Assembly: GCA_013153965.1 (NCBI GenBank) | Contig: JAADDJ010000052.1 | Coordinates: 5,944 to 69,943, forward strand | Source of the DNA: Thermotogota bacterium | GTDB taxonomy: Bacteria > Hydrothermota > Hydrothermia > LBFQ01 | Length of the DNA stretch: 64,000 bases | Direction: 5' to 3' | Shown: one piece after another, positions 1-64,000 of the stretch | Layout: each line of letters begins with the position of its first letter | Position numbering within the stretch: position 1 is the first letter of the stretch | The notes under the pieces: model-generated | The model's database searches: none | Seen by the model: the letters and a program-made list of their open reading frames with translations, nothing else | What the model was told of the DNA's origin: nothing | Made by a program: the position numbers and the translations under genes

Positions 1-2858
1 AGGTCCTCGGGACTTAGGAGGGCATACACCTTCTCCAGCTCCTGCCCCCAGACGGGGTCGGGTTGCGGTATCCCCTGCAGGAGGGCCAGGGCCTTCTCCT
101 GCGCCTTGAGGGTGTCGCCCATGTGCAGATACACGACGGCTTCCCTCCACTCCCTCTCGTTGGGAGGCAGGAAGGTCTTGTAGGTGTTGAGGACCTTGAG
201 GGCCTTATCGTAATCGCCCTTGAGAACGAAGACGTAGGCCCGCGACAGCTCCAGAGCGAACAGCTGGGGATCCGTCTTGGGGTCCTTGCCCTGAAGCCGG
301 AGGAACTCCTCTATGAAGAGCTTGGCGAGGTCGTAGAACTTTATGGCCCTGTCGTGATTGCCTTGGGCCGTGTAGGTGGCGGCCACGGTCAGGGCAACGG
401 TGGCGTAGTTCCTATAGGGGCTCAGGTGGTCGTGATTCTTGTACTGACGATCATCAAAGAGGGCCCGGTAGGCCCACATCTTGGGACTCGGCCGATGGTA
501 GTAGTCAAATGAAGCCTCCTTCACGAACTTCACCGGGTCCTCCGCCCCGCCGGTCAGGAGGCTGTCGGTCCAAGCCACATCCACGACGCCCAGTATGTTG
601 GGCCCCTGTTGGACCTCGCCCGTGAGTCGCATGAGCATCCCCTCAAGGACCATGTAGGGCTCCCAACCACGATAGACCTCGGGGTCGTCGGTGATGGAGA
701 AGTATATGGGAACCTTGAACTCCCTACCCTCAAACACCTCCTTCGCGAAGAGGGACTTGGGGGCCAAGTATATCCTCGGGAGCCTCACCATCCCCTTCAG
801 GCCGGGGACCTCAACGTAATCCTCGGGAGCCGGCTCGTAGCCCACGGAAGTTGCTATCATATCCCGTATCACCACATCCCGCAGGAACATCAGCCCCTTA
901 TCCCCGACGCCCTGAATGACCGGCGGAAGGTCGTAGATTACGCTGTCGGGGAAACTTATGGGTGCTCCCCAATACTTCAGCTCCCTCACGTACCAGTTGG
1001 TGTTCAAAAGTGAGAGGTTCGCATTTATCAGGGGCCATTTGAGGCCCAGAACCTCCTGAACGAACCAGACGGGGAAGGTGTCGTTGTCTCCGTTGGTCAT
1101 GAAAACCCCCTTCTCCGCCTTGGCGGATGTGAGGATGTTGCGGGCGAAGTCCTCGGGTATGTAGTTGCGGGAGCGGTCGTTCCAGAACCAGTGCTGCTTT
1201 ATCTGGACGGCCACCATCACGGCACCTATGACGGCGAAGAGCCCCACGAGGACGCGTCCGTCCTTTATGTAGTCCCTCAGGAGCTTGGCCAGATAGAAGA
1301 GACCCAAGGCGATATACACCCCCCACAGCTGGTAGAAGGGATGGTAGAAGTAATCGCGGTTGCGCACCTCAACGTTCCCCATCTGAAGGTTTATGGGATT
1401 GACGGGATGGGTCGGAGAATCTTTAAAGTTGAAGGCGATGAAGAATCCCACACCGGCGAGGAGGGTGGCTCCGCCGACGAGCCAGAAGAGGGCGCGATTC
1501 TTGCGGTCGGTCCAATGCTCCCAGAGTCCGAGAAGACCGAGAACCAGAACCGTTATACCCAGCGGTCCCAGATGGTCCATAAGGGTGAATTGGGCATTCT
1601 TCTGCAGGTCGGTTATGGCGTAGGTGGCGGCGTTCCACTGCCATCCGAACCACATCAGGAAGACCTGTATCTGCTCGCTCAGGGGTATGCGGCGGGGGAA
1701 CATGTGGGCCGGCTCGTACTGCTTGCGCAGGAGAACGTCCATGAAGGCCTGCCACGTGTAGGGGTCCCCCTCGTTTATGCGGGCATCCAGAGGGTGCATG
1801 TGGAGGTAGTTCGCCCTCACGAAGATCCAGAATTCAACCGTGAAACCGAATAGGATTATGAGGAATACCCATCCCTTCCAGTCGTTCCACATGCGGCCGG
1901 CGATGAACATGGCGGCGACCGCGAGGAAGGTGCCGACGGTCACGAGCTGCTTGCCGCTGAATCCGGCTATCTCCCCCTGCGAGTTGAGGGCACCTATGCC
2001 CGCGAGGACGAGGCCGGCGAGGAAGGCCAAGGAGAGGGGCTGGTTCCAGTTGCGGAGTTTCCCATCTTGGAACATGTATGCCAGCATGAGAAGGAGACCG
2101 ACGAAGAATATGAGCTTCCCGCTCCCGTCGTACGTCACCAGAAGCAGGGCAAAGAGGGCGAAGAGGGCTCCGAAGAGGGCGACCGCGTACCTGTCCCACA
2201 GATCCTTGGGCTTGGCCACCCAGACGAGCAACATCAGGGCCGGGAGGGCGAAGAGGACGGTAAGATGCACGCCCGTACCCAGCATTATGGACAGGACGGC
2301 CATGTATATCCAACGGTACGCCTCCGCGCTCCTGCGATTCTTATACCACAGGATGCCGAAGTAGAGGGCCAAGATGCCGAAGAAGGCGCCGGGAGTGTAG
2401 GTCTCAACCTCTATGGAGTTGAACCAGACCCTCATGGCGAAGGCGGGAACGAGGGCGGCCGTCGCCCCCAACACGTGGTAGAGCCAACGGGGGAATTTGC
2501 TCTCGCCGTCCATGTACTCCAAGAGGTCGTAGGTTATCAGATATACCAGCGCCGCGTTGGCCCCTCCCATCAGGATGGGGATGAGGGTCATGCGCAGCAC
2601 TATGGGGTCGGCGAGAACGCCGCCGTTTATGAGCGAGTAAAGTTTATCAACGGGTAAAGGAAGGATTGCGAAGAATTTCGCTAAAAGTACGTAAAAGGGC
2701 GTTCCCGGGGGGTGGGGTACGCCCAAGATGTGGGCGGCCGCCAAGAACTCACCCACATCCCAGAAGGCGGTTGTTGGCGCTGTCGTCTTGAAGTATATGA
2801 AGGATACGAAGAGGAAGATTGCGAGTGCTATGTACCACTTGACCTTTCCGCCGTTCAT
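1..2858 (-). CDS. Large polytopic membrane protein, DUF2723/TMEM260-like N-terminal domain with C-terminal TPR repeats (partial, runs off left edge)
   Basis: Own translation of minus strand from ATG at 2858: MNGGKVKWYIALAIFLFVSF...FWDVGEFLAAAHILGVPHPPGTPFYVLL motif, >12 TM helices, then TPR-like C-terminal part. No stop before position 1. Not in ORF track because it is edge-truncated. Confidence 0.6.
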   Translation of the reverse strand, partial: MNGGKVKWYIALAIFLFVSFIYFKTTAPTTAFWDVGEFLAAAHILGVPHPPGTPFYVLLAKFFAILPLPVDKLYSLINGGVLADPIVLRMTLIPILMGGANAALVYLITYDLLEYMDGESKFPRWLYHVLGATAALVPAFAMRVWFNSIEVETYTPGAFFGILALYFGILWYKNRRSAEAYRWIYMAVLSIMLGTGVHLTVLFALPALMLLVWVAKPKDLWDRYAVALFGALFALFALLLVTYDGSGKLIFFVGLLLMLAYMFQDGKLRNWNQPLSLAFLAGLVLAGIGALNSQGEIAGFSGKQLVTVGTFLAVAAMFIAGRMWNDWKGWVFLIILFGFTVEFWIFVRANYLHMHPLDARINEGDPYTWQAFMDVLLRKQYEPAHMFPRRIPLSEQIQVFLMWFGWQWNAATYAITDLQKNAQFTLMDHLGPLGITVLVLGLLGLWEHWTDRKNRALFWLVGGATLLAGVGFFIAFNFKDSPTHPVNPINLQMGNVEVRNRDYFYHPFYQLWGVYIALGLFYLAKLLRDYIKDGRVLVGLFAVIGAVMVAVQIKQHWFWNDRSRNYIPEDFARNILTSAKAEKGVFMTNGDNDTFPVWFVQEVLGLKWPLINANLSLLNTNWYVRELKYWGAPISFPDSVIYDLPPVIQGVGDKGLMFLRDVVIRDMIATSVGYEPAPEDYVEVPGLKGMVRLPRIYLAPKSLFAKEVFEGREFKVPIYFSITDDPEVYRGWEPYMVLEGMLMRLTGEVQQGPNILGVVDVAWTDSLLTGGAEDPVKFVKEASFDYYHRPSPKMWAYRALFDDRQYKNHDHLSPYRNYATVALTVAATYTAQGNHDRAIKFYDLAKLFIEEFLRLQGKDPKTDPQLFALELSRAYVFVLKGDYDKALKVLNTYKTFLPPNEREWREAVVYLHMGDTLKAQEKALALLQGIPQPDPVWGQELEKVYALLSPED

Positions 2859-2880
2859 AAGTGGGTATTGTACGGCCGTC
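2859..2880 (-). promoter_or_regulatory. Leaderless-type promoter: TACAAT then 8 nt (acccactt) then ATG
   Basis: Minus strand reads GTACAATACCCACTT-ATG, same arrangement as the other TAnAAT+8 nt promoters in the window. Confidence 0.5.
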
Positions 2881-2907
2881 CCCAATCGTAATGATAAACG
2901 AGTGATT

Positions 2908-2929
2908 TGCCAGTATAATACCCGCTTCC
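2908..2929 (+). promoter_or_regulatory. uvrA promoter: CCAGTATAATACCCGCTTCC immediately 5' of ATG
   Basis: TATAAT at 2914-2919, 10 nt to ATG at 2930. One of 5 copies of the CCAGTATAATA(C/G/A)CCGCYT element. Confidence 0.55.
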
Positions 2930-5734
2930 ATGCGCAAGCTCATAGTCAAGGGTGCGAGGCAGCATAACCTGCAGAATATAACGGTTGAGATACCCAAGGA
3001 CAGCTTTGTGGTCATAACGGGGGTATCCGGCTCCGGCAAGTCCTCCTTGGCCTTTGATGTGATATATGCGGAGGCGCAGAGGAGGTACGTGGAGAGTCTC
3101 TCGCCCTACGCCCGTCAATTCTTGGGCGTGATGGAGAAGCCGGATGTGGAGGAGATTGAGGGACTCTCTCCCGGCATAGCCATAGAGCAGCGCAAGATAA
3201 TGCGGAACCCCCGGTCAACGGTGGCGACGACGACCGAGATATACGACTACCTGCGTCTCCTGTTCGCCCGCGCCGGTACCCCCCACTGCCCCAACGACGG
3301 AACCCCTTTGCAGCGCTGGAGTGTTGATGAGATCGTAGATGTTCTCTTTAAAAAGTATCCCTATCGGAGACTGCAGATTCTGGCGCCGGTGGTAAGGGGC
3401 AAGAAAGGAGAGTTTCGCGACCTCCTCTCCAAGATAGCCAAGAGAGGATTCGTGAGGGTGCGGGTTGATGGGATAATGTACGACGTTGAGGAGGTGCCTC
3501 AACTTGACAAGAATAAGCGCCACGACATAGAGATAGTCGTTGATAGGGTGATGGTGAGGGAGGAGGACCGCAGCCGCATACACCAGTCGGTGGAGACGGC
3601 TCTCAAGGAGGCGGAGGGTCTGGTCAAGATAATAACCGACAGGGACGAGGAGGAGATCTTCAGCGAAAGTTTGGCCTGTCCCAAGTGCGGTTTCTCCATG
3701 CCGGAGCTGGAGCCGAGACTCTTCTCGTTCAACAGTCCCTACGGGGCCTGCCCCGTATGTACGGGTTTGGGCGTGAAGATGGACTTTGATCCGGGCAAGC
3801 TCATAGCCAATCCGGACCTATCAATAATGGAGGGGGCCATAAAGCCCCTATCCGAGCCGCATCCCATAACGGCCCGGGTCCTCCAGAGGATCGCCCGCAA
3901 GTACGGGGCGTCCATCCACGACCCTTGGCGTATCCTCCCCGAGCCCTTCAAGAATGTGGTCCTCTGGGGGGTGGAGGAGCCTCCCGAATCCTTGGATGAT
4001 CAGGACTTCAAGCCCCTATACAGGGATTGGGACGGGATAATCCCCCAGCTGTGGCGCAAGTACAAGAGTACGGACTCGGAGTGGGTGAGGGCCGACATAG
4101 GCCGTTATATGATATACACCACGTGTCCGGCGTGCGGAGGCTCCCGGCTCCGTAGGGAGGCCCTCTCGGTCTATGTGGCCGATAAGAACATATGGGACAT
4201 AGTGCAGATGAGCGTCAGGGACGCTCTCGCCTTCTTCCGCACCCTGAAGTTGGAAGGCAAAAGGGGCGTCATAGCCGAGCGTATAGTGGGCGAGATCGTG
4301 CGCCGTTTGAAATTCTTGGACGATGTGGGTCTGGGTTATCTGACGTTGGACCGCCGCTCCGACACGTTATCCGGAGGAGAGGAGCAGAGGGTCAGGCTGG
4401 CGACCCAGATAGGCTCGGGTCTCTCGGGTGTCATATACGTTCTGGATGAGCCCACCATAGGTTTGCATCCGAGGGATAACAGCAAGCTCATAGGGACGCT
4501 GAAGCACCTGCGGGACCTCGGGAACACGGTCATAGTGGTTGAGCACGACGAGGAGACGATACGCAACGCCGATTACATAGTGGATCTGGGTCCCGGCGCC
4601 GGCGTCTATGGGGGCCGAGTGGTGGCGCAAGGTACGGTTGAGGACATCATCCGGAGCGAGGAGTCGCTGACCGGCGCCTATCTGTCCGGGCGCAAGAGCA
4701 TTCCGGTGCCTGCCGAGAGGCGTAAGCCTAAGGACGAGTGGCTGAAGATAGTCGGGGCGAGGGAGAATAACCTGAAGAATATAACCGTCTCCATCCCCCT
4801 CGGTCTCTTCGTGGTGGTAACCGGGGTTTCGGGCTCGGGTAAATCCACGCTGGTTATGGACATCCTCTACAGGGCCTTGGCCAAGAAGCTCTACCGCTCC
4901 AAGATGGATCCGGGGGAGCATGAGACGATTCTGGGGATGGAGTACATTGACCGGGTGATTGACGTGGACCAGTCCCCCATAGGGAGAACGCCGCGCAGCA
5001 ACCCGGCCACCTACACGGGGGTTTTCACCTACATAAGGGACTTCTACGCCAAGCTGCCGGAGTCCAAGGCTCGCGGCTACAAACCTTCCCGCTTCTCCTT
5101 CAATCTGCGAGGTGGCAGGTGCGAGGCCTGCGAGGGCGAAGGGTACGTGCGGATAGAGATGCACTTTCTGCCGGATATCTTCGTCCCCTGCGAGGTGTGC
5201 CGGGGTAAGAGGTACAACGCCGAGACGCTGGAGATAAAGTACAAGGGCAAATCCATAGCCGACGTTCTGGATATGACGGTGGATGAGGCTTACGAGTTCT
5301 TTGAGGACGTGCCCACCATCCGCCGCAAGTTGCAGGTGATGATTGACGTGGGGTTGGGGTACATAAAGCTGGGCCAACCCTCAACCACCCTATCCGGAGG
5401 TGAGGCGCAGCGGATAAAGCTGGCCAAGGAGCTGTCCAAGATCCCCACGGGGAGGACGCTCTACATTCTGGATGAGCCGACTACGGGCCTCCACTTTGAT
5501 GATGTGAGGAAGTTGATAGATGTCCTCCACCGCTTCGCCGATAACGGGAATACGGTTCTGGTGATTGAGCACAACCTGGATGTGATAAAGAATGCGGATT
5601 GGGTGATAGATCTGGGTCCGGAGGGCGGAGATGAGGGGGGTTATCTGGTGGCGGAGGGGCCGCCGGAGGAGGTGGCGAAGGTTCCGGAGTCCTATACGGG
5701 GCAGTATCTAAGGAGAGTGCTGGGGAGGGGGTAG
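2930..5734 (+). CDS. uvrA: Excinuclease ABC subunit A
   Basis: 934 aa; two ABC ATPase modules ([25 protein letters not shown], second [21 protein letters not shown]) and CxxC zinc fingers. Confidence 0.95.
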
Positions 5735-5755
5735 CCGAAGACGGCTGTTTGGAGC

Positions 5756-6634
5756 TTGCGACCTTATAATGTGGGGCGTTTGGGGTACATCCTCGCCCTC
5801 GCTGTGGCGCTCGCGGAGAGCGGAAAGGACGTTCTGGGTAAGATAGCCTCAAGAGTCCTTCCCGTCCCCCTCCTTCTGGGAGCCTACAAACTCGTAGCCC
5901 TCACTATAGTCCTGCCCCTGGCCGTACTCACCTGGCGCGCGCAGGACATCTCCTTCCTCCCCATACTCGTCGCCGATGCCCTCCTAAACACCTTAGCCTT
6001 CTACCTGTACCTCAAGGCCATATCCATCTCCCCCCTATCCCTAACCGTCCCCCTACTCTCCTTCTCCCCCCTCTTTCTGCTGCTATCCTCCTACCTGATG
6101 CTGGGTCAGAGGGTATCGTTCGCGGGAGCCGTGGGCGTACTGCTGGTCGTCGTTGGGGCCTATTTTCTCAACGTGTCGGACATTCGCAGGGGAATCTTAG
6201 CCCCCATCCGCTCGCTTCTCTCCGAGCCCGGAAGTCGCCACATGCTCATCGTAGCCCTCATATGGAGCATTACCGCGAACTTGGACAAGATGGGGGTGGA
6301 TAGAGTCGGTCCCCTCGCGTGGGTGGCGCTCATGAGCGGTGGAGTATCCTTGGGAGCCTTCGCCGTAGCCTCACTGCGCGGTGATGTGCGCGCTAAAGCC
6401 TCCCACCTTCACATTGTGGCGATCATGGGCATTCTGGATGCCTTGGGGGCCGTCCTTCAGATGGTGGCCATAACCCTCACGCTGGTGCCTTACGTCATAG
6501 CCATAAAGCGCACGAGCATACTGTGGAGCGCCATCGCGGGCATCCTCATCTTCAAGGAGAAAAAACCCCACGAGAGATTGCTCGGGGCGGCGATGATGCT
6601 CTCGGGAGTGGTGCTCATACTCCTCCGGGCCTAA
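5756..6634 (+). CDS. EamA/DMT-family permease (10 TM)
   Basis: Polytopic, two EamA-like halves. Track start is TTG 5756. TATAAT at 5765-5770 followed 9 nt later by in-frame TTG at 5780 (MGYILALAVAL...) is the more likely start. Confidence 0.5.
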   Translation: MRPYNVGRLGYILALAVALAESGKDVLGKIASRVLPVPLLLGAYKLVALTIVLPLAVLTWRAQDISFLPILVADALLNTLAFYLYLKAISISPLSLTVPLLSFSPLFLLLSSYLMLGQRVSFAGAVGVLLVVVGAYFLNVSDIRRGILAPIRSLLSEPGSRHMLIVALIWSITANLDKMGVDRVGPLAWVALMSGGVSLGAFAVASLRGDVRAKASHLHIVAIMGILDALGAVLQMVAITLTLVPYVIAIKRTSILWSAIAGILIFKEKKPHERLLGAAMMLSGVVLILLRA

Positions 6635-7281
6635 GAGCCCTCGGAGGGAACCACCCTAAAACCCTTCACCTTGAACCTGACGGGCCTTCCCAGTATGGAC
6701 GTCAGGAGCCTACCCATAACCTCCTCAAAACGTCTGGACAGCTCGGAGTACCACGCGGGAAGCTCGTCCTTCATCCTCTTGCGGGCGACGCTCCTTATGT
6801 AGTCAAATACGGGTGAGGCCTCGTAGGACCTCATAGGAGTTCCGAATATGCCCACCTCCTCGGACACCACCCACCACCTATCAACCGATATCATTATATC
6901 GGGCTCCGGAAGGACCACATCCACCACGACGGTATCGCCGGAGTACCGCAACTTTATGTCCTTCTCCCTTATCTGCGATATGTCAAAGAATAGTTTGAAG
7001 GAGACGATGAACTTGAGGGTCGTTTTCCTCCCGCCGACCGTAAAGGGCACCTTCAGGACGGGGGGGACCGTATCGGAAACCTCGTACTCCCGCTTTACCT
7101 CCAGAACTACCAGTTTCGCCACCTCCCTTATTGAATTCAGCAGACCCCTCTCCGTGAGGGAGAAGGTGGTTCTTCGGTCCCTCCAGAGAGTGCTCAATCC
7201 CGCCTTCCTTATATAGACCACCCCCAAGAGCGTCCAGAGAATCGCCCAAACGGTAATGAAGGCACACACCCTTTTCAACAT
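6631..7281 (-). CDS. Hypothetical protein with N-terminal TM anchor (DUF4230-like)
   Basis: 216 aa, single N-terminal TM then a soluble domain. Leaderless TAGAAT promoter 7 nt upstream. Confidence 0.4.
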   Translation of the reverse strand: MLKRVCAFITVWAILWTLLGVVYIRKAGLSTLWRDRRTTFSLTERGLLNSIREVAKLVVLEVKREYEVSDTVPPVLKVPFTVGGRKTTLKFIVSFKLFFDISQIREKDIKLRYSGDTVVVDVVLPEPDIMISVDRWWVVSEEVGIFGTPMRSYEASPVFDYIRSVARKRMKDELPAWYSELSRRFEEVMGRLLTSILGRPVRFKVKGFRVVPSEGS

Positions 7282-7288
7282 CTCCGCT

Positions 7289-7318
7289 ATTCTAACGTAG
7301 GTAAGACGTCGTTAGAAT
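7289..7318. promoter_or_regulatory. Perfect 9-bp inverted repeat ATTCTAACG-N12-CGTTAGAAT providing a TAGAAT -10 for each of two divergent leaderless genes
   Basis: Left arm 7289-7297, right arm 7310-7318. Minus gene ATG at 7281 is 7 nt from its TAGAAT; plus gene ATG at 7324 is 5 nt from its TAGAAT. Confidence 0.5.
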
Positions 7319-7323
7319 ATCCT

Positions 7324-7818
7324 ATGCGCCTCTTCAAAGTTCTCGTGGGGATGGTGCTGGTGGGCGGTGGGGCTCTGGTCGTCCTATACCTGTTCATGAG
7401 GGGGTTGGAGCGCACGAAGGTTGAAGCGTCCTCCGCGAACGCCTCCACTCCCAGCTTCCTTGAGGAGGACACGCTACCGAGCTGGACCTACGAGGATCTG
7501 CCCACGGACTGGCCCTCCGAACCCGACGACTCCTTGGCCTCCTTGGGGGAGGAGCTCTTCAACACCAGAGGCTGCAAGGTATGCCACACCGTGGGGGAGG
7601 GAGAGTTGGTCGGCCCCGACCTCAAGGGGATAGATGAGCGCAGGCCCTACCGTTGGACCCTCCTGCTTCTCCTTCGCCCCGACAGCATGCAGAGGGACGA
7701 TTCGCTCGCCCGGGCTCTCCTCAAGAGATACGGAGTTCAGATGCCGAATCAGAGGCTCACTCTGGATGAGGCGGAGGCCATCCTCCACTACGTACTGCGG
7801 GAGAGTTCTCGTCCTTAA
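7324..7818 (+). CDS. Membrane-anchored class I cytochrome c
   Basis: N-terminal TM, CKVCH haem-binding motif, distal Met region. Confidence 0.7.
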   Translation: MRLFKVLVGMVLVGGGALVVLYLFMRGLERTKVEASSANASTPSFLEEDTLPSWTYEDLPTDWPSEPDDSLASLGEELFNTRGCKVCHTVGEGELVGPDLKGIDERRPYRWTLLLLLRPDSMQRDDSLARALLKRYGVQMPNQRLTLDEAEAILHYVLRESSRP

Positions 7819-7829
7819 ATTAGGAACCT

Positions 7830-8771
7830 ATGCTTTGGATTTTGGGGCAGATACTCGTTCTTAGGGATACCATGTCCTTCTACGCGAGGGACGTATCGGC
7901 GGCCATACAGGAGCGATTTCAGGGATATGCGCACGTGATGGATTGGGAGAAGGCTCCGAGGGGAGTACGTCCGGAGGACTTCTGGAAGAGATTTTGGACC
8001 AAGGCGGGAAGCAAGTACGACCTCGTCGTGGTTCTCGGGCCCAAATCTCTAAAGTTTGCCATGGAGAACGTGAAGGATCGCCCGGTCATCTATCTGGAGA
8101 ACTATCACAGGTTATCCGAAGCCCCACCCAACTTCGCCGGCGTCTATGTGGCCATGGACTACTACCTTCAGATAGCCCGCCTCGTATGCTCCGTTGAGGA
8201 GGCGAAGGTTCTGGGGATACTGGCCCACAACGACGATTGGGGCCTACTCTCCAAAGTCTTCACGGACACGAACCCGGGGATCTCCGAGATTCACATACGA
8301 TTCATCCGCCATCCGTCGCAGGTGGTGGAGGCCTTGGAGGACCTAAGAGCCGTGGGCGTGAGGGTCGTGTGGGTACCCTCCTCCTCGCAGATAAACGGCG
8401 GCCGGTACCTGCGCAATCTCCTCAAACGCTCCCCGAAGGAGAGGATAGGCGTGGTGCTTGATCGCGTCAGCAAGGTGCGGCAGGGGGCCCTGGCCGCCTG
8501 GGAGCCGAGGTACAAGGACGTGGGCGACGTTCTCGCCTCCCTCATAGGGGAGATTCTGGAATCCTCCAAATCCTACGTGCAAGTGCTCAAGGACTCAAGC
8601 GGAGCCGTGAAGGGGAAGGTGATAAACTGGAAGGCCTTCCTTCGCCCCCACTACCTACGGTTCGTGAAGAGTCCCTCCCTCGGTCGCTCCGCCTTCAACC
8701 TGACCCTAAGCAAGAAGCTGGGCCTCCACGTGGTTAAAGAGTGTATAGACCGCTTTGACGAGAAGTATTAG
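7830..8771 (+). CDS. Hypothetical protein, possibly ABC-type substrate-binding-like
   Basis: 313 aa; weak resemblance to periplasmic binding folds (VVLGPKSLKFA...VLGILAHNDDWG). Assignment uncertain. Confidence 0.3.
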   Translation: MLWILGQILVLRDTMSFYARDVSAAIQERFQGYAHVMDWEKAPRGVRPEDFWKRFWTKAGSKYDLVVVLGPKSLKFAMENVKDRPVIYLENYHRLSEAPPNFAGVYVAMDYYLQIARLVCSVEEAKVLGILAHNDDWGLLSKVFTDTNPGISEIHIRFIRHPSQVVEALEDLRAVGVRVVWVPSSSQINGGRYLRNLLKRSPKERIGVVLDRVSKVRQGALAAWEPRYKDVGDVLASLIGEILESSKSYVQVLKDSSGAVKGKVINWKAFLRPHYLRFVKSPSLGRSAFNLTLSKKLGLHVVKECIDRFDEKY

Positions 8772-9892
8772 AGGCCCAAATCCCCGTATATCTCCCGGAT
8801 TATCCGATTCTTGAGGTATTCCCCGGCCGGGAGGTCCGTCTGAAGGACGACCCTCTTGGGGAAATCCTCCGGCACCACATCCATAGCGGCCAACGCCCCT
8901 CCGGTGGTCGTAGCCTGGAGGGCGGATAGACGATGGCCGTCGTAATCGCGGGGCCTGACCTCTATCACCCTCTCCAGAGCCCGCAGCTCGCCCTCCCCAT
9001 CGTGGCCGGAGACGGCCACATATATGATCACCAGGTCCTCCTCCACCAGAGGGATGCGCTTAAGCTCCTCCAGAAGGTGCTCTATCCTCTCCTCACGGCC
9101 GAGATACCTCCACGTCTCCAGAAGGCCCCTCACCCACGTGTAGTGTCCGGGCCATCGCAGAGTCTTGTAGTCCAAGCGTCTGACCTTTCCGGCGAAGTAG
9201 TCGGGAGTGCTCGCGGCTCCACCGGAGGTCAGGTCCGCCTCCAGAACCTTACCGTTGAGGATGAGGGTCTCCGGCTCCGACAGGGAGGGGACGCGCAGGA
9301 CCTCGCCATCCCTGACGACGATTGAAGGCTCAACGTACTCCACGGCCACACCGGCGGCGCTCCAGGTGCGGGCGTAGAAGTAGGGGGAGGAGACGTTGGG
9401 CGTCAGAGCTCCCACACGCATCCTTATCTCCTCCGGCTCCCTCCCGAACCTCTCCCGGAACACCTCCGCCAGACGCACGGCCAAGACATTTACGAAGCCC
9501 GGAGCGAGGCCGGCCTGCAGGATGAAGAGTGGCGGATTCTCGGCCTCGGACACCATCTTCATTATCTCCTCCGTCGCCCTCACGTGCTCGGTAATGTTCA
9601 GGTAGTTGGTACCGCTCTTGAGAGCGGCCTCGGCCATACGGGAAGCCTCCCTACCGGGCAGACAGTCTATGAGAACGTCGGCCCCCTTCAGGACATCCAA
9701 GAGGCCGGGGGTTATGCCCTCGGAGGGTAGATCAAAGGCCTCACCGCCGACGAGCCTCGCGATCTCCTCGGCCTTCTCCCTCCTCCTACCCCCGATGAGT
9801 ATGCGGGCATCGGGATAGAATTTGCGGGCCAGCACTGCCGTTGAACGGGCGACTATTCCGGAGCCTGCTATGGCTATGCTTCTGGGCTTCAT
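8768..9892 (-). CDS. Saccharopine dehydrogenase family NAD(P)-binding oxidoreductase
   Basis: N-terminal Rossmann motif IAIAGSGIVARS, Sacchrp_dh-like layout. TATAAT then 8 nt then ATG upstream. Confidence 0.65.
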   Translation of the reverse strand: MKPRSIAIAGSGIVARSTAVLARKFYPDARILIGGRRREKAEEIARLVGGEAFDLPSEGITPGLLDVLKGADVLIDCLPGREASRMAEAALKSGTNYLNITEHVRATEEIMKMVSEAENPPLFILQAGLAPGFVNVLAVRLAEVFRERFGREPEEIRMRVGALTPNVSSPYFYARTWSAAGVAVEYVEPSIVVRDGEVLRVPSLSEPETLILNGKVLEADLTSGGAASTPDYFAGKVRRLDYKTLRWPGHYTWVRGLLETWRYLGREERIEHLLEELKRIPLVEEDLVIIYVAVSGHDGEGELRALERVIEVRPRDYDGHRLSALQATTTGGALAAMDVVPEDFPKRVVLQTDLPAGEYLKNRIIREIYGDLGL

Positions 9893-9924
9893 AACCGGCC
9901 ATTATACGCCCTTACCGCTGAACC

Positions 9925-11637
9925 TCACGCCCCCTTCCTTGAACCTATTCCCTCCATGTGGGCTTTCCAGAGGATTGGATAGACCTTTCCACTCCGCAGT
10001 AAGGTCTCGTGCCTGCCTTCCTCAACCGTCTTACCTCCCACCAGAACGTATATCCGGTCCGTGCGTGCTATTGACGTGAGGCGGTGGGAGGCCAGAACGA
10101 CCGTCTTCCCCAGCTCGCGCAGACGTGAGACCACCCTCTCCTCCGTCTTTGAGTCCAGAGCCGAGAGGGCCTCATCAAGCAGTATCAGCTGGGCGCCACT
10201 TAAAAAGGCCCTCGCCAGAGCCAACCTCTGCCTCTGACCCCCCGATAGCCCCACCCCTCTCTCCCCTATCATGGTGTTTAAGCCGTCGGGCATGGCCCGG
10301 ACGTCCTCCGCCAGCCCCGCCATCTCCAAGGCCCACCAGAGCTCCTCATCCGTGGCGTCGGGCTTGGCGACCCGGAGATTCTCTGCTATGCTCATGGAGA
10401 ATACGAAGGTCTCCTGCGGCACCAGAAGGACGACGGACCTCAAGGAATTTACATCCAGACGCATGTAATCGGTGCCGTTTATGAGGACCTTACCCGAGTG
10501 GGGCGTGTAGAAGCGAACGAGCGTATTTAAAAGGGTGCTCTTGCCGGAGCCCGTGGGCCCCGTTATGCCCACGAACTCCCCCCTCTCTACGTACATATCC
10601 ACACCCTTGAGGACCGCCCTATCCCCGAGGACCACGACCAACCCCTTGACCTCAAGATTATCAAAGCCATTCAGAGGATCACCACCCTCCCTGACGGCCG
10701 GCTCTATGGAGAGATACTCCTTTATACGCTCGTAGGAGGCGCTCCCCCTCTGGACGAGGTTAGCAAACCATCCGAGGGCTATCATGGGCCATATCATCAT
10801 GCCGATGTAGGAGCTGAAGGCCACGTAATCGCCAAGGGATATGTCGCCAACGGTGGTCATCTTTCCACCCACGAGCAGGAGAAGGGCCAGCGACACGTAT
10901 GCGAGGGTGCTTATGGCCGGATGGAACAGCCCATCTATTATGGCGAACTGCAGGTTAAGCTTGAGGAATTCCCCGGATATCTCCGAGTACCTGCCGACGA
11001 GTCTAAATTCCGTATCGTAGGCCTTGACGACCCTTATGCCGCTCAGGATATCCCTCAACCACTCCGTTAGGAAGCCGAAGAAATCCTGAACCTCGCGGAA
11101 CTTGTGGTATATGAGCCTCCCGAGGAAGAACATGACCACCCCGATAAGGGGGAGAGGCACCATCACGGTGGCCGTGAGGGATGGGGATATCAGGAACATG
11201 GCGATTATGGAGAAGGTGGTGTATATCAGAAAGTCTGCTATGGCCACCATGCCCATACCCAAGGCCATGTTTATGGCCCGAAGGTCGTTGGTGAAGAGGG
11301 CCATCACGTCCCCCGTCTTCATCCTCTGGAACAGGAAAGGGTCAAGACGGAGGGTATGCTCGTAGAGGCGCGACCTCAGATTCTTCTCAAGGAGGCGGGA
11401 CGTCCCGATGAAGAAGTATCGCCAGAAGAACCGCAGGAATGAGAAGACGAGGGCCACGGCGACGATGAGGGCGGCCCACCTGGGCACATCACCCACCTCC
11501 CCAACGTAGAGGGAATCAACCGCCCTCCTTATGAACTGCGGAATTATGAGCTGCCCGACATCTACGACGAGCAGCACACCAAACCCTACCAGTATCCTCC
11601 TCCAGTACGGAAGGAGGAGTTTCAGGAGGTTTATCAC
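9925..11637 (-). CDS. ABC transporter, fused permease/ATP-binding protein (MsbA-like exporter)
   Basis: 6-TM N-terminal domain, Walker A GPTGSGKST, signature LSGGQRQRLALAR, Walker B ILLDEALSALD. Confidence 0.85.
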   Translation of the reverse strand: MINLLKLLLPYWRRILVGFGVLLVVDVGQLIIPQFIRRAVDSLYVGEVGDVPRWAALIVAVALVFSFLRFFWRYFFIGTSRLLEKNLRSRLYEHTLRLDPFLFQRMKTGDVMALFTNDLRAINMALGMGMVAIADFLIYTTFSIIAMFLISPSLTATVMVPLPLIGVVMFFLGRLIYHKFREVQDFFGFLTEWLRDILSGIRVVKAYDTEFRLVGRYSEISGEFLKLNLQFAIIDGLFHPAISTLAYVSLALLLLVGGKMTTVGDISLGDYVAFSSYIGMMIWPMIALGWFANLVQRGSASYERIKEYLSIEPAVREGGDPLNGFDNLEVKGLVVVLGDRAVLKGVDMYVERGEFVGITGPTGSGKSTLLNTLVRFYTPHSGKVLINGTDYMRLDVNSLRSVVLLVPQETFVFSMSIAENLRVAKPDATDEELWWALEMAGLAEDVRAMPDGLNTMIGERGVGLSGGQRQRLALARAFLSGAQLILLDEALSALDSKTEERVVSRLRELGKTVVLASHRLTSIARTDRIYVLVGGKTVEEGRHETLLRSGKVYPILWKAHMEGIGSRKGA

Positions 11638-12836
11638 CTACCGGCCACTCCGCTCGTGCTGAAGGCCCGCTTCAGGGCACTCTCAAGGTCCGCTATCAGG
11701 TCCTCCGCATCCTCCAAGCCCACCGACAACCTCACGAGATTCGCCGGAAAGTCGGTCGTGGGAGATAGGGCGTGGGTGGTCAGGGCGGGCGATGTGGCCA
11801 GACTGTCGGTATCCCCGAGGGAGACGGCGAAGTGGAATATCCGCAGGGACGTGATGAATCGCTTGAGATTCTCCCGCGTGCCGTCAAGGACGAAGGAGAC
11901 CATCCCGGAGTACCCCTTCTCCATCTGCTTCTTGGCTATGTGATGGTAGGGGAAGGATTCCAGACCCGGATAATACACCTCCACGACCTCGGGGCGACTC
12001 TCCAGAAATCTCGCCACCCTCATCGCATTCTCCGAGTGCTTGCGCATCCGCACGGCCAAGGTGCGTATCCCCCGGGCGGTGAGCCAAGCGTTGAAGGGCT
12101 GCATCAGGGTACCGAACATCTTGGTAGTGTGGAGAAGCTCCCCCACGAACTCCTCGCTCCCGACGACCACCCCGCCTATGGTGTCCCCGTGCCCGTTCAG
12201 ATACTTGGTCGTACTGTGCAGGACTATGTCCGCTCCCCACCTTATGGGCTTCTGGTGGAAGGGGGTGGCGAAGGTGTTATCCACCACGACCACGGCCCCG
12301 TTCTCGTGGGCGAGATTTGAGACCAGCTCTATATCATAGACGGTGAGGGTGGGATTTCCGGGGGTCTCCACGTAGGCCACCCGGTAGCCCCCCGCCTTGA
12401 GGGCGTCGTAGAACTCCTCCGGCCCGAGGACATCAACCCGTATTCCGAGATGCTCCTGAAGGTACGCGAACAGCTCACCCGTCCCCCCATAGACCGGCTT
12501 GGAGGATACCATCCTGTCCCCCGGCTTGAGGAGAGTCAGGAGGGTGGTGGCTATGGCGGCCATACCGGAGTTGAAGGCAACACCGGCCTCGGCCCCCTCC
12601 AGCAGGGCCACCTTCTTGCCCAGATAGAGGGCGTTAGGGTTGGAGACGCGGGTGTATATGTGGTGGTGCTCCTCACCCGTGAAGGCGCCGTAAGCCTCCT
12701 CCAGGGAGTCAAAGATGAAGGTGGAAGTCTGGTATATGGGGAGGCGGTGGGCGTTTATGGACTTGTTCGTTTGAGCGTCGGTCTTGTGGAACCTTTCCTC
12801 ATCAAGACCTCGTACGATCTTCGTATCCTCATGCAT
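11634..12836 (-). CDS. PLP-dependent Cys/Met metabolism enzyme (cystathionine gamma-synthase / methionine gamma-lyase / O-acetylhomoserine sulfhydrylase family)
   Basis: 400 aa; family motifs YTRVSNPN, SSTKYLNGHGD (PLP lysine). SD AAGGGGGA 6 nt upstream. Overlaps the ABC gene by 4 nt. Confidence 0.8.
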   Translation of the reverse strand: MHEDTKIVRGLDEERFHKTDAQTNKSINAHRLPIYQTSTFIFDSLEEAYGAFTGEEHHHIYTRVSNPNALYLGKKVALLEGAEAGVAFNSGMAAIATTLLTLLKPGDRMVSSKPVYGGTGELFAYLQEHLGIRVDVLGPEEFYDALKAGGYRVAYVETPGNPTLTVYDIELVSNLAHENGAVVVVDNTFATPFHQKPIRWGADIVLHSTTKYLNGHGDTIGGVVVGSEEFVGELLHTTKMFGTLMQPFNAWLTARGIRTLAVRMRKHSENAMRVARFLESRPEVVEVYYPGLESFPYHHIAKKQMEKGYSGMVSFVLDGTRENLKRFITSLRIFHFAVSLGDTDSLATSPALTTHALSPTTDFPANLVRLSVGLEDAEDLIADLESALKRAFSTSGVAGR

Positions 12837-12925
12837 AGCTTCCCCCTTGTTGTGGTATTATAGCCTTGAAACCCGCGGGAGGGCGCGCCCTGCAGGGGGA
12901 TCGTTGGCACCGTGGGGGCACCGTG

Positions 12926-12954
12926 GTGTGCTTTCGGCGGTAAAATCCCCACCT
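12926..12954 (+). promoter_or_regulatory. etfB promoter GTGTGCTTTCGGCGGTAAAAT then 8 nt then ATG
   Basis: Near-identical to 31577-31603 (GTGTCGCTTCGGCGGTAAAAT then 7 nt then ATG). Confidence 0.5.
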
Positions 12955-13695
12955 ATGAAGGTCCTCGTGTTCATAAAGCGCACACCTGACACCGCCGCCG
13001 TGGTCAAACCCACGCCCGACGGCAAGGACATAGTCAGGGACGGTTTAGCCTTCATCATAAATCCCTACGACGAGTTCGCGGTCCAAGAGGCGGTGAATCT
13101 GCAGAAATCCAAGGGAGCGGAGACCGTGGTCATGACGGTGGGGGACGACGCCTCCGTTGAGCAGTTGAGGCGGGCCCTCGCCATGGGTATAGATAGGGCG
13201 ATACTGGTGAAGCACGACAGATTCTGGGAGTTGAATCCCTCGCAGGTGGGCTACGCCATCGCCGAGATAGCCCGCAGAGAGAAGCCCGACATCATCCTCA
13301 TGGGTAAGGTGACCATAGACGATTACACCTACGCCCTGCCCGGGTACGTGGCCCAAGCCCTCGGCTACAACCTCCTGACCTACGCCGTGAAGCTGGAGTA
13401 CGGCGACGGCTCCGTCAAGGGCGAGAGGGAGAGCGATCTGGGTAAGGAGACGTGGGAGGTCCCCTATCCGATAGTGATAAGCGCCGAGAGGGGACTGAAC
13501 GAGCCCCAGATACCCACGGTGATGGGCATAATGAAGGCCAAGCGCAAACCCCTGGAGACCGTTGACCTGGAGCTCCCCTCATACGAGTACGAGATAGTGG
13601 AGCTGACCCCGCCGCCCCCGCGCAAGGGCGTGAAACTGCTCCAGAGCGTGGATGAGCTTATAAAGGTCCTCAAAGAGGAGGTGAAGATACTATGA
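12955..13695 (+). CDS. etfB: Electron transfer flavoprotein beta subunit
   Basis: MKVLVFIKRTPDTAAVVKP...IINPYDEFAVQEA typical of ETF-beta. Track ORF starts upstream at 12784; ATG 12955 fits the family N-terminus and the leaderless promoter. Confidence 0.85.
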   Translation: MKVLVFIKRTPDTAAVVKPTPDGKDIVRDGLAFIINPYDEFAVQEAVNLQKSKGAETVVMTVGDDASVEQLRRALAMGIDRAILVKHDRFWELNPSQVGYAIAEIARREKPDIILMGKVTIDDYTYALPGYVAQALGYNLLTYAVKLEYGDGSVKGERESDLGKETWEVPYPIVISAERGLNEPQIPTVMGIMKAKRKPLETVDLELPSYEYEIVELTPPPPRKGVKLLQSVDELIKVLKEEVKIL

Positions 13696-14639
13696 AGGCC
13701 TTAGTCTTCGTTGAGACCACCAAGGGCAAGATAAAGGAGGCTTCACTTGAGGCCATAGGTTTCGCCCACCAGATAGCCGACGAGGTGGTCGCCGTGGTCG
13801 TGGGCAAGGGCGTTGAGAGGAGCCTGAAGGGTGTAGGCAAGGCTTACATATACGAGGATGACAGGCTGGAGATTCCTCTCTCGGCACCCATAGCGAAGGT
13901 GATTGAGGAGGCCCAGAATCGGGAGAAGGCAAAGTACGTTATCCTATCCGCCACCCCCTTCGGTAAGGAGTTGGGAGGACGCCTCGCCGCCCTCTTCAAC
14001 GCGCCCATACTTGACGACTTCACCGGCTACGAGAACGGCCTCTTCGTAAAGGGCTTCTACTCAAACAAGGTCTTCGCCAAGATAAGGATAGACGGCGATA
14101 CGGTCGTACTCTCACCCCGTCCCAAGGCCTTTAAGCCCACCGACGATGCCACGGAGCCCGAGTACGTCCCTCTGGACATCACCTTGGACGACTCCCTCTT
14201 CGCGGCCAAGCTCGTTGATGTGAAGGAGAAGTCCCCCGAGGACATAGACGTAACCGAGGCCGACATAGTCGTATCCGGCGGCCGCGGGATGGGTAGCGCC
14301 GAGAACTTCCAGAAGTGGATACCCGCCCTCAAGGACGCTCTCGCCAAGGCCACGGGCCTGAAGGTAGCCTACGGCGCGTCCCGCGCGGCCGTTGATGCCG
14401 GATGGGTGGATCACTCCCACCAGGTGGGTCAGACCGGTAAGACGGTCTCACCTCTGGTGTATTTCGCCATAGGCATATCGGGGGCCATCCAGCACCAGGC
14501 CGGGATGCGCACATCCAAGGTCATAGTGGCCATAAACAAGGACCCGGAGGCCCCCATCTTCGGCATAGCCGATTACGGCATCGTGGCCAAGTGGGAGGAC
14601 GTGCTTCCCGAGCTGATTGAGAAGCTGAAGGGCGAGTAG
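13692..14639 (+). CDS. etfA: Electron transfer flavoprotein alpha subunit
   Basis: 315 aa, FAD-binding C-terminal motifs (SGGRGMGS, PLVYFAIGISGAIQHQAGM). ATGA overlap with etfB. Confidence 0.85.
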   Translation: MKALVFVETTKGKIKEASLEAIGFAHQIADEVVAVVVGKGVERSLKGVGKAYIYEDDRLEIPLSAPIAKVIEEAQNREKAKYVILSATPFGKELGGRLAALFNAPILDDFTGYENGLFVKGFYSNKVFAKIRIDGDTVVLSPRPKAFKPTDDATEPEYVPLDITLDDSLFAAKLVDVKEKSPEDIDVTEADIVVSGGRGMGSAENFQKWIPALKDALAKATGLKVAYGASRAAVDAGWVDHSHQVGQTGKTVSPLVYFAIGISGAIQHQAGMRTSKVIVAINKDPEAPIFGIADYGIVAKWEDVLPELIEKLKGE

Positions 14640-14641
14640 GG

Positions 14642-14675
14642 GCGCGAAAATTCGCAAGTCGCGCTTTACAATTTT
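14642..14675 (+). terminator. Candidate hairpin GCGCGA-N11-TCGCGC then T-rich tract after etfA
   Basis: Stem 14642-47 / 14659-64, followed by TTTACAATTTT. This also carries the yggS TACAAT. Confidence 0.3.
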
Positions 14676-14678
14676 GGA

Positions 14679-15326
14679 GTGATGGTGGGGTATAGGAGGT
14701 TCGTTGAGGAGGTTGGGGAGTTCATGGACAAGATAGGGCGGAGGGATGAGGTTCTGGTGGTGGCCGTGAGCAAGGGGGTTGATGTGGAGAGGATACTCCA
14801 AGCCTACCGGCAGGGATGCAGGCACTTCGGGGAGAACCGGGTTCAGGAGGCCGCGCGCAAGCTCCCCAAGATAGACGCCGAGGACATCACCTGGCACATG
14901 ATAGGCCACCTCCAGAGGAACAAGGTCTCCAAGGCCGTTAGGCTCTTTCAGGTCGTCCAGTCAATAGACAGGCGGGAGATAGCGGAGGCGCTGAGCCGCA
15001 GGCTGGAGCATCCGATGGAGGTCTTCGTTGAAGTGAATACGTCGGGGGAGCCCCAGAAACACGGGGTTTCCCCCCATGAGGCCGACGACCTGATTGAGTA
15101 CGTGCGCTCCCTCCCCAACCTCCGTCTCGTGGGCCTCATGACCGTGGGCCCCTACCCGGTGGAGGAGAGGCGGAGCAGGAGGGCCTTTGCCCTCCTGCGG
15201 GAGATAGCAGAGAGGCACGGCCTCCCCAAGATATCGGCCGGGATGACGGAGGACTGGAAGTACGCCCTGATGGAGGGCGCCAACGTCCTGCGCATAGGCA
15301 GGGGGATCTTCGGCCCCCGCTCTTAG
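14679..15326 (+). CDS. yggS: YggS-family pyridoxal phosphate homeostasis protein
   Basis: 215 aa, alanine-racemase-N-like fold, LVGLMTVGPY motif. TACAAT then 9 nt then ATG (14682). Confidence 0.8.
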   Translation: MMVGYRRFVEEVGEFMDKIGRRDEVLVVAVSKGVDVERILQAYRQGCRHFGENRVQEAARKLPKIDAEDITWHMIGHLQRNKVSKAVRLFQVVQSIDRREIAEALSRRLEHPMEVFVEVNTSGEPQKHGVSPHEADDLIEYVRSLPNLRLVGLMTVGPYPVEERRSRRAFALLREIAERHGLPKISAGMTEDWKYALMEGANVLRIGRGIFGPRS

Positions 15327-17392
15327 CCCAGAACCACCCTCCCATCCACGGCCACGACCCCCTTCCCCTCCGGCAGGGCGAAGAGGGGGTTTATATCCAG
15401 CTCCCTTATCTGGGGGAACTTATGCACCAGCTTGGCCACCTTCAGTATGGCGTCCCTTATGGCGTCTATGTCGGCTCTCGGCTCCCCTCTGAAGGCCTCT
15501 AACATGTTGTAGCCCTTGATGCTCCGTATCATATGGTCCGCCCAAGGCTCGCCGAAAGGTACGACGCCCAAGGAGACGTCCTTGAAGACTTCAACCATTA
15601 TCCCGCCGAGCCCGAAGAGGACCACGTGGCCGAAAAGATCATCGTGCTTGGCCCCCACTATCAGCTCCCTCCGGCTCTTGACCATCTCCTGAATCAGGAA
15701 GCCCTTGAACTCAACGCCGTGCCTGCGGGCGTTCTCCTCCATCTCCTTAAGCCTCTTCAGGAGCATCTCCTCATCCTTCACGTTCAGAGCCACTCCCCCG
15801 ACGTCCGTCTTGTGTATCCCCTCGTCGGCGACTATCTTCACCGCCAGAGGATAGTTCAGACCCTCCACGTACTTGAGAGGGTCCTCACCCAAGGGAACGA
15901 AGCGGTACGGGGCCACCTTTATGCCTATCGCCTCTATCAGGGCCAGAGACTCAACCAGATCCAGCTTGTCCTTGCCCTCCAGTATCTCGGCCACCCGCTG
16001 GGTGTCTATGACGGCGGGATTGTGGGTGTCCATGAAGCGGGGCTTGTATATGTAGTAGTCGCGGCTGACGGCCAGGGCCTTGAGGGCATCCCCCGGCTCG
16101 TCAAAGAGGGGGAAGTCGTACATCTTCTTGACGGTAGCCACCTCCTCCTGCGTGCTAAATATCACCACGGCTATAGGTTTGTCGTACTTCTCGGAGAGGG
16201 TCTTTATCTTGGGTATGAGGGGACGGGATATCTCCGCCTGGTTGGGCGAATACACGTGCAGGAAGACCAGCCCATCCAGCTGGGTCTCCTTCAGGGCCTG
16301 CTCTATCACGGCCACGTACAGGTTGAAGTCAAACATGTCCCCCAGGTCAAGTGGGTTGGTGGGATTTATCACGTTGGCGCGGAAGTACTTGCGCACCTCC
16401 TTCAGGAAGCGATCGGAGAAAGGCACCAGCTCAAACTTGTACTCATCCACGGCATCCGCCGCCACCACGGCGTGCCCTCCGGAGCGGGATATGACGGCCA
16501 GACGGTTGCCCCTCATGGGTGGCAAGGAGAAGGCCTTGGCGGCGTTTATCATGTCGTGGAGGGTATGGACGCGCACGAATCCCAGCTGCTTCGTGGCCGC
16601 ATCTACTATGCGATCATCCACGGCCAACGAGGCGGTGTGGGACTGGGCTATGCGCTGGCTGGACTTACCGGTGTTGGACTTGTGGATTATGACGGGTTTG
16701 GTCACGTGGCGGCCGACCTCCATGAAGCGTCGCCCATCCTTTATCCCCTCCAGATACATGCCGATGATCCGGGTGGAGGGGTCGGCGTTCAGGTACTCCA
16801 AGAAGTCGTTCTCGTCCATCTGGAGTTTGTTTCCCAAACTTACGAACTTGTTTATCCCCAGATTCTCAAAGGACAGTAGGTCTATGTAGGACAGTCCGAT
16901 GCCGCCGCTCTGGGAGAGGATGGAGATGTTGCCGGCCTTGGTGGTCTCCGGATACATGGCCGTGAAGGGCAAGACCACTCCCTTCTCCATGTTAATTATG
17001 CCGAGACCGTTGGGACCCACGAACCTTATGCCGTAGGTCTCCGCTATGTCCAGCATCTGCCTCTCCAAGACCCTCCTCTCCTCGGCGAACTCCCCGAAGC
17101 CGGCCGACTCTATCACCACCCTCTTTATTCCCTTCTTGCCGCAAACCTCCAGAATGTGGGGTACGGTGTTGGCCGGCGTTATTATGACCGCAAGGTCTAT
17201 GCCCGGAGGAACTTCGTTGAGATCGCTTATTATCTGCTGCCCGTAGAGGACGCCCCCGCGGGGCGAGTACATGTATATCCGTCCCGGATAGCCAAAACGT
17301 AGCAGGTTCCCCACTATCACCCGACCGAGATTCCCCGGACGAGGGGAGGCACCGAAGACTATTATGCTGTCGGGATAGAAGAGTTTCTCCAT
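15323..17392 (-). CDS. Acetyl-CoA synthetase (ADP-forming), fused alpha/beta; CoA-binding, succinyl-CoA-synthetase-like, and ATP-grasp domains
   Basis: 689 aa; N-terminal CoA-binding (IIVFGASPRPGNLG), C-terminal ATP-grasp. TAGAAT then 8 nt then ATG. Confidence 0.75.
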   Translation of the reverse strand: MEKLFYPDSIIVFGASPRPGNLGRVIVGNLLRFGYPGRIYMYSPRGGVLYGQQIISDLNEVPPGIDLAVIITPANTVPHILEVCGKKGIKRVVIESAGFGEFAEERRVLERQMLDIAETYGIRFVGPNGLGIINMEKGVVLPFTAMYPETTKAGNISILSQSGGIGLSYIDLLSFENLGINKFVSLGNKLQMDENDFLEYLNADPSTRIIGMYLEGIKDGRRFMEVGRHVTKPVIIHKSNTGKSSQRIAQSHTASLAVDDRIVDAATKQLGFVRVHTLHDMINAAKAFSLPPMRGNRLAVISRSGGHAVVAADAVDEYKFELVPFSDRFLKEVRKYFRANVINPTNPLDLGDMFDFNLYVAVIEQALKETQLDGLVFLHVYSPNQAEISRPLIPKIKTLSEKYDKPIAVVIFSTQEEVATVKKMYDFPLFDEPGDALKALAVSRDYYIYKPRFMDTHNPAVIDTQRVAEILEGKDKLDLVESLALIEAIGIKVAPYRFVPLGEDPLKYVEGLNYPLAVKIVADEGIHKTDVGGVALNVKDEEMLLKRLKEMEENARRHGVEFKGFLIQEMVKSRRELIVGAKHDDLFGHVVLFGLGGIMVEVFKDVSLGVVPFGEPWADHMIRSIKGYNMLEAFRGEPRADIDAIRDAILKVAKLVHKFPQIRELDINPLFALPEGKGVVAVDGRVVLG

Positions 17393-17444
17393 AGGGGAAG
17401 ATTCTATGAGCGTCTTCGGTGTCGCGGGAGGCCGAAGGGCGAGT

Positions 17445-17819
17445 TTATCTCAAACGTCGTTTGTAATCCTCGCAGGCCCCCACCCACAGGCGGCGGAAAT
17501 CCTCATGACTAACTATCCTCCGTGCGAGAGCGGGAATGGACGTTATGCCCTCCCGGAGGGCCCATCCGACCGCCCACCTGTACATCTCCATATCCACTGG
17601 GTCGGTATCGTAGCGGCAGGGGATGTAAGCGAAGCCGGCCCTTACCAGAGCGAAGGCCGTGTGATGCCCATCCAAGAGGACGATGCGACCGTCCATCCTC
17701 CTAACGGGGAAGGGACGCAGGATACCCCCCTTTACGGTGAGGATAGCCCTCTCAAGCAACTTGCGGCTCAGGTACGTTTGGGAGGGTTGGACCTCCCTCA
17801 CGTGGCACCAGAACATCAA
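17445..17819 (-). CDS. Small hypothetical protein with ParB/Srx-like motif (LLDGHHTAFA)
   Basis: 124 aa; DGHH(T/R) resembles the ParB/sulfiredoxin signature. Weak call. Confidence 0.3.
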   Translation of the reverse strand: MMFWCHVREVQPSQTYLSRKLLERAILTVKGGILRPFPVRRMDGRIVLLDGHHTAFALVRAGFAYIPCRYDTDPVDMEMYRWAVGWALREGITSIPALARRIVSHEDFRRLWVGACEDYKRRLR

Positions 17820-18664
17820 ACGTAGGCGGAGGGCAGAGCCAGAGAGCGGAGCATCCGGACGTCCCTCATGTACTTGGATACCGGATACTCGTTTATGAAG
17901 CCGTAGCCCCCGAATATCTGGGTGGCCTTCTCCGTCATGAAGGTGGCGGCGTCAAACACCTGCCACGCGGCCCTACGAATCTCATCCTCCGACGTGGCCA
18001 TCAGAAGCGTCCGCTCGGAGGCTTCCAGCTTGGCCCTCCCCTCGTTTAGGAAGCGGCGTATCTCCTCGTAGTCGTGTATGGGATGGCCGAAGGCCTTCCT
18101 CTCCTTGGAGTAGCGCAGGGCCTCGTCGTAGGCGGCGAGCCCCACACCCACCGCGGCGGCCAGGGCGTAATGCAGGAGCCTCAAGTGAGCCTCGGGAGAG
18201 GCGTCCTCCTCGGCCGCGAAACGTCCCGACCACCACCTCAAGCCCCGGAGCCCCAGAACGGACACCCTCTCGCCGACGAACTTCCCCACCTTTCCCCCAC
18301 CGTAGGCCCTATCCGGCTCCCCGAAGAGGAGGCTATCGCCCCACACGACGCCGTATCCCCTCAATCCGAACTCCGCCAGGGCCAAGGTGGCCCCCACGTC
18401 CATGGCCACGGCGCCCTCACCCCTCGCCAGATTGAGGACGGCCTTGATTCGGACCGGCAGAGGTAGGGTGTTCATCTCGTCGGATAGGGCCCCCGCCTCC
18501 TCCAGCTCTCGGAGCACCTCGTCGTGGGCTTGGGGGTCGTCCAGCTTGAGCACATCGGGCAGAAGTCTTTTGCGTGCTATCTCATCGTAGAGGGCGAGGA
18601 TCTCGCCGTACTCCTTGAGAACTTCCATCGCTGCTATTCTACGGGCGCCCTCACAGGGTTTCAA
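17816..18664 (-). CDS. Acyl-CoA dehydrogenase family protein (short, C-terminal alpha domain conserved)
   Basis: 282 aa; C-terminal ACAD motif IFGGYGFINEYPVSKYMRDVRMLR. N-terminal/beta domains reduced. Confidence 0.5.
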   Translation of the reverse strand: MKPCEGARRIAAMEVLKEYGEILALYDEIARKRLLPDVLKLDDPQAHDEVLRELEEAGALSDEMNTLPLPVRIKAVLNLARGEGAVAMDVGATLALAEFGLRGYGVVWGDSLLFGEPDRAYGGGKVGKFVGERVSVLGLRGLRWWSGRFAAEEDASPEAHLRLLHYALAAAVGVGLAAYDEALRYSKERKAFGHPIHDYEEIRRFLNEGRAKLEASERTLLMATSEDEIRRAAWQVFDAATFMTEKATQIFGGYGFINEYPVSKYMRDVRMLRSLALPSAYV

Positions 18665-18989
18665 ACTCCGATAGGGACATGAGGCTTCCGAACACCACGA
18701 AAAGCAGGACGAAGACGAGGATTAGGAGGATCAACGCTACGATGGCGTATATGCCCATCATGGTGAAGAATCCGTTCAGCTTCTCGTGGTAGCGCAGGAG
18801 GGAGGCCTCATCGCCGGAGTACTTGAACCTGTCGGCGGCGTTGGCCGCCTGATAGAGGTTTATGCCCGCTATTATGAGGAATATTCCGAGGGGAATGGAG
18901 AATACGCCACTTAGGATGTTGAGGATGCCCAAAAACTTCATCCATCCGGATGAGCCGCCAACGACGCCCTTTAAACGCTCCAAATTCAT
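18651..18989 (-). CDS. Small membrane protein (3 TM)
   Basis: 112 aa hydrophobic. TAAAAT then 7 nt then ATG, directly after the stop of the upstream gene. Confidence 0.5.
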   Translation of the reverse strand: MNLERLKGVVGGSSGWMKFLGILNILSGVFSIPLGIFLIIAGINLYQAANAADRFKYSGDEASLLRYHEKLNGFFTMMGIYAIVALILLILVFVLLFVVFGSLMSLSEFETL

Positions 18990-19012
18990 CGCCGAAATTT
19001 TAAAGGGGAGTT

Positions 19013-20380
19013 TCAGGTGGCCTCGGAACTTTCCTCCAAACTATATCCCGCCTCCTTCCAAGCGGCTATGCCCCCCTCAAGGCTGTAGGCCCGCAGTCCC
19101 CACCGGCGCATGGCCACGGCCACGGGATAGCTCTCTCGGCCGGCGTAGCAGTAAGCTACGAAGATGGTTCCCCTACCGTACTTCCGCCGCAGCTTCCGGA
19201 CTATCTTGCGCTGCCTGCTCTCAAACTCGGCGATGGGGATGTTTATGGATCCGGGTATCCTCTCCTTCTCGTAGGCGCTCTCGGGCCTCACATCTATGAG
19301 GACCACCCGCCTACCCTCGTCCATCATGGCCTTGACCTCCCGGGGGGAGACCTCCAGTCTCTGCCCTCCCCTCTCCTTGAGCATGGCCACACGACGGCAT
19401 CGCGAGCATATCCCATCCGGCGACGATGTGGGCAGACCGCAAACCTTGCAGGGCCTCACCTCAACCGCGGCCTCCTCTTCCCCCTCCAGAGCCTTCACCC
19501 TCTCGTACATGGGTACGAGCCTCTTGATGAACACCGAAAGGAGCTGGAACTTCACGTTCGGATTGTCCCTCTCCATCTCGTCCAACATCCGCTTATACCT
19601 GCTGACGGAGGCTCCGAAGGAGTGGGGGCAACTGCACTCTTGGACGGGGAGATCGTTCAGGACCACGTAATAAAGGTCCTCAATCTCGGGGGTGTTGAAG
19701 AGGGGTTTTATCTTCTTCGGCTGGCCGGGCAGGAGAGGCTTGAGGACGGGCTTGAGACGGGCGATGGACTCAAAATCTCCGGCGAAGAATGCCGAGAGCA
19801 TGGTCCCGACGGTGTCGTCAAGGTTGTGGCCGGTAGCCATAACCGTCGCCCCCACCTCCTTGGCCATCTGGGTGAAGACGGCCCTCTTGACTATGCCGCA
19901 GACCGAGCACATCTTGCTCCGGAACTTGGTCGTAAGGAAGTCGTCTATGACGTACCCCTCCCTCTCCTTCAGGTCGTATATGTGGAGAGGAACCTTCAGC
20001 CTGTCGGTCAGAGCCTCAACCTTCTCGCGGAGGTGCTCGGAGTAGTGGTGTATGCCGAGGTCTATGTAGAATGCGACTATATCCTGCTCGGGGAAGGCCC
20101 GCTTCAGAGCGTCAAGGAGGGCCACGCTGTCCTTGCCCCCGGATAGGGCGACGGCCACCCGGTCGTCGGGACCGAACATCCTGTACCTCTCAACCGTGCG
20201 CTTCACCCTACGCACGAAGAAGTCCGTAAAGCACCTGCGGCAGAGTTTCTTCCGGGCGTATCGCAGTTCAACGACGGCCTCCTCCTCCCCACACTCGCTG
20301 CACTTCACACCCAAACCCTTAATCTCCACCGTCATGGCGGGAAGTCCGCACTTTGAGTATCTAACCATCGGTGCCGGCAA
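19013..20380 (-). CDS. ttcA: PP-loop ATPase (TtcA/tRNA 2-thiocytidine synthase-like) with zinc-ribbon N-terminus and C-terminal rhodanese domain
   Basis: SGGKDSVALL PP-loop, CxxC pairs, C-terminal rhodanese (CYAGRESYP). Track start is TTG 20380; ATG at 20368 (TACAAT then 11 nt) is the likely start. Confidence 0.65.
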   Translation of the reverse strand: MPAPMVRYSKCGLPAMTVEIKGLGVKCSECGEEEAVVELRYARKKLCRRCFTDFFVRRVKRTVERYRMFGPDDRVAVALSGGKDSVALLDALKRAFPEQDIVAFYIDLGIHHYSEHLREKVEALTDRLKVPLHIYDLKEREGYVIDDFLTTKFRSKMCSVCGIVKRAVFTQMAKEVGATVMATGHNLDDTVGTMLSAFFAGDFESIARLKPVLKPLLPGQPKKIKPLFNTPEIEDLYYVVLNDLPVQECSCPHSFGASVSRYKRMLDEMERDNPNVKFQLLSVFIKRLVPMYERVKALEGEEEAAVEVRPCKVCGLPTSSPDGICSRCRRVAMLKERGGQRLEVSPREVKAMMDEGRRVVLIDVRPESAYEKERIPGSINIPIAEFESRQRKIVRKLRRKYGRGTIFVAYCYAGRESYPVAVAMRRWGLRAYSLEGGIAAWKEAGYSLEESSEAT

Positions 20381-20436
20381 TTGTAATTCCGAAATGAGCG
20401 CAGGTTCAAACTTATCCCTCTTAAAATCGTGTCCCG

Positions 20437-22419
20437 ATGCTTATCCTGATATCTGGAACCGTAGGGAATTTGGAGATGTTTCCCCCTTTGAGGGACAGGT
20501 ACCATCGTCTCTTCATCTCCCGCAAGTACGATGAGCTACGCCGCAAGTACTCCAAGAGAAAGGACCCCCGCAGCCTCTACCAGATGGGATGGGTGTATTA
20601 TGAGTTGGGTAAGTACGACTCGGCCGGCTCTTCCTTCTTCGCCGCGGCCCAAAAGCTGGAGTACGGGGACACTTTCCGGCTCAAGGCCCTCCTGAATGCC
20701 GCCCTCTCCTACGGCAGGGCCTACGAGTTTGATAGGGCCATATCTCTCCTGCGCACCTACCTTTCCGAGACCGGGCCGGACTATCCCGAATGGTTCCCAA
20801 TGAAGTCGGATATAGAGCGTAGGATAGAGGACTACAGGGAGCTGAAGGAGGTGTATAAGCGCCGCTTCAAGAATGTGAAGATTGAGCAGATAGAGGAGCT
20901 CGTCCTGCCCATAAAGTCCTACTACATCCTACGGGACGGGACCGGAGGGGACTACTCCCCCGTGGTCAGCGCCGACGGAAGCGTGATGCTCTTCGTATCC
21001 ACCCGCTACGGCGGGAAGGGGCGTGAGGACATATGGCTAACCTATCGCCGCGGAGGGCGCTGGAGCAAGCCGATAAACCTGAAGAATCTCAACTCCAAAT
21101 CCTCCGAGGGGGCGAGCGGGATAACCGCCGACAATCGCACCATCCTCCTGACCTACCCTTCGGCACCCCATCCGAGCGTAGCCATGAGGAACGGAGGCAT
21201 AAGGGAGGGGGAGGGCAACATGGACATATTCACATCAAAGAGGATAGGGAGCGGGTGGGCCTCGTGGGGGGATCCCAAGAATATGGGCGCCCCTCCCAAC
21301 AGCCGATTCTGGGACGGACAGGCCACGATAACGGCCGACGGCAAGTACCTCTTCTTCTCATCCACACGACCGGGCGGATACGGCGGTATGGACATATGGA
21401 TGAGCATCAGGCAGGATGATGGCACGTGGTCCGAGCCCATAAATTTGGGTCCCAACATAAACACCCCCGGCAACGAGCTCTCCCCCTTCATCCATCCCGA
21501 CGGCAAGACCCTGTACTTCGCATCAAACGGTTGGCCCAGCTTCGGAGGCTACGACGTCTTCGTCGCCAAACGGATAACCGAGAGGAGATTCTCCCGGGCC
21601 CGAAATCTGGGCCTTCCCTACAACACCCACGAGGACGACATATTCCTCTCCATACCGGCGGCCGCCGACTGGATATACGTCTCCCGCGTGGATTCCATAG
21701 ACCAGAGGAGCGGAGTTCGCATATACCACCTCTATAGGGCGAAGATACCCGAGAGGAGGAGTCTGACGGCCGCCCAGAGGAAGGTAATCCCCGAGCCCGT
21801 CAATCTCGTCAAGGGCTTCGTATTTGATGCGGAGACCAAGCGACCCCTCAAGGCCTTCGTCACGATAGAGGACCTGACGACGGGTAAGGTCTGGTTCAAA
21901 GCCATCACCGACGACAGCGGACGTTTCACGGTCGTCCTACCCTCCGGGAAACGCTACGGCATAAGCGCCCAACCCATAGACTCCCTGCGCTACGCCTTCC
22001 AGTCCATGCACTTTGACCTTAAGGGTTTGAAGGAGTACGAGGAGAAGCGGGTGGATGTACCCATAACCCCCATAAAGAAGGGAGAATCCTTCGTCCTGCG
22101 CAACATCTTCTTTGACTTTGACTCGGCCGAGCTGAAACCCGAATCAAAGCTGGAGCTGGAGCGTCTCGTAAAGCTCCTCAAGCGGAATCCCCAGCTGAAG
22201 ATAGTCATAGAGGGACACACCGACATCGTGGGAAGCGAGGAGTATAACCAGAAGCTCTCCGAGAGGCGGGCCGAGGCCGTGGCCCGGTACCTCATAAGCC
22301 GGGGCATAGACCCCAAGCGGATAAAGACCGTGGGCTACGGCTCCAAGAGGCCCATAGCTTCCAACGACACCCCCGAGGGACGGGCCAAGAACCGCCGGGT
22401 TGAGATAAGGTTTGAGTGA
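20437..22419 (+). CDS. OmpA-family outer-membrane protein with TPR, TolB-like PD40 beta-propeller, carboxypeptidase-regulatory-like and C-terminal OmpA domains
   Basis: 660 aa; PD40-type repeats, C-terminal OmpA motif (NQKLSERRAEAVARYL...RRVEIRF). TAAAAT then 9 nt then ATG. Confidence 0.75.
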   Translation: MLILISGTVGNLEMFPPLRDRYHRLFISRKYDELRRKYSKRKDPRSLYQMGWVYYELGKYDSAGSSFFAAAQKLEYGDTFRLKALLNAALSYGRAYEFDRAISLLRTYLSETGPDYPEWFPMKSDIERRIEDYRELKEVYKRRFKNVKIEQIEELVLPIKSYYILRDGTGGDYSPVVSADGSVMLFVSTRYGGKGREDIWLTYRRGGRWSKPINLKNLNSKSSEGASGITADNRTILLTYPSAPHPSVAMRNGGIREGEGNMDIFTSKRIGSGWASWGDPKNMGAPPNSRFWDGQATITADGKYLFFSSTRPGGYGGMDIWMSIRQDDGTWSEPINLGPNINTPGNELSPFIHPDGKTLYFASNGWPSFGGYDVFVAKRITERRFSRARNLGLPYNTHEDDIFLSIPAAADWIYVSRVDSIDQRSGVRIYHLYRAKIPERRSLTAAQRKVIPEPVNLVKGFVFDAETKRPLKAFVTIEDLTTGKVWFKAITDDSGRFTVVLPSGKRYGISAQPIDSLRYAFQSMHFDLKGLKEYEEKRVDVPITPIKKGESFVLRNIFFDFDSAELKPESKLELERLVKLLKRNPQLKIVIEGHTDIVGSEEYNQKLSERRAEAVARYLISRGIDPKRIKTVGYGSKRPIASNDTPEGRAKNRRVEIRFE

Positions 22420-23850
22420 TCAGCGCACCACCACGAGCCGGCTTTTACCTCCGCCGACCAGCATATAGACGCCCGGTCTGCGGGGGACTTCCCTCCCCAA
22501 GTAGCGGCCGTCGGCCGAATACACCTTCATCTCCCCATCCCAAGCGTCCGCCGGCCTGACCTCCGAAACACCCAACTCCTCGTCGGCCGGGAGGATGCCG
22601 CATCCCACCGTGTTATCCACGTCGTCAAATAGGGCATCCCTAAGGCTCGGACATCCGTCGCACTCCAACATCAGCTCTACGCAGCCGTCGGAGTCGGCGT
22701 CCCCGAGGGCGAAGCCGTCCCCGTAGTCGTCTATCCGGTGGAGCGTATCGCCGGACGAGGAGACTATGTAGGTGATGTTGTTCGTGCGGGCGTTCGGCTC
22801 AACGACGACCACTATCTCCATTCCGCCGCCGGGAAGCAGGTCTGCCAGACCTATGGGTCCCCAGGGGAATATCTGATAGGGAAGGGTTATCTTCCACTCC
22901 TCCGTTCCGCTCGTGGCATCCACCGCGGCCAATCCTCCGCATGTGTCGCCCACGATCACCTCCTTGGTGCCGTCAAAATCCACGTCTCCGACGCCCAAGG
23001 CGGTACTTATCGCGCACCCCATGTTGTACGCCCATATCTCGTCGCCGTTGCTTCCATCAAAGGCGTAGAGGTATCCGTTATTGACGCCCATAAGGACGTC
23101 CATGGCGGGATCCCCCGATATGGACAGTAGGGCCGGGGCCCCGTAGATGGTACCCACCAGCTTCTGCCAGAGGAGGTTGCACTGGCCGTCTATGGCATAC
23201 ACGTAGGCACCCCCACCGAAGACTATCTTGTCGTTATCGGTCGCCGGGGTGTTCCTTATGGCGCCGGCCGCCGTGTAGGAGCATTCCAGAGTGCCGTCCG
23301 TAGCGTTGAATACGCTCAAATTCCCTCCGTTGTCGCCGATCACGACCTCGTAATCGCCGTCGTCATCCACGTCGGCCACGACGGGGGAGGCGGTGATGTA
23401 GCTGGGTATGGATGCCCGCCACAGGAGCCTGCCGTCCGAGCCCTTTATGGCCACGACCTCCGGCGCTCCCGAAGAGCTGTCGTCCGCGAACACCTCCAGG
23501 GTATCGTCCCCATCCACATCCACGGCAGCCAACGAGGCCATCCATCCGGTCCTTAGGCGGGTGAAGGCCCACTTCTGGGTACCATCAATCCCGCTGAAGG
23601 CCTTCACGTACCCCTTGTAGGGAGCCAGAACCTCATTCTGACCGTCGTTATCCACATCGGCTATAAGATACTGCGCGTAGTTCTCGTTGGTTGATATGCT
23701 CGCGGAGGGAGTCTCCCACTTTATCGTCCAACCGGACGAATAGTCGCCCCGCAGCCGCTGGAGCCCCGAGTTGGTGAGTGAGCCGTTGAACTTCTCCCAC
23801 GTGGAAAAGGCAAAACTGAAACCCGCCTGAGAGAGAATCACACATAGCAT
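22420..23850 (-). CDS. Secreted FG-GAP/beta-propeller repeat protein with T9SS-type C-terminal sorting domain
   Basis: 476 aa; repeated DxDxDG/FG-GAP-like segments. C-terminus KVYSADGRYLGRE...GVYMLVGGGKSRLVVVR resembles Por_Secre_tail. Signal peptide present. Confidence 0.55.
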   Translation of the reverse strand: MLCVILSQAGFSFAFSTWEKFNGSLTNSGLQRLRGDYSSGWTIKWETPSASISTNENYAQYLIADVDNDGQNEVLAPYKGYVKAFSGIDGTQKWAFTRLRTGWMASLAAVDVDGDDTLEVFADDSSSGAPEVVAIKGSDGRLLWRASIPSYITASPVVADVDDDGDYEVVIGDNGGNLSVFNATDGTLECSYTAAGAIRNTPATDNDKIVFGGGAYVYAIDGQCNLLWQKLVGTIYGAPALLSISGDPAMDVLMGVNNGYLYAFDGSNGDEIWAYNMGCAISTALGVGDVDFDGTKEVIVGDTCGGLAAVDATSGTEEWKITLPYQIFPWGPIGLADLLPGGGMEIVVVVEPNARTNNITYIVSSSGDTLHRIDDYGDGFALGDADSDGCVELMLECDGCPSLRDALFDDVDNTVGCGILPADEELGVSEVRPADAWDGEMKVYSADGRYLGREVPRRPGVYMLVGGGKSRLVVVR

Positions 23851-23961
23851 AACTCACAAATATAAGGTTGTGAGGTGTATCGCACATATTAATCGGCGAA
23901 AGCATAGAAATCGCAAAGTAAATTAATGAACTTAACACGGCTGGCGAGGGGCGTACGACTG
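23851..23961 (-). promoter_or_regulatory. AT-rich (~38% GC) intergenic region upstream of the T9SS-substrate gene; contains TTATATTTG 7 nt before ATG
   Basis: Minus strand reads ...CACAACCTTATATTTGTGAGTT-ATG. Matches the TAnnTTTG -7 motif of Bacteroidota-type promoters. GC far below the window average. Confidence 0.4.
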
Positions 23962-25137
23962 CTAAACCAAACGGACTTTCACCACGTGAAGGCACTTGAG
24001 GTAGAGACTCTCGGGAAATTGGGGCAGGAAGGGGTGGTCCTCCGGCTGAATGTTCAACGCCCTCACATGGACGGGAGTTCGGCGCGCTATCGCCGCCGCC
24101 CTGACGGAGCGCACCATCTCATCCAAACCGGCCTGATAGGAGCAGGTGCATATGTAGAGATGGCCGGGGACCTTCAAGTGCGGCAGGGCGTTATAAGTCA
24201 GCTTCCAGACGGCCCCGAGCAACTTCCTCCTCTCGTGCTTCCTCTTGGATATGGCCGGAGGATCCGCCACTATCAGGTCGTAGGTGCCGCCGTCCTCCTC
24301 CAAGAATTTGAAGGCGTCATAGACGAGGGTGTCTATCCTCACGCCGTTGAGGGCGGCGTTCTCCCGGGCGAGCGTTAAAACCTCCTCCTTCGTATCCACC
24401 GCGAGGACCTTCGCTCCCCTGAGGGCGGCATAGACGGAGAAGCCCCCCGTATAGCTGAACAGGTCCAAGACCTCGTATCCCTCCTCAACTATGCCCGCAA
24501 CGTACTCCCTGCTCCGCCTCTGGTCCAGATAGAAGCCCGTCTTCAGGCCCCTCCTGACATCAACGTAGAATCGGACCCCATTTTCGGTGATGATGAGACG
24601 CTCGGGCACCTCCCCCCTCACGGGCCCCTTGAACGGCTCCAACCCCTCATCCCTCCTACCCTCCATATCGCTCCTCTCGTATATGAAGGAGGGCTTGAGG
24701 GTGCTGTCTATGGCGTCTATGACGGTGTCCTTTATCTCCTCCATCCCCCTTGAGCGCACCTGCATGACCACCCCGTCGTTATACCTGTCTATGACCAACC
24801 CTCCCAGAAAATCCGACTCGGAGAAGACCACCCGAAAGGCGGAGGAGTTTATACCTCTGCGAAGTCCGAGAGCCTCGGATATCCGGGCCGATACGAAACG
24901 GACATCAATATCGTCCCGGCCGAAGCTCAGGAATCTCCAAACTATCCTCGCGCCCCTTGAGTACAGGCCGCGGGCTACGAACTTGCCCTCGTGGGAGTGG
25001 AGATCCGCGACGGGACCCGCCGGCTCTATCTTCCGGACCTCATCCCTATACACCCACGGGTACAGGTTCAGAATCTTCCTCTCCTTTCCCCTCTTGAGAT
25101 GCAGAAGACTCTCCATCAGATATTCCTCACGATCCAC
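23962..25137 (-). CDS. rlmI: 23S rRNA (cytosine-C5)-methyltransferase RlmI-like (PUA then class I SAM MTase)
   Basis: 391 aa; SAM motif LDLFSYTGGFSVYAA, DPPA motif (IVADPPA). Confidence 0.75.
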   Translation of the reverse strand: MDREEYLMESLLHLKRGKERKILNLYPWVYRDEVRKIEPAGPVADLHSHEGKFVARGLYSRGARIVWRFLSFGRDDIDVRFVSARISEALGLRRGINSSAFRVVFSESDFLGGLVIDRYNDGVVMQVRSRGMEEIKDTVIDAIDSTLKPSFIYERSDMEGRRDEGLEPFKGPVRGEVPERLIITENGVRFYVDVRRGLKTGFYLDQRRSREYVAGIVEEGYEVLDLFSYTGGFSVYAALRGAKVLAVDTKEEVLTLARENAALNGVRIDTLVYDAFKFLEEDGGTYDLIVADPPAISKRKHERRKLLGAVWKLTYNALPHLKVPGHLYICTCSYQAGLDEMVRSVRAAAIARRTPVHVRALNIQPEDHPFLPQFPESLYLKCLHVVKVRLV

Positions 25138-25694
25138 CTCAGGAGGGCGTCTATGGCTCTCCTGCGGTGGCTTATCCGGTTCTTCTCCTCGGGGGACATC
25201 TCGGCCAACGTCCTGCTGTGGCCCTCCGGGACGAAGATGGGGTCGTACCCGAAGCCTCCGCTCCCCCTCTCCTCGGTGGTTATCCGTCCGGGCAGGACCC
25301 CCCGCAGGAATCTTACCTCCCTACCGTCGTATATGGCCAGCACCGTCCTGAACTCGGCGTACCTGTCCCTCTCCCCCCGCATCAGGTATAGCAGTTTCTC
25401 CCGATTCTCCCTGTCCCCACCTCCCGAGAAGCGGGCGGAATAGACGCCCGGAGCCCAGTGGAGAGCCCTGACGAAGAGGCCCGTATCCTCACCTATACCC
25501 GGCAACCCGGTTCTTTCGTAGGCGTAGCGGGCCTTTATCTCCGCGTTCTCCTCCAAGGTGGCGCCGGTCTCCTCCGGACCCGGAAGACCAAAGTCAAGGA
25601 GGGATTTGACTGTGAAGCACGGCCCCAGCATGGCCTCAATCTCCGCCACCTTGTGGGGGTTGGTCGTCGCGAAGAGGAGCACCGGTCTCTTCAA
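25116..25694 (-). CDS. rdgB: Non-canonical purine NTP pyrophosphatase (RdgB/HAM1)
   Basis: LLFATTNPHKVAEIEAML, FGYDPIF motifs. Confidence 0.85.
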   Translation of the reverse strand: MKRPVLLFATTNPHKVAEIEAMLGPCFTVKSLLDFGLPGPEETGATLEENAEIKARYAYERTGLPGIGEDTGLFVRALHWAPGVYSARFSGGGDRENREKLLYLMRGERDRYAEFRTVLAIYDGREVRFLRGVLPGRITTEERGSGGFGYDPIFVPEGHSRTLAEMSPEEKNRISHRRRAIDALLRWIVRNI

Positions 25695-26305
25695 AGTCCT
25701 CTATTATACCGCGGGTCGGGGGGACGCCTGGCCACTATCAGCTTGAAGAGGCCGTCGCCGGTCAGATTCTCCACCTTCAGGACCTCGTAGCCCGCCGCGA
25801 CCACGGCCGCATGGACGTTGCGATTTATATGCTCCTCCATTAAAAGGACCGTCAGAGGATTCAGCAGGTCAAAGAGGGGACCCTTCCAATCCTCCGGCCG
25901 ACCGTGCTCTATCATATGGAGAAGACCTCCCGGTTTGAGGACCCGGCGCACCTCCCGAAGTGCCTTCGCCACATCTCCCACGGAGCAGAAGACGAGGGTG
26001 GATACCACATCGTCAAAGGTCGCATCCCCGAATGGCAGGGCCTCCACATCGCCGAGTACGGCCATCTCAAGCCCCCTCCCCCGGGCTCTCCTGAGCATCC
26101 TCACGCTCCTGTCTAAGCCTACGACGGCCCCTCCCTCCGGATAGAAGGGAAGATTCGCCCCCGTACCCACCCCTACCTCCAGCACCGCGCCACCCTTCAC
26201 CCCCTCCCACAGCTTCCTCCTCCAACGCTTGAGCGCGCCCCTCTCAAAGGGGAGCATGAAGTGGTCGTATATGGGGGCTATGTGATCAAACTTTATGAGG
26301 GTCAA
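25691..26305 (-). CDS. Class I SAM-dependent methyltransferase
   Basis: VLEVGVGTGANL motif I, 204 aa. Confidence 0.7.
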   Translation of the reverse strand: MTLIKFDHIAPIYDHFMLPFERGALKRWRRKLWEGVKGGAVLEVGVGTGANLPFYPEGGAVVGLDRSVRMLRRARGRGLEMAVLGDVEALPFGDATFDDVVSTLVFCSVGDVAKALREVRRVLKPGGLLHMIEHGRPEDWKGPLFDLLNPLTVLLMEEHINRNVHAAVVAAGYEVLKVENLTGDGLFKLIVARRPPDPRYNRGL

Positions 26306-27416
26306 GGTGCCTCACGTAAAAGCTCCAAGACACGACGGTGGCCAGCGAGAGCGCCGCCGCCCATGCGAAGGGGAGGGCGTAATGCACCTCGTAGAGAAAG
26401 CCGGCCACGGGAGGCCCGACTATCCTTCCCAAGGAGGTGGCCGACTGGTAGGTACCCATTATGGCTCCCCTACCCTCCGTTCCCCTTGACAGGAGACTGA
26501 GGACCGACGGTTGGGTGATGCCGGAGGCCATGACGAGGATCACCACCAGAGCCGATAGGATGAGGAAGTTCGGGGCGAGGGGGACCAGAAGGGAGACGGC
26601 AGCCGCCACGCCGAAGCCCAAGGCTATGGCCCTCCTCTCGGACAGATACCTCCCGATGCGCCCCATATTCCCCTGAACCGCGGCGCCGAACAATCCGGCC
26701 ACACCCATGAGGTATCCGACCTCCCGGGCGCCGAGACCGTACCTGTCCTTTATAAGCAGGGCGAGGATCGCCTCAAAATTGACCATTATGAGCATCCCCA
26801 CGAATCCCATCAGAACCAGAACCTTCTTCAGGAGCGGGAGCCTTCGGATGGAGAGCCTTCTCCCCCTTCCGGATGCCTTGAGATTCCGCACCGTGAGCAG
26901 GGCCACGACGAAAGCCAGCAGGCCTATGACGCCCGAGATGACGAAGGGAACGACCAGACCGAAGTTGGCGGCCAGACCGCCGATGAAGGGACCAAAGACC
27001 ATCCCGCTACCGAGGGCGGCCCCGTAGAAGCCGAAGTTCCGAACGACCTTATCGGGAGGGGAGGCGGCCCCTACGTACGCGCTGGAGGAGGGCAGCGCCG
27101 CCGACGAGAGGAGACCCCCGAGGAAACGCACCAGTATCAGATACCAGACGGCCGGGACGAGGGGGATGAGGAAGGAGGTTATGGCGAAGCCGAGGGTGCC
27201 CACGGCTATACCCCACTTGTAGCCGAACCTGTCGCCGAATTTCCCCCAGAGGGGCGCCGCGATGAATTGGGCCACCGGATAGGCGGAGAATATGAGACCT
27301 ATCTCAAAGGGGGTGGCTCCCAGATTGAGCGCCCAGAATGGCAGGATGGGGAAGAGGAGGGAGAAGCCCATCATCACTATGAAGACGACGAGTACGACCG
27401 CGAGGATGCCCGCCAT
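26286..27416 (-). CDS. MFS transporter (12 TM)
   Basis: 376 aa polytopic, MFS motif region GKFGDRFGYK. Confidence 0.8.
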   Translation of the reverse strand: MAGILAVVLVVFIVMMGFSLLFPILPFWALNLGATPFEIGLIFSAYPVAQFIAAPLWGKFGDRFGYKWGIAVGTLGFAITSFLIPLVPAVWYLILVRFLGGLLSSAALPSSSAYVGAASPPDKVVRNFGFYGAALGSGMVFGPFIGGLAANFGLVVPFVISGVIGLLAFVVALLTVRNLKASGRGRRLSIRRLPLLKKVLVLMGFVGMLIMVNFEAILALLIKDRYGLGAREVGYLMGVAGLFGAAVQGNMGRIGRYLSERRAIALGFGVAAAVSLLVPLAPNFLILSALVVILVMASGITQPSVLSLLSRGTEGRGAIMGTYQSATSLGRIVGPPVAGFLYEVHYALPFAWAAALSLATVVSWSFYVRHLDPHKV

Positions 27417-27785
27417 CTAATCCTCCCAGAATTTCCGAACGACCATCCCTCCCGATATGAGTCCTATGAGGAGGATGAGAGGGACGAACAGATACCTGCC
27501 CGTCAGCCGGAATACCCAGAAGGCCGCCGCCGTATATACCGACAGGTACATGGTGGCGTTCAGTATGGCCATGTAGAGCGACAGATTGACCCGCCCCTTG
27601 AGAGGTTGCAGGCGGGATGCGAAGTAGGAGTTTATCTTCTCAAGGGCGTAATCCGCCCCTATGAGCAGCAGGATGGGGACGATGACGTAGGAAGAGCACA
27701 CCTCCCCGAACTCCAACCCCCGCGCCATCCACGCGAACACGCCCCCGAACAGCAGATATACGGCACCGAATACCAGCAGATTCAA
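27417..27785 (-). CDS. Small membrane protein (4 TM)
   Basis: 122 aa hydrophobic; start adjacent (1 nt) to MFS stop. Confidence 0.45.
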   Translation of the reverse strand: MNLLVFGAVYLLFGGVFAWMARGLEFGEVCSSYVIVPILLLIGADYALEKINSYFASRLQPLKGRVNLSLYMAILNATMYLSVYTAAAFWVFRLTGRYLFVPLILLIGLISGGMVVRKFWED

Positions 27786-27789
27786 CGGC

Positions 27790-28143
27790 TCAATCCAACC
27801 ATATCAGTATGATGCCGCAGTTGGGGCAGGTCTCTATCCTATCCTCCGTCTTCATCATGGACGAGGGCAGGGCGACGAAGCAGTTGGTGCACATATCATC
27901 AACGACGCGGGTGATCCCACGGCCGTAGCGTTTCTTCAACTTCTCGTACATCTCGTAGGTTATGGGGTCCGCCTTCTGCAGCTCCCGAGCCAGCTCGTCC
28001 CTCCTCTGCTTTATGAGCTCTATACGCTCCTCGTTGATCTCAAGGCCGGTCTTGGCCGTGTATTCCGGATCCTCCACCTGCTGTAGGAGGAGGTCAAGGT
28101 CCTGCAGGAGGTACAGCTTGTGAAGATATTCCCTACTGCTCAT
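27790..28143 (-). CDS. Coiled-coil plus C4 zinc-ribbon protein
   Basis: CTNCFV...CPNCG zinc ribbon at C-terminus after coiled-coil. Confidence 0.5.
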   Translation of the reverse strand: MSSREYLHKLYLLQDLDLLLQQVEDPEYTAKTGLEINEERIELIKQRRDELARELQKADPITYEMYEKLKKRYGRGITRVVDDMCTNCFVALPSSMMKTEDRIETCPNCGIILIWLD

Positions 28144-28591
28144 CGGCGTGTTCCAGAATGTAGTCTATCAGCTCCTTCGGCGAGGAGAAGTCCGTGCGAA
28201 TCTCACCCTCATGGGCTATGGAGCGGGATATTCGGGCTATGGAGCCGAGGGCCGTCAGGTACTTCATGGAGGGGTCGTTGGGGGTGGCTATCAGCATGAA
28301 GAACAGATGCACGGGCTTGCCGTCAAGGGAGTCAAACTCCACTCCCTCCTTGGAGACACCCACGACCAGGGTTATGTTATCAACGACGATGGAGCGGGAG
28401 TGGGGGATGGCGATGCCCTTACCTATACCCGTGGACCCGAGGACCTCCCTCTGCATCAGCGCCTTGAAGAGTATCTCCTTCTTATCCTCGGACAGGTTCA
28501 GGACATCTACCAGCTCGCGGAGGGCCTCCTCCTTCGTCTTGGCCTTCATGTCCAGAACTACCCTATCTTCCCTTAAAAGATCCTTTATCAT
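28133..28591 (-). CDS. ptsN: PTS EIIA-Ntr (nitrogen regulatory IIA protein)
   Basis: 152 aa; PTS_EIIA_2 fold, active-site region GIAIPHSRS. Confidence 0.75.
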   Translation of the reverse strand: MIKDLLREDRVVLDMKAKTKEEALRELVDVLNLSEDKKEILFKALMQREVLGSTGIGKGIAIPHSRSIVVDNITLVVGVSKEGVEFDSLDGKPVHLFFMLIATPNDPSMKYLTALGSIARISRSIAHEGEIRTDFSSPKELIDYILEHADEQ

Positions 28592-29301
28592 GTCTCTACC
28601 TCCTTTTTCTCTTTCTCCAGACGTAAGAGCAGAGGATCAGGCAATCCCAACTCACGGAAAGCCTCCGCCCTCTGAACGCACGTGGGGCACCTGCCGCAGG
28701 GCCATCCGTCTTTGGGGGAGTAGCAGGACCACGTCCATTCGTAGGGTACTCCCAGCTTGAGACCGAGGCGGATGATGTCGGCCTTCCTCATGCCCACGAA
28801 GGGGGTATGGACCTTGATCCTCCGCTTACCATCAAAGGCGAGCGATGAGCCGGCATTCAGAAGGGCCTCAAGGGCGGAAGCCCACTCCGGACGTGTATCC
28901 GGATAGTTGGGAACGTCGGAGGCATGGACTCCGAGGACGATGTCCGTTATCCCCTTCACCTCCATGTAGGCTCCGGCCACGACCCCGAAGAGCGAGTTCC
29001 TCATCGGAACGTAGGTGGATATGGTTCCCCGGGGAGGGTACTCACCCTCCGGCACGTCCATGCTCTCGTCCGTGAGGGCGGAGCCCCCGATGTCCTTGAG
29101 AATTGACAGGTCAATCACCCGGTGCTCCGCAACACCGGCCATCTCGGCCAACCGCCTCGCGTACTCCACCTCCAGCGCGTGCCTCTGACCGTACGTGAAG
29201 GTCAGGGCATGCACCTCCTTGAACCTTTCCAAAGCCCACCATAGGGCGGTGGCAGAGTCTATGCCGCCCGAAAGAAGCACCACACACTTATCGTTTTCCA
29301 T
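28588..29301 (-). CDS. queC: 7-cyano-7-deazaguanine synthase
   Basis: VVLLSGGIDSATAL PP-loop, C-terminal CxxC...C zinc site. Confidence 0.9.
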   Translation of the reverse strand: MENDKCVVLLSGGIDSATALWWALERFKEVHALTFTYGQRHALEVEYARRLAEMAGVAEHRVIDLSILKDIGGSALTDESMDVPEGEYPPRGTISTYVPMRNSLFGVVAGAYMEVKGITDIVLGVHASDVPNYPDTRPEWASALEALLNAGSSLAFDGKRRIKVHTPFVGMRKADIIRLGLKLGVPYEWTWSCYSPKDGWPCGRCPTCVQRAEAFRELGLPDPLLLRLEKEKKEVET

Positions 29302-29349
29302 GATAGGCGGAACTTGATATTATATACCCGCCGCTTAGGTTTTCTGCCA

Positions 29350-29377
29350 AGAAAAAGGGGGGCCGGTTGGCCCCCCT
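29350..29377 (-). terminator. Rho-independent terminator (GGGGGGCC-aacc-GGCCCCCC then U-run) downstream of the 29398 gene
   Basis: Perfect 8-bp GC stem, 4-nt loop, followed by TTTTTC on minus strand. Confidence 0.6.
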
Positions 29378-29397
29378 TCCCTCACGTTGCGTGCGGT

Positions 29398-30162
29398 TCA
29401 GTACTTCAGCCAGCCCAGACCGGCGACCTTGTCCTGCACATACACCTTGACGGGAGCGCTGTAAGGTCCGGTTCCGCTGGTGGCACCCACCTCAACCATG
29501 CCGAAGTAGTCGGAGTTATCCACGTTCCCGTCCTTGTTGAGGTCAAACCAGGTGTAGTACATGGAGTTGCCGGAGATGTCCTTCTCGTCCATGTAGTCGC
29601 TGGTGGAGTTGGGAGCGAGATACTCCCTCGTGTGGTCGGCGAAGCGGGTATAGACCTTACCCATGCCGATGGAGGTCCTGTGGATGTCCTTGAACTGCAG
29701 GGTGCCGGCGTTGTTGTAGAAGACGAAGTACGCGGTGGCGTCAAGGGTGGTATCCACACCGGCCTGATTGGTGGTGCTGGCATCAACGCTATCGCCGAAG
29801 CACACCTTTATCCAAGAGTGGTGGGTGGAGTCGGGGTCGTCGTGGGTATAGACCACGCCGAGATCCTTGGAGAAGGGCATGAGGTCCAACGAGTACTTGC
29901 CACCGCCCACGGCCTCAACCTCAACCATGGAATACACGCCGTCGGCACCGGCGAGGACGAAGTGGGTGCTGTCTATCTCGGCTATCATGTTGCCGTCGCC
30001 GTAGATCCTGTAGGTAGATGCGCCCTCAACGGGCTCCCACGAGAGATCCAGATCCGCACCGTTGTTGACGGCGGTGGCCGTCACATCGGGAGTCCCCACG
30101 TTCCCATGGCAACCCGCGAAAGCCAGTGCGCCTACGAAGAGAAGAGCGCTAAACCTTTTCAT
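29398..30162 (-). CDS. Secreted lipoprotein of unknown function
   Basis: Signal peptide with lipobox (LAFAGC). TAAAAT then 9 nt then ATG; the -10 overlaps the upstream stop codon. Confidence 0.55.
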   Translation of the reverse strand: MKRFSALLFVGALAFAGCHGNVGTPDVTATAVNNGADLDLSWEPVEGASTYRIYGDGNMIAEIDSTHFVLAGADGVYSMVEVEAVGGGKYSLDLMPFSKDLGVVYTHDDPDSTHHSWIKVCFGDSVDASTTNQAGVDTTLDATAYFVFYNNAGTLQFKDIHRTSIGMGKVYTRFADHTREYLAPNSTSDYMDEKDISGNSMYYTWFDLNKDGNVDNSDYFGMVEVGATSGTGPYSAPVKVYVQDKVAGLGWLKY

Positions 30163-30174
30163 GACGAATATATT

Positions 30175-30975
30175 TTAAGGTCGGAGGGTGCCTTCGTGCC
30201 TCAGGGTCCCAACGAGCTCCAGATTTCGCGCGAGGAAATCCGTATATCTCTCCCCGTAGGCGGGATGGAGGCGGATGGTTATAACCTTAACGCCGTCGGG
30301 CAGCGGAGGCAGAACGTCCCCCGTATCCCTGACGACGACGCCCACCCTCTCAGCCTCGGAGACGAACCTCCTGACCTCATCGGCCGAAGGCTCCCTAAAC
30401 TCGTTGCTCTGGAGCAGACACCGCACCTTGATGCCGTAGTTGGACAGGAAACGGGATACCAGTATTGACGAGGCACAGACCTCGCCCTCCAACCTCACGG
30501 AGAAGAGGGAATCAACGGTCCCCTTGAAGTTGGAGAGATTTTCGGGAGCGTACCTGTCGCTCTGGCATCTCCTCAGAGCGGCGTCCAAACTGTCCGCCAC
30601 CGCGAGCACCCCATCCCTGTAAAGCCAGAAGTGGGGATCCTCCAGATGGATGGTGATGGCCTTCCACCCCCGCGCCCACTCGTCCAGCTTGGCCACCCTA
30701 AGGAAGGCGCATCCGGAGAGGGCCTTGGCGTGGTCCTTGGGTGTGGGCTCGTACAGGTGCATGTGCCCCCCACCCCTGACTATGACGTGGTAGTCGCACT
30801 CTCCGCAGAGGTCCAGAGCCACGGAGTACATGGGAACGTTGGACAGGACTACCGTCCTCTCCCTCTGCGGTCCGCAGGACAGAGCCACGAGGGCCAGAAG
30901 GAGTAAGCTCCTCCTCATGATGTCTTTAGGTTGGATACGGCGGCCTTGAGGGTGTCCAAGGCCAGAGTCGCGCAC
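30175..30975 (-). CDS. Metal (Zn/Mn) ABC transporter substrate-binding lipoprotein, TroA/ZnuA-like
   Basis: Lipoprotein signal (LSCG), GGGHMHLYEPTPKDHAKAL His-rich metal-binding region. Confidence 0.55.
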   Translation of the reverse strand: MRDSGLGHPQGRRIQPKDIMRRSLLLLALVALSCGPQRERTVVLSNVPMYSVALDLCGECDYHVIVRGGGHMHLYEPTPKDHAKALSGCAFLRVAKLDEWARGWKAITIHLEDPHFWLYRDGVLAVADSLDAALRRCQSDRYAPENLSNFKGTVDSLFSVRLEGEVCASSILVSRFLSNYGIKVRCLLQSNEFREPSADEVRRFVSEAERVGVVVRDTGDVLPPLPDGVKVITIRLHPAYGERYTDFLARNLELVGTLRHEGTLRP

Positions 30976-31286
30976 CGCAGCCGGCTCCGCAGTATATCCG
31001 GCCCTATCCTCTCCTCCAAGAAGGTATGGTTTAGATCCATTATCTCCTCCGGCGTCTTGCCGTCTGCCTCCTCACACACTATTGAGGCGCAGGCTTGGGA
31101 GACGGCGCACCCCTCCCCGGTGAATGATACGCTCAACGTACCGTCCGAGTTCCTTCGCAGGTATATCACGACGACGTCCCCACACCCCGGATTCCCTCCC
31201 TTGAGGACCACGTCGGCCTCCTCCATCCGCCCCCTGCGGCGGGGACGCTGATAGTGGTCAAGGATGTAATCCAAGAACTCCTGCAT
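30915..31286 (-). CDS. NifU/IscU/SufU-like Fe-S cluster scaffold protein
   Basis: NPGCGD and GEGCAVSQA cysteine motifs. Confidence 0.7.
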   Translation of the reverse strand: MQEFLDYILDHYQRPRRRGRMEEADVVLKGGNPGCGDVVVIYLRRNSDGTLSVSFTGEGCAVSQACASIVCEEADGKTPEEIMDLNHTFLEERIGPDILRSRLRCATLALDTLKAAVSNLKTS

Positions 31287-31558
31287 CAGGATCCGCTCTC
31301 AACGAACTCCCGATAGTACCGGCTGAACTTGGACTTGAGGCGTGCCACCTTGTTGGGGTGGAATATCCTGCGCCGGCCCATCTTGTCAAGGACGGAGTAC
31401 AGCTCCCGCAGGAGGTTCTCCTTCTCCTCGGCGGTCTGGGCCTTCCTGAATCTCTTGCGGAGCATCCTGAATAGATTCTTCCAACGCAGGTTCCTGATGC
31501 GCCTACGCTCCTGCCTCCTCTGCGTCCTTAACACCGATATCTTCTTCTTGCTCGCCAT
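31286..31558 (-). CDS. rpsT: 30S ribosomal protein S20
   Basis: 90 aa, basic, typical S20 sequence. Leaderless CCAGTATAATACCCGCTT-ATG. Confidence 0.9.
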   Translation of the reverse strand: MASKKKISVLRTQRRQERRRIRNLRWKNLFRMLRKRFRKAQTAEEKENLLRELYSVLDKMGRRRIFHPNKVARLKSKFSRYYREFVESGS

Positions 31559-31578
31559 AAGCGGGTATTATACTGGTG
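31559..31578 (-). promoter_or_regulatory. rpsT promoter CACCAGTATAATACCCGCTT (TATAAT then 8 nt then ATG)
   Basis: Identical core to the uvrA, 62211 and 57951 elements. Confidence 0.55.
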
Positions 31579-31580
31579 TC

Positions 31581-31603
31581 GCTTCGGCGGTAAAATAGCC
31601 TCC
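31581..31603 (+). promoter_or_regulatory. Promoter GCTTCGGCGGTAAAAT then 7 nt then ATG for 31604 gene
   Basis: Twin of the etfB promoter. Confidence 0.5.
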
Positions 31604-32482
31604 ATGGTCCTTCTGATGCTGGTCTTCCAAACTCCGGGCGCCTCGGATACCACCGAGCCCTGCACGTGCGATCAGCTCCCGCAGGAGGAGATAGAGAGGA
31701 TCCTCAAGCAGATGGAGGAGGAGACCCGCTCCGTCCATCCGTCCGAGGTCCTATCCTTCGCCGAGAGCCTCTTTAAGGATGGCAAGTACAGGGAGGCGGC
31801 CTTGGAGTACCTGCGGTTCGTCACGCTGTTCCCCAACAGCGACAGCGCCGACTACGCCCACTTTATGGCGGCCTACAGCTACGAGTTGGCCGGGCTGTAC
31901 GAGTCCGCCGAGCGCCTCTTTAAGAAGCATCTGGAGGAGGGACGTAGGGGCGAGGTGTGGGTCCATTACGAGCTGGCGAGGATGTACCTGCATCTGGGGG
32001 ATACGGTGGCCTTCTACTCGGAGCTCTCCCAGATGCCCCGAAAGTCGCTTCAGCGCAAGGTCCTCATAGCATGGTTGAAGCTCGCGCAGGGGAACTGGGA
32101 GGGGGCCCGGAGGATATTGGCGGGGACTCCCCTTCAGGAGTACCTGCAACCTCCCAATCTGAAGTCCCCAACGAAGGCGGCCCTACTGTCAATCGTGCCC
32201 GGTCTGGGTCAGGCGTACGTTGGGAATCGGGGGACGGCTTACATGGGTGTTGCCTTCGTCGGCGGCTTCTACGCCCTCGCCGGATACTACGCCTTCAAGG
32301 AGAAGAGACTCCTACCCGCCTTGGCCTCCTTGGGAGTAGGTTTGGCATTCCACGCCGGCCAGATTTACGGCTCATGGGCCATGGCGAAGGTTATAAATAG
32401 GACGGAGTGGAGGGAGGTGATGGAGAGCTTCAAGCGGGGAGTTGATGAGGTGGTCAGACCGAAGATTGACGACTTCCTATGA
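31604..32482 (+). CDS. TPR-repeat protein with C-terminal 2-TM module (paralog C of a 3-member family)
   Basis: TPR-like N-terminal half. C-terminal LSIVPGLGQAYVGNRG plus two TM helices, shared with 33211..33903 and 33885..34574. Confidence 0.5.
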   Translation: MVLLMLVFQTPGASDTTEPCTCDQLPQEEIERILKQMEEETRSVHPSEVLSFAESLFKDGKYREAALEYLRFVTLFPNSDSADYAHFMAAYSYELAGLYESAERLFKKHLEEGRRGEVWVHYELARMYLHLGDTVAFYSELSQMPRKSLQRKVLIAWLKLAQGNWEGARRILAGTPLQEYLQPPNLKSPTKAALLSIVPGLGQAYVGNRGTAYMGVAFVGGFYALAGYYAFKEKRLLPALASLGVGLAFHAGQIYGSWAMAKVINRTEWREVMESFKRGVDEVVRPKIDDFL

Positions 32483-33252
32483 GGTGCGGCATAGACGAGG
32501 CCGGCCTGGGACCCCTGGTAGGCTCCCTCTTCGTGGTGGGTGTGAAGGTTGAGGGGGACCTATCCTCGGTGCGCGAGAGCAAGGAGGTCTTCAGGAGGAG
32601 CCTGCGCACCTACGCGGAGGGGGAGAGGGTGGTCTTAGGCCTTCTAAAGGCTCTGGGTATGTACTCGCCGAGCGTCTCCGAGACCTGGCGTAGGATATTC
32701 GGTCGCAGTCCGGCCATGCTTGAGGGTTTGAGATTCCCCCTCTTCGGCGGCTCCCCCTCACCGCTCCCCTTTAGGGTGTTGGATGTGGTGGCCGTTGAGG
32801 TGGAAGCCTTTCGGCTTCGTAGCCACCGCTTCGTGAAGGATGCCCGGGCGATGGTGAGCATAGCCTTGGGTCTAAATTGTCCGCAGGTCATCAGTGGATT
32901 GGCCGGAGGTTTCAAGGACTACGGACGGTTCCTTCGGGGCTGGGATGGGGAGAGGTTGGAGGATGGCATCCTCTACAGGCGGGGGAAGCGCAGGATCCTC
33001 TTCCTGAGGAAGGCGGACGCCCGATTCGGCGAGGTGGCCCTCGCATCCCTCATAGCCAAGTACCTGCGGGAGGTCCATATGCTGGCCCTGAATCGTCTCG
33101 TGGGCCTTGAGGGTGATATTCCTCCCGCGAGCGGATACCCATCGGACCCGATGACCCCAGTCCTGATTGAGAGGCTCATCGCGGCGGGGAGGACGGAGTT
33201 CCTGAGGGGTTCATCTCCACCCAACGCCCTCGGAGACCAGACTGTCGGCTAA
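32479..33252 (+). CDS. rnhB: Ribonuclease HII-like
   Basis: N-terminal CGIDEAGLGPLVGSL (DEAG catalytic motif). ATGA overlap with the upstream gene. Confidence 0.5.
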   Translation: MRCGIDEAGLGPLVGSLFVVGVKVEGDLSSVRESKEVFRRSLRTYAEGERVVLGLLKALGMYSPSVSETWRRIFGRSPAMLEGLRFPLFGGSPSPLPFRVLDVVAVEVEAFRLRSHRFVKDARAMVSIALGLNCPQVISGLAGGFKDYGRFLRGWDGERLEDGILYRRGKRRILFLRKADARFGEVALASLIAKYLREVHMLALNRLVGLEGDIPPASGYPSDPMTPVLIERLIAAGRTEFLRGSSPPNALGDQTVG

Positions 33253-33903
33253 AGCCCTGACGACTCTCATATCATCGTCGTACAGGTGCTTCCTGACCCT
33301 CGCGACACCCCCCTCGTAGAAGCGGAGTAGGACGATGGGTACGTACATGAGCAGGTCGTAGTACAGGCCGCGTTTGAGGAGGTAGTAAGCCCCCGCGAAC
33401 GACAGCAGGTTGGCCGCGAAGGTCTTCAGACCCTCCGAGTACCTCCCTATGAGAAGATGTCCCGAGCCGGGAAGCAGATAGGAGGCGGCGATGTAAATCT
33501 CGCGATTCCCACGGATGGGAGGACGATATCCCAAAGAGTCAAAGACGGCTTCGGCCCGAGCGTATCTGCCCAAGGCTATGAAGGCCAGTCCTCTAAGCAG
33601 CTTGGCCGTGCCGGATGTATCCCCCTCCAGAATCTCCAGAGCCACCTCCCTATCCCTCCCGAGTATCAGGGATGCCGCCTGAAGGTACTTGGCTTCGGGC
33701 ACGTACTCCCTCGCCAGCGAAAAGTAGTACGCGGCACGGTCGTACTTCCTCCGCAGATAGTGCGCGTATCCCACACGCAGGAGTATGAGGGACGAATCCC
33801 CCCTCCCCTCATAGAGCATGCGCTTGTACTCGGTTATGGCGTTGAAGAGGTCCCCCTCGGCCAGGAGGGAGTCGGCGAATGTGCTCAGAATAAGGGCAAC
33901 CAT
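33211..33903 (-). CDS. TPR-repeat protein with C-terminal 2-TM module (paralog B)
   Basis: Track ORF extends to 34101, but the paralog-matching start (MVALILSTFADSLL) is ATG at 33903. LLPGSGHLLIGRY plus 2 TM. Confidence 0.5.
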   Translation of the reverse strand: MVALILSTFADSLLAEGDLFNAITEYKRMLYEGRGDSSLILLRVGYAHYLRRKYDRAAYYFSLAREYVPEAKYLQAASLILGRDREVALEILEGDTSGTAKLLRGLAFIALGRYARAEAVFDSLGYRPPIRGNREIYIAASYLLPGSGHLLIGRYSEGLKTFAANLLSFAGAYYLLKRGLYYDLLMYVPIVLLRFYEGGVARVRKHLYDDDMRVVRALADSLVSEGVGWR

Positions 33904-34574
33904 CGGCTCACGTACTCCAAGGTTATCCTCTCGTTCATCTTCCGGACGGCCACGTAGGAGCCGTAGATGTTGCCGAGGTAGAAGTACGCGAAGGCGAGGC
34001 CATACACGGCCATCCTCGGCTTGCTGTCGTCCCGAGCCGCCAAGTAAAGCCCGAGGGCCAAGGAGGAGTTTATGGCGAAGGAGTATAGGCCATCCTTCCA
34101 TCTCCCCGCGTAGGCCTTCCCGAGTCCCGGAATGAGGGCCGAGAGGGCCGCCGCCACCGCGGGGGATTTCAGCCCGGGAGGGCGACCGAGGAGGTCGTAC
34201 GCCTTGCCGTCTCCGAGCATGGCCCCCGCCACCGCCTCCAAGGTGTCATCTCCCCTCCAGACGCGCCGGGCCTGTCCGTAGTCCCTCATCAGAAACATCA
34301 GCGTACCCAAATAGCGACGATAATCCCTCCCCGTGTGGTCCGTCGCCCAGTACTCCAGAGCCCTCATCCCCCCCATGGGATCCCCCAGAGCGACGTACGC
34401 CTCCAGCATCCTCCGCAGAACGTAGGAGTAGAGGGTGTCGGTGTCCCTACCCTCAATCCGCAACGTATAGAGAACCCGCTTGTACTCCAAGATGGCTCTG
34501 TACGGATCCCCCTCCAGATAGAGATCCCGGGCGAACATCAGAAGGCTGTCCAAGGAGGCTAAGAGGACCATCAT
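33885..34574 (-). CDS. TPR-repeat protein with C-terminal 2-TM module (paralog A)
   Basis: MMVLLASLDSLL..., LIPGLGKAYAGRW plus 2 TM. 19-nt overlap with paralog B start. Confidence 0.5.
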   Translation of the reverse strand: MMVLLASLDSLLMFARDLYLEGDPYRAILEYKRVLYTLRIEGRDTDTLYSYVLRRMLEAYVALGDPMGGMRALEYWATDHTGRDYRRYLGTLMFLMRDYGQARRVWRGDDTLEAVAGAMLGDGKAYDLLGRPPGLKSPAVAAALSALIPGLGKAYAGRWKDGLYSFAINSSLALGLYLAARDDSKPRMAVYGLAFAYFYLGNIYGSYVAVRKMNERITLEYVSRWLPLF

Positions 34575-34948
34575 CGGTAATCCTCCACGGGGTCGTATAT
34601 CTTGTATCCCCTCCCCTCCACGAAAACGACGCCCCCGTACTGCTCAGCGTAGGAGTACGCGCCCGGATGGCACCTCTGGAGCCTGTCGGATGAGAGGAGC
34701 AGGCCGCGGAGTGGGCCGTACTCTGCTATGGCCCGAGCCCCGAAGACGGAGCAGGATGGGTGGAAGTTGCACACCTCCCCCTGAATCTGGGAGACGCTCC
34801 CCCGGTAGAGTTTCCAAAGGAGGAGGAGGGTGCCCGTTATGGGATCCGAGGCGAAGACATCATCCCATCCTATAGTCCTCTCAGTTCGCGGCAGGTCGGG
34901 GAGGTCCGGCGTGAATCTAAGGGGGCCTAAAAGCAGTATCAGTCCCAT
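34571..34948 (-). CDS. yidD: Membrane protein insertion efficiency factor YidD
   Basis: FHPSCSVFGARAI...RCHP haemolysin-type motif. Confidence 0.7.
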   Translation of the reverse strand: MGLILLLGPLRFTPDLPDLPRTERTIGWDDVFASDPITGTLLLLWKLYRGSVSQIQGEVCNFHPSCSVFGARAIAEYGPLRGLLLSSDRLQRCHPGAYSYAEQYGGVVFVEGRGYKIYDPVEDYR

Positions 34949-35583
34949 CCCCTGTATATCACCTCAACGTCCGGAGGGAAGTCGCGCGCACGCACGTAAT
35001 CCGGCACCTGCGAATCGCTCTTAACGGCGATGCCGTGGAAGATGTAGGTCTCCCTGTAGGTTCCCCCGGGTGTGTGCATGACGGTCCTGATGGTGTCGGG
35101 GAAGCTGTAATCGTCATACACGCGTCTGATGCCGCCGAATTCCACCCTCAGGACCTCTCCGCCGTCGGGGCCGAAGGCCAGATACTTCACCATGGTGCCG
35201 TTTAGGGTGTATATGCGCAGCGTCATCTTGGCCTGCGGATGCCTGTAGGACTTTACGAGGGTGTCGCCCAAGTGCTTCGCGGATACGAACATGAATCCGG
35301 CCCTCTTCAGATTCTCCTCGGCGGAGCCGAAGGTCCCCATCCCCCCCTCCAGCATGCGGTGGGAGGACCGGAGCTTAAAGACCTTGCGATCCTCGGGATA
35401 GTATATTACGAGGGTGTCGGGCAGGAAGTACATTATCTGATTCACGGGTCTGACCACCCGCAGGATGGTTATCTTGGCGGGTTTCACGTAGAAGTAGCCG
35501 GATACCCGACCGTCGTCGGATTCCCTAATAAAGGAGCCCGACACCCATAAGGTGTCGGGCAGGGAGGCTGCTATCAGGAGCAT
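34939..35583 (-). CDS. Hypothetical periplasmic protein (LolA-like beta fold suspected)
   Basis: 214 aa, signal-like N-terminus, beta-rich. Weak call. Confidence 0.3.
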   Translation of the reverse strand: MLLIAASLPDTLWVSGSFIRESDDGRVSGYFYVKPAKITILRVVRPVNQIMYFLPDTLVIYYPEDRKVFKLRSSHRMLEGGMGTFGSAEENLKRAGFMFVSAKHLGDTLVKSYRHPQAKMTLRIYTLNGTMVKYLAFGPDGGEVLRVEFGGIRRVYDDYSFPDTIRTVMHTPGGTYRETYIFHGIAVKSDSQVPDYVRARDFPPDVEVIYRGWD

Positions 35584-35586
35584 CCT

Positions 35587-35985
35587 CTAATATCCGGAGT
35601 TAGCGCTGGCGGCCGCTCCGGCTACCAGACAGCAGTAGGAGCCGTAGCAGAGCGTGGCAAGGACCGTGGATGCCACGCAGCCGATGGCGGCCTTCTTCAC
35701 CTGTATGTCCTTTCCGGCCCTCTTGTAGCAGTCGGTATAGACGGCCACGTACTGGGGGTCCTTACCGACGAGACGGGTGGCCGGAGGGTCAGGCTCAAGC
35801 ACGTAGGCCGCACCCACGCCCAGAATGCCGAGGAAGAAACCGGCCGCGAGCCACAGGGTGCCGTTGACATCGTTCTGCACGTCCATCTGGGCCTGCTGGC
35901 AGGCCTCGCTGGCGGCCTGCGCCTGCAGAGCCACCGGCGCTGCTATCATGGAGACCGTTGCCAAAGTTAATGCCGCAAATCTCAT
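35587..35985 (-). CDS. Small secreted/membrane protein P1 (paralog of 37059..37424)
   Basis: Signal peptide, one TM (LWLAAGFFLGILGV), conserved PxxRLxGKxPxxVxxYx(D/E)CYxR...GC motif. Own TAGAAT promoter and canonical SD AAGGAGG 7 nt upstream. Confidence 0.5.
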   Translation of the reverse strand: MRFAALTLATVSMIAAPVALQAQAASEACQQAQMDVQNDVNGTLWLAAGFFLGILGVGAAYVLEPDPPATRLVGKDPQYVAVYTDCYKRAGKDIQVKKAAIGCVASTVLATLCYGSYCCLVAGAAASANSGY

Positions 35986-36030
35986 AACCTACCTCCTTTT
36001 TAAGGTTAGGAAGTACGAGATTCTAAGGAG
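35986..36030 (-). promoter_or_regulatory. P1 promoter (TAGAAT) plus canonical Shine-Dalgarno AGGAGG 7 nt before ATG
   Basis: Minus strand: CCTTAGAATCTCGTACTTCCTAACCTTAAAAAGGAGGTAGGTT-ATG. Contrasts with the leaderless heads elsewhere. Confidence 0.5.
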
Positions 36031-36091
36031 GAAATCCCCAAGCAACTTTCCGTTTGCTGGAAATCCTGCAACTCCATCCCGGATGGTGGAG

Positions 36092-36574
36092 CTACACCCT
36101 TTGGATGATGAGATAAAGGGAGACGAGGAACAGGAGAAGGAAGATGACACCGGTTAGGAGGGGGATCCTCTGCTCAACCTCGGTCAAACGCCTATAACCT
36201 TTGCGCTTGAGCATCTCCCACTCTCGCGAGTAGCATTGGCAAGGGAGTCGCTTTTCCATCTCATGGATGACCGCGAACTTGGCCGAGTTAAGGCGTCGGT
36301 AGGACTCCAAGTTCCTGTACCAGATGAAGCACAGGGCCATCCCCAGAGCAGCCAGAAGCGCGAGCAGGACGGGGGAGAGCATCTCCCGGCTCTGGAGGAT
36401 GGGGATGAGGGCCATCAGGGCCGAGAGGAGGGAGATGTAGAATCTGTTGGTGCGCTCTCTCCTGTCGCTGACCCTGTCCGCCATCTCCACGTAGAGTTTA
36501 TACTGCTCCAACAGGTCGTTGCATCCGCAGTTCCTGTCGCTCATATCGGGCATATCTCCATCCGCATGTTGCAC
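36092..36574 (-). CDS. Small 3-TM membrane protein, candidate effector partner of the TIR protein (SLATT-like architecture: N-terminal helix, 2 TM with short loop, helix, plus extra C-terminal TM)
   Basis: 160 aa from track. Internal ATG at 36544 (MSDRNCGCND...) forms an ATGA overlap with the TIR stop codon, giving a 150-aa product. TM1 YISLLSALMALIPIL, TM2 VLLALLAALGMALCFIW, TM3 IPLLTGVIFLLLFLVSLYLII. CxC pairs in both soluble segments. Confidence 0.5.
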   Translation of the reverse strand: MQHADGDMPDMSDRNCGCNDLLEQYKLYVEMADRVSDRRERTNRFYISLLSALMALIPILQSREMLSPVLLALLAALGMALCFIWYRNLESYRRLNSAKFAVIHEMEKRLPCQCYSREWEMLKRKGYRRLTEVEQRIPLLTGVIFLLLFLVSLYLIIQRV

Positions 36575-37047
36575 TTCTTACCCATGCACTCTCGCACATC
36601 CTCGCAATCCTTCAGCGTCTCGGACTCTATAAGTCGCCTGATCCGCTCTATTATGGCTCTGCAGTCCCATCCCACCACATCATCCGCCGCGCATTGGACG
36701 GGGCACGACAGCTTCGCGCTCCCTCGCGGTCTTATGAGGAGTACGGGTTTCGGCCTCTCAAACTTGCACTTCGCGAGGACTATCTCCTTGTTTATCCACC
36801 TGCTGTAGGTGGAATAGACTCCCCCGAGTATCAGGACCACCTGCGAGGGGGTCATCTGCCTCTTTATGGCCTCGCATAGATCCCTAACGGTGCCGGCATC
36901 ATGGATGGGGTCATCCTCGGGGACCGAGTAGTCCAAGAAGCGCACGTTCGGGTCACAGTCGTTCAATAGGCGGAGCAGACGGCTGTAATGCTCCCCGTAG
37001 CGCCACGAGTGGCTTATAAAGACCCGGAAAGTCTTCCCCCTCCCCAT
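36541..37047 (-). CDS. TIR-like domain protein (ThsB/DUF1863-like) with Cys-rich C-terminal tail
   Basis: FRVFISHSWRYGEHY (TIR beta-A FISHS motif) and SRWINKEIVLA (the W-x3-E catalytic-glutamate motif of DUF1863/ThsB). Strong SD AGGGAGGGAGG in the 11-nt gap after the P2 stop. Confidence 0.7.
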   Translation of the reverse strand: MGRGKTFRVFISHSWRYGEHYSRLLRLLNDCDPNVRFLDYSVPEDDPIHDAGTVRDLCEAIKRQMTPSQVVLILGGVYSTYSRWINKEIVLAKCKFERPKPVLLIRPRGSAKLSCPVQCAADDVVGWDCRAIIERIRRLIESETLKDCEDVRECMGKKCNMRMEICPI

Positions 37048-37058
37048 GGCCTCCCTCC

Positions 37059-37424
37059 CTAATACTTTATCGTGAAGACGGCGAGGCAGGATAGGGAGGT
37101 GTAGCCGAGGATGCAGCCCGCCGTGGAGGATGTGAGACGCAACTTCCGTCGGTATCGGCTATAGCACTCGCTGTATATCCGGACGAAGGTGGGCGATTTG
37201 CCTATAAGCCGTGCGTAGGAGGGATGAGGTTTGACGGTGTAAGCTATGAGCGGTATGATAGGGGCCGTCGTAGGCGTGAATAGAGCCGCCCCGAACCCCA
37301 GAGCGAACCACAGAACCGGATCCTCATCCTCCGCCGCGTCCTTCATAGCCATCTGACATATCCCGCTGGCCCCACCGTAGGACTGCGTGGAAGGCACGGA
37401 CACAAAGAGAAACGGCAAAAGCAT
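37059..37424 (-). CDS. Small secreted/membrane protein P2 (paralog of 35587..35985)
   Basis: Signal peptide, LWFALGFGAALF TM, same RLIGKSPTFVRIYSECYSR...GC motif as P1. Start 1 nt after the glycosyltransferase stop. Confidence 0.5.
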   Translation of the reverse strand: MLLPFLFVSVPSTQSYGGASGICQMAMKDAAEDEDPVLWFALGFGAALFTPTTAPIIPLIAYTVKPHPSYARLIGKSPTFVRIYSECYSRYRRKLRLTSSTAGCILGYTSLSCLAVFTIKY

Positions 37425-37425
37425 G

Positions 37426-38616
37426 CTAACGGACCGTGCTCAAGCTATCCTTCACCACATGCACTATCCTCTCCAAAGTCCCAGGCAAGGCGGATTCAAC
37501 CCTGTCCCAAACGGGTAGCCTCGGCGAGGGAACGGTCTCGTTCTCGTACTCCTTGAAGGCCTCATCTATGCAGTCGGAGAATATCTCTATGTAGCGCAAC
37601 TCCCTGTGAATGTTGAACTCAAGACCGTTGAGCAGGGATATGGTCTCGTACGTATCCACGTAGTCCTTGGCCGTAGTTATGTAGGTTTGCTTTATGGTGC
37701 GCTGAACCCCACTTGAGAAGATGACACCCCGGGACGAGAGCTCAACGAGGAAGGTCTTGAATATGTCCGTGACCATGCGACGCAGATCATCGCCTGGGCG
37801 GTGCTTGTGGTCGTACCTGTGGGCTATCTGCACCTGAACCATCTCCTCTATCCGCATGGTCCTGTAGGCTTCGGCCAGTATGCTCACCTCCATACCCCAA
37901 TCCGAGGGGATGCGGAGGCGACGGAAGACATCTACGTATCCTGCCATCTCTCCGGCGAGCGGATAGCGGAAGTCCCCCATGTACTCAAGGAACGTGTCGT
38001 ACCCGAAGATGATCTTCAGGGCCCGGATCATGGGAAAGTAGAAGAGCCTGACCACCCGACCGTAGAGCCTCTTGCCATAGCGGGCGTAAAAACCCTTGGC
38101 GAATCTGTAGTTTAGGCGGGCTATGGGATAGGCGAGCAGAAGCGGCATCTCCGCCGTGTAGGTCTTTATATCCGCATCGTGAAGGACCAGAACGTCCGTC
38201 TCCCTCTCACCCACCACGTAGCCTATACCCATCCATACGGCCGTCCCCTTCCCCCTCCTGCCGAGAGCGAACTCCCGGGCTATGGTCTGCCTTATCTCCC
38301 GCAGATGAGGGTTGTCGTTCCATATGACCGTTCCCTTACCCCGAAGGATATCCTTGACTATCCGAAGGGCGGTCTTGAACTCGTCGTGCGTGGCTCGGTC
38401 AAGGACGATATAGACCCGGTGTATCCCCTCCGTACTCGCTATGGTTCCGAGGATCTTGACCATCTCCTCCGTGGAGAAGTCGGTGTATAGGGAAGGTATC
38501 AGGACCCCCACCTTCTTGCCCGTCTGCTCAATCTCGGAGGACAGGACCACCGCGTTGCGCTTTCCGGGACGCAGGTAGGGGATGGTGGGTACCAAATTCT
38601 GATGGAGGTCTGCCAT
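37426..38616 (-). CDS. Glycosyltransferase related to mannosyl-/glucosyl-3-phosphoglycerate synthase (GT55/GT81-like)
   Basis: 396 aa; GKGTAVWMGIGYVVGE...HDADIKTY and HRYDHKH segments resemble MpgS (GKGEGML...DADNY; H.H..KG). TACAAT then 8 nt then ATG. Confidence 0.5.
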   Translation of the reverse strand: MADLHQNLVPTIPYLRPGKRNAVVLSSEIEQTGKKVGVLIPSLYTDFSTEEMVKILGTIASTEGIHRVYIVLDRATHDEFKTALRIVKDILRGKGTVIWNDNPHLREIRQTIAREFALGRRGKGTAVWMGIGYVVGERETDVLVLHDADIKTYTAEMPLLLAYPIARLNYRFAKGFYARYGKRLYGRVVRLFYFPMIRALKIIFGYDTFLEYMGDFRYPLAGEMAGYVDVFRRLRIPSDWGMEVSILAEAYRTMRIEEMVQVQIAHRYDHKHRPGDDLRRMVTDIFKTFLVELSSRGVIFSSGVQRTIKQTYITTAKDYVDTYETISLLNGLEFNIHRELRYIEIFSDCIDEAFKEYENETVPSPRLPVWDRVESALPGTLERIVHVVKDSLSTVR

Positions 38617-38644
38617 GTGAAAAAATTGTACGGCTGAATGCCGT

Positions 38645-39850
38645 TTAAGGGTTCTCGTAGGCGGCCACCACGACCGGAGAAGATATTATATCCCTCTTGA
38701 CGGCCTGCAGATCCTCCGCCGTTATGGAATCGTACAGGCTCAGGCTCTCGGATAGGGTGGGAACCCTACCGAACAGGTAGGCGGTCAGGGCCACGTTTAT
38801 GCCCACGCTCTCCACCTCCTCGTAGCTGAACACGAACTCGCTCTTGAACATCCTCTTGACCCGGCCCACGGCCGGAGTATCCACGGGCATACTCTCAAGG
38901 ATGGCGAGGATATCCTCAACCGGGGGTGAGCGCGTCGGAGCCACCTCACCGACGATGACGAGCACGTTTCCACCCGCGTACTCGTAGTTCCGAACGTTGA
39001 ACATCTCCATCTTCCCGCTCTCAATCAGGGGCCACAGGGGGGAGGAGCGCTCCAGGTCAAGCACCCGCGTTAGGACGTTTATGGCGGTGTTGTACCGGAG
39101 GGAGGGCTGCGGAAGGCGAAAGGCCACGATGAACCGCTTGGGACGATTCGCCCTGACCACGCTCCTCTTGAACCATCGGTAGGTGGGCATCCCGTGATTC
39201 GGATGCCTTATTTCCTCGTAGGGCTCCAGATTCCCGAAAGAGTTCTCCACCTCACCGAGGACCTTCTCCAGAGGTAGGCGGCTCACGACGGTGAGTAGGG
39301 CGTTGTTGGGCCTGTAGAGCCTGTCGTAGAAGTCTCTCACGTCCTTTAGGGTGAGATTCCTCACATCCTCCGGCCAGCCGCTGACGGGATGGGAATAGGG
39401 GGAGTCGGGCCACAGGTGCGCGAATATCTCCGTCCATAGGCGCTCGTCATCCTCGTTCTCACTTAGAAGATACTCCTCCAATATCACCCTCTTCTCCGCC
39501 TCAAAGTGGGCGAAGAGGAGGTTTCGCATGCGGTCCGCCTCCAACCTTAGGACGTCGGCGACCCGGCTCGTAGGTACGACCGTGTGATAGACCGTTATGT
39601 CCCTGTCGGTGAATGCGTTGTCCTGCCCTCCCCACGCGTCTATGTAGAGGCTGAAAGGTCCGTAGTTGCGGCTGCCGTTGAACATCAGATGCTCCAGTAT
39701 GTGGGCTACGCCCGTCCGTCCGGAACGCTCATAGGCGGAGCCGGCCCTGTAGAGGAGTACCACCGAGCTGACATCCTCCGGATAGTACTGGTAGTGAAGG
39801 GTCAAACCGTTCGGGAGCCTAAGGGTCTCAACCCTCTCGTTCCACGACAT
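38645..39850 (-). CDS. M16-family zinc peptidase (insulinase-like)
   Basis: HILEHLMFNGS inverted zincin HxxEH motif. Confidence 0.8.
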   Translation of the reverse strand: MSWNERVETLRLPNGLTLHYQYYPEDVSSVVLLYRAGSAYERSGRTGVAHILEHLMFNGSRNYGPFSLYIDAWGGQDNAFTDRDITVYHTVVPTSRVADVLRLEADRMRNLLFAHFEAEKRVILEEYLLSENEDDERLWTEIFAHLWPDSPYSHPVSGWPEDVRNLTLKDVRDFYDRLYRPNNALLTVVSRLPLEKVLGEVENSFGNLEPYEEIRHPNHGMPTYRWFKRSVVRANRPKRFIVAFRLPQPSLRYNTAINVLTRVLDLERSSPLWPLIESGKMEMFNVRNYEYAGGNVLVIVGEVAPTRSPPVEDILAILESMPVDTPAVGRVKRMFKSEFVFSYEEVESVGINVALTAYLFGRVPTLSESLSLYDSITAEDLQAVKRDIISSPVVVAAYENP

Positions 39851-39853
39851 CTC

Positions 39854-40117
39854 CTAAAAGCCGCCCTCAAGTTTCTGGAGGCGTCTCTTCGCCTCGGCCA
39901 CCCTCCTTCCCTCCGGAGAGAACTGTACTATCTTGCGGTATATCTCCATCGCCTTCTTGGGCTCGGCGCGCAGCTCATACACGATGGCCAGATTGTAGAG
40001 GAGCTCGTCGTCGTAAGGCTTGTCCTTCAGGGCCTCCTTCAGGAGGTGCTCCGCCTCGTTGTACCTGCGGTTGAGGATGTAGAACTTCACCTCTTCCAAG
40101 ATGTTCTCAACCTCCAT
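39854..40117 (-). CDS. Small TPR-repeat protein
   Basis: 87 aa with 2 TPR-like repeats. TAGAAT then 9 nt then ATG; coupled 3 nt to the M16 gene. Confidence 0.5.
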   Translation of the reverse strand: MEVENILEEVKFYILNRRYNEAEHLLKEALKDKPYDDELLYNLAIVYELRAEPKKAMEIYRKIVQFSPEGRRVAEAKRRLQKLEGGF

Positions 40118-40178
40118 AAAGGGTGGATTCTAAAGCGGTTCTATCCAATTTACGACGCACGGCGTTAGAATACAGCCC

Positions 40179-42218
40179 TTGAGCAGGATAAGGCGAGAAT
40201 TGAAGATGTTCCTCGTCGCCGGCGTCGTGGCGCTGGTTTTGGTGGCCCTCGGATTCTTGGCTCTGGTCGTCGTCCTCGTCATAAATTCGTCCGAGTTGCC
40301 CGACATAGAGAGGATAGAGGCCTTCAAGCCTCCCCAAGCCACGACCCTCTACGACCGCAACGGCAAGGTTATATACCAGTTCTACGAGGAGCGTCGGGAG
40401 TACGTACCCCTCTCCCGGATATCCCCCAACGTGAGAAACGCCTTCATAGCCCTTGAGGACAAGCGTTTCTACAGGCACTGGGGTATAGACCTGAAGCGCA
40501 CCTTCAAGGCCATGCTCGTCAATCTCCTCTCCATGAGGGTGAGGCAGGGAGGCTCCACCATCACCCAACAGCTGGCCCGGAACATGTTCCTGACCCACAG
40601 GCGCACGCTCCGCAGGAAGTTGCAGGAGCTGGCCCTCGCCCTGAAGTTGGAGGCCACATTCACCAAGGATGAGATCCTTGAGAGGTACCTGAATCAGATA
40701 TACTTCGGCGAGGGGGTCTATGGGGTGCAGTCGGCGGCGAAGTTCTACTTCGGGAAGGACGCCAAGGCTCTGGATAAGAACGAATCCGCCCTACTTGCGG
40801 GCATACCCAAGAATCCCTCCCGATTCTCCCCCTACCGGAATCCGGAGTTGGCGGACAAACGCCGCAAGGTCGTCCTCTGGAGGATGTACAAGGAGGGATT
40901 CATCACCAAGAGGGAGTACGACAGCCTGAAGGCCCACCCTCCGAAGGTACAGCCGAGGCCCAAGACCACCTTCGGTGGGGATGCTCCCTACTTCGCCGAG
41001 CTGGTGCGCCAGTACGTGATGGAGAAGTACGGCGAGAACTTCCTCTACCGTGGCGGAGGCAAGATATACACCACTCTGGATCTGGACCTGCAGAGGATAG
41101 CGAACGGCGTCGTGCGCACCTCCCTAAACCGCTACGAGAAGAAGTGGAAACGATTCCTAAAGCCCACATACGAGGAGTACCGGGGCGGCAAACCCAAGTA
41201 CCTTCAGGCGGCACTCCTGGCCGTGGATACGAACGGGGGGATACTGGCGTACGTGGGAGGGAGGGACTTTCAGCACTCCCAGTTTGACAGGGTTAGACAG
41301 GCGAGGAGGCAGCCGGGCTCGGCTTTCAAGATCTTCGTCTATACGGCCGCCTTCTCCAAGGGCTGGTCCCCCGGAGACACGATAAGGGACGAGCCCATAG
41401 AGATGATGGATGACCTCGGTCGCATATGGTCCCCCCACAACTACGATGGCAAGTACGAGGGGCTTATAACCCTGCGGAGGGCCTTGGCCCTCTCCAAGAA
41501 TGTTCCCGCCGTGAAGCTCACGTTGGAGGTGGGACCCTGGTACGTGGCGGAGATAGCCCGGAAGATGGGAGTGGCCAGCCCCATAAAACCCTTCCCCTCC
41601 ATGGCTCTGGGAGGGATAGAGGTGACCGTGTGGGATATGGTCAGGGCGGTATCCACCCTGATGAACTACGGGAAGCGGCCCAACATATACTACATCACCC
41701 GCATAGAGGACGCCTACGGGAACGTCCTTGAGGAGAACTCCCCCGTTCTGGTGCAGGTCCTTGACCCCAACGTGGCCAAGATGAGCACCTACGCCCTCAC
41801 CTACGTGGTGTGCTGCGGAACCGCCTCAAACTCCCGCGCCTACGGGTGGAACAACTCCATAATCCAAGCGGCGGGCAAGACCGGTACCACGGACAACTAC
41901 AGGGATACGTGGTTCGTGGGATATTCCCCGTACATGGCCGTCGGCGTTTGGGTCGGGTACGACTCCCTGCGGGTGATCTTCCCCGGCGCCACGGGATCGG
42001 AGCTGGCCGTGCCCATATGGGCACGATTCATGGTGCAGGCCCACAAGAGCCTCAAACCTCGCCGCTTCAACCTGAGCGGCCCCTTCCAGTATGCCACTCT
42101 CTGCAAGGAGAGCCTCCTGCTGGCCCGCCCCACGTGCCCGCAGAAGACGACCGAGCTCTTCTGGGCGGGCAAGGCTCCGCAGGACAGCTGTCCCATCCAC
42201 AGGTCGGAGAGCCTTTAG
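40179..42218 (+). CDS. mrcA: Penicillin-binding protein 1A (bifunctional transglycosylase/transpeptidase)
   Basis: GT51 motifs (ALEDKRFYRHWGID, GGSTITQQLAR), transpeptidase SAFK, SKN, KTGTT. TAGAAT then 7 nt then TTG start. Confidence 0.9.
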   Translation: MSRIRRELKMFLVAGVVALVLVALGFLALVVVLVINSSELPDIERIEAFKPPQATTLYDRNGKVIYQFYEERREYVPLSRISPNVRNAFIALEDKRFYRHWGIDLKRTFKAMLVNLLSMRVRQGGSTITQQLARNMFLTHRRTLRRKLQELALALKLEATFTKDEILERYLNQIYFGEGVYGVQSAAKFYFGKDAKALDKNESALLAGIPKNPSRFSPYRNPELADKRRKVVLWRMYKEGFITKREYDSLKAHPPKVQPRPKTTFGGDAPYFAELVRQYVMEKYGENFLYRGGGKIYTTLDLDLQRIANGVVRTSLNRYEKKWKRFLKPTYEEYRGGKPKYLQAALLAVDTNGGILAYVGGRDFQHSQFDRVRQARRQPGSAFKIFVYTAAFSKGWSPGDTIRDEPIEMMDDLGRIWSPHNYDGKYEGLITLRRALALSKNVPAVKLTLEVGPWYVAEIARKMGVASPIKPFPSMALGGIEVTVWDMVRAVSTLMNYGKRPNIYYITRIEDAYGNVLEENSPVLVQVLDPNVAKMSTYALTYVVCCGTASNSRAYGWNNSIIQAAGKTGTTDNYRDTWFVGYSPYMAVGVWVGYDSLRVIFPGATGSELAVPIWARFMVQAHKSLKPRRFNLSGPFQYATLCKESLLLARPTCPQKTTELFWAGKAPQDSCPIHRSESL

Positions 42219-42274
42219 GGGAGACTAAAGCGAAAGTCTTACGCTCTTACGGGCGTATAATACACCCTCTTCAA

Positions 42275-43342
42275 ATGACGAAGTTAGATGAGAGGCTCAC
42301 GGGGTACGTGAAGGGAAAGGTGGGGGAGGATGTGGTGTATGAGGGCTACATCCTCAACGGCGAGAAGTTCATAACGAGAGCTTTCGGCGAGCCGTGGTAC
42401 AAGGGACTCTTGAGCGAGGTTGAGATTCTCAACACCCAGTTCGGAAATCCGGCGAAGTACGCCTACAGCACCTACGGCGAGCGCTACCTTCAGCACATGC
42501 GGGACTTCACCCGCCGAGTTCTGGAGCGAGTCGGAAGGGAGTACGGGGAGGTTGAGGAGGAGTTCTCCGAGATACCCGAGGAGCATGTGAGGGAGATATT
42601 GGGCCTGCCCGAGGAGGAGCAACCCAAACCGAAACCCAAGAGTCGGAGGGACAGGAGCATAGTTTTGGAGCTTCTGAATCGCCCGGTCGTCGTTGAGGGT
42701 AAGTCCAGACGACGGGACAAGCGTCCGGACCTGAAGCGCCTCTTCTCCGCCCTCGGATATCGGACCTTCTACATAAACGGCGAGGGGAACTCCCGGCTTG
42801 AGCCCTACCTGAGGGTGTGCGAGAATATAAAGCACGGCGATACGTCCGTCCTCTTCATATTCCCTCGCTTTAGCGTCCTCGTCGGGCGCATGGATGACAC
42901 CCACTTCGTGGCCGTACCTCCGGGTACCAGCGTTGCCCTTGACACCCTCCGCAACCTCCACTTCCAGACCGTACCGGAGGAGCAACGCCTCCACATATCC
43001 GTCTTCAAGGACGTGGGCGTCCCGGTAGGCAAGGTACATCTAACATCGGAGTCGGTCTTTCGTATATCCGTCTTCCGACATATCGGCGAGGTGGTCAAAG
43101 TTGAGACGGATAAGGAGATGGATCTGGATAGCGTGAAGACCTCCATAGGACGCTATCGTAGGTGGGTCAGGGAGGTGGAGACCTCCCTCGTGGATAACAC
43201 GCCATCCCACCTTACCAGACCCGCCTGGCAGAAGATAGTGATGGCCCATCTGGACGACTATCCCCACCCGGAGGACTTTGAGAGGGCCATTCAGGTGTTC
43301 TCCCACGACAAGGTCAATATACCCAAGTGCGACATAGTTTGA
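42275..43342 (+). CDS. Hypothetical protein (355 aa)
   Basis: Track ORF begins at 41810 inside the PBP gene. First ATG after the PBP stop, preceded by GGCGTATAAT, is 42275 (MTKLDERL...). Confidence 0.45.
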   Translation: MTKLDERLTGYVKGKVGEDVVYEGYILNGEKFITRAFGEPWYKGLLSEVEILNTQFGNPAKYAYSTYGERYLQHMRDFTRRVLERVGREYGEVEEEFSEIPEEHVREILGLPEEEQPKPKPKSRRDRSIVLELLNRPVVVEGKSRRRDKRPDLKRLFSALGYRTFYINGEGNSRLEPYLRVCENIKHGDTSVLFIFPRFSVLVGRMDDTHFVAVPPGTSVALDTLRNLHFQTVPEEQRLHISVFKDVGVPVGKVHLTSESVFRISVFRHIGEVVKVETDKEMDLDSVKTSIGRYRRWVREVETSLVDNTPSHLTRPAWQKIVMAHLDDYPHPEDFERAIQVFSHDKVNIPKCDIV

Positions 43343-43995
43343 GGGGTGTAAATGTCGCCTTCAGACGCATAAGCCGCTTGGGGAGGGAGGTGCTCCGCTT
43401 CCTCCTTGAGGGGCCACCCTCCAACATATACGTGGAGTTGGGGCCGGGTTTCGGCAGGCTACCCGCGATAGCAACCCTCATGGGTATGAGGAGTTTCCTC
43501 TACGATGAGGACCCCTCCCTGAGGGAGCGGTACGACCACCTCTCGTCCCTCTTCAACTTGGGGGACCGGTTGAGACTTACGACCATCGCTCTGGAGAAGC
43601 TCACGTACGCCCACGTGCCGGAGGGGGTGGGTGTGGTCGTGGCCGAGCGCGTGCTCCACTTCCTCCCCTACCCGTCGGCCGTGCGTCTCCTGAGGCTCCT
43701 TCGGACCCGCACCCTGCCCGGCGGCCGATTCTTCCTCTCCCTGTCGGGTCTGAGCTCCCCCATAGGCGAAGGCTACCCGGGCCGGGACGTACCTTTGGAG
43801 GAGCGGTTCCATCCGCCGCGAAGGGACGTGGGGGAGAGGCTCCGGATATCCACACCCGTGTGTCTCTACTCCGCCGAGGACGTCAGAACCTTGGCCGAGG
43901 AGGTTGGGGGATTGAAGGAGATATCCCTGCGGATAACGGACTTTGGGAACGTGGAGGCCATATACGAGCGCCTACCCGACGGGAGGCCTCTCTAA
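43327..43995 (+). CDS. Hypothetical protein, possibly SAM-methyltransferase-like
   Basis: YVELGPGFGRL (motif-I-like). Start uncertain (GTG 43327 / TTG 43378 / GTG 43390 with SD GGGAGGGAG). Confidence 0.3.
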   Translation: MRHSLRGVNVAFRRISRLGREVLRFLLEGPPSNIYVELGPGFGRLPAIATLMGMRSFLYDEDPSLRERYDHLSSLFNLGDRLRLTTIALEKLTYAHVPEGVGVVVAERVLHFLPYPSAVRLLRLLRTRTLPGGRFFLSLSGLSSPIGEGYPGRDVPLEERFHPPRRDVGERLRISTPVCLYSAEDVRTLAEEVGGLKEISLRITDFGNVEAIYERLPDGRPL

Positions 43996-44943
43996 AGGCA
44001 AAAGCACCTCCCTCGTTCCGCTCCCGAATCTCACCACCCTGAGCCGAAGTCCGGCTCTCATGCGGAACGTTCCATCGCCGGTCCTAAGGTCGTACCCCTT
44101 CGGGGGGAGGACGAAGAGCCCCTTGGGCAGCCTGGATATGCTCCCCATATCAAACATCACCACCATCCTCCCCTCCGGGAGCTTCCAACGCACGGCACGG
44201 CTCCTATCCAGCCGTAAGGAGCATATCCTCCGCCTGAAGGGTTTGGATCTGGATGGGGATTCAACCTCCCAAACCATCTCCACATCGCACAGGTCGTATC
44301 CGCGAGCCGGCACCCGCAAACTTATCTCGTCGCCCGCGCTCCTTATGAGGAGACCGGCCAGTTTGGGAGAGCCGGCCAACCTTACCGGGTACTTGGAGCC
44401 CAAGACCGTAATGAAAACGTCCCGAAATCCCTCGGATGAGAGTTTGACGACGGGACAGAGTATGTAATCCCGCTCCATAACCGCCGGACCCTTGGGCAAC
44501 TCCACGACCATCTCCTCCCCGGTGAATACCCTCCTCTCCAGCGTGTGAAACTTGAAGCACCCGTCCCCTATCTCCAGAACGCCGACCTCCGCCTTAACCG
44601 TACCGACCGGCTCACCGAACCCCAACCTCAAAACGAAATCCTCCCTCCGCTCCTTGAGGGATACCTGCCGGATTTGAGTTCCCAACGATGGGGGAGTCAA
44701 CCACCTCCAAGGTGGGAGCCGGGTCATTCTCAGGGTCTCCCCATCCCCCACGACCACGGGCAGGAGGAGGAGCGTGGCCGCTCCCACAACGACGAAAGCG
44801 ACAAATATGAGCACATATACGCTCTTCGCGATTAGGGTAAAAATGGCACCCAACACGATTCCAGCCCCAACGAGCCAAATGGCCGCCTTTGTTGAGCATC
44901 TCCGAACCTCCTCACAGTCAAAGATAAACTTCCCTTCCCACAT
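43972..44943 (-). CDS. Hypothetical membrane-anchored protein
   Basis: 323 aa, N-terminal 2 TM then soluble beta-rich domain. Confidence 0.4.
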   Translation of the reverse strand: MWEGKFIFDCEEVRRCSTKAAIWLVGAGIVLGAIFTLIAKSVYVLIFVAFVVVGAATLLLLPVVVGDGETLRMTRLPPWRWLTPPSLGTQIRQVSLKERREDFVLRLGFGEPVGTVKAEVGVLEIGDGCFKFHTLERRVFTGEEMVVELPKGPAVMERDYILCPVVKLSSEGFRDVFITVLGSKYPVRLAGSPKLAGLLIRSAGDEISLRVPARGYDLCDVEMVWEVESPSRSKPFRRRICSLRLDRSRAVRWKLPEGRMVVMFDMGSISRLPKGLFVLPPKGYDLRTGDGTFRMRAGLRLRVVRFGSGTREVLLPLERPPVG

Positions 44944-45014
44944 ATGGGGGATTTTAACGGGGATTCGGTCGGAGTTTCAACCGGGTCGTACGACAACCGT
45001 AAAATACGGTACCT

Positions 45015-45497
45015 ATGCTGTTCGTTTTAGGTTTAACCGTTAGCAACGCTTGGGCGCGCCCCGGCATGAAGGGGGGCAACTCCGCGGCATACTTCATCGT
45101 CATAAACGAGTCCGACAAGCCCGACACCCTCTACGGTGCCGCCGTCAAGGAGGACATCGTGAGCCGCGTTGAGATACACGAGACCTACGACGCCGGAGAT
45201 GGGAAGATGGGCATGCGCCACATCCCCTACATCGTGATACCCCCCAAGGGGAGGATGGTCTTCAGGCCCGGCGGCTACCACATCATGCTCATCGGTCTGA
45301 AGAAGACGCTCGCGGAAGGGGACAAATTTACCCTGGTACTCAAGTTCAAGCGGGCCGGCGAGATAGTGGTTAAGGATGTGGAGGTGCATGTGAGCCCGCC
45401 CGAGGAGTTCAAGAAGGCTCTTGAGGAGGGGAAAGGCTCTCAAAAACCCCAGAAGGCGGAGCATAAGCATAGGGAGAAGAAGAAGAACGTAAGGTAG
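45015..45497 (+). CDS. Periplasmic copper chaperone PCu(A)C (DUF461)
   Basis: H-x-Met-rich copper motif (IHETYDAGDGKMGMRH), 160 aa with signal peptide. TAAAAT then 9 nt then ATG. Confidence 0.65.
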   Translation: MLFVLGLTVSNAWARPGMKGGNSAAYFIVINESDKPDTLYGAAVKEDIVSRVEIHETYDAGDGKMGMRHIPYIVIPPKGRMVFRPGGYHIMLIGLKKTLAEGDKFTLVLKFKRAGEIVVKDVEVHVSPPEEFKKALEEGKGSQKPQKAEHKHREKKKNVR

Positions 45498-47270
45498 TTG
45501 ATGGCCCATCGGGATCTGCGCGAGGACATCCTTAGGCTGGTGGGGGGATATTGCTCCACGGCCGTAGGTGAGAGGACGGTTCTGGAGCTGAAGCCCGACT
45601 ATCAGCGGGCCAAGAGCGAGTTGGCCGACGTCGCCACCGTCCTCTCCGAGTACGAGAAGGGCATGTCCCTCACGTTCCCCCAGATACCGGACGTTGAGGA
45701 GGTCTTCTCCTTCCTTCAGAAGTACGGGACGCTCAACGGCGAGAAGCTCGTTCTGGTCGCCAAGTTCATAGACGGGATAGTGAAGCTGCGCGAGAGGATC
45801 GTATCCAACCGTCTGGCCCGCTACCTCAACGTACCCCACAATCTGGTGCGCCTCGCACGGGACATAAAGGCGAACCTGACACCCTCCGGAAACGTTAGGG
45901 TGGATAGGCACTCCACCCTCTCCCAGCTCATAGAGAGGCGGAACGAGATAAGGGAGAGGCTCCTGTCTCTCTACGGCGACATAATCCGGAGGCACCAGGA
46001 CAAGCTGCGTGAGCATCAACCCGTGATGAAGGGGGGGAGGCTCTCGCTGGCCGTAATATCCAACTACAAGATTGACGGCATAGTGCATGGATTTTCGGCC
46101 ACCACGGAGACCATATTCGTTGAGCCCTACGAGGTGGTCCCCATCCAGAACGCCCTCGTTCAGGTGGAGGATCAGATAAGGGATTACGAGAGTCGCATCC
46201 TCAAGACGTTGGCGAATCGGGTGATACGGAGCGTGGAGCATATACGCAGGCTCTATCGCAATCTCGGCCGGTTGGACAGCATATTCGCCCGGGCCCGCTT
46301 CTCCTTGGATTACGGGGGCGTCATACCCCAGTTCGGCTCCAAGGTGCGCCTCAAGGGTGCCCGAGAGCCCATACTCTACCGGGTCAAGGGCAAGGACACG
46401 GTCCCTCTGGATTTGGAGCTTCCCACGTACGCCCTCCTGATAACGGGCCCCAACGCGGGGGGCAAGACGGTGGCGCTGCGAACCGTCGCCTTCTCCGTCC
46501 TCATGGCCTCCATGGGGATCCCGGTTCCGGCGGAGGAGGTGGAGGTCCCCGAGGGGGCGAGGGTCTTCCTATTGGGATTTGAGGATGAGGGGAGCGTGAA
46601 ATCCGGACTCTCCAGCTTCACCAGCGAGCTCCAGAAACTTCGCGAGATACTCTCGCAGGTTCGGGAGGGCGATATAGTTCTGTTTGACGAGGTGTTCGCA
46701 TCCACGGATCCGGATGAGGCCTCCGTTCTGGCCTACAGCACGGCGAAGTATCTGGCCGAGAGGCGCATATACATCCTCATGAGCACCCACTTCTCAACCC
46801 TCAAGCTTCTGGCCAAGACGTCGGACATATTCACGGTCTCCACGGTTGAGGGGTACCGCCTCGTCATGGGGAAGGTCGGGGAGAGCGGGGGTCTCAAGGC
46901 GGCCAAGGCGTTCCTCCCTCCGGAGATCGTGTCCTACGCCGAGGAGCTTTTAAAGGAGGTCCCGTCCTACATCGTGCGTCTCCGGGAGGAGTACGAGCGG
47001 AAGCTCCAGAAGCTCGCCCGCGAGAGGCAGGAGGTGAGGGAGAGTCTGCGGAAGATACGGGCCGCCCTGTCGGAGAGGGGGAAGGTGCCGGTGGAGGAGA
47101 TATACCGGGAGGTTGAGAAAGTATCCCCCGTTAAGGAGATACGGGAGGGTCAGGAGTACTTCGTCAAGACCTTGGGACTGAAGGGCAAGGTGCTGAAGGT
47201 GAAGGACGGGAAGGTGATCGTGAGGGTGCGGAACTTTGAGGTGGAGGTGCGCAGGGAGGACCTGCTTTAA
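45498..47270 (+). CDS. MutS2-family protein (MutS domain V ATPase) lacking a recognisable Smr domain; KOW-like C-terminus
   Basis: Walker A GPNAGGKTVALR, MutS-V motifs. C-terminus LKGKVLKVKDGKVIVRV rather than Smr. Confidence 0.7.
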   Translation: MMAHRDLREDILRLVGGYCSTAVGERTVLELKPDYQRAKSELADVATVLSEYEKGMSLTFPQIPDVEEVFSFLQKYGTLNGEKLVLVAKFIDGIVKLRERIVSNRLARYLNVPHNLVRLARDIKANLTPSGNVRVDRHSTLSQLIERRNEIRERLLSLYGDIIRRHQDKLREHQPVMKGGRLSLAVISNYKIDGIVHGFSATTETIFVEPYEVVPIQNALVQVEDQIRDYESRILKTLANRVIRSVEHIRRLYRNLGRLDSIFARARFSLDYGGVIPQFGSKVRLKGAREPILYRVKGKDTVPLDLELPTYALLITGPNAGGKTVALRTVAFSVLMASMGIPVPAEEVEVPEGARVFLLGFEDEGSVKSGLSSFTSELQKLREILSQVREGDIVLFDEVFASTDPDEASVLAYSTAKYLAERRIYILMSTHFSTLKLLAKTSDIFTVSTVEGYRLVMGKVGESGGLKAAKAFLPPEIVSYAEELLKEVPSYIVRLREEYERKLQKLARERQEVRESLRKIRAALSERGKVPVEEIYREVEKVSPVKEIREGQEYFVKTLGLKGKVLKVKDGKVIVRVRNFEVEVRREDLL

Positions 47271-47271
47271 A

Positions 47272-47961
47272 TCACCAGTTCCAGACTATCCTGAAGATGC
47301 GGTTGAATCGTATCCGGCGGCGTTTGGGATCCCACGAGAAGTATATTATAAGGGGCCTTCCCCGCAGGTACTTCACGTCCAGAGGCCCCCAGAATCTGGA
47401 GTCCCACGAGAAGTCCCTATTGTCTCCGAGTACGAATATCTTCCCATCCGGAACCACGACGGGACCGAAGTTGTCCCTCACCCACTCGGCATCCATCAGC
47501 TCGCCACTCTCCCACAGCCTCTGGAACTCCTCGGGGGATATGTCGTCGTAGGGCCACTCTATGATGCGTCTGTCCTTGAAGACCACGTAAGGCTCCTTGA
47601 GGGGGCGGCCGTTGATATACACCTGCTTGTTTATTATTTCAACCGTATCCCCCGGCAGGCCTATCGTTCTCTTCACGTAGTCCTTCGGCTCGTAGGGGAA
47701 TCGGAAGACCACGATGTCCCTCCTCTTTGGGAGGACCCTCTCCGGTATCTTTATGGGCGTGAGGGGTATCACGATACCGTATATGGGCTTGAACACGAAG
47801 AGGAAATCTCCGGGTAGGAGGGTGTCCTCCATTGAGCCGGTGGGTATGACGTAGGCCTGAATGAGAAAGGCCCTTATAAGTAGCACTATCAGGATGGTGT
47901 ATAACCATCCCCGCAGCGATTCCTTCCAACTCTTACCATCATCCCTATTACCCCTGTCCAA
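47272..47961 (-). CDS. lepB: Signal peptidase I
   Basis: GSMEDTL (Ser box), GDNRDFSWDSRFWG (box E). TTG start with TATAAT then 8 nt. Confidence 0.85.
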   Translation of the reverse strand: MDRGNRDDGKSWKESLRGWLYTILIVLLIRAFLIQAYVIPTGSMEDTLLPGDFLFVFKPIYGIVIPLTPIKIPERVLPKRRDIVVFRFPYEPKDYVKRTIGLPGDTVEIINKQVYINGRPLKEPYVVFKDRRIIEWPYDDISPEEFQRLWESGELMDAEWVRDNFGPVVVPDGKIFVLGDNRDFSWDSRFWGPLDVKYLRGRPLIIYFSWDPKRRRIRFNRIFRIVWNW

Positions 47962-48009
47962 GAGTGGGTATTATATTGGGGGGAGCCCCCGCCTTAGAAT
48001 TAGTCGGTC

Positions 48010-49383
48010 GTGCAGGAGATAAAGGTCCCCCACAGTCCGGATGCCGAGATGGCCATCCTATCCGCCTGCCTCTACAAGCCGGAGCTACTCGCCAAAGCCA
48101 TAGTTGAGCTTCGTGAGGAGGACTTCTACGACCCCAAGCATCGCCTCCTCTTCGCCGCCATGAAGTCCCTGTACAACGAGAACACCGTCGTGGATGGAGC
48201 CCTCCTCATAGAGTTCCTGCGCAAGAGGAACCTGCTGGAGAAGGTTGGCGGCATCCCCTACCTGACCGAGATATTTGACAGCATCAGGGGCTCCGCATCC
48301 TTGGCCCTCTTTGAGCAGTACCTGAAGATCGTAAAGGATAAGTCCATAAAGAGGGGGATAATAAACACATTCTCCGAGACCATCCGCCTCGCGTACGAGG
48401 ATGAGCTGGATGCCGACGCCATCTTGGACAGGGCGGAGAAGGAGATATTTGACATAAGGATGCGCACCATGCGCTCCACCCAGTGGGTTCCGGTGGGGGA
48501 CGTGGCCATGAACCTCCTTAACAAGATTGAGGCTCGCCTCTCGGGGGACCTGCCTCCCGAGGCGATTCTCACGGGGTTCAGGCATTTGGACAAGATAACG
48601 GGAGGATTCCGGCCCGGCGAATGGATAATAGTGGCGGCGCGTCCCTCCGTCGGTAAGACGGCCTTCGTCCTGAACATCCACCGCAACATGGCCTTGGACG
48701 GGATTCCCACGGCGATGTTCTCCTTGGAGATGACGGCGGAGGCTCTGGCCATGCGACTCCTGTCCCTTGAGAGTGGAATACCCATGAACATAATTCGCGA
48801 GGGGCGACTGACCATCAGGGAATTGCCCAAGCTGGCCGATGCCGTTGAGAGGCTGATGGACATGCCCTTCTACATAGACGTTAGCCACGGCATAGACATA
48901 TTTGAGATACGGAGCAAGGCGAGGATGGTGGTGCAGGAGTACGGCGTGAAGATGATATCCATAGACTACCTGCAGCTCATGGACCTGCGAGGAGGGAGGG
49001 GAAAGAACATGACGAGAGCCGAGGAGCTGGCTAAGATTTCAAGGAGTCTGAAGATACTGGCCGGGGAGTTGGGCGTATCCATAGTGGGCATATCGCAGGT
49101 TAGCCGCGAGGTGGAGAAGCGGGCTGACAAGAAACCCACGATGGCGGACTTGAGGGAGTCGGGCGCCCTTGAGCAGGATGCGGATATCATCCTCCTCCTC
49201 TACAGACCCGGCCAGTACGATAAGGAAGCGGACGATTCTCTGGTGGAGGTGGAGGTGGCCAAGAACCGTCAGGGAAGTCAGGGAACGGTGAAGTTGCACT
49301 TCTACAGGGAGTTCATGAGATTCGCCGACTGGCACGACGAGGACGAGAGCATTGAGCACGTGGAGGGGGATCTACCCTTTTAG
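48010..49383 (+). CDS. dnaB: Replicative DNA helicase
   Basis: Walker A ARPSVGKTAF, DnaB family motifs. GTG start 9 nt after TAGAAT. Confidence 0.9.
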   Translation: MQEIKVPHSPDAEMAILSACLYKPELLAKAIVELREEDFYDPKHRLLFAAMKSLYNENTVVDGALLIEFLRKRNLLEKVGGIPYLTEIFDSIRGSASLALFEQYLKIVKDKSIKRGIINTFSETIRLAYEDELDADAILDRAEKEIFDIRMRTMRSTQWVPVGDVAMNLLNKIEARLSGDLPPEAILTGFRHLDKITGGFRPGEWIIVAARPSVGKTAFVLNIHRNMALDGIPTAMFSLEMTAEALAMRLLSLESGIPMNIIREGRLTIRELPKLADAVERLMDMPFYIDVSHGIDIFEIRSKARMVVQEYGVKMISIDYLQLMDLRGGRGKNMTRAEELAKISRSLKILAGELGVSIVGISQVSREVEKRADKKPTMADLRESGALEQDADIILLLYRPGQYDKEADDSLVEVEVAKNRQGSQGTVKLHFYREFMRFADWHDEDESIEHVEGDLPF

Positions 49384-49404
49384 AGCCAGCATCCCACACC
49401 GTTC

Positions 49405-49423
49405 CCCAGTATAATAGCCGCTT
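49405..49423 (+). promoter_or_regulatory. rpsN-cluster promoter CCCCAGTATAATAGCCGCTT-ATG
   Basis: TATAAT 49410-15, 8 nt, ATG 49424. Confidence 0.55.
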
Positions 49424-49609
49424 ATGGCAACGAAGGCACAGATGGAGAAGATGAAGAGGAAGCCCAAGTACCGAGTGCGGTACAGGAACAGGTGCAAGAT
49501 ATGCGGGAGGGACCACGGATACATAAGGCAGTTCGGCATATGCCGCATCTGCTTCCGCGAGATGGCCCTGTTCGGGAAGTTGCCCGGCGTCGTTAAGGCT
49601 TCCTGGTGA
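49424..49609 (+). CDS. rpsN: 30S ribosomal protein S14 type Z (zinc-binding)
   Basis: 61 aa, CKICGR...CRIC. Confidence 0.9.
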
Positions 49610-49627
49610 AAATAAGGAGGTACAAGT

Positions 49628-50023
49628 ATGATGACGGATCCTATCGCCGACATGCTAACCCGCCTACGCAACGCCATAATCGCGGGCCACAAGGAGACCG
49701 TCGTGGAGCCGGCCTCCAAGTTCAAGATGGCCATACTGGACGTCCTCAAGAGGGAGGGGTACATAGACGGCTACGAGGTTGAGGGCGAGGGCATCAAGAG
49801 GAGGCTTCGGGTCTTCATCCGCTACCACAAGGGGCAACCCGTGATGAGGCACATAGAGAAGGTCTCCAAGCCCGGAAGGCGGGTTTATGTCGGAGTTGAG
49901 GAGATTCCCAAGGTGTATAACGGCCTTGGAATAGCGATACTATCCACGTCCAAGGGGGTCCTCTCCGATCGCGAGGCGAAGCGACTGAGGGTAGGCGGAG
50001 AGCTGATAGCCAAGGTGTATTAA
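49628..50023 (+). CDS. rpsH: 30S ribosomal protein S8
   Basis: MTDPIADMLTRLRNA; SD AAGGAGGT upstream. Confidence 0.9.
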   Translation: MMTDPIADMLTRLRNAIIAGHKETVVEPASKFKMAILDVLKREGYIDGYEVEGEGIKRRLRVFIRYHKGQPVMRHIEKVSKPGRRVYVGVEEIPKVYNGLGIAILSTSKGVLSDREAKRLRVGGELIAKVY

Positions 50024-50035
50024 GGGAGGTCCGAG

Positions 50036-50644
50036 ATGTCAAGACTGATAAAGAAACCCATAAAACTTCCCGCGAAGGTGAGCGTATCCGTCAAGGAGGG
50101 TGAGGGGAAGTTCAGCGGAGATACGGTTAAGGGCAAGATCTTCCACTTCAAGGGACCCAAGGGGGAGATTGAGGTCTTCGTCCCTCCCCTCGTGGAGGTT
50201 GAGAGCAAGGACGGCGAGATATGGGTCAAACCCATAGACCCCGCCAAGCTCCCCAAGCCCATGCGCAAGATGGCGAGGGCCCTCCCCGGCACCATATACC
50301 GCCATCTTGAGAACGCCGTGAAGGGCGTTCTTGAGGGATACACCAAGGTCCTCAAGGTGGTGGGTCAGGGCTACAGGGTGAAGAAGGAGGGGGATAAGTT
50401 CGTCTTCACCGTCGGATACTCCCATCCGGTGTATTACGAGGTACCGCAGGAGTACCGCAAGTACGTGAAGGCGGAGGTTCAGGGCGTTGATACGGTCATA
50501 GTCAGCGGCACCAGCAAGGAGCTGGTGGGACTCGTCGCCGCCCAGATCCGCTCCATAAAGGAACCCAACATCTACACGGGCAAAGGTATCCGCTACGCCG
50601 ATGAGGTCATCACCCTCAAGCCCACGAAGAAGGCCAAGGTGTAA
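50036..50644 (+). CDS. rplF: 50S ribosomal protein L6
   Basis: MSRLIKKPIKLP..., SD GGGAGG. Confidence 0.9.
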   Translation: MSRLIKKPIKLPAKVSVSVKEGEGKFSGDTVKGKIFHFKGPKGEIEVFVPPLVEVESKDGEIWVKPIDPAKLPKPMRKMARALPGTIYRHLENAVKGVLEGYTKVLKVVGQGYRVKKEGDKFVFTVGYSHPVYYEVPQEYRKYVKAEVQGVDTVIVSGTSKELVGLVAAQIRSIKEPNIYTGKGIRYADEVITLKPTKKAKV

Positions 50645-50655
50645 GGAGGTAAGGA

Positions 50656-51051
50656 ATGAGGTACGTTTCTGAAAGACGAAAGACCGAGTACAGGAGCAGG
50701 AGGCGCAAGAGGAGGCACCTTCGGGTACGCAAGAGGATTGAGGGCACGCCCGAGAGGCCCCGTATGGTCGTTCGCAGGTCCAACAAGCACATATACGTGC
50801 AGATAGTCCTTGATCCCCCCTTCAGCTCGTCCATCGTAATAACCGGCGCCTCAACTCTGTCGCCGGAGCTGCGCGAGAGGATAAAGGGCATGAGCAAGAC
50901 GGAGCAGGCCAAGGAGGTGGGCAAGCTCATAGCCGAGAGGGCCAAGGCGAAGGGCATAACGAAGGTCGTATTTGACCGGGCCGGCTACCGGTACCACGGA
51001 CGCGTCAAGGCTCTGGCCGAGGGCGCCCGTGAGGGAGGCTTAGAGTTTTAA
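50656..51051 (+). CDS. rplR: 50S ribosomal protein L18
   Basis: Basic N-terminus, typical L18 C-terminus; SD GGAGG. Confidence 0.9.
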
Positions 51052-51063
51052 AGGAGGTGAAAG

Positions 51064-51579
51064 ATGGAAGATCAACTCATTGAGACTACGGTGATAATCC
51101 GTAGGACGTCCAAGATGACGTCCGGAGGACGCAAGTTCCACATAGACGCGTGGGTGGTCGTCGGCAACGGCAACGGTAAGGTGGGGGTCGGCCACGGGAA
51201 GGCGCAGGAGACCCCCGACGCCATCCAGAAGGCCATCCGCAAGGCCAAGAAGAACATGATCCGGGCCATAGTCTGGCGCGGGACAGTCCCCCACGATATA
51301 CAGGTGAAGTTCAAGGCCACCAAACTCCTGATAAAGCCCGCATCCCCGGGTACGGGTATCATCGCCTCCCGCCCCGTGCGCGCCATACTGGAGGCGGCCG
51401 GATACCGCAACGTTCTAACGAAGCTCATAGGCTCCACCAACCCCATAAACGCCCTCTACGCCACGATAAAGGCCCTCTCCATGATGCGCAGCCCCGACGA
51501 GGTCCTCTCCGCGAGGGGCAAGAAGAAGAGGAAGGAGGTGAAGAAGGATGAGGAAGCTCAAAATAACCCTGAAGCGTAG
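51064..51579 (+). CDS. rpsE: 30S ribosomal protein S5
   Basis: VVVGNGNGKVGVGHGKA motif; SD AGGAGG. Confidence 0.9.
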   Translation: MEDQLIETTVIIRRTSKMTSGGRKFHIDAWVVVGNGNGKVGVGHGKAQETPDAIQKAIRKAKKNMIRAIVWRGTVPHDIQVKFKATKLLIKPASPGTGIIASRPVRAILEAAGYRNVLTKLIGSTNPINALYATIKALSMMRSPDEVLSARGKKKRKEVKKDEEAQNNPEA

Positions 51580-51733
51580 CCTGATAGACAAGAGCAAGAA
51601 GACCAAGCGGATACTCCGCTCCTTGGGATTGCGCAGGATAGGTCAGGAGGTGATCCATCGGGACAATCCCGCCATCCGCGGACAGATTGAGAAGGTCAGG
51701 CGGTACATAGAGGTTGAGGAGATAGAGGGTTGA
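51548..51733 (+). CDS. rpmD: 50S ribosomal protein L30
   Basis: MRKLKITLKRSLIDKSKKTKR..LRSLGLRRIGQ; overlaps rpsE 3' end. Confidence 0.8.
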   Translation: MRKLKITLKRSLIDKSKKTKRILRSLGLRRIGQEVIHRDNPAIRGQIEKVRRYIEVEEIEG

Positions 51734-52773
51734 GGGGCTTTATAAAGAAGATACGGAAGTTCTTCAAGCCGGCGATAGCGATAGACCTTGGCACCTCCAC
51801 CACCCTCATATACCTCAAGGGCGAGGGCATAGTCTTAGAGGAAGCCTCCGTTATAGCGATAGACGCCGAGACGAAGGAGATAGTGGCCGTGGGGAACGAG
51901 GCCAAGAAGATGCTCGGGAAGACCCACTCCGGCCTCATAGCCAAGCGACCCATCAAGGACGGCGTCATACACAACTTGGAGTACGTCCAGATGATGCTCG
52001 GGGAGTTTCGCCGCCGAGTCATACGGAACTTCATAGCCAACCCAACGATGCTCATGGCCGTCCCTTCGGGAGCCAACGACGTTGAGCGTAAGGCGACGAT
52101 AGACGCCGCAAAGAGCGTGGGGGCGAGCCACGTCTTCCTGATAGAGGAGCCCGTAGCCTCCGCCGTGGGGATAGGTTTGGACGTATTTGAGCCCCGGGGT
52201 CATATGATAGTAGATATAGGCGGAGGAACGTCCGAGATAGCGATAATATCGCTGGCCGGGGTCGTGGCCAAGCAACCCATACGGGTGGCCGGCGACGAGA
52301 TGAACGAGGCCATAGCAGACCACATACGCCGCACGTACAACATAGCCATTGACGAGAACATCGCCGAGCAGATAAAGATACGCATCGGGGACGTGTATGG
52401 CGACCGCGACGACGAGATGGTCATAAAGGGATGGGAGGTCTTCTCGCGCAAGCCCACGGAGATAACCATCCGCTCATCCGACGTCAAGGAGGCTCTCAAG
52501 GGTGTTATAGACTCCCTGGCGCAGGCCATCCGCAAGGTGCTTGACATGGCCGAGCCCTCCGTCGTCAAGGACGTTTTAGAAGAGGGCATATACCTGACGG
52601 GCGGAGGCTCCACCATCCACGGTCTGGATAAGCGGTTGGAGGAGGAGACGGGCGTAAAGTTCATACGGGCCAAGAACCCCCACCAGAGTGTCGTGATGGG
52701 GGCGGGTAGCGTTCTGGAGAATCTGGACAGGAAGCCGGTTTATAAGAAACTGCTCATCGCCGCAAGCAGATAA
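51730..52773 (+). CDS. mreB: Rod shape-determining protein MreB
   Basis: AIDLGTSTTLIY, actin-fold motifs; ATGA overlap with rpmD. Confidence 0.9.
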   Translation: MRGFIKKIRKFFKPAIAIDLGTSTTLIYLKGEGIVLEEASVIAIDAETKEIVAVGNEAKKMLGKTHSGLIAKRPIKDGVIHNLEYVQMMLGEFRRRVIRNFIANPTMLMAVPSGANDVERKATIDAAKSVGASHVFLIEEPVASAVGIGLDVFEPRGHMIVDIGGGTSEIAIISLAGVVAKQPIRVAGDEMNEAIADHIRRTYNIAIDENIAEQIKIRIGDVYGDRDDEMVIKGWEVFSRKPTEITIRSSDVKEALKGVIDSLAQAIRKVLDMAEPSVVKDVLEEGIYLTGGGSTIHGLDKRLEEETGVKFIRAKNPHQSVVMGAGSVLENLDRKPVYKKLLIAASR

Positions 52774-53471
52774 TGTTCTCGCGGAAGTGGTTGAGGATAG
52801 ATCTGGACAGGTGGGAGGTGGGATTTCTGTTGCTCTCCCTGACCCTGCTGCTGCCGTGGGGAAGGGAAATTCTATTCTGGTTGGGCCTTCCCAACCTCTT
52901 CTCCCCATTCTTCGCCATCAGAGACGCCATAAACACTTTCACGTCCCTGAGGATCCAGAGGGACGAGCTCCTGAATCTAAAGAGCAGGGTCGTGGTGGTA
53001 GATGCGTTTGACTCCACGGCTACCCATCTTGAGAAGTTCAAGGGTTTCTGCTACCTGTTGGACATCTATCCCCCGTACTATCCCGAGAGGATGAGCGTCA
53101 GATGCGACAGCACCCCGGAGATTAAGGACTTACTTTGGGCGGTGGGACTCGTCGGACGGGTGGTCCAAACGGAGGGGAACGTGGCGGAGGTGATAACCAT
53201 ACACTCTAAGGACTTCTACATGAAGGTCAAGGACGAGCGCTCCAACTTCTGGGGGATCCTGCAGGGTGGGAAGGTCCCGAAGGTGAGATTCGTCCCGAGG
53301 GCCGCCGACGTCAGGGAGGGGGACACTCTCGTGGCCTACGACCATCCGGGTATCTTCGTCGGTACGGTAATGGCCATCGTACCCGAGGAGCCCTTCCTTC
53401 GCCTTGAAGTGCAACCCCTCTGGAGGTATTACATATGGACAAAGTTCGTCCTGTTGAAGCCACGCTCATAG
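52773..53471 (+). CDS. mreC: Rod shape-determining protein MreC (probable)
   Basis: N-terminal TM, coiled-coil-like segment, beta-rich C-terminus, position after mreB. Confidence 0.5.
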   Translation: MFSRKWLRIDLDRWEVGFLLLSLTLLLPWGREILFWLGLPNLFSPFFAIRDAINTFTSLRIQRDELLNLKSRVVVVDAFDSTATHLEKFKGFCYLLDIYPPYYPERMSVRCDSTPEIKDLLWAVGLVGRVVQTEGNVAEVITIHSKDFYMKVKDERSNFWGILQGGKVPKVRFVPRAADVREGDTLVAYDHPGIFVGTVMAIVPEEPFLRLEVQPLWRYYIWTKFVLLKPRS

Positions 53472-54637
53472 TGGGGACGTTGGCCGTGGCCGCATCTCCC
53501 ATCTTGACGTTGGTGTTCGGAGGAAGTTTCCCCTTCCATCTATCCCTCCTTGACGCCGCCTTCCTACTCGTGGCCCTCGCCGGACTTCTGACTAGGCCGC
53601 GCGAGAGCCTCGCCCTCATATCCAAGAATGTCGCCTACTTCTCCCTCTCGGGATCCTTCTTGGGGGCCATCCTCCTGTCGGCCGTCGTGTCCGATTTTCA
53701 CGCCACGGTCCTTAAGGAGGCCCTCCAGATGCTCCTCTACCTTTGGCTCATCCCATTCATCCTCGTATTTGAGCCGGATATTCCGAAGATATACTCCCGG
53801 GCGGGCAAGGTTCTGGTGGCCTTGGGAATCGTCATTCTGCCGCTCTATTTCATCCTCTACGGTTGGGTCAGATTTGATCCCTTCGGAATACATGCCAACC
53901 CCACCGGATACCTGTACGGGCTCTTCGCGATAGTTCTATCCATGGAAGGGCAAACCGTCTGGTCGGTCCTCGCCATCGTCATCGCCGCCTTCACATTCTC
54001 CCGCTCTGCCCTCGGTGCGCTCTTCGCAACGTTCTCGCAGGCGGCCGTGAGATTGGCGAACTTCCGTAGATTCTTAGGCCTCGCTGTCCTGTCCGCCGCC
54101 CTGCTGTTCGTAGGTCCCCCCGCCCTAAAGGGCTTCCTCGCCGTGAGGGACAAGGTGATGGAGATGGTGATGGTGGAGGAATCGGAGGAGGGAAGATACA
54201 AGCCCCCCATAGACATCGTTAGGGGTAAGGGATACGAGGCGGTGCGTTTCCTCATGTGGGAGGCGGCCGTGCATCTCTGGAGGGAGGACCCTCTCCTCGG
54301 CACGGGACTGGGTACCTATCGCCAGTCCCTCAAATCCTCATGCTCCGAGGGGAATCTTCCTCCGAGGCTATGCACCCGCTGGGTTGAGAACGTTGACCCC
54401 CACAACGTCTTCCTCCACGTCCTGAGCGAGACCGGTCTGGTGGGCCTCATAACCTTCTTGGCCTTCATGGGCTTTCTGGTCGTTCGGGTTTGGGGAAATC
54501 CCTTGGCCTTCTCCGTCCTCCTCTTCGCCCTACTCTTCGGGTTGCTCCAACCCTTTCCCCTATTCACCCGAAACCTCGCCCCCCTAACGTGGCTTCTCAT
54601 AATGTGGGGAGGCGGCATCGTATGGAAGAGAGAGTAG
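53435..54637 (+). CDS. O-antigen ligase (Wzy_C)-family polytopic membrane protein
   Basis: DPHNVFLHVLSETGLVGL matches the O-antigen ligase signature; ~10 TM. Confidence 0.5.
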   Translation: MDKVRPVEATLIVGTLAVAASPILTLVFGGSFPFHLSLLDAAFLLVALAGLLTRPRESLALISKNVAYFSLSGSFLGAILLSAVVSDFHATVLKEALQMLLYLWLIPFILVFEPDIPKIYSRAGKVLVALGIVILPLYFILYGWVRFDPFGIHANPTGYLYGLFAIVLSMEGQTVWSVLAIVIAAFTFSRSALGALFATFSQAAVRLANFRRFLGLAVLSAALLFVGPPALKGFLAVRDKVMEMVMVEESEEGRYKPPIDIVRGKGYEAVRFLMWEAAVHLWREDPLLGTGLGTYRQSLKSSCSEGNLPPRLCTRWVENVDPHNVFLHVLSETGLVGLITFLAFMGFLVVRVWGNPLAFSVLLFALLFGLLQPFPLFTRNLAPLTWLLIMWGGGIVWKRE

Positions 54638-56019
54638 GCGGGTGGCGGCTCTGGCTTCTGAGCGTATCGGTAGGCCTCCTACTCCTCTCCCCCTACCTCC
54701 TCTCCTACGGGATGTTCTTTGACGGTGTGATATACTCGGCCGTGAGCCGCAATCTGGCCATAGGCTTCGGGGAGTTCTGGAGGCCCGCCTACAGCCTGAC
54801 GCTGGGAAGGGAGTTTTACGGTCATCCTCCTCTCGGCTTCTGGATGCAGTCCCTCCCCTATCGTCTTCTCGGGGACCACCTGTGGATTGACAAGGCGTAC
54901 TCCTTCGGCGTGGGCATCCTGAACATCGCCCTCCTCTACCTCCTCTGGAGGGTGTTGCAGATCGGAAGGTACTCGGGATTCTGGGCCCCCCTCCTCCTGC
55001 TGCTCACTCTCCCCTCCGTCCGGTGGGTGATGCGCAACGACCTCCTTGAGAATCCCATGACCCTCTTCATCCTCGCGGCCTCCATACTGTACGCTCTATC
55101 CCTCCGCAGAAGATTATTCCTCTCACTGCCGGCGGGTCTATCCGTGGGTTTGGCCTTCCTCGTCAAGGGACCCGTCTCCCTCTTTGCCCTCCTGTTTCCC
55201 ATAACGTTCGCCAACCGCTTCGGATGGAGGAGGTCCCTACTATCCTTCCTGCTCGGGCTCTCGGCCTTCGTTGCCCTCGCGGTGCTCATCCTCTCCACGC
55301 CGGAAGCCCGCCACTTCTTTCAGGAGTACGTGAGGCGACAGATAGCAGTCAGCGTGGCGGGTCTTGAGAATCCCGCCCCCAGCCGCCTGTACATCATCTA
55401 CGCCCTGATGACGGAGTTAGTCTTCCCCGTCAGCATTCTCGCTGTAGCTAAGGTGGTCCTCGGCGGGAGACTCACCTTCAACGGGGACGTGCTCTCCCTT
55501 CTCCTTCTGGGCCTCTCGGGGAGTCTTCCGATAATGGTGAGCCTCAAGCAGAGCAGATTCTATCTCTTCCCATCCCTATTCTTCTACGTTCTCGCTCTAA
55601 GCATCCTGTTCTCGCAGGTTATAGCAAACGCAGAAAAGAACGTCGCGCTCCGCCGGGTGGCCGGTCTTCTAACACCGACGTTTGTGGTGGCGGCCCTCGC
55701 TGTGGCCATAAGGTTCGCCGGCAGCGGTATGGGGGGGTACGAGCCCTTCTACAGGGATTTCGTTGAGAGGCCTCTGCGGTTGAATCTAAGGAGCCACGAG
55801 CTCCTGTCCGTTTGTCCCAAGAGTCTTTACGGGAATTGGAGCCTATTCGCCGGTATGGAGAGGGTATTCAAGTTGAGCATGAGCCTCGGAGAGGGCCACA
55901 GATTCCTGCTCGTTGAGGTCGGGAAGTGCGAGGCTCCGGAGGGCTACCGTCCCATACACCCCGAGGGGGAAGCCACCTTCAGGCTCTACCGTAGAATATC
56001 CGACGGTGAGGATCACTAA
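54622..56019 (+). CDS. GT39/ArnT-like (PMT_2) membrane glycosyltransferase
   Basis: Track ORF starts 54490; ATG 54622 (MEERVGGWRLWLLSVSV...) right after the upstream stop. Polytopic with N-terminal FFDGVIYSAVSRNLAIGFGEFWRP. Confidence 0.55.
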   Translation: MEERVGGWRLWLLSVSVGLLLLSPYLLSYGMFFDGVIYSAVSRNLAIGFGEFWRPAYSLTLGREFYGHPPLGFWMQSLPYRLLGDHLWIDKAYSFGVGILNIALLYLLWRVLQIGRYSGFWAPLLLLLTLPSVRWVMRNDLLENPMTLFILAASILYALSLRRRLFLSLPAGLSVGLAFLVKGPVSLFALLFPITFANRFGWRRSLLSFLLGLSAFVALAVLILSTPEARHFFQEYVRRQIAVSVAGLENPAPSRLYIIYALMTELVFPVSILAVAKVVLGGRLTFNGDVLSLLLLGLSGSLPIMVSLKQSRFYLFPSLFFYVLALSILFSQVIANAEKNVALRRVAGLLTPTFVVAALAVAIRFAGSGMGGYEPFYRDFVERPLRLNLRSHELLSVCPKSLYGNWSLFAGMERVFKLSMSLGEGHRFLLVEVGKCEAPEGYRPIHPEGEATFRLYRRISDGEDH

Positions 56020-56566
56020 GGTATATACCAAGTTCGGCGACGGTGGGCGCACTTATCTCGCTAACGGTCAGGTGGTGAAGAAGACCCACCCCCGGGTGGT
56101 CGCCTACGGCGATGTAGATGAGGTCAACTCCCTCATCGGTCTGATAAGGGCCAAGCTGACCCCGGAGCTCTCATCCCTGAATGCCCTGCTCAAGGACATA
56201 CAGAACACCCTATTCGTGGTCGGAGGGGATCTGGCAACCCCACCCGACGCACCCTTTGAGATCCGGAGGGTATCCCAAGGGGAGGTGGAGAGGTTGGAGA
56301 GGGAGATAGACGCCTACAACGCCCAGTTGCCCCCTCTGGAGGAGTTTATACTTCCCGCGGGGCACGAGGTGGCGAGTTTGCTTCACGTGGCGAGGGCAGT
56401 ATGCCGAAGGGCGGAGAGGTCCGTGGTGGCGGCCATGGAGTCGGGCGAGGATATAAATCCGCAGGTACAGGTGTATCTCAATCGGCTATCGGACCTACTC
56501 TTCGTATTGGCAAGGTGGGCCAACCTCAAGACCCATACCCCGGAGGAGGGAGCCCACTTCAAATAA
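56006..56566 (+). CDS. ATP:cob(I)alamin adenosyltransferase, PduO type
   Basis: VYTKFGDGGRTYL N-terminal motif; GTG 56006 is the likely start (track lists 55913). Confidence 0.75.
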   Translation: MRITKVYTKFGDGGRTYLANGQVVKKTHPRVVAYGDVDEVNSLIGLIRAKLTPELSSLNALLKDIQNTLFVVGGDLATPPDAPFEIRRVSQGEVERLEREIDAYNAQLPPLEEFILPAGHEVASLLHVARAVCRRAERSVVAAMESGEDINPQVQVYLNRLSDLLFVLARWANLKTHTPEEGAHFK

Positions 56567-56567
56567 C

Positions 56568-56957
56568 CTATCGGCAAGGGAATCTCACGGTATCGCCCAC
56601 GCGCACGCCATGCCTCTCAAACCATCCCTTGGGGACCTCAAGGGCATACATGGCCGGATGCTTTGAAACTACGGCCCTCTCGTCGTAAGGCTCAAGGTCG
56701 TACATCTCCCGTATCACCCACCGGTCGTCTATGTATGCTATGGACAGAGGTATCCGGGTATTCTTCATCCAGAAGGACAGACGCTGGGGATAGGGGAATA
56801 CGAAGAGCATTCCCCTGTTCTCGGGAAGGGTATCCCGAAACATCAAGCCTCGGGACCTCTCGTAGGGATCATCCGCCACCTCAACCCACAGAGTATCCCC
56901 ACCCACGCACAGAGGAAGGAGAGCGAGCAAAGAGCCAGCGGTGGGACTCGAACCCAC
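56568..56957 (-). CDS. DUF192 domain protein
   Basis: GLMFRD...GMLFVFP motif. GTG start overlaps the tRNA-Thr 3' end by ~25 nt; the true start may be internal. Confidence 0.55.
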   Translation of the reverse strand: MGSSPTAGSLLALLPLCVGGDTLWVEVADDPYERSRGLMFRDTLPENRGMLFVFPYPQRLSFWMKNTRIPLSIAYIDDRWVIREMYDLEPYDERAVVSKHPAMYALEVPKGWFERHGVRVGDTVRFPCR

Positions 56958-57005
56958 AACCTGCGCATTACGAATGCGCCGCTCTGCCGATTGAGCTACG
57001 CTGGC
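56933..57005 (-). tRNA. tRNA-Thr (anticodon CGU)
   Basis: Cloverleaf by eye: acceptor GCCAGCG/CGCTGGC, D-arm GCTC-AATCGGCA-GAGC, anticodon stem GCGCA/TGCGC with loop TTCGTAA, T-arm GTGGG-TTCGAGT-CCCAC. No encoded CCA. TATAAT 11 nt upstream of the 5' end. Confidence 0.8.
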
Positions 57006-57042
57006 TTGAGGGATGTATTATACCCCCGAAAGGGGAGTGAAT

Positions 57043-57639
57043 CTAACCCTCCTCAAAGGGGATCCTGTGCTCCAGAGCTTCGGCCAGCGTGTAGGGGTCA
57101 AGGGAGGAGACGTCCCCGCCCCTCGGGACTCCGGAAGGTAGTTTGGTTATCTTGGGTCGCATGTCTCCAAGAGCCTCAAGGAGGTAGCGAGCCGTCACGT
57201 CCGCCTTCACCTCGTTGGGCAGGGCCATTATGATCTCCTCGGGACGCTCCTCCTCCACCATCCTCCTGAACTCCTTCAGTGGAAGGTCCTCCGGCATAAC
57301 GCCGGCCGTTATATCCACGAGCCTGTAGAGGACGAAGTACTTTCCCCGGTACCGCCCGCTCTCCTCCACCTTGAAGACGTCAAAGGGGGACAGGACGACC
57401 ATTATCCTCCGCTCACGTGTCGTATCTCGGCAGACCTCGCATACCTCCTCGTCGGTTATAACGCGACACCGCCTGCAGAGGCCTATCTCGTCCAGACCTT
57501 TGAGAGCCTCTATGAGAGCCTCCCGCTTCTCCCTGTCAAAGACCAACCTCTCCCCTATCCTCTTGGCCGAGACGGGCCCTATCTCCGGGAGGGAGTCAAG
57601 AACGCTAACGAGCCTACGGAAGGACCTTGGCAGCCTCAC
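57043..57639 (-). CDS. recR: Recombination protein RecR
   Basis: C4 zinc finger CRRCRV...CEVCRD, Toprim region; GTG start. Confidence 0.9.
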   Translation of the reverse strand: MRLPRSFRRLVSVLDSLPEIGPVSAKRIGERLVFDREKREALIEALKGLDEIGLCRRCRVITDEEVCEVCRDTTRERRIMVVLSPFDVFKVEESGRYRGKYFVLYRLVDITAGVMPEDLPLKEFRRMVEEERPEEIIMALPNEVKADVTARYLLEALGDMRPKITKLPSGVPRGGDVSSLDPYTLAEALEHRIPFEEG

Positions 57640-57950
57640 AGGAACTTCTCAAGCTCTTTGCGATACTCCGGAGGAAGCTCGGCCAAGAACTCCTTGGTCT
57701 TCTCCCTCTGAAATTCCATCGCCTTCTGGATGGCGCTGTTGACCGCATTCACTATGGCATTCTCAACGGAGGTGATGTCCTTGAGGCCCTCGGGATTTAT
57801 CCGAACCTCAACCAGCTTGCCCTCTCCGCTGACCACCACCTTCACGTTTCCGTTGTATCCTGTCTCCTCAAAACGGGCATTCTTGAGCTCCTTCTGAAGT
57901 TTCTTGGCCTTCTGTTGGAGCTCCCAAAGCTTCTTCATCTGGCCGAACAT
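57636..57950 (-). CDS. ybaB: Nucleoid-associated protein YbaB/EbfC
   Basis: MFGQMKKLWELQQKAKKLQKEL typical. Confidence 0.85.
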   Translation of the reverse strand: MFGQMKKLWELQQKAKKLQKELKNARFEETGYNGNVKVVVSGEGKLVEVRINPEGLKDITSVENAIVNAVNSAIQKAMEFQREKTKEFLAELPPEYRKELEKFL

Positions 57951-57966
57951 AGGCGGTTATTATACT
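57951..57966 (-). promoter_or_regulatory. ybaB-recR promoter CCCCAGTATAATAACCGCCT-ATG
   Basis: TATAAT then 8 nt then ATG. Confidence 0.5.
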
Positions 57967-57977
57967 GGGGAAAGTAC

Positions 57978-58907
57978 CTACCCTCTACCCCCGCCCAGCA
58001 GCTCCCGCTCTATCTCGTTGGCCACATCGTAAGGGGTCTTGTCGCCCTCCAGAGCCTCCCGAACCTTCTCCTTCAGGTCGTGCCTCTCGTGTATGGCCCT
58101 GAGGAGGCGGCGGGTGAGGATGTTCTCCACCTGATCCACGACCCTCCGGTGCCGCACCTCATCCATGTGGGAGAGACGATACTCCCTGTGGCGCAGTATC
58201 GCATCGGCCAACTCCGGTATCCCCTCGCCTCGCAGGGCCACGGTCTTTATCACGGGGGGCTTCCAATCGTAGTTGGATAGGGAGATTATGGCCTCCAGCT
58301 CCCGCACGAATCTATCCACCCCCTCCCTATCGGCCTTATTCACGACGAATATGTGGGCTATCTCCATCAGACCCGCCTTCATCGCCTGGACGGCGTCCCC
58401 GGATTCGGGCACCAGAACGACCACCACCGTGTCGGCCGTCTTCACGATATCCACCTCCGACTGGCCCACCCCCACGGTCTCTATCAGGACGAGGTCGTAC
58501 CCGAAGGCGTCCAGAAGATCAGCCACGGCTCCGGTGGTCTCGGCCACACCCCCCAAACTGCCCCGTGAGGCCATGCTCCTTATGTATATGCCCTCCTCCA
58601 TCGCCTTCGTCATCCGTAGGCGATCCCCCAGAACGGCTCCACCGGTGAAGGGGGATGAGGGGTCAACGGCTATTATGGCCGGCTTAAATCCCCTCCTCTT
58701 AAGTTCAACGGCCAACCTATCAACCAAGGTACTCTTGCCGGCACCCGGAGGTCCGGTTATTCCCACCCTGTAGGCACCACCCACGTATCGGTAGAGGCGG
58801 CGGAATATCTCCTCCGTATTCCAGTCGTTCTCCACGTGGGTTATGAGGCGGGCGAGGGCCCTCATATCCCCCCGTTTGAACCTTTCAACGAGACTCTCTA
58901 CGTCCAT
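57978..58907 (-). CDS. meaB: Methylmalonyl-CoA mutase-associated GTPase MeaB/ArgK
   Basis: GITGPPGAGKST P-loop, NKAD G4 motif. Confidence 0.85.
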   Translation of the reverse strand: MDVESLVERFKRGDMRALARLITHVENDWNTEEIFRRLYRYVGGAYRVGITGPPGAGKSTLVDRLAVELKRRGFKPAIIAVDPSSPFTGGAVLGDRLRMTKAMEEGIYIRSMASRGSLGGVAETTGAVADLLDAFGYDLVLIETVGVGQSEVDIVKTADTVVVVLVPESGDAVQAMKAGLMEIAHIFVVNKADREGVDRFVRELEAIISLSNYDWKPPVIKTVALRGEGIPELADAILRHREYRLSHMDEVRHRRVVDQVENILTRRLLRAIHERHDLKEKVREALEGDKTPYDVANEIERELLGGGRG

Positions 58908-60211
58908 CAGAGTACGACGAGCCTTCCCTTGGGCTTTATGCCGCGCTTGCGTAGGGCATTCCGGCTATCAACTATTATGGACGCGCGATCTGCGACGGTA
59001 CCCCAGTCTATGGCGTCGTGGTCCGTTATTATCACCACGGTGTCCGTCCATCCAAGGGCGGACTTCAAACTCTCGCTCCTCATGTCCATGAATCGGGGGA
59101 CGTGGGGGTCATGATACTTGACCTGGGCACCCCTCCTGCGCAGCAGCTCCACTATACGGTACGCCGGGCTCTCGCGCGTGTCGGATATGTTCTTCTTGTA
59201 GGCTACGCCCAGGACGAGGATCCTCTCATCCCTCAACTCCCTACCTTCGCTCCGCAGGGCCTCCTCAAGGAGGGAGACGACGAAGTCGGGCATACTCTTG
59301 TTTATGCGGTCCGCCAGAGCTATGAATTCGGCGTCTATACCCAAGCGACGCACCTTCCACAGCAGGTATAGGGGGTCTATGGGTATGCAGTGTCCGCCGA
59401 CTCCGGGACCGGGGTAGAACTTCATGAAGCCGAAGGGCTTGGTCCCGGCCGCCTCTATGACCTCCCAGATATCCACGTTGAGCTTGTGGGATATCATGGC
59501 GAACTCATTGACGAGGGCGATGTTGACGGCGCGGAAGGTGTTCTCAAGGAGTTTGGTCAGCTCGGCGGCCCGGGCCGTACTCACGGGAACCACCTTCTCC
59601 ACGGCTATTGAGTAGAATCGGGTCATCAACTCCGTGGATAGCCTATCCAGACCTCCGACGACCTTGGGGGTGTTGTGGAACTTCCACACCGGATCCCCGG
59701 GATTTATCCTCTCGGGGGAGTGCCCCATGAAGAAGTCCCTCCCCAGACGCATCCCGGTCTCCTCCAGCAGCTCGGCCATCTCATCCGTGGTTCCGGGGTA
59801 GGTGGTACTCTCCAAGGATATGAGCATGCCGGGATGGAGATGCTCCCTCACACCCTCTATGGCGGCCTTCACGTAGGATAGGTCCGGGTTTCCCTCCGCG
59901 TCCAAGGGTGTGGGGACGGTTATTACCACCACGTCGGCCGACCTGTGGATGCTCCTGTCGGTGGTGGCGGAGAGTTTCCCCGACTCCACCAGAGGTTTCA
60001 GCTCGTGGGACGGTATATCCTCTATGTAGCTCTCACCACGGTTCAAGGCCTCAACCTTGCGGCTATCCACCTCCAAGACCGTCGTATCTATCCCTCTCTT
60101 GGCGAACTCGTAGGCCACGGGCAAACCGACGTACCCACCTCCGACGACTACCAGATTGAATGCCCTATCCTCCAACTTCTTCAGCAGCCTGTTAAAGTTC
60201 TCCATGGTCAA
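58907..60211 (-). CDS. Nucleotide-sugar dehydrogenase (UDP-GlcNAc/ManNAc 6-dehydrogenase family)
   Basis: LVVVGGGYVGLPVA Rossmann, catalytic GGHCIP. Confidence 0.8.
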   Translation of the reverse strand: MTMENFNRLLKKLEDRAFNLVVVGGGYVGLPVAYEFAKRGIDTTVLEVDSRKVEALNRGESYIEDIPSHELKPLVESGKLSATTDRSIHRSADVVVITVPTPLDAEGNPDLSYVKAAIEGVREHLHPGMLISLESTTYPGTTDEMAELLEETGMRLGRDFFMGHSPERINPGDPVWKFHNTPKVVGGLDRLSTELMTRFYSIAVEKVVPVSTARAAELTKLLENTFRAVNIALVNEFAMISHKLNVDIWEVIEAAGTKPFGFMKFYPGPGVGGHCIPIDPLYLLWKVRRLGIDAEFIALADRINKSMPDFVVSLLEEALRSEGRELRDERILVLGVAYKKNISDTRESPAYRIVELLRRRGAQVKYHDPHVPRFMDMRSESLKSALGWTDTVVIITDHDAIDWGTVADRASIIVDSRNALRKRGIKPKGRLVVL

Positions 60212-61131
60212 GAGAGTTTTATCAGCATGGCCTTGACGGTGTGCAGGCGATTCTCCGCCTGCTCAAACACCAGCGACCTTTCGCTCTCTATCACGTCGTC
60301 GGTGATCTCCTCTCCACGGTGGGCCGGCAGGCAGTGCATCACCTTGGCGTGCTGCGGGGCGAAACGGAGGAGCTCCATATTCACCTGGTAGGGGGCGAAT
60401 ATCTTGCGGCGCTCCTCGGCCTCGTGCTCCTGACCCATTGAGGCCCAAACGTCGGTGTATATGAAGTCGGCGTACGCGACCGCCTCCTTGGGATCATGCA
60501 CGATGTTTATGCGGGCCCCGGTCTTGTTCGCCAGCTCCAGAGCCTTCTCAACTATCTCCTTGGGAGGCTCGTAGCCCTCGGGGGTGGCTATGGTGAAATC
60601 CGACCCGAGGAGGGCCGAGAGCAGCATGAGGGAGTTGGCCACGTTGTTCCCATCCCCTATATACACCAGGTGGAACCCGAGGTCGCCGCTCTCCTCAATC
60701 ATGGTTTGGAAGTCGGCCAGAGCCTGCATGGGATGCTCCAAGTCCGATAGGGCGTTTATCACCGAGAGGGATGGGGCGTACTCCCGAAAGGTCTTGAAGA
60801 CGTTGTGATCAAACACGCGGGCGAAGACGCCATCCACCCAACGGGCGAGGTTCCGCACCACATCCTTAACGGGCTCCCGCTTCCCAAGGCCCACCTCGTT
60901 GGGGCCTAAGAAGAAGGTGTGGCCGCCCAGCTCCCTTATGGCCACCTCAAACGTTGCCCTCGTCCTTAGGGAGGGCTTCTCAAAGAGCATCACCCAGACC
61001 TTACCCCGCAGTATGTCGCTGGTGCGCACTCCCGCCTTGCGCTGCATCTTCAGGTGCTGGGCGACCTGCAGAACCTCCAGCGTCTCGTCGCGACTTAGAT
61101 CCAGAACGCTTACGTACTGCCTCCCCCTCAT
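60208..61131 (-). CDS. argF: Ornithine carbamoyltransferase
   Basis: SLRTRATFE (STRTR), HCLPAHRGEE (HCLP) motifs. Confidence 0.9.
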   Translation of the reverse strand: MRGRQYVSVLDLSRDETLEVLQVAQHLKMQRKAGVRTSDILRGKVWVMLFEKPSLRTRATFEVAIRELGGHTFFLGPNEVGLGKREPVKDVVRNLARWVDGVFARVFDHNVFKTFREYAPSLSVINALSDLEHPMQALADFQTMIEESGDLGFHLVYIGDGNNVANSLMLLSALLGSDFTIATPEGYEPPKEIVEKALELANKTGARINIVHDPKEAVAYADFIYTDVWASMGQEHEAEERRKIFAPYQVNMELLRFAPQHAKVMHCLPAHRGEEITDDVIESERSLVFEQAENRLHTVKAMLIKLS

Positions 61132-61133
61132 GG

Positions 61134-62210
61134 CTACTTGCCCTTCTTCTCCAACTGCATGGCCTTCTTCAGGTCCCTAAGGGCGGCCCTTCTCTTGCCC
61201 ATCGCCTTGTATATGGCGGCCCTTATGCGGTAGAGGGCGGGATCATCACCCTTGAGCTTTATGGCGTCGTTTATGTACTTGAGGGCCTCCTTGTACCTCT
61301 TCTGCTCGTAGAGGACCTCGGCCAAGGCCTGCGGTATGCGGTAATCGTCCTTCTTCAGAGCATAGGCCTGCTTCAGATACTTGACGGCGTTCTCGTAATC
61401 CTTCTTGGCGGCATAGACGTTGCCCAGATTGGCGAGCACCTCGTAGTCGTCCTTCTTGATCTCGTAGGCCTTCTTGAAGTACTTGATGGCCTCATCGTAC
61501 TTCTTCTGCTCAAACATCAGGATGGCGTACTCCTTATAGACCTCAAGTTTGACCTTATCGTCGGCGGCCGTATCGCTCTCAACGGCCTGTATGACCTCCT
61601 TGAGGAGCTTCTCCGCCTCCTGCTTGTTGCCTTCGTAGGAGTAGAGGACGGCCAGCTGGAGCTTGGCGTGGTAGTTGTTGGGATCCCGCTTGACGGCCTC
61701 TATCAGGTACTCCTTGGCCTTCTTCTCGTCGCCCTTGGCGTTATAGACGGTGTGCAGGAGTAGGTAGGTGTTGGCGTTGTTGGGATTCACCTTGAGGGAG
61801 TACTCAAGGTAGGGGAGAGCCTCATCGTACTTTCCATCGTTTATGAGCTTAACGGCGGCGTTGTTGAAGACAGCCGAGACCGCCTCGTAGGGCATGAGGG
61901 GCTGGCCGGCTATGGCCACCGTCTTCTCAAACTTACCCTTGTCCATGTAGGTGGAATCCAACGTGAAGGCCCTCTTGAAGTCGTTGGCCGCCTCGGCGTA
62001 CTTGTACTTGCGCGTGTATATGATGGCCCTCCAAAGGTAGGCCTTCGCGTTGGTGGAATCCTCCGCTATCCACTTGTTGGCGTTCTCCAGAGCCTTTTCC
62101 AGATTGTCCTGCTGAATGTATATCTTGGTGCTTGAGGCGTAGGGGGACTCAAGGGACGCGCATCCGAAGGCTAAAAATCCCAAAGTAATGGCAAAAATCG
62201 CCTTTCTCAT
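61134..62210 (-). CDS. TPR-repeat lipoprotein
   Basis: Signal peptide/lipobox (LAFGC), ~8 TPRs. Confidence 0.6.
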   Translation of the reverse strand: MRKAIFAITLGFLAFGCASLESPYASSTKIYIQQDNLEKALENANKWIAEDSTNAKAYLWRAIIYTRKYKYAEAANDFKRAFTLDSTYMDKGKFEKTVAIAGQPLMPYEAVSAVFNNAAVKLINDGKYDEALPYLEYSLKVNPNNANTYLLLHTVYNAKGDEKKAKEYLIEAVKRDPNNYHAKLQLAVLYSYEGNKQEAEKLLKEVIQAVESDTAADDKVKLEVYKEYAILMFEQKKYDEAIKYFKKAYEIKKDDYEVLANLGNVYAAKKDYENAVKYLKQAYALKKDDYRIPQALAEVLYEQKRYKEALKYINDAIKLKGDDPALYRIRAAIYKAMGKRRAALRDLKKAMQLEKKGK

Positions 62211-62228
62211 AGGCGGGTATTATACTGG
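62211..62228 (-). promoter_or_regulatory. Promoter CACCAGTATAATACCCGCCT-ATG
   Basis: TATAAT (62219-24 on minus), 8 nt, ATG 62210. Confidence 0.5.
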
Positions 62229-62248
62229 TGGTGCGGGGGGCAAGCCCC

Positions 62249-64000
62249 TCATCTCACGAGCACCTTGTACCGCTTGCCCCCGGATACCACGAAGTATATT
62301 CCCTTCGGGAGCCTCAAGGTCTTGCCCCTACCCTCATAGACCAGGCGTCCCGTTATCGTATAGACCCTAACGTAGGAGAGGTCGGCAACGTCATCGGCGC
62401 CGATCATCTCATCCACACCCAACTCATCCCCCTCACCCACGGGGGTATCCAGCGAGCCGAAGAAGCTCGCATAGACTATGCTATCCCGAGGGAGGATACA
62501 GTCGGGAGGCTCCCAGAAATACACGAAGGCGTTGTCCAGACCGCTACCGACGGATATGTCGTCCGAGGACAGGGTGTAGGTCCAGCTGTTGCCATCGGCG
62601 TTGGGCCAGCGGGTGTGATAGACGAAGTCGGGAACGGCGACGGATGAGCCATCGTAATAGACGGCGAAGAGGTGATACTTGGAGCCCGTGGGGGGATCCG
62701 TATCCGACTCCCGCATGAGGTCAAACGTGGGAGGGATGGGAGGTCCAACCTGCACGGGTCTCGTTATCTGCGGGCCGCAGCTCAGGCTGAAGGCGCTGAA
62801 GTAGTCGCACTGGTACTGGGCGGGGTGGTCGGTCGCATCCACGTGGGTGTCGTACTCCCACCTGACGCCGATCTGGGCGCAGGCGGATGAGTTGTTTATG
62901 ACGGTCGTCTTATGCCAGAGACGTGAGGAATTTACGTCGGAGCCCGTGATCCAGAATGCCTCCCGGACGCGGAGCGTGTCCGCGCCGTTCCTTATGTCGT
63001 ATATGAACTCCACGCTCGGGACCGATGGGTCGCACACCACCGCCGTGGCGTAATTCTCCAGCATCTGCGTGGTGAATCCGGAGGGAGGCGTCGCCGACTG
63101 GCCGACGTAATCGGTGCTGGTGTTGAGGGAGTGGATCGTCGTCCAGCTGGACCATGCGGACGGCGGTGAGAATTGGGCACCGTACAGGAGCGTTATGTTG
63201 GGATAGGTGTGGGAGGGTCCGGTTCGGGCCGTGTAGGTTCCGAAATCATCCTCAACCTTCAGGTCAAACCACCACTCCAGATAGGAGTTGGATATGCTGT
63301 AGGGCTCGGGTATGTAGCGCGAGGGTACGAATCCCCCGTCGTCGGCGTTGAAGTCGTAGTACGCCAGAGTTATATCCGGCCCATACACCAGACCCAGAAC
63401 GCTCACGGAGTCAATATACCACCCCGCGTAGGTGATGGAGCCGTCGCTCTTGAAACGGAAGCGAAAGAGAATGTCGCTGCCGGCGTAGGGGGTCAAATCC
63501 ACATTCGCCAAGGCCCACGTGGAGTCGTGTCCCCTGTAGGCGGGAGAAATCTTGCTCCAGTTGGAGCCTCCGTCGGTGGATATCTCAACCCACCCGGAAT
63601 CGTATCCGGTCTCCGTGTCATACCAGTGGTAGAAACGGAGGACGAAGTTCGTATATATCCCCGTCAGGGATATGGGGGTGCCCTTCTGGAGGGCCTCGTC
63701 GGCATCGTTGTTGTACCCTCCAGCCAAATTCGTGGCCCAAACCCTCGTTCCATAGAGGGCAGACCCCGGACCGGACGTGGGGGTTCCCCTCTCCCACGGG
63801 GCGGTTCCACCCAAGGATACGGGCGTTAGGTCCCCGTCGTCCGAGCTCTCAAAGGAGCTGGCGTAGAGCTGGTCCGACAGGAGAACGCTCTTCTCAAATA
63901 TCTCAACGTCATCTATGTACCATCCCTCGTATGTGGTGCTTCCATCGCTCGTGAAGACGAAGGCTACGCGGGTGGAGGCGCTGTTGGCGCAGACGCTTAT
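62249..64000 (-). CDS. Large secreted protein with T9SS-type C-terminal sorting domain and tandem GWYID[DS]V-containing repeats (partial, continues past right edge)
   Basis: Track lists 62249..63814 from a TTG, but the frame stays open to position 64000 (...GSTTYEGWYIDDVEIFEKS...). C-terminus GRLVYEGRGKTLRLPKGIYFVVSGGKRYKVLVR parallels the 22420 gene. Second GWYIDSVSV copy inside. Confidence 0.55.
   Translation of the reverse strand: MSVCANSASTRVAFVFTSDGSTTYEGWYIDDVEIFEKSVLLSDQLYASSFESSDDGDLTPVSLGGTAPWERGTPTSGPGSALYGTRVWATNLAGGYNNDADEALQKGTPISLTGIYTNFVLRFYHWYDTETGYDSGWVEISTDGGSNWSKISPAYRGHDSTWALANVDLTPYAGSDILFRFRFKSDGSITYAGWYIDSVSVLGLVYGPDITLAYYDFNADDGGFVPSRYIPEPYSISNSYLEWWFDLKVEDDFGTYTARTGPSHTYPNITLLYGAQFSPPSAWSSWTTIHSLNTSTDYVGQSATPPSGFTTQMLENYATAVVCDPSVPSVEFIYDIRNGADTLRVREAFWITGSDVNSSRLWHKTTVINNSSACAQIGVRWEYDTHVDATDHPAQYQCDYFSAFSLSCGPQITRPVQVGPPIPPTFDLMRESDTDPPTGSKYHLFAVYYDGSSVAVPDFVYHTRWPNADGNSWTYTLSSDDISVGSGLDNAFVYFWEPPDCILPRDSIVYASFFGSLDTPVGEGDELGVDEMIGADDVADLSYVRVYTITGRLVYEGRGKTLRLPKGIYFVVSGGKRYKVLVR

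Follow-up and report, generated by a model that had tools for sequence, protein, structure and literature searches.

Several genes in a 64,000-nucleotide stretch of DNA from a thermophilic WOR-3-type bacterium (hereafter the window, meaning the whole stretch analysed) are preceded by near-identical sequences of about 20 nt that run directly into the start codon. WOR-3 is a phylum-level lineage that is also called Caldipriscota or Hydrothermota. Two such sequences, one built on TATAAT and the other on TAAAAT, meet at 31559-31603, between rpsT and a TPR gene. The original prediction regarded them as promoters with conservation reaching beyond the hexamer, and it proposed either the preference of a specific sigma factor or a regulon of highly expressed genes. 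What, then, does a segment so short and so close to the start codon do, and why does the same one stand before unrelated genes?

Results

The TATAAT cassette, CCAGTATAATA, has five exact matches in the window, at 2910(+), 31566(-), 49406(+), 57958(-), and 62218(-), as well as a copy with one mismatch at 47969(-). These six matches compare with 0.35 +/- 0.61 expected, and six was reached in 0 of 100 shuffles, which makes the conservation past the hexamer real and non-random. The TAAAAT cassette, CGGCGGTAAAAT, occurs twice in the window (12935(+) and 31585(+)), against 0.09 expected. Every exact CCAGTATAATA copy adjoins a start codon, in each case ATG. The distance from hexamer to ATG is 8 nt for rpsT, rpsN, ybaB, and the TPR gene at 62210, and 10 nt for uvrA; for the TAAAAT copies, it is 8 nt at etfB and 7 nt at the 31604 gene. 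Pfam assigns the genes downstream of the exact CCAGTATAATA copies to UvrA, S20, S14, YbaB, and TPR, the one behind the mismatched copy to S26 signal peptidase, and those behind the TAAAAT copies to ETF-beta (etfB) and TPR (the 31604 gene). The sequences quoted in the original prediction, extended strings included, are all present and run directly into an ATG; its reverse-complement string GGCGGGTATTATACTGG contains a small transcription slip and should read AGCGGGTATTATACTGG.

With its flanking start codons, the 31559-31603 region reads CAT-aagcgggt-ATTATA-ctggtgtcgcttcggcgg-TAAAAT-agcctcc-ATG. This confirms that the two elements lie back-to-back on opposite strands, in a divergent intergenic region of 45 bp that would hold two leaderless promoters. 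The 18 nt separating the -10 boxes contain nothing more than the two 6-nt upstream elements and 6 spare bases. Such compactness recurs: divergent intergenic regions measure 45 bp, 42 bp, and 34 bp, with opposed -10 boxes as near as 6-19 nt, for example the 19 nt between those of the S26 signal peptidase and dnaB-like genes (Table 1).

Table 1. Predicted promoters in the window, with the positions of their elements.
Feature	Position	Strand	Elements
rpsT (S20), class-1 promoter, putatively leaderless	31556..31578	-	CACCAG 31578-31573, TATAAT 31572-31567, discriminator ACCCGCTT 31566-31559, ATG 31558-31556
TPR gene 31604-32482, general-type promoter, putatively leaderless	31585..31606	+	CGGCGG 31585-31590, TAAAAT 31591-31596, AGCCTCC 31597-31603, ATG 31604
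uvrA, class-1 promoter	2908..2932	+	TGCCAG-TATAAT(2914-2919)-ACCCGCTTCC-ATG(2930); spacing 10 nt; -18 = T
rpsN (S14), class-1 promoter	49404..49426	+	CCCCAG-TATAAT(49410-49415)-AGCCGCTT-ATG(49424)
ybaB, class-1 promoter	57948..57970	-	CCCCAG-TATAAT(57964-57959)-AACCGCCT-ATG(57950)
TPR lipoprotein gene 61134-62210, class-1 promoter	62208..62230	-	CACCAG-TATAAT(62224-62219)-ACCCGCCT-ATG(62210)
S26 signal peptidase / dnaB-like gene, tight divergent promoter pair	47959..48012	both	
S26 signal peptidase, near-class-1 promoter		-	CCCCAA-TATAAT(47975-47970)-ACCCACTC-TTG(47961)
dnaB-like gene, promoter		+	CCGCCT-TAGAAT(47995-48000)-9 nt-GTG(48010)
etfB, general-type promoter, putatively leaderless (second TAAAAT copy)	12935..12957	+	CGGCGG-TAAAAT(12941-12946)-CCCCACCT-ATG(12955)
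Minimal divergent pair	7279..7326	both	CAT(7279-7281)-7 nt-ATTCTA(7289-7294)-18 nt-TAGAAT(7313-7318)-5 nt-ATG(7324)
tRNA-Thr 56932-57005 with promoter	56932..57028	-	CGGGGG-TATAAT(57022-57017)-ACATCCCT

The arrangement is not limited to the cassettes. A TAnAAT -10 box stands 7-9 nt ahead of the start codon in about 30 of the window's roughly 65 genes, and most of the 50 TAnAAT hexamers in the window are followed at that distance by the start codon of a long ORF. When 30 related loci are added (about 310 kb in all), TAnAAT lies 5-10 nt upstream of 102 of 303 genes, as called from codon usage by a purpose-made simple caller, with a spacing mode of 8; the start codons of these 102 genes are ATG in 84, GTG in 12, and TTG in 6. 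The related loci used for the statistics were retrieved via the motif, so the unbiased part of the sample consists of the window, the non-target genes of the loci, and the loci derived from homologs. A -10 box at about a third of all genes amounts to essentially every gene that is first in its operon. Operon-internal genes carry AAGGAGGT Shine-Dalgarno sites, as in the unit rpsN-rpsH-rplF-rplR-rpsE-rpmD headed by the rpsN promoter, and leaderless-type starts have C-rich discriminators (ACCCGCTT and similar) and no Shine-Dalgarno site. Of 76 promoters, 62 have a pyrimidine at -1 and 2 have A. Because complete promoters sit directly against the start codons, the mRNAs of the cassette genes probably have no leader, and we infer that leaderless organization is the general architecture of this genome, a key point absent from the original prediction. 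Individual genes may have a leader of 1-2 nt or a promoter further upstream. The uvrA copy, with its 10-nt spacing, would have a 2-nt leader if the start were fixed at 9 nt.

RNA genes provide a view of the same signal outside translation. The RNA genes examined were tRNA-Thr in the window and eight from related loci, of which seven encode tRNAs and one a tmRNA. For most of the tRNAs, this promoter lies 9-11 nt ahead of the mature 5' end, with an ACCnnCCT discriminator. The tRNA-Thr promoter, CGGGGG-TATAAT-ACATCCCT, has its hexamer 11 nt ahead of the mature 5' end and is a translation-independent check that TATAAT with an upstream C marks promoters. A search with Rfam of the window and 34 loci found no ribosomal-protein leader RNAs; its only hits were tRNAs and the one tmRNA.

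No -35 signal was found in these promoters. Between -40 and -28 the information content does not exceed about 0.1 bit, the mean score of the best TTGACA match is 3.28 vs. 3.36 +/- 0.06 in shuffles, and neither a shifted control comparison nor 4-mer enrichment recovered such a box. Similarity between orthologs ends at about -18 to -20, with nothing conserved upstream of about -20. What is found directly before the hexamer, at about 90% of promoters, is an element of the form C(-18)-N-N-C(-15)-C(-14)-K(-13), with C(-18) in 70, C(-15) in 55, C(-14) in 52, and K(-13) in 66 of 76 promoters. C(-18) occurs at 92% of promoter hexamers vs. 34% of other TAnAAT, and in relatives with 41-44% GC it is found at 32 of 35 promoters vs. 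28% of other TAnAAT. The strong signal is confined to C(-18) and the CC at -15/-14; positions -22 to -19 carry little information except for a T/A preference at -19. This pattern suggests that C(-18)NNCCK is a lineage-specific upstream element that takes the place of a -35 box. The original prediction had described CCAG, upstream of the hexamer, as an "extended -10". CCAG is a special variant, with A at -14, of the general C(-18)NNCCK element. At -15/-14, where an extended -10 has TG, the general class has C/C and class 1 has C/A; T(-15) is present in 8 and G(-14) in 13 of 76 promoters, and a sigma-70 scan found no TG before the rpsT hexamer.

We defined class 1 by the pattern C[CA]CCAG-TATAAT-A[CG]CCGC[CT]T-ATG. 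Among 185,579 species genomes, the 21-mer has 32 matches, with about 2 expected by chance; 31 of these are in seven related MAGs of one lineage, and the other, in Paenibacillus, is presumed to be chance. The motif thus recurs beyond chance, and comparison with the promoters of relatives places it before ribosomal-protein genes in 18 of the 31 cases (L36 five times, L19 and L15 three times each, S20 and S14 twice each, and L34, S12, and S21 once each). The other 13 sites precede V-ATPase B (five), a TPR lipoprotein (four), a PpiD-like chaperone (two), and an unknown protein (two). These targets bear out the earlier proposal of a regulon of highly expressed genes. A scan of metagenomes for S20 relatives yielded a single locus (L032). 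Class-1 positions are conserved across species whose flanking genes have 70-83% nucleotide identity; the promoter of the TPR lipoprotein gene at 62210, for example, is kept in four orthologs (L002, L005, L010, and L017), with similarity stopping at about -18 to -20.

At position 2 of the class-1 discriminator, C and G each account for about half of the promoters and A occurs once; which base is used is gene-specific. The sequence A[CG]CCGC[CT]T stands at exactly 8 nt before ribosomal-protein genes, and the C-rich discriminator is kept at 41% GC: in such relatives, L19, V-ATPase B, S20, and gdh retain (A/T/C)CCCGC(C/T)T, while several other genes have AT-rich discriminators. Under a general promoter matrix, whose discriminator consensus is AGCCGCTT, class-1 discriminators rank above every non-class-1 discriminator; the CCAG element scores below average, and A at -14 scarcely occurs outside class 1 (2 of 76 promoters). 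For these last two reasons, class 1 is not simply the consensus promoter. It is a discrete promoter class, kept at orthologous genes and strongly enriched at ribosomal-protein operons. More distant homologs of S20 and L19 proved to be outgroups: the promoters at loci L037-L040 are of the TAnnTTTG type, and genes at L046 are Shine-Dalgarno-led. These loci delimit where the architecture occurs and add no mechanism.

The two TAAAAT copies do not form a separate conserved class. They agree at 12 of 15 nt upstream of the hexamer, but the column-shuffle P of 0.026 is nominal and comes from two copies, and the etfB ortholog in L031 (tttCAACGG TAAAAT ccccaccct ATG) lacks the extra similarity. For the most part, this "cassette" corresponds to the general upstream element.

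Discussion

The cassettes are promoters, as the original prediction held, and we think it probable that they are the complete core promoters (about -18 to +1) of leaderless units in this thermophilic WOR-3-type bacterium. The housekeeping RNA polymerase holoenzyme would bind via the -18 to -1 segment alone, with contacts of the region-3 or zipper type upstream, sigma region 2 on the hexamer, and sigma region 1.2 and core on the discriminator. In the absence of a -35 box, all specificity would be packed into the approximately 27 bp adjoining the ATG. Transcription would start at the A of the ATG, at the T/A junction, where Y(-1)A(+1)T(+2) forms a perfect "start" element of the YRY type that sets the transcription start (Kuo et al. 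2025, PMC12641261). Positions 6-8 of the class-1 discriminator are all pyrimidines and so offer no alternative purine start. The expected product is a 5'-AUG mRNA translated without a Shine-Dalgarno site. The CCGCYT sequence, once proposed as the initial transcribed sequence, belongs instead to the 8-nt discriminator between the -10 box and the start codon and would be mostly untranscribed. Class 1 itself, with its perfect TATAAT, exact 8-nt spacing, and consensus C-rich discriminator, may be read as a strong rrnB-P1-like (growth-rate or stringent-sensitive) promoter for the translation apparatus and other highly expressed genes; that it responds to growth rate or ppGpp is pure inference. Ribosomal-protein synthesis could then be coordinated at the level of transcription, as leaderless mRNAs have no 5'-UTR for classical translational feedback.

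A more far-reaching version of this reading, which we put forward tentatively, is that the invariant C(-18) and CC(-15/-14) constitute a new basal element replacing the -35 box, together with a dedicated cassette that acts as a shared regulatory handle. The element might be read by a diverged sigma region 3 or beta' zipper, and CCAG-TATAAT-ACCCGCYT-ATG might handle ribosomal-protein, tRNA, and a few envelope and energy genes, possibly with a specific factor or a second sigma taking part. Coordination of ribosomal proteins would again fall at transcription initiation, with no 5'-UTR for autogenous translational control.

The discreteness of class 1 is an argument for a reader other than RNA polymerase. 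CCAG and the discriminator pattern co-occur completely in the unbiased window sample (5/0/0/19, Fisher p = 2.4e-5), A(-14) is near-exclusive, CCAG fits the general promoter matrix poorly, and every position is kept across species despite the divergence of the flanking genes. These features would fit a ribosomal-protein regulon governed by a lineage-specific transcription factor, activator or repressor, whose binding site overlaps the core promoter. We consider this unlikely, given that the conserved block is exactly the segment contacted by RNA polymerase (-18 to -1), with nothing outside it, and that the discriminator is the consensus of the general set and also occurs without CCAG at the ndk, rplO, rpmI, nuoD, pckA, and tRNA promoters. 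The block also has no dyad or direct-repeat symmetry. A GTAT-N-ATAC palindrome was considered as a factor site and rejected, since the base after TATAATA varies among C, G, and A and so breaks the GTAT-A-ATAC symmetry. The categorical difference at -14/-13, AG in class 1 vs. C followed by G or T in the general class, could alternatively point to a second group-1 or group-2-like sigma that is TATAAT-specific and prefers A(-14)G(-13) with ACCCGCYT; in E. coli, sigmaS and sigma70 are told apart by the bases at -13/-14. However, both classes drive housekeeping genes and have the perfect TATAAT, C(-18), and C(-15) in common, and intermediate upstream elements (CCCCGG, CCCCCG, and CACCGG) are paired with class-1 discriminators, so we regard a second sigma as improbable. 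A dedicated sigma factor, as suggested originally, is not needed for a -10 box that is the canonical housekeeping consensus. A region-2.2 motif search of the window and related loci found no sigma-factor gene.

The position of the conserved block against ATGs that lack a Shine-Dalgarno site would also suit an element transcribed from an upstream promoter and acting in the mRNA, e.g., as a translation enhancer in place of the Shine-Dalgarno site. We consider this very unlikely: the 45-bp, 42-bp, and 34-bp divergent regions are too small for other promoters, nothing is conserved upstream of about -20, the same element precedes tRNA genes, a perfect TATAAT lies at its centre, and it is not complementary to the anti-Shine-Dalgarno sequence. 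Chance, composition, or a dispersed repeat or mobile promoter without a function of its own might be suspected of a motif this short, with identical copies before unrelated genes, but this reading is hardly credible and is effectively refuted already by the shuffles, the genome matches concentrated in one lineage, and the presence of copies at orthologous genes where neutral sites have diverged by 17-30%. Rather than a repeat unrelated to gene starts, the copies keep a fixed distance to the start codon, lack flanking repeat structure, and lose similarity at about -18 to -20.

Leaderless -10-only promoters and rrn-like discriminators are known already, and the cassettes are a variant of these. 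Leaderless transcripts make up approximately 60% of the mRNAs of Deinococcus deserti, where a -10 motif is present and a conserved -35 is lacking (de Groot et al. 2014, PMC4007540). More broadly, the TA-led genes of Deinococcus-Thermus and Actinobacteria (Zheng et al. 2011, PMC3160421; Cortes et al. 2013, PMC3898074; PMC4007540) likewise place a -10-like TAnnnT about 6-9 nt ahead of the start codon and lack both a Shine-Dalgarno site and a conserved -35. There, too, a large fraction of genes is of this type, and operon-internal genes are Shine-Dalgarno-led. Unlike those systems, the promoters described here belong to WOR-3-type thermophiles, have a full TAnAAT rather than a loose TAnnnT, and carry a near-invariant C(-18) with CC(-15/-14); in addition, ribosomal-protein operons appear to be leaderless and have a near-identical cassette in common. 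Bacteroidetes-type promoters (-7 TAnnTTTG, -33 TTTG) are similar in being a lineage-specific departure from the E. coli promoter. The usual placement of WOR-3 is close to the FCB bacteria, and TAnnTTTG stands directly before ATGs in the outgroup locus L039. The lineage of the window uses TAnAAT and not TAnnTTTG.

Extra upstream sequence offsets a missing -35 box in other promoters as well, including extended -10 (TGn), Gram-positive "-16 region", -18, and Z-element promoters. RNA polymerase contacts at -18 and at -22 to -18 can replace the box; the former is made in the spacer by sigma70 R451 (PMC3130263), and the latter, the Z-element, by the beta' zipper (PMC3173786). The -18 to -13 segment overlaps the known sigma region 3 and zipper contacts. 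Here, however, the sequence is C-N-N-C-C-K (C-N-C-C-A-G in class 1) rather than TGn or TRTG. The Z-element of T7A1 is AACCT at -22 to -18 (PMC3173786); the function here may be comparable, with another sequence and register.

In Gracilicutes, C/GC-rich 8-bp discriminators make translation genes dependent on growth rate or ppGpp, and rrnB P1-type discriminators (PMC12641261) resemble those of class 1 in being 8 nt long, C-rich on the non-template strand, and placed after a consensus -10, with a start at an A 9 nt downstream (here predicted). Both are specific to ribosomal-protein and tRNA genes and more conserved among translation genes than others. Unlike at rrnB P1, the discriminator here abuts the start codon, presumably because the mRNA is leaderless, it is conserved near base-for-base across genes and species, position 2 is C or G, and both an UP element and a -35 box are missing. 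In E. coli, position 2 is where sigma region 1.2 makes its key contact with the discriminator, and the roughly even division between C and G makes the analogy incomplete.

A full-text literature search found no paper that mentions leaderless mRNAs in WOR-3, and the paper describing the first WOR-3 isolate does not mention promoters. The present analysis provides a sequence-level promoter description for this lineage. The near-invariant C(-18), in promoters that lack a -35 box, is a candidate for a new contact between RNA polymerase and DNA that can be put to the test, and a near-invariant promoter common to many small, scattered ribosomal-protein operons suggests that ribosome synthesis is coordinated at the level of transcription where leader-based feedback is impossible. 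Since a WOR-3 isolate is available in culture (PMC12285271), transcription starts could be mapped and the promoters transcribed in vitro. For WOR-3 MAGs, start codons and operon boundaries can be set by the rule C-N2-CC-K-TAnAAT-N7-9-ATG. As a separate observation, in our own gene lists the longest-ORF start of many ORFs lies upstream of the ATG that is probably the true leaderless start.

Probable leaderless promoters at the cassettes and beyond

The sequence CCAGTATAATA has exact copies at 2910(+), 31566(-), 49406(+), 57958(-) and 62218(-) and a one-mismatch copy at 47969(-), six matches in the window against 0.35 expected, a number reached by none of 100 shuffles. The second string, CGGCGGTAAAAT, lies at 12935(+) and 31585(+). 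Where the two types meet, 31556-31606 reads CAT aagcgggt ATTATA ctggtgtcgcttcggcgg TAAAAT agcctcc ATG. Checked against their contexts in the window, the longer strings of the original prediction are all present as quoted; its reverse-complement string at rpsT, GGCGGG..., actually reads AGCGGGTATTATACTGG.

Features associated with the promoters (window coordinates unless a related locus, L-number, is named; protein families by Pfam)
Feature	Coordinates	Strand	Remark
UvrA	2930-5734		downstream of cassette copy
S20	31286-31558	minus	downstream of cassette copy
S14	49424-49609		downstream of cassette copy
YbaB	57636-57950	minus	downstream of cassette copy
TPR protein	61134-62210	minus	downstream of cassette copy
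S26 signal peptidase			downstream of one-mismatch copy 47969(-)
ETF-beta	12955-13695		downstream of TAAAAT copy
TPR protein	31604-32482		downstream of TAAAAT copy
Divergent pair	7279-7326		18 nt between hexamers
Divergent pair	47959-48012		19 nt between hexamers
tRNA-Thr gene with promoter	56932-57028	minus	perfect TATAAT, C(-18), ACC-rich 8-nt discriminator
tRNA gene	L004 3698-3769		same
tRNA gene	L001 7900-7971		same
tRNA gene	L003 5414-5485		same
tRNA gene	L021 3117-3188		same
tRNA gene	L026 3396-3469		same

In every cassette copy, the TATAAT or TAAAAT hexamer ends just 7-10 nt before the start codon. This spacing is not peculiar to the cassettes. When all TAnAAT hexamers in the window were listed, most had the start codon of a long ORF 7-9 nt downstream, and under a codon-usage gene call such a hexamer precedes about 30 of about 65 window genes. 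Operon-internal genes (rpsH, rplF, rplR, rpsE, and others) carry AAGGAGGT in its place. Across the window and 30 related loci (~310 kb), 102 of 303 genes are hexamer-led, with a modal spacing of 8 nt and an ATG start in 84. Leaderless genes have as their accepted signature a TA-like box lying about 10 bp ahead of the start codon (PMC3160421). Of the mRNAs of Deinococcus deserti, about 60% lack a leader, and these show a -10 motif but no conserved -35 (PMC4007540). By this signature, the cassette genes, and many others in the genome, look leaderless. Because the hexamer lies so close to the start codon, CCGCYT, originally taken for the initial transcribed sequence, is instead the discriminator, which separates the -10 box from the start. 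At -1, 62 of 76 promoters have a pyrimidine and just 2 have A, so that Y(-1)-A(+1)-T(+2) makes the YRY “start” element, which fixes the transcription start (PMC12641261).

The longest-ORF start often falls upstream of the true one (many window ORFs, e.g., 12784-13695, 55913-56566, and 2906-5734), and the TAnAAT-N7-9-ATG rule selects a downstream in-frame ATG or GTG, as for etfB at 12955 and a PduO-like gene at 56006. Consequently, automatic annotation of these MAGs likely miscalls many starts. In one related locus (L014, ~830-2705, minus), a tandem array of four paralogs (~201-206 aa, MGVALAEKPE...) has CGGCC(T/A) TAGAAT ggaggttggt ATG ahead of every gene; a GGAGG lies in the 10-nt gap, oddly combining a Shine-Dalgarno-like sequence with a promoter-proximal start.

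A general promoter and a distinct class

To describe the general promoter, 76 promoters without CCAG were aligned on their hexamers. The -35 region of this alignment holds at most ~0.1 bit of information, and TTGACA-like matches there beat neither shuffles (3.28 versus 3.36 +/- 0.06) nor a shifted control position. An upstream element is evident in C(-18) (70/76), C(-15) (55/76), C(-14) (52/76), and G or T at -13 (66/76), and A occupies -6 in 37/76. C(-18) accompanies 92% of promoter hexamers versus 34% of other TAnAAT hexamers, and orthologous promoters, such as those of the TPR gene in five species, resemble each other only downstream of ~-18/-20. The CGGCGG before TAAAAT is one case of this element. 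The two TAAAAT copies, proposed as a second cassette, have 12 of 15 upstream bases in common, which is only nominally unusual (P = 0.026), and the pattern is not kept at the etfB ortholog of a related locus (L031, tttCAACGG TAAAAT ccccaccct ATG); they are therefore not treated as a class.

For the TATAAT cassette, hereafter class 1, CCAG and the discriminator A[ACG]CCGC[CT]T co-occur in the unbiased window sample (5/0/0/19, Fisher p = 2.4e-5). Under a scoring matrix built from non-class-1 promoters, class-1 discriminators score above every other discriminator, and the consensus discriminator of that matrix is AGCCGCTT; the class-1 discriminator thus lies at the far end of a preference shared by promoters in general. 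The upstream CCAG, by contrast, scores below average, and A at -14 is almost confined to class 1 (2/76 elsewhere). Class 1 is therefore a combination of perfect TATAAT, exact 8-nt spacing, the consensus discriminator, and a distinct upstream-element variant. Only the second discriminator position varies freely (C, G, or A), in a gene-specific manner. The uvrA promoter is the sole class-1 copy with T at -18 and 10-nt spacing. Divergent from it (region 2856-2932) is a ~950-aa gene (start 2858, minus) with the promoter CGGCCG TACAAT acccactt ATG, its discriminator class-1-like and the two hexamers 41 nt apart.

Distribution across genomes

The genome-wide pattern search that the original prediction proposed was carried out with CCAGTATAATANCCGCYTATG on one genome per species (185,579 species) and gave 32 matches versus ~2 expected by chance, 31 of them in seven related MAGs (labels as given: WOR-3 five, “Thermotogota” one, “uncultured bacterium” two). 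In one “uncultured bacterium” locus (L019), L19 is 70% identical to that of the clade. The 32nd match, in Paenibacillus, is followed by a 26-codon ORF and is presumed to be chance. Nucleotide identity between the matched MAGs and the window is 70-83% over common genes, so these are different species. Genes starting at the ATG of the motif, with families by Pfam, encode L36 (5 matches), L19 and L15 (3 each), S20 and S14 (2 each), L34, S12, and S21 (1 each), V-type ATPase subunit B (5), a TPR lipoprotein orthologous to window gene 62210 (4), a PpiD-like chaperone (2), and an acidic 124-aa protein with no function assigned (2). Ribosomal proteins thus make up 18 of 31 matches and 8 of 12 families, and near-variants of the motif precede ndk, rplO, rpmI, nuoD, an acyl-CoA dehydrogenase gene, and pckA. 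Together, these support the suggestion of a regulon of highly expressed genes.

The ribosomal-protein cluster is broken up in this lineage (window 48010-51750; L013, L016, L025, L003, L004, and L018). In the window, the rpsN-rpsH-rplF-rplR-rpsE-rpmD unit sits after a dnaB-like gene; in relatives, a separate leaderless promoter stands before each of rplO, rpmJ, rpmH, rpsL, rpsU, rplS, and rpsT.

The comparison was carried deeper with homologs of S20 and L19 that are 57-72% identical; their sources are hot-spring metagenomes from Yellowstone and MAGs of 41-44% GC, one of which is named WOR-3. These loci have the same promoter design: ttCACCCT TAAAAT ccccgcct ATG at rpsT, CAAGGA TATAAT acccgcct ATG at gdh, CGCCCG TATAAT acccgcc ATG at L19, and CGGTTG TATAAT tcccgcctt ATG at V-ATPase B. 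C(-18) is found in 32 of 35 promoter-like sites versus 28% of other hexamers. Several other genes of these loci have AT-rich discriminators. At translation and high-expression genes, the C-rich discriminator is therefore under selection and no by-product of GC content. More distant homologs served as outgroups: one (L039) has a Bacteroidetes-like TAnnTTTG ahead of ATGs, and another (L046) a classical Shine-Dalgarno-led trmD-rplS operon. In L039 and L037 (S20 homologs at 46-50% identity, GC 53%, T9SS genes), the TAnnTTTG of many genes (e.g., gtgctatctttgccggcc ATG) ends a few bases before the ATG, so their transcripts may be leaderless, or nearly so, and start from a -10-type element of another kind.

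tRNA genes and divergent pairs

Promoters of tRNA genes provide a check on promoter assignment that is independent of translation. The window tRNA-Thr (56932-57005, minus) has CGGGGG-TATAAT 11 nt before its mature end, and most tRNAs in related loci have a similar promoter. These share with class 1 both the perfect TATAAT and an ACCnnCCT discriminator. In the six tRNA genes tabulated, TATAAT sits only 9-11 nt before the mature 5' end, so the primary transcripts would have a 5' leader of 0-3 nt; such “near-leaderless” tRNAs, as predicted here, would leave little for RNase P.

The 45-bp divergent intergenic region at 31559-31603 is made up, in order, of discriminator (8 nt), hexamer, spacer (18 nt), second hexamer, and discriminator (7 nt). 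Taken over the lineage, the hexamer-to-hexamer distance clusters at 18-21 nt. Six independent loci fall in this group, one of them rpsT paired with a different gene in the hot-spring clade; the other distances lie between 24 and 62 nt, save for extremes of 15 and 6 nt. In the shortest case (L045 2955-2994), V-type ATPase B and a STAS-domain gene diverge over 34 bp, and the only 6 nt between hexamers, CAACCG/CGGTTG, form the upstream element of both promoters. Promoters can be packed this tightly only when they need nothing upstream of -18. For rpsT, a standard sigma-70 scan gives a “-35” of TTTACC (4-of-6), the complement of the TAAAAT region of its partner. As a speculation, the 18-20-nt cluster might reflect reciprocal weak -35 mimicry.

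Proposed mechanism and rival explanations

Given no -35 box, all promoter specificity would be packed into ~-18 to +2. That segment is the conserved block, so strong promoters would look like long cassettes. Known RNA polymerase contacts span it: the hexamer and discriminator would be read by sigma regions 2 and 1.2 and the core, and sigma70 R451 lies near -18 (PMC3130263). With Thermus RNA polymerase, a Z-element at -22..-18, contacted by the beta' zipper, can stand in for the -35 box (PMC3173786). E. coli rrnB P1 has the design proposed for class 1: a consensus -10, an 8-bp C-rich discriminator, and a start at A 9 nt downstream. In Gracilicutes, as Kuo and colleagues showed, translation genes are marked by C/GC-rich discriminators, which give growth-rate or ppGpp dependence (PMC12641261). 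On this basis, class 1 is read as the strong promoter, probably sensitive to growth rate, that serves the translation apparatus and some other highly expressed genes. The C-Y-T pyrimidine run before the ATG would leave its A as the only purine start in range, which would secure a 5'-AUG for leaderless translation. Rfam found no ribosomal-protein leader RNAs in the window and 34 loci; with mRNAs predicted to lack a 5'-UTR, this makes it plausible that a shared promoter coordinates the ribosomal-protein mRNAs.

Chance, an RNA-level role for the cassette, and a dispersed repeat unrelated to gene starts, which had been named as a possible refutation, were all rejected on the basis of shuffles, the species-wide scan, ortholog comparison, divergent pairs, and tRNA promoters. 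Two other readings would account for the A at -14 and for class 1 being discrete: a transcription factor that binds at a site overlapping the promoter, or a second, closely related sigma factor. However, the motif has no symmetry and no conservation beyond the segment contacted by RNA polymerase, intermediates between the classes exist, and neither factor is needed for the rest of the evidence.

Leaderless promoters with a -10 box alone and rrn-like discriminators are already known. Our literature search found no paper joining leaderless mRNAs with WOR-3, and the description of the first WOR-3 isolate mentions neither promoters nor leaderless mRNAs. The strong C(-18)/CC(-15,-14) element and the near-invariant cassette common to many scattered leaderless ribosomal-protein operons appear to be new forms of these; they are usable for annotation of these genomes and give a testable starting point for asking how promoters are recognized when the -35 box is missing.

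The taxonomic labels conflict. The window S20 matches, at 100% identity, a protein from an NCBI MAG that bears the name “Thermotogae bacterium” (GXO29 tags). Judged by motif content and gene identity, though, most of the nearest genomes carry the name candidate division WOR-3. Features typical of WOR-3 are also encoded in the window, and a V-type ATPase is present in its relatives.

What the first reader, a model, noticed from the sequence alone, without database searches (positions are those of the whole stretch)
35587..37424. Two paralogous small secreted/membrane proteins (P1, P2) bracket the TIR-TM pair
35587..35985 and 37059..37424 align over about 70 residues. Both have a signal peptide, an LW(L/F)A.GF TM segment and the shared motif P..RL(V/I)GK(D/S)P.(Y/F)V..Y(T/S)(D/E)CY.R plus a conserved GC(V/I). 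P2 is coupled 1 nt after the upstream glycosyltransferase stop and 11 nt before the TIR ATG. P1 has its own TAGAAT promoter and a textbook SD (AAGGAGG, 7-nt spacer), which is rare among operon-first genes in this window. The arrangement P2-TIR-TM-P1 suggests either insertion of the TIR cassette into a tandem duplicate, or that the paralogs are part of the system (for example immunity/anchor proteins or targets).
Basis: seen in the sequence. Interest (0 to 1): 0.55.

Follow-up and report, generated by a model that had tools for sequence, protein, structure and literature searches.

The report
Housekeeping membrane-protein paralogs flank inserted TIR module
The two small membrane proteins are real paralogs from a large, unnamed envelope-protein family, and nothing ties them to the TIR defence pair that sits between them; the likeliest reading is that they are housekeeping genes and the defence pair was inserted next to them.

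Summary
P1 (35587..35985, -) and P2 (37059..37424, -) are homologous (BLASTP E=8e-19). P2 scores 58 bits against a P1-only profile, against at most 6.8 bits for 1000 shuffles.

The functional reading is not supported.
- P1 belongs to a large family with no Pfam model (1335 cluster representatives). It occurs in WOR-3, Poribacteria, Bacteroidota, Rhodothermales, Calditrichota and Ignavibacteria.
- In those genomes P1 is the first gene of a conserved operon: P, a roughly 214-aa partner, YidD, then TPR proteins.
- Extra copies of the family, tandem or nearby, occur in 9 of 43 genome loci. None of about 45 other P-family loci carries a TIR or 8xMP gene.
- The ThsB-type TIR plus 8xMP membrane protein is a recurrent two-gene module. 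It looks like a Thoeris defence system. In 46 of 65 informative 8xMP loci a TIR gene lies directly upstream, and none of 83 loci has a P-family gene.
- The nearest relatives (GT gene 80% identical in DNA) have GT, a ~91-112-nt spacer, then P1. The whole 1.4-kb block P2-TIR-8xMP is specific to this lineage.
- P1 keeps its ancestral promoter and Shine-Dalgarno site.

P2 is an orphan, at most about 40% identical to any family member retrieved. Its origin is unresolved. A role for P2 in the TIR system is unlikely but not excluded.

The parts
35587..35985 (-). P1: 132-aa small membrane protein (signal peptide, acidic periplasmic helix with Cys, TM1, basic cytoplasmic loop with the RLVGK.P.YV..YTDCY motif, TM2). 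It is the resident ortholog and the first gene of the conserved P-214aa-YidD-TPR operon.
   Evidence: 14 homologs at 48-72% identity. Profile search found 1335 cluster representatives. Synteny is conserved in WOR-3 and other FCB-group genomes. AF2 model has pLDDT 83 and is a helical hairpin. Hydropathy and charge distribution.
37059..37424 (-). P2: 121-aa highly diverged paralog of P1. It keeps the family core, has a 7-residue insertion in TM1, a short N-terminal hydrophobic segment without a basic residue, and a shorter C-terminus.
   Evidence: BLASTP against P1 E=8e-19. 58 bits against a P1-only HMM. The only database match is itself. 25-33% identical to all P1-clade members and at most 40% over 86 residues to the 165 family sequences compared. 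Absent from the closest relatives.
36541..37047 (-). ThsB-type TIR protein, 168 aa, with the conserved glutamate (E88 in SRWINKEI) and a Cys-rich C-terminal tail.
   Evidence: Pfam ThsB_TIR 1.1e-13. PADLOC ThsB 2.9e-05. E88 is identical in 51 of 51 TIR partners of 8xMP genes. The closest pair, L057/L058, is 60% identical in protein.
36092..36553 (-). 8xMP ('octameric membrane protein', named RipA family by NCBI): a 153-aa protein with three hydrophobic helices, the presumed membrane effector of the TIR pair. It overlaps the TIR stop by 13 nt.
   Evidence: Pfam PF24838 5.7e-41. 763 homologs, one named 'RipA family octameric membrane protein'. AF2 model has pLDDT 82 and three long helices. A TIR gene lies directly upstream in 46 of 65 loci. 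The gene call with the ATG at 36553 comes.
36007..37425 (-). Lineage-specific 1.4-kb block (P2-TIR-8xMP plus the distal part of the spacer). In relatives L001, L007, L014 and L015 it is absent, and a ~91-112-nt GT-P1 spacer takes its place.
   Evidence: The blastn breakpoints fall at 37444 and 36006. The GT C-terminus has the same length in all genomes compared. There are no flanking repeats. GC3 is like the host's.
35986..36091 (-). P1 upstream spacer with the -10 TAGAAT (36025..36020) and the Shine-Dalgarno AAGGAGG (35998..35992). Its proximal half is homologous to the GT-P1 spacer of relatives.
   Evidence: Alignment A3 and the raw spacers. The sigma-70 consensus scan did not call this site, so the promoter assignment rests on conservation alone.
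35536..35560 (-). Conserved 11-bp-stem hairpin, GCCCGACACCT-TAT-GGGTGTCGGGC, followed by a U-rich tract. It lies about 27 nt after the P1 stop, inside the first codons of the 214-aa gene. It may act as an attenuator or a 3'-end stabiliser.
   Evidence: Found by the terminator scan. The arms are invariant, synonymous sites included, in 6 aligned genomes. The same sequence is present in L001-L009, L014-L017 and L019.
34939..35583 (-). 214-aa partner protein, which always follows P-family genes. It has no family assignment. There is a weak LolA-like hint.
   Evidence: Follows P in nearly all loci. No Pfam hit for the window copy; one ortholog matches LolA at E=0.056. No PDB sequence match.
34571..34948 (-). 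YidD (membrane protein insertion efficiency factor), the third gene of the conserved operon.
   Evidence: Pfam YidD 1.2e-15. Synteny.
37426..38616 (-). GpgS-like glycosyltransferase. Its stop codon lies 1 nt before the P2 ATG. It is orthologous to the gene upstream of P1 in the closest relatives.
   Evidence: NCBIfam GpgS_Meth 5.5e-72, below the curated cutoff. 80% DNA identity to L001 and L007.

Best explanation
P1 and P2 are two members of a large, uncharacterised family of small inner-membrane proteins from the FCB-group phyla listed in the full report.

Protein architecture. Each protein has a signal peptide, a short acidic periplasmic helix, TM1, a basic cytoplasmic loop of about 38 residues carrying the conserved RLVGK.P.YV..YTDCY motif, and TM2.

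P1. It is the resident, vertically inherited copy. It heads a conserved envelope operon (P, a 214-aa partner, YidD, TPR proteins). It has its own promoter, a strong ribosome-binding site and a conserved hairpin just downstream. I infer that it works as a membrane-embedded anchor or assembly subunit for its translationally coupled 214-aa partner, in envelope or membrane-protein biogenesis.

P2. It is a lineage-specific, strongly diverged extra copy.

TIR-8xMP. This is an autonomous Thoeris-like defence module. By analogy with characterised Thoeris systems, a ThsB-type TIR would make an ADP-ribose-derived signal on phage infection, and that signal would open or assemble the oligomeric 8xMP membrane protein.

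The arrangement. The module lies in the GT-P1 spacer purely as a matter of insertion site. The bracket P2-TIR-8xMP-P1 is therefore a product of genome history, not a four-gene system.

Shown: the homology, the size of the family, the synteny, the absence of the block in relatives, the recurrence of the TIR-8xMP pair, and the lack of co-occurrence.

Inferred: the topology, the role of P1, the defence mechanism, and the transcription units.
For: Homology:
- BLASTP and the P1-only profile both support it.

Family size and spread:
- 1335 cluster representatives at E<=1e-3 and 797 at E<=1e-10.
- 43 genome loci in WOR-3/Hydrothermia, Poribacteria, Rhodothermales, Bacteroidota, Calditrichota, Ignavibacteria and Eisenbacteria.

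P1 as the resident gene:
- The order P, 214-aa partner, YidD, TPR is conserved in most loci.
- Extra P paralogs occur without any TIR gene in L010, L021, L032, L033, L034, L043, L046, L050 and L054.
- The P1 -10 box and Shine-Dalgarno site align with those of three relatives.

No link between the two gene sets:
- No TIR or 8xMP hit in any other P locus, using an iterated TIR HMM and an 8xMP HMM.
- In 46 of 65 informative 8xMP loci a TIR gene lies directly upstream, and the catalytic-type Glu is conserved in 51 of 51.
- No P-family hit at E<=1 in 83 8xMP loci.
- The genes upstream of TIR are heterogeneous; the largest cluster has 3 members.
- 8xMP is found on 4 viral contigs and the P family on none.

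The block is lineage-specific:
- It is absent in relatives whose GT gene is 80% identical in DNA.
- Two-gene TIR-plus-effector operons with membrane effectors are established Thoeris architectures (bioRxiv 10.64898/2025.12.03.692087).

Modular membrane role:
- The P domain also occurs as a C-terminal module behind CsgG/LpoB-like, caspase, TPR and SH3 domains. This fits a generic N-out membrane-anchor role.
Against: - P2 and TIR-8xMP are present together and absent together in the only comparison available (n=1).
- P2, TIR and 8xMP are tightly packed on one strand (1 nt, 11 nt, and a 13-nt overlap). No promoter was recognised inside the block, so P2 is probably co-transcribed with the defence genes.
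- P2 has diverged far more than any P1 ortholog, as immune-related or co-opted genes often do.
- The origin of P2 is unresolved. It is about equally distant from all clades. Its NJ grouping with a divergent upstream paralog in L034 is not backed by shared features.
- No function has been measured for any member of the P family or of 8xMP.
Confidence: 0.7

Rival explanations
1. En-bloc cargo. P2 did not arise in place. It arrived together with TIR-8xMP on one DNA fragment from another FCB-group genome, in which the defence pair sat next to a P-family gene. P2 is then a hitch-hiking fragment with no role in defence. It may be 5'-trimmed, which would explain its short N-terminus without a basic residue and its start 1 nt after the GT stop.
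For: - The whole block is missing in relatives, and their spacers hold no trace of P2.
- P2 is an outgroup-like long branch and not the sister of the window's P1.
- The P2 pre-Cys segment is about 6 residues shorter and lacks the R/K at positions 2-3 that 14 of the other 15 aligned members have; the exception, P0014, starts MNG.
- The left edge of the block coincides with the P2 ATG.
Against: - No donor-like arrangement was found: 0 of 83 8xMP loci has a P-family gene.
- The closest TIR-8xMP relatives, L057 and L058, have an unrelated gene downstream. Their upstream side is not covered by the contigs.
- GC3 of P2, TIR and 8xMP is like the host's.
- There are no flanking repeats and no integrase.
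Confidence: 0.15
2. Co-opted component. P2 is a functional accessory of the TIR-8xMP system. It could be a decoy or guardee copy of the housekeeping protein P1 whose perturbation by a phage protein triggers the TIR. It could instead be a membrane tether or antidote for 8xMP.
For: - P2 is tightly coupled to the TIR gene: an 11-nt spacer that contains only a Shine-Dalgarno site.
- P2 and the module are present together and absent together.
- P2 has diverged extremely yet keeps every invariant core residue. That suggests continued but altered selection.
- Both P2 and 8xMP are inner-membrane proteins.
Against: - TIR-8xMP occurs widely as a bare pair with variable neighbours and never with a P-family gene.
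- P paralogs arise repeatedly without TIR genes.
- The case rests on a single genome.
- No interaction evidence could be obtained.
Confidence: 0.08
3. Decaying duplicate. P2 is a relic copy under relaxed selection. It would be poorly expressed or non-functional and on its way to loss.
For: - Only self-matches exist in about 15 billion proteins.
- The signal peptide is degenerate, TM1 carries prolines and a 7-residue insertion, the C-terminus is shortened, and there is no recognisable Shine-Dalgarno site of its own.
Against: - The reading frame is intact.
- All 13 family-invariant positions and the cytoplasmic motif are retained at only 28-30% overall identity. That pattern indicates purifying selection on the core.
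- GC3 is like the host's.
Confidence: 0.07

Closest known systems
Thoeris-type TIR signalling defence systems with membrane effectors (type II Macro-TM, type V DUF2270/ThsF, type VII SLATT/ThsH; bioRxiv 10.64898/2025.12.03.692087)
   Same: - A small ThsB-family TIR protein with the conserved Glu, followed immediately by a small multi-helix membrane protein predicted to oligomerise.
- A two-gene operon found in variable genomic contexts and occasionally on viral contigs.
   Different: - The effector belongs to Pfam 8xMP (PF24838). It is not Macro-TM, DUF2270 or a clear SLATT; SLATT_6 and DUF4231 give only weak hits in 2 of 24 members.
- No PADLOC effector model matches it.
- I found no experimental test of this pair.
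- P1 and P2 have no counterpart in any described Thoeris type.
Pfam PF24838 8xMP, named 'RipA family octameric membrane protein' by NCBI
   Same: The TM partner matches at 5.7e-41 over the whole model. Its homologs carry that NCBI name.
   Different: This concerns the gene between the paralogs, not P1 or P2. No paper on the family turned up in the held library, and there is no solved structure by sequence or by fold.
YidD-containing membrane-biogenesis gene clusters
   Same: P1 lies in a conserved operon with YidD. From general knowledge, YidD is a membrane-protein insertion efficiency factor.
   Different: From general knowledge, the classical context of yidD is rnpA-yidD-yidC. Here YidD follows a P-family gene and an unassigned 214-aa protein, and TPR membrane proteins come after it. 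This operon type appears not to have been described.
Defence genes inserted into conserved housekeeping neighbourhoods
   Same: A self-contained defence module sits in an intergenic spacer of an otherwise syntenic region. The downstream promoter is preserved.
   Different: There is no integrase, no tRNA site, no repeats and no compositional signal. The module is accompanied by a divergent paralog of the neighbouring gene.

Membership tests
P family (unnamed small two-TM envelope proteins heading the P-214aa-YidD operon) | Sequence core: C.QA..D....LW..G(F/C), AY..EP.P, RLVGK.P.YV..YTDCY and GC | tested here: met
   P1 scores E=1.1e-60 and P2 E=1.1e-39 against the family HMM. P2 scores 58 bits against an HMM built without it. 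P2 is identical to the other 15 sequences at all 13 invariant columns.
P family (unnamed small two-TM envelope proteins heading the P-214aa-YidD operon) | Immediately followed by the ~214-aa partner gene, usually then YidD and TPR genes | tested here: met
   Met for P1: 3 nt separate its stop from the partner's ATG, and the order is the same in most of the roughly 45 loci. Not met for P2, which is followed by the TIR gene. Extra paralogs in other genomes likewise lack their own partner gene.
P family (unnamed small two-TM envelope proteins heading the P-214aa-YidD operon) | Topology: exported N-terminus, two TM helices, cytoplasmic basic loop | tested here: inconclusive
   Hydropathy, the positive-inside count and the AF2 helical hairpin agree with this topology. 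So do fusions behind periplasmic-type domains. No dedicated predictor or experiment was available. The signal peptide of P2 is weak.
Thoeris (TIR signalling defence) | ThsB-type TIR domain with the catalytic glutamate | tested here: met
   Pfam ThsB_TIR 1.1e-13. PADLOC ThsB 2.9e-05. E88 is conserved in 51 of 51 homologous partners. That this Glu is the catalytic one is inferred from knowledge of the family.
Thoeris (TIR signalling defence) | An effector gene adjacent in the same operon, with the association recurring across genomes | tested here: met
   13-nt overlap between the two genes in the window. A TIR gene lies directly upstream of 8xMP in 46 of 65 informative loci.
Thoeris (TIR signalling defence) | The effector belongs to a validated Thoeris effector family (types I-XI) | tested here: not met
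   No PADLOC hit for the TM protein. Pfam gives only 8xMP, with weak SLATT-like hints in 2 of 24 homologs. The terms 8xMP, RipA, PF24838, PF11368 and DUF3169 do not appear in the survey paper or its supplements.
Thoeris (TIR signalling defence) | Phage-triggered production of an ADPR-derived signal, and anti-phage protection | not testable with these tools
   This needs experiments.
Accessory or immunity component of the TIR-8xMP module (claimed for P1 and P2) | Recurrent co-occurrence with the module in independent genomes | tested here: not met
   0 of 83 8xMP loci has a P-family hit at E<=1. None of about 45 other P loci has a TIR or 8xMP gene. The genes upstream of TIR are heterogeneous.

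The most novel reading that the evidence does not exclude
P2 is a co-opted, fast-evolving decoy copy of the housekeeping envelope protein P1. In this reading it has been recruited as the sensor-side partner of a TIR-8xMP defence module. A phage protein that targets P1 during entry or envelope takeover would also engage P2, and that would switch on the TIR. This would be a bacterial guard/decoy arrangement built from a duplicated host target.
Probability: 0.07. Interest if true: 0.75.

Novelty: new member of a known kind. Interest (0 to 1): 0.27.

Why it matters
The main value is corrective. The eye-catching bracket of paralogs around a TIR pair is best explained by where a mobile defence module landed, not by a new four-gene immune system.

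Two by-products may be useful.
- There is a large protein family with no Pfam model (about 1300 clusters at 50% identity). It heads a conserved operon (P, a 214-aa protein, YidD, TPR proteins) in WOR-3, Bacteroidota, Poribacteria and relatives. This gives a starting point for studying membrane and envelope biogenesis in those phyla.
- The survey shows that a ThsB-type TIR plus an 8xMP/'RipA-family' membrane protein is a widespread two-gene pair. I found no experimental test of it, and it is a candidate further Thoeris type.

Tried and rejected
- Literature on 8xMP, PF24838 and RipA: nothing relevant in the held library. The 'RIPA' hits were lysis buffer.
- PDB sequence searches with P1/P2, the 214-aa partner, TIR and 8xMP, as single sequences and as profiles: no informative match. 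TIR matched only MTH538 at E=0.005.
- Foldseek against the PDB with the P1 and 8xMP models: nothing below E=0.18.
- The afdb50 library was not available.
The LolA-like idea therefore rests on one weak Pfam hit.
- Search for a P2 remnant in the GT-P1 spacers of relatives: scores fell within the shuffled range.
- Target-site duplications or terminal repeats around the block: only short matches that look like chance.
- Compositional evidence for recent transfer: none, since GC3 of P2, TIR and 8xMP lies within the host range.
- Orthology of P2 with the divergent upstream paralog of L034, which the NJ tree suggested: rejected. They are 28% identical and do not share the insertion, so the grouping is probably long-branch attraction.
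- Rfam scan of 34400..38800: only chance-level hits.
- P family on viral contigs: none found.
- Sigma-70 consensus scan: it called no promoter on the minus strand, not even the conserved P1 -10 box, so it says little about transcription here.
Full report
**1. What is in the sequence**

All the genes concerned lie on the minus strand. In order of transcription they are:
- a GpgS-like glycosyltransferase, GT (37426..38616; NCBIfam GpgS_Meth 5.5e-72, below the curated cutoff);
- P2 (37059..37424, 121 aa);
- a TIR protein (36541..37047; Pfam ThsB_TIR 1.1e-13; PADLOC ThsB 2.9e-05);
- a membrane protein with three hydrophobic helices (36092..36553; Pfam PF24838 '8xMP, octameric membrane protein' 5.7e-41);
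- P1 (35587..35985, 132 aa);
- a 214-aa protein with no family assignment (34939..35583);
- YidD (34571..34948; Pfam 1.2e-15);
- TPR-like membrane proteins.

- GT stop, 1 nt, P2 ATG.
- P2 stop, 11 nt (GGAGGGAGGCC), TIR ATG.
- TIR and 8xMP overlap by 13 nt.
- 8xMP stop, 106 nt, P1 ATG. This spacer holds TAGAAT (36025..36020) and AAGGAGG (35998..35992). By my count the AAGGAGG is 6 nt from the ATG, not 7.

The same arrangement is present in a JGI metagenome contig of 118,840 bp. P1, P2 and 8xMP also appear in an NCBI MAG labelled 'Thermotogae bacterium' (GXO29_06715, 06720 and 06730). Its closest relatives are all labelled candidate division WOR-3 or Hydrothermia.

**2. Is the paralogy real?**

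Yes.
- BLASTP gives E=8e-19, with 30% identity over about 115 residues.
- A profile built from P1 and its 14 orthologs, without P2, scores P2 at 58.3 bits. The best of 1000 shuffles of P2 scores 6.8 bits.
- P2 is identical to the other 15 sequences at all 13 invariant columns of the 16-sequence alignment, and it has the hydrophilic loop motif. The similarity is therefore not just transmembrane composition.

Hydropathy and charge counts and an AF2 model (pLDDT 83; helices 3-39, 42-62 and 77-129) point to one topology. It has an exported N-terminus, TM1, a basic cytoplasmic loop and TM2. The signal peptide of P1 is canonical. That of P2 is short, lacks a basic residue and is doubtful.

**3. What family is this?**

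The word-indexed search found only 14 P1 homologs, and for P2 only P2 itself. The exhaustive profile search found 1335 cluster representatives at E<=1e-3 and 797 at E<=1e-10. There is no model for the family in Pfam, NCBIfam or PADLOC.

A scan of species-representative genomes returned 43 loci. They come from WOR-3/Hydrothermia, Poribacteria, Rhodothermales, Bacteroidota, Calditrichota, Ignavibacteria and Eisenbacteria. I call these phyla the FCB group, from general knowledge of bacterial taxonomy.

In most loci the gene order is P, a homolog of the 214-aa protein, YidD, then TPR proteins. P1 is the first gene of a deeply conserved envelope-type operon.

Extra P paralogs, in tandem or nearby, occur in L010, L021, L032, L033, L034, L043, L046, L050 and L054. 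Duplication of this gene is recurrent.

In longer proteins the P domain forms the C-terminal module. It follows CsgG/LpoB/TolB_N-like, caspase, TPR or SH3 domains. This fits an N-out membrane-anchor module.

One ortholog of the 214-aa partner gives a weak LolA hit (E=0.056). I treat this as a lead only.

**4. What is between the paralogs?**

The 8xMP protein has 763 homologs, one of which NCBI names 'RipA family octameric membrane protein'. A metagenome scan returned 80 loci.
- Of the 65 loci with at least 500 nt upstream, 46 have a small TIR gene directly upstream on the same strand, often overlapping. Two of those have large multidomain TIR proteins instead.
- An archaeal locus has a TIR-NB-ARC-WD40 protein upstream.
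- The glutamate that corresponds to E88 of the window's TIR is identical in 51 of 51 of these TIR proteins.
- The closest pair (L057 and L058; TIR 60%, 8xMP 74% protein identity, 70% DNA identity) has the same overlapping layout. A different gene lies downstream.
- The genes upstream of TIR in these loci are heterogeneous.
- Four viral contigs carry 8xMP.

This is the signature of an autonomous, mobile two-gene defence module. It has the Thoeris design: a TIR sensor and signal generator plus an effector. Several membrane-effector types of that design were described recently (bioRxiv 10.64898/2025.12.03.692087).

The 8xMP effector is not one of the validated effector families. It has no PADLOC hit, and only weak SLATT-like hints appear in 2 of 24 homologs. 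So the pair works like a Thoeris system, but its membership of a defined type is not established.

**5. Are P1 and P2 part of it?**

The co-occurrence test is negative in both directions.
- No P-family hit at E<=1 in 83 8xMP loci.
- No TIR or 8xMP hit in any of the other roughly 45 non-redundant P loci, with 6-8 kb of flank each.
- The P family was not found on viral contigs.

**6. History of the locus**

In relatives L001, L007, L014 and L015 the GT gene is 80% identical in DNA up to window position 37444. The P1-to-YidD stretch aligns from 36006 onward. The 1.4 kb in between is absent from those genomes, which have a ~91-112-nt spacer there.
- The GT C-terminus has the same length in all of them, so the extra block starts right after the GT stop.
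- The proximal half of the window's 8xMP-P1 spacer aligns with the relatives' GT-P1 spacer. The alignment includes the -10 box (TAGAAT against TGnTATAAT) and AAAAAGGAGGTA. P1 therefore kept its ancestral expression signals.
- There are no flanking repeats and no integrase nearby.
- There is no compositional anomaly: GC3 is 0.71-0.82, against 0.72 +/- 0.09 for long ORFs of the window.
- The relatives' spacers hold no remnant of P2.

P2 is about equally distant from every clade (25-33%). In an NJ tree it sits on a long branch. Its nearest neighbour is another divergent upstream paralog, from L034. The two share only 28% identity and not the TM1 insertion.

Two histories remain open. P2 may have arisen in place and diverged fast before the cassette inserted between P2 and P1. 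Alternatively, it may have arrived with the cassette.

**7. Mechanism I commit to**

P1 is a housekeeping two-TM inner-membrane protein. I infer that it acts with its translationally coupled 214-aa partner in the YidD/TPR envelope operon.

TIR-8xMP is a Thoeris-like abortive-infection pair. By analogy, phage-triggered TIR NADase or cyclase chemistry makes a signal, and the signal activates the oligomeric membrane effector.

P2 is a diverged spare copy whose position next to the module is historical. I give this reading 0.7. The remainder is divided as follows:
- 0.15 to the variant in which P2 is en-bloc cargo;
- 0.08 to a real co-option of P2;
- 0.07 to P2 as a decaying relic.

**8. Verdict**

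Novelty is modest. The locus combines members of an unnamed but widespread membrane-protein family with one more instance of a TIR plus membrane-effector pair. Interest is about 0.27.

Noticed in passing
window 35536..35560 (- strand); also L001:8421-8445, L004:8428-8452, L008:5324-5348, L017:3199-3223 and others: A perfect 11-bp-stem hairpin, GCCCGACAC(C/T)nTnTGGGTGTCGGGC, followed by a U-rich tract. It lies about 27-35 nt after the P1 stop, within codons LPDTLWVSG of the 214-aa gene. The arms are invariant, synonymous positions included, across WOR-3 genomes whose flanking coding DNA is only about 68% identical and whose partner proteins fall to 33% identity. This suggests selection at the RNA or DNA level. 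It could be an attenuator or 3'-end stabiliser that sets the ratio of P1 to downstream genes. No Rfam match.
   Followed up: partly
L001:7905-7935, L007:2360-2385, L015:5920-5945 (the GT-P1 spacers of relatives); window 36040..36075: The relatives share a repeated motif, ATTGCAAC-N5-TTGCAAC, upstream of an extended -10 box (TGTGTATAAT). It looks like an operator. The window has only a degenerate version, GTTGCAGGATTTCCAGCAAAC...GTTGCTT.
   Followed up: no
proteins P0248, P0215, P0243, P0154, P0261 and P0144: The P domain occurs as a C-terminal module fused to a caspase (Peptidase_C14), to CsgG/LpoB/TolB_N-like domains, to TPR repeats or to SH3 domains. It therefore looks like a reusable membrane-anchoring module.
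   Followed up: partly
window 34939..35583 (-) and its orthologs (alignment A4): The 214-aa partner that always follows P has no family assignment. One ortholog gives a weak LolA hit (E=0.056). The partner could be a LolA-like periplasmic protein.
   Followed up: partly
window 31604..33252 (+ strand), compared with L001:10816-12458: The TPR-like 292-aa gene and the RNase HII-like gene are on the opposite strand in the window. In L001, L007 and L015 they run in the same direction as the P operon. This indicates a local inversion at the distal end of the operon.
   Followed up: no
L012:2498-5477 (archaeal MAG); L064 and L070: In some loci the gene before 8xMP is a large TIR-NB-ARC-WD40 (STAND-type) protein instead of a small ThsB-like TIR. 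The same membrane effector is therefore paired with different TIR sensors.
   Followed up: no
L067, L078, L100 and L133: Some 8xMP loci carry a second TIR gene, convergent and immediately downstream, in addition to the upstream one.
   Followed up: no
window 38630..38644 (- strand): A terminator-like hairpin with a T-run lies between the M16 peptidase gene and GT. It suggests that the transcript covering GT-P2-TIR-8xMP starts just upstream of GT.
   Followed up: no

Follow-up and report, generated by a model that had tools for sequence, protein, structure and literature searches.

A TIR gene and its PF24838 (8xMP/RipA-family) membrane protein partner as a predicted Thoeris-type pair in an insertion among housekeeping genes of a thermophilic bacterium

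Two overlapping genes in the genome of a bacterium assigned to the Thermotogota, one encoding a TIR-like protein and the other a small membrane protein, raise the question of whether they form a TIR-based defence module, to which of the known systems such a module would be related, and what role the membrane protein plays in it. An earlier note, made from the DNA sequence, had proposed that they might represent an undescribed abortive-infection pair. The window analyzed here is the whole stretch of 64,000 nucleotides (assembly GCA_013153965.1, contig JAADDJ010000052.1, positions 5,944 to 69,943) in which the two genes are located; all coordinates given below refer to this window.

The first gene of the pair (36541..37047, minus strand) is a thsB-like TIR-only gene encoding 168 amino acids, an assignment based on Pfam, PADLOC, the AF2 fold and a published listing discussed below. 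The profile search for a TIR domain that had been suggested as a check yielded a significant match of the gene product to PF08937 (ThsB_TIR; E = 1.1e-13, 51.8 bits with a cut-off of 21.2, Pfam), and the ThsB model of PADLOC was matched with E = 2.9e-5. The TIR core comprises residues ~5–140. The motifs VFISHSW and SRWINKEI, which the earlier note had recognized together with a Cys-rich tail, are indeed present at residues 9–15 and 82–89, and the catalytic glutamate is E88 (Glu88). Across 120 TIR homologues, F10, S12, H13, S14, W15, W84, I85, and E88 are invariant. The AF2 model (pLDDT 89) showed its best fold matches to a TIR protein of B. cereus (8fz9), EcThsB (8wcf/8v6t), and MTH538 (1eiw). 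Profiles, invariant E88, and fold thus identify the protein as a TIR of the ThsB/DUF1863 type with a catalytic glutamate, as had been proposed and as is expected of a Thoeris TIR. The tail contains four cysteine residues between positions 148 and 166 (C148-x5-C154-x4-C159-x6-C166), a spacing that, within the alignment, is shared by the closest homologue (P0122) alone. Judged from this alignment, the Cys tail is lineage-specific.

The stop codon of the TIR gene (TGA, 36543..36541) lies within the coding region of the membrane protein gene. The first in-frame ATG of the latter is located at 36553, which the public record also uses as the start (153 amino acids) and which results in an overlap of 13 nt (36541..36553, minus strand); the same 13-nt overlap was found in the closest homologous pair. 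Alternative starts are the ATG at 36544 (150 amino acids) and a GTG at 36574 (160 amino acids). Because the ATG at 36544 is preceded by GGAG at a distance of 11 nt, a 4-nt overlap of the ATGA type (36544..36541) is plausible as well. Both open reading frames and the ATGA had been described correctly in the earlier note, but the 34-nt overlap given there starts at the GTG at 36574 and not at an ATG. The overlap suggests that translation of the two genes may be coupled.

The second gene (36092..36553, minus strand) encodes a putative effector, an inner-membrane protein of 153 amino acids with three transmembrane (TM) helices according to Pfam and AF2, which belongs to the 8xMP/RipA family. The match to PF24838 (8xMP) was far above the gathering threshold (E = 5.7e-41, 140 bits with a cut-off of 30, Pfam) and covered the full length of the domain (protein residues 22–153, profile positions 1–135 of 136); both this score and that of the TIR protein exceed what chance would produce. 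PF24838 is also the precomputed annotation of all listed homologues, and NCBI gives one of them the name "RipA family octameric membrane protein". The family comprises 3,937 clusters at 50% identity and spans Bacteria and Archaea; size and three-TM layout of the window protein match the rest of its members. In the AF2 monomer model (pLDDT 87), three long helices (residues 11–55, 61–101, and 109–152) are present, the first two of which are joined by a short loop (residues 56–60), and the sequence carries CGC (residues 9–11) and CQC (residues 105–107). The earlier description of a small three-TM partner with a short inter-TM loop and CxC pairs was therefore accurate, as was the statement that it lacks a SIR2, Macro, SLOG, or STING domain (Pfam scan, AF2 model). 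Neither a recognized nucleotide-binding domain nor any Pfam domain besides 8xMP was detected. Conserved motifs are found in an N-terminal helix (LLEQYKLYVEMADRxSxRR) and between TM2 and TM3 (SYRQLNxxKFxVIHEME and LPxxCYxxEW). K/R-rich stretches flank the TM helices, and according to the positive-inside rule both soluble segments would be cytoplasmic and hence reachable by a product of the TIR protein. The octameric state is a prediction taken solely from the family name. The protein had no counterpart among PDB sequences in phmmer or profile searches, a Foldseek comparison of its model with PDB structures remained without a match at E ≤ 0.001, a scan of the window genes with NCBIfam returned nothing relevant, and no paper describing the family was found in the literature under "8xMP", "PF24838", or RipA in combination with octamer.

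The membrane protein had been thought to resemble SLATT proteins most closely, a view that we do not share. In the Pfam scan, no match to SLATT_1-6 or DUF4231 was obtained at E ≤ 1, and the same scan detected SLATT_1 in the partners of sister TIRs. An hhalign comparison of the 8xMP group of the window protein with the SLATT_1 proteins that accompany TIRs of the clade to which the window TIR belongs resulted in a probability of 3.5%. Instead of a two-TM hairpin with a cytoplasmic helical region, as in SLATT proteins, the model displays three helices that span the membrane, together with a cytoplasmic helix at the N-terminus. Membership in SLATT was rejected on these grounds, and the protein is assigned to PF24838. 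An identity with ThsF (DUF2270) was rejected too, because PF10028 was not matched at E ≤ 1 (Pfam). None of the PADLOC models, membrane effectors included, matched the protein at E ≤ 1; the PADLOC set presumably includes models for Pycsar TM effectors.

The two genes occur together far beyond the window. In 32 of 80 species genomes (one genome per species, Bacteria and Archaea), a ThsB_TIR gene is located directly upstream of the 8xMP gene on the same strand, and in most of these 32 pairs the genes overlap or are less than 100 nt apart. The hosts include Methanosarcinales, Archaeoglobus, Methanocella, Dehalococcoidia, Atribacteria, Aminicenantes, Salinibacillus, and Micavibrio, and prophage-like contigs from IMG/VR contain the pair in both gene orders. 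The divergences of the TIR and 8xMP proteins are correlated (Mantel r = 0.34, p ~5e-4, n = 37 pairs). The expectation of a conserved conflict-type module made up of the two genes is supported by their recurrent adjacency, and the location of a putative cognate effector in the same operon (13-nt overlap), conserved across unrelated genomes (32/80), is what would be looked for in a Thoeris system. The partner of the TIR varies within its clade: among 38 IMG/VR loci, it was a caspase in 18, SLATT_1/DUF4231 in 10, and 8xMP in seven. The 8xMP genes, in turn, are found in other company. They are present on 34 plasmid records, and their neighbors elsewhere include MTase-Mrr, DUF1156-MTase, and STAND genes as well as genes for AbiJ-type (AbiJ_NTD4) proteins, with AbiJ_NTD4-DUF7014 among the partners. 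Nine adjoin type-IV-like caspases and lack a TIR gene within 5 kb, a pairing seen in Bacteroidota, where a TPR-histidine kinase/LuxR pair lies upstream of caspase–8xMP operons such as L024 and L065; in one locus (L058), 8xMP is accompanied by a CAP12/Pycsar-type effector TIR and STING, and TIR_2 fusions were also among the partners. For approximately 30 of the 80 8xMP genes, no obvious immune neighbor was identified.

The cassette, located in the MAG of a thermophilic "Thermotogae" bacterium from a hot environment, is surrounded by housekeeping genes. In the closest relatives (L125, L126, and L129), the syntenic site contains no counterpart of 35986..37425; a gene for a 396-amino-acid protein (89% amino acid identity to the product of 37432..38637 in the window) is directly followed by the orthologue of p132 (75–79% identity), a gene for 212 amino acids, and YidD, continuing to RNase HII. 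The absence from close relatives indicates that the segment of about 1.4 kb (35986..37425, unstranded), which consists of p121, the TIR gene, the 8xMP gene, and a 106-nt spacer, is a lineage-specific insertion. The gene p132 (35587..35985, minus strand; 132 amino acids, predicted to be secreted or membrane-located) borders the insertion and belongs to the conserved genes of the host. In relatives, orthologues with 48–72% identity always adjoin the 212-aa/YidD block. The gene p121 (37059..37424, minus strand; 121 amino acids) is a paralogue of p132 (30% identity, E = 8e-19) and lies within the inserted segment, outside the conserved module. It had no family match in Pfam, NCBIfam, or PADLOC and is absent from the syntenic position in the relatives. 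Since p121 and p132 were found in no other TIR–8xMP locus, they were rejected as parts of the module. Direct or inverted repeats, att-like sites, and convincing promoter or terminator signals were not detected at the insertion borders. The GC content is near-native and fails to mark the insertion, in accordance with the earlier impression that the locus is not an obvious recent island; synteny, however, reveals p121, TIR, and 8xMP as an insertion missing from the nearest relatives. An accessory, variable location of this kind (absent in L125, L126, and L129; defence neighbors and plasmids elsewhere) is expected of a Thoeris system.

The pair has been catalogued before. Table S1 of Yirmiya et al. 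(2025; bioRxiv 10.64898/2025.12.03.692087) includes Ga0072504_11914247 among its putative Thoeris TIRs and labels the effector "3TM"; the sequence of the window TIR is that of this row (ga0072504_11914247). The "3TM" configuration (Figure 1C and Table S1 of that study) and the window pair are therefore the same object, and the other "3TM" TIRs of Table S1 are 45–70% identical to TIRs found beside 8xMP. The pair is real and publicly recorded as a predicted Thoeris system, so that the term "undescribed" used in the earlier note does not apply. In that study, "3TM" is a catalogue label for a predicted class outside the tested configurations, to which no family name, signal, or mechanism is attached, and a link to PF24838/RipA or to caspase, STING, and AbiJ partners is absent from it. 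A literature search combining Thoeris and "3TM" found no report of testing this effector class. With respect to the experimentally validated types I–XI, the statement that the pair matches no described Thoeris type holds.

Among these types, type IV is the nearest by its TIR. The TIR domain of the E. coli 328 system (EcTIR) is the closest characterized relative of the window TIR (44.7% identity), and both possess the motifs FISHSW...YSKWI..E. In type IV, the TIR acts with the caspase-like ThsE/PsCaspase and the signal is N7-cADPR, which EcTIR produces upon infection; its effector is a soluble arginine-specific protease, whereas the effector candidate of the window is a three-TM membrane protein. 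Type VII combines a TIR with the SLATT protein ThsH and uses canonical cADPR. The TIR of the Pseudohongiella system shares 38.5% identity with the window TIR and belongs to the same broad clade, and a small TM effector is present in both cases, but SLATT has two TM helices and 8xMP three, and homology between them is not detectable by Pfam or hhalign. The common clade with validated systems and the exchange of caspase, SLATT, and 8xMP within it are further properties expected of a Thoeris member. In terms of layout, 8xMP is similar to ThsF of type V (DUF2270, PF10028; signal 3'cADPR), also a small three-TM protein. For ThsF, AF3 predicts a homo-oligomeric ring in which basic pockets lie between the protomers, and the protein is toxic upon exposure to the signal (10.64898/2025.12.03.692087). 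By identity, however, the window TIR has essentially no relationship to TIRs of type V (19.8% in an alignment that is partial) or of type I, and the window membrane protein does not match PF10028. Pycsar/Pucsar systems likewise have an effector with three TM helices whose gating depends on a nucleotide second messenger (PycTM, "pJV1-spdB3 family 3TM"), but the partner of PycTM is a cyclase rather than a TIR.

Taken together, we consider it probable, with some reserve, that the window pair is a two-gene Thoeris-type antiviral signalling module placed in a housekeeping block, in which a messenger made by the TIR gates 8xMP and infection is aborted. Phage infection would activate the TIR, which would convert NAD+ to a cyclic ADP-ribose-type messenger, probably N7-cADPR as made by EcTIR, the closest characterized relative, with canonical cADPR as the alternative. 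On a ring of 8xMP subunits assembled beforehand, the messenger may then bind to the basic, conserved helical surface on the cytoplasmic side, to which the N-terminal motif and the motifs between TM2 and TM3 belong; the ring would open or disrupt the inner membrane, so that the membrane potential collapses and the infection is aborted. Both ThsF, with three TM helices, and the SLATT protein ThsH are toxic with their cognate cADPR isomer (Yirmiya et al., 2025). The caspase–8xMP loci devoid of a TIR are left unexplained by TIR-dependent gating and argue against it as the sole model; the association of 8xMP with STING and AbiJ-type proteins and the Cys-rich tail of the window TIR are likewise not accounted for. 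The model is further weakened by the lack of a recognized nucleotide-binding domain or fold relative of 8xMP, by the 8xMP genes that have no obvious immune neighbor, by the naming of the family after RipA, and by the thermophily of the host.

The same loci fit an arrangement with the roles reversed, in which 8xMP is a membrane sensor or anchor for the perturbation of the envelope by phages and the cytoplasmic partner executes the response, the TIR as an NAD+-depleting NADase and the caspase-like protein of Bacteroidota as a protease. Several partners of 8xMP can be effectors themselves (the TIR-less caspases, the TIR with STING in L058, and the TIR_2 fusions), and overlapping genes would suit a stoichiometric complex. 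Moreover, the basic conserved cytoplasmic surface of 8xMP displays the same motifs with a TIR, a caspase, or neither as neighbor, so that their conservation does not imply a binding pocket for a signal from the TIR. We nevertheless regard this arrangement as unlikely, since the characterized small TIR-only members of the clade (EcTIR of type IV, types VII/VIII) are phage sensors and signal producers, and an effector role of small multi-TM proteins is well established for Thoeris II, V, and VII, CBASS, and Pycsar. Within the TIR clade, 8xMP fills the slot otherwise occupied by proven effectors, namely the caspase of type IV and SLATT of type VII, which speaks for the Thoeris reading.

A role outside immunity is suggested by the family name. 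We take the eponymous RipA to be the Francisella tularensis protein (FTT_0181c), a standalone, independently transcribed, constitutively expressed, and non-lethal protein of the cytoplasmic membrane that has a genetic link to LpxA and without which intracellular growth fails; the window 8xMP is tied to a TIR instead, and the membership of RipA in PF24838 is presumed from the family name. The pair could accordingly consist of a RipA-like protein of envelope homeostasis and a TIR-fold protein of the MTH538 type with a regulatory or nucleotide-processing function, to which the housekeeping neighbors in the window and the many 8xMP genes without immune neighbors would correspond. Given the insertion missing in close relatives, the patchy distribution across domains including prophage-like contigs and plasmids, the recurrent immune-type partners (caspase, STING, AbiJ_NTD4, STAND, R-M), and the invariant catalytic glutamate of the TIR, this appears very unlikely. 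The compact, overlapping, and mobile two-gene unit on plasmids and prophage-like contigs would also be compatible with a selfish addiction pair of the toxin–antitoxin kind, which does not signal and in which the TIR-fold protein neutralizes a constitutive membrane toxin or vice versa. That the catalytic residues of the TIR are strictly conserved and that caspase and SLATT effectors can take the place of 8xMP points to enzymatic signalling instead, and the frequent occurrence of 8xMP without a TIR argues against an obligatory antidote, which makes such a pair extremely improbable. A wider and quite doubtful proposal is that the 8xMP/RipA family is a general membrane hub of prokaryotic immunity with swappable cytoplasmic partners (ThsB TIRs, type-IV-like caspases without TIR under two-component control, split TIR and STING, AbiJ_NTD4-DUF7014), acting as an envelope-damage sensor or as an executioner activated by proteolysis or oligomerization. 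The logic of TIR–8xMP would then differ from that of canonical Thoeris, and the Francisella virulence factor RipA would have arisen by domestication of a membrane module of immunity.

Validation of the TIR–8xMP pair as a Thoeris-type system would extend the Thoeris family by another class of effectors and provide the first function for PF24838, a sizeable family of unknown function with about 3,900 clusters at 50% identity. As the family name ties PF24838 to Francisella RipA, a signal-gated pore, if demonstrated, would also bear on a question of tularemia biology.

The window encodes a Thoeris-type module of a TIR protein and an 8xMP membrane protein with three transmembrane helices, which is publicly listed as a predicted system. 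The TIR gene (36541..37047, minus strand) encodes 168 amino acids and, as read from the sequence, ends with a TGA stop codon at 36543..36541. The product carries the motifs VFISHSW (residues 9–15) and SRWINKEI (residues 82–89), and aligning 120 homologues revealed no variation at F10, S12 to W15, W84, I85, or the catalytic glutamate E88. The protein matched the Pfam profile ThsB_TIR significantly (PF08937, E = 1.1e-13, 51.8 bits, cut-off 21.2) and was also matched by the PADLOC ThsB models. Its AlphaFold2 model (pLDDT 89) displayed a flavodoxin-like fold; the top TM-score matches were a Bacillus cereus TIR (8fz9), E. coli ThsB (8wcf, 8v6t), and MTH538 (1eiw). The assignment to the DUF1863/ThsB-type TIR domains in the earlier note was thereby substantiated.

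The following same-strand ORF (longest form 36092..36574) encodes the membrane protein. The start codon of the public record, ATG at 36553 (MPDMSDRN...), yields 153 amino acids and a 13-nt overlap with the TIR gene, and the overlap in the closest homologous pair (locus L082) is likewise 13 nt. The ATGA overlap noticed earlier was found as described, with an 8xMP ATG at 36544 and the TIR TGA at 36543..36541; the 34-nt overlap, which had been assigned to an ATG, starts from a GTG at 36574. The unusual Cys-rich tail of the TIR protein was also confirmed. Its four cysteines (C-x5-C-x4-C-x6-C, residues 148–168, window 36544..36606) were otherwise seen only in the nearest homologue, P0122. An extra CGC is located at the 8xMP N-terminus (residues 9–11, window 36521..36529), and both features are common to the closest homologous pair P0122/P0002 only. 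These cysteines may serve metal binding or disulfide formation as an adaptation of this thermophilic lineage.

The membrane protein is a full-length member of the Pfam family PF24838 (8xMP, octameric membrane protein family; E = 5.7e-41, 140 bits, cut-off 30), whose Archaeoglobus profundus homologue is named "RipA family octameric membrane protein" by NCBI. This family comprises 3,937 clusters at 50% identity (E ≤ 0.001), and the best 150 members by score are all small (~125–240 amino acids). The AlphaFold2 model (pLDDT 87) contains three long helices (11–55, 61–101, and 109–152), in agreement with the three transmembrane segments proposed before. In the modeled layout, the chain starts as a cytoplasmic helix that continues into TM1; an outer loop of 5 residues leads to TM2, and roughly 45 residues of cytoplasmic helical structure connect TM2 with TM3. 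The presumed likeness to SLATT proteins was rejected, since the Pfam scan gave no match to SLATT families and the profile–profile comparison with the SLATT_1 partners of sister TIRs reached a probability of 3.5%. Neither sequence nor fold searches retrieved a solved structure specifically resembling 8xMP.

An 8xMP profile scan using one genome per species retained 80 loci from Bacteria and Archaea. The gene neighborhood, proposed earlier as a check, supported the pairing: a ThsB_TIR gene was located directly upstream of 8xMP on the same strand in 32 of the 80 (Pfam count), usually overlapping or separated by less than 100 nt. A reciprocal TIR-profile scan of IMG/VR gave 38 loci, near-duplicates among them, in which the TIR neighbor was a caspase-like protease (18), SLATT_1/DUF4231 (10), or 8xMP (7); here, either gene of the TIR–8xMP pair can come first. 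The divergence of the two proteins was moderately correlated (Mantel r = 0.34, p ~5e-4, n = 37 pairs). Therefore, beside the same TIR clade, 8xMP fills the slot of validated Thoeris effectors.

The pair is located on contig Ga0072504_119142, deposited as a "Thermotogae bacterium" MAG, within a tightly packed co-directional housekeeping array (M16 peptidase, a 396-amino acid gene, YidD, RNase HII). It is bracketed by two paralogues (30% identity, E = 8e-19), p121 (37059..37424) and p132 (35587..35985), which are Cys-rich near the C-terminus, have no family match, and accompany none of the other TIR–8xMP pairs examined. Among the genomes available, the closest relatives (L125, L126, and L129) have the p132 orthologue (75–79% identical) directly after the 396-amino acid gene (89% identical). 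Because the segment 35986..37425 (p121, TIR, and 8xMP) is missing from this syntenic site, it is a lineage-specific insertion. The relatives carry only the p132 copy; for p121, the two possible origins are an old duplication and arrival together with the insertion. The GC content of the segment is near-native, as stated in the earlier note, but the accompanying view that there is no obvious recent island did not hold in light of the synteny. Flanking repeats were not found. A terminator-like 11-bp GC-rich hairpin with a T-rich tail (35536..35560, minus strand) lies just within the start of the 214-amino acid gene 3' of p132; five such sites were observed in this region, with 1.1 expected.

The module combines an intact TIR catalytic site, conserved operonic pairing, interchange with caspase and SLATT effectors, and accessory status. 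In the proposed mechanism, TIR would sense infection and produce an ADPR-derived messenger. 8xMP would form an oligomeric ring with a conserved, K/R-rich surface on the cytoplasmic side, to which the messenger would bind, and membrane disruption would follow. The window TIR shares 44.7% identity with the type IV TIR of E. coli 328, whose product is N7-cADPR, and 34–38% with TIRs of types VII and VIII, which signal with canonical cADPR; those of types I and V are unrelated. Based on this resemblance, N7-cADPR or cADPR are the best guesses for its signal. The proposed gating parallels the three-TM ThsF of type V and the SLATT protein ThsH, both toxic once given their cognate isomers (bioRxiv 10.64898/2025.12.03.692087).

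Alternatively, 8xMP might be a membrane sensor or generic hub, with the partner protein as executioner. In eight Bacteroidota loci (L008, L017, L022, L024, L052, L056, L065, and L072; 8xMP at ~5000–5450 each), a caspase-like Peptidase_C14, 37–48% identical over the full length to type-IV-Thoeris-like caspases, is encoded directly 5' of 8xMP, preceded by a TPR-histidine kinase and a LuxR-type response regulator and with no TIR within 5 kb. Unlike these, L021 has the caspase 3' of 8xMP. 8xMP also adjoins a CAP12-type TIR with STING, AbiJ_NTD4-DUF7014 proteins (L079, L035), and TIR_2 fusions (L002, L051, L046). Whichever partner is present, the conserved motifs of 8xMP do not differ, and these observations leave room for the sensor or hub reading. 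The RipA in the family name is presumably that of Francisella, a putative member; this standalone, non-lethal membrane protein is required for intracellular growth, so a suicide-pore role need not hold for all 8xMP proteins.

In an alphaproteobacterial MAG (L058:3808-5456), a CAP12/Pycsar-type TIR (194 amino acids), a prokaryotic STING (204 amino acids), and 8xMP are consecutive, an arrangement suggestive of a TIR-STING split into two genes, with the membrane protein after it. In Dehalococcoidia (L079:2217-5462, L035:5010-6768, L012:3205-5498, and L055), AbiJ_NTD4-DUF7014, on either side, and N6_N4 methylase-Mrr fusions indicate a defense-island context. An Anaerolinea MAG (L046:939-3134) encodes a 731-amino acid TIR_2 and phosphofructokinase-like fusion immediately 3' of 8xMP.

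Yirmiya et al. (December 2025; bioRxiv 10.64898/2025.12.03.692087) surveyed TIR genes of defense islands and arrived at 29 putative Thoeris configurations; seven new types (V–XI) were validated in that study. Their Table S1 holds the exact window TIR sequence (row "ga0072504_11914247 / 3TM / cluster 2556961318"). The "3TM" class, with at least about 100 rows in the accessible part of this table, was left out of the experimental verification set, and our literature search found no paper testing it or naming its effector family. The pair is therefore a catalogued but unvalidated Thoeris candidate. Thus, the original observation and the TIR module stand, whereas the SLATT-like and "undescribed" parts of the interpretation do not. 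This analysis adds the placement of the effector in PF24838 rather than in SLATT, the quantified pairing, the insertion evidence, and the wider partner set of the 8xMP family.
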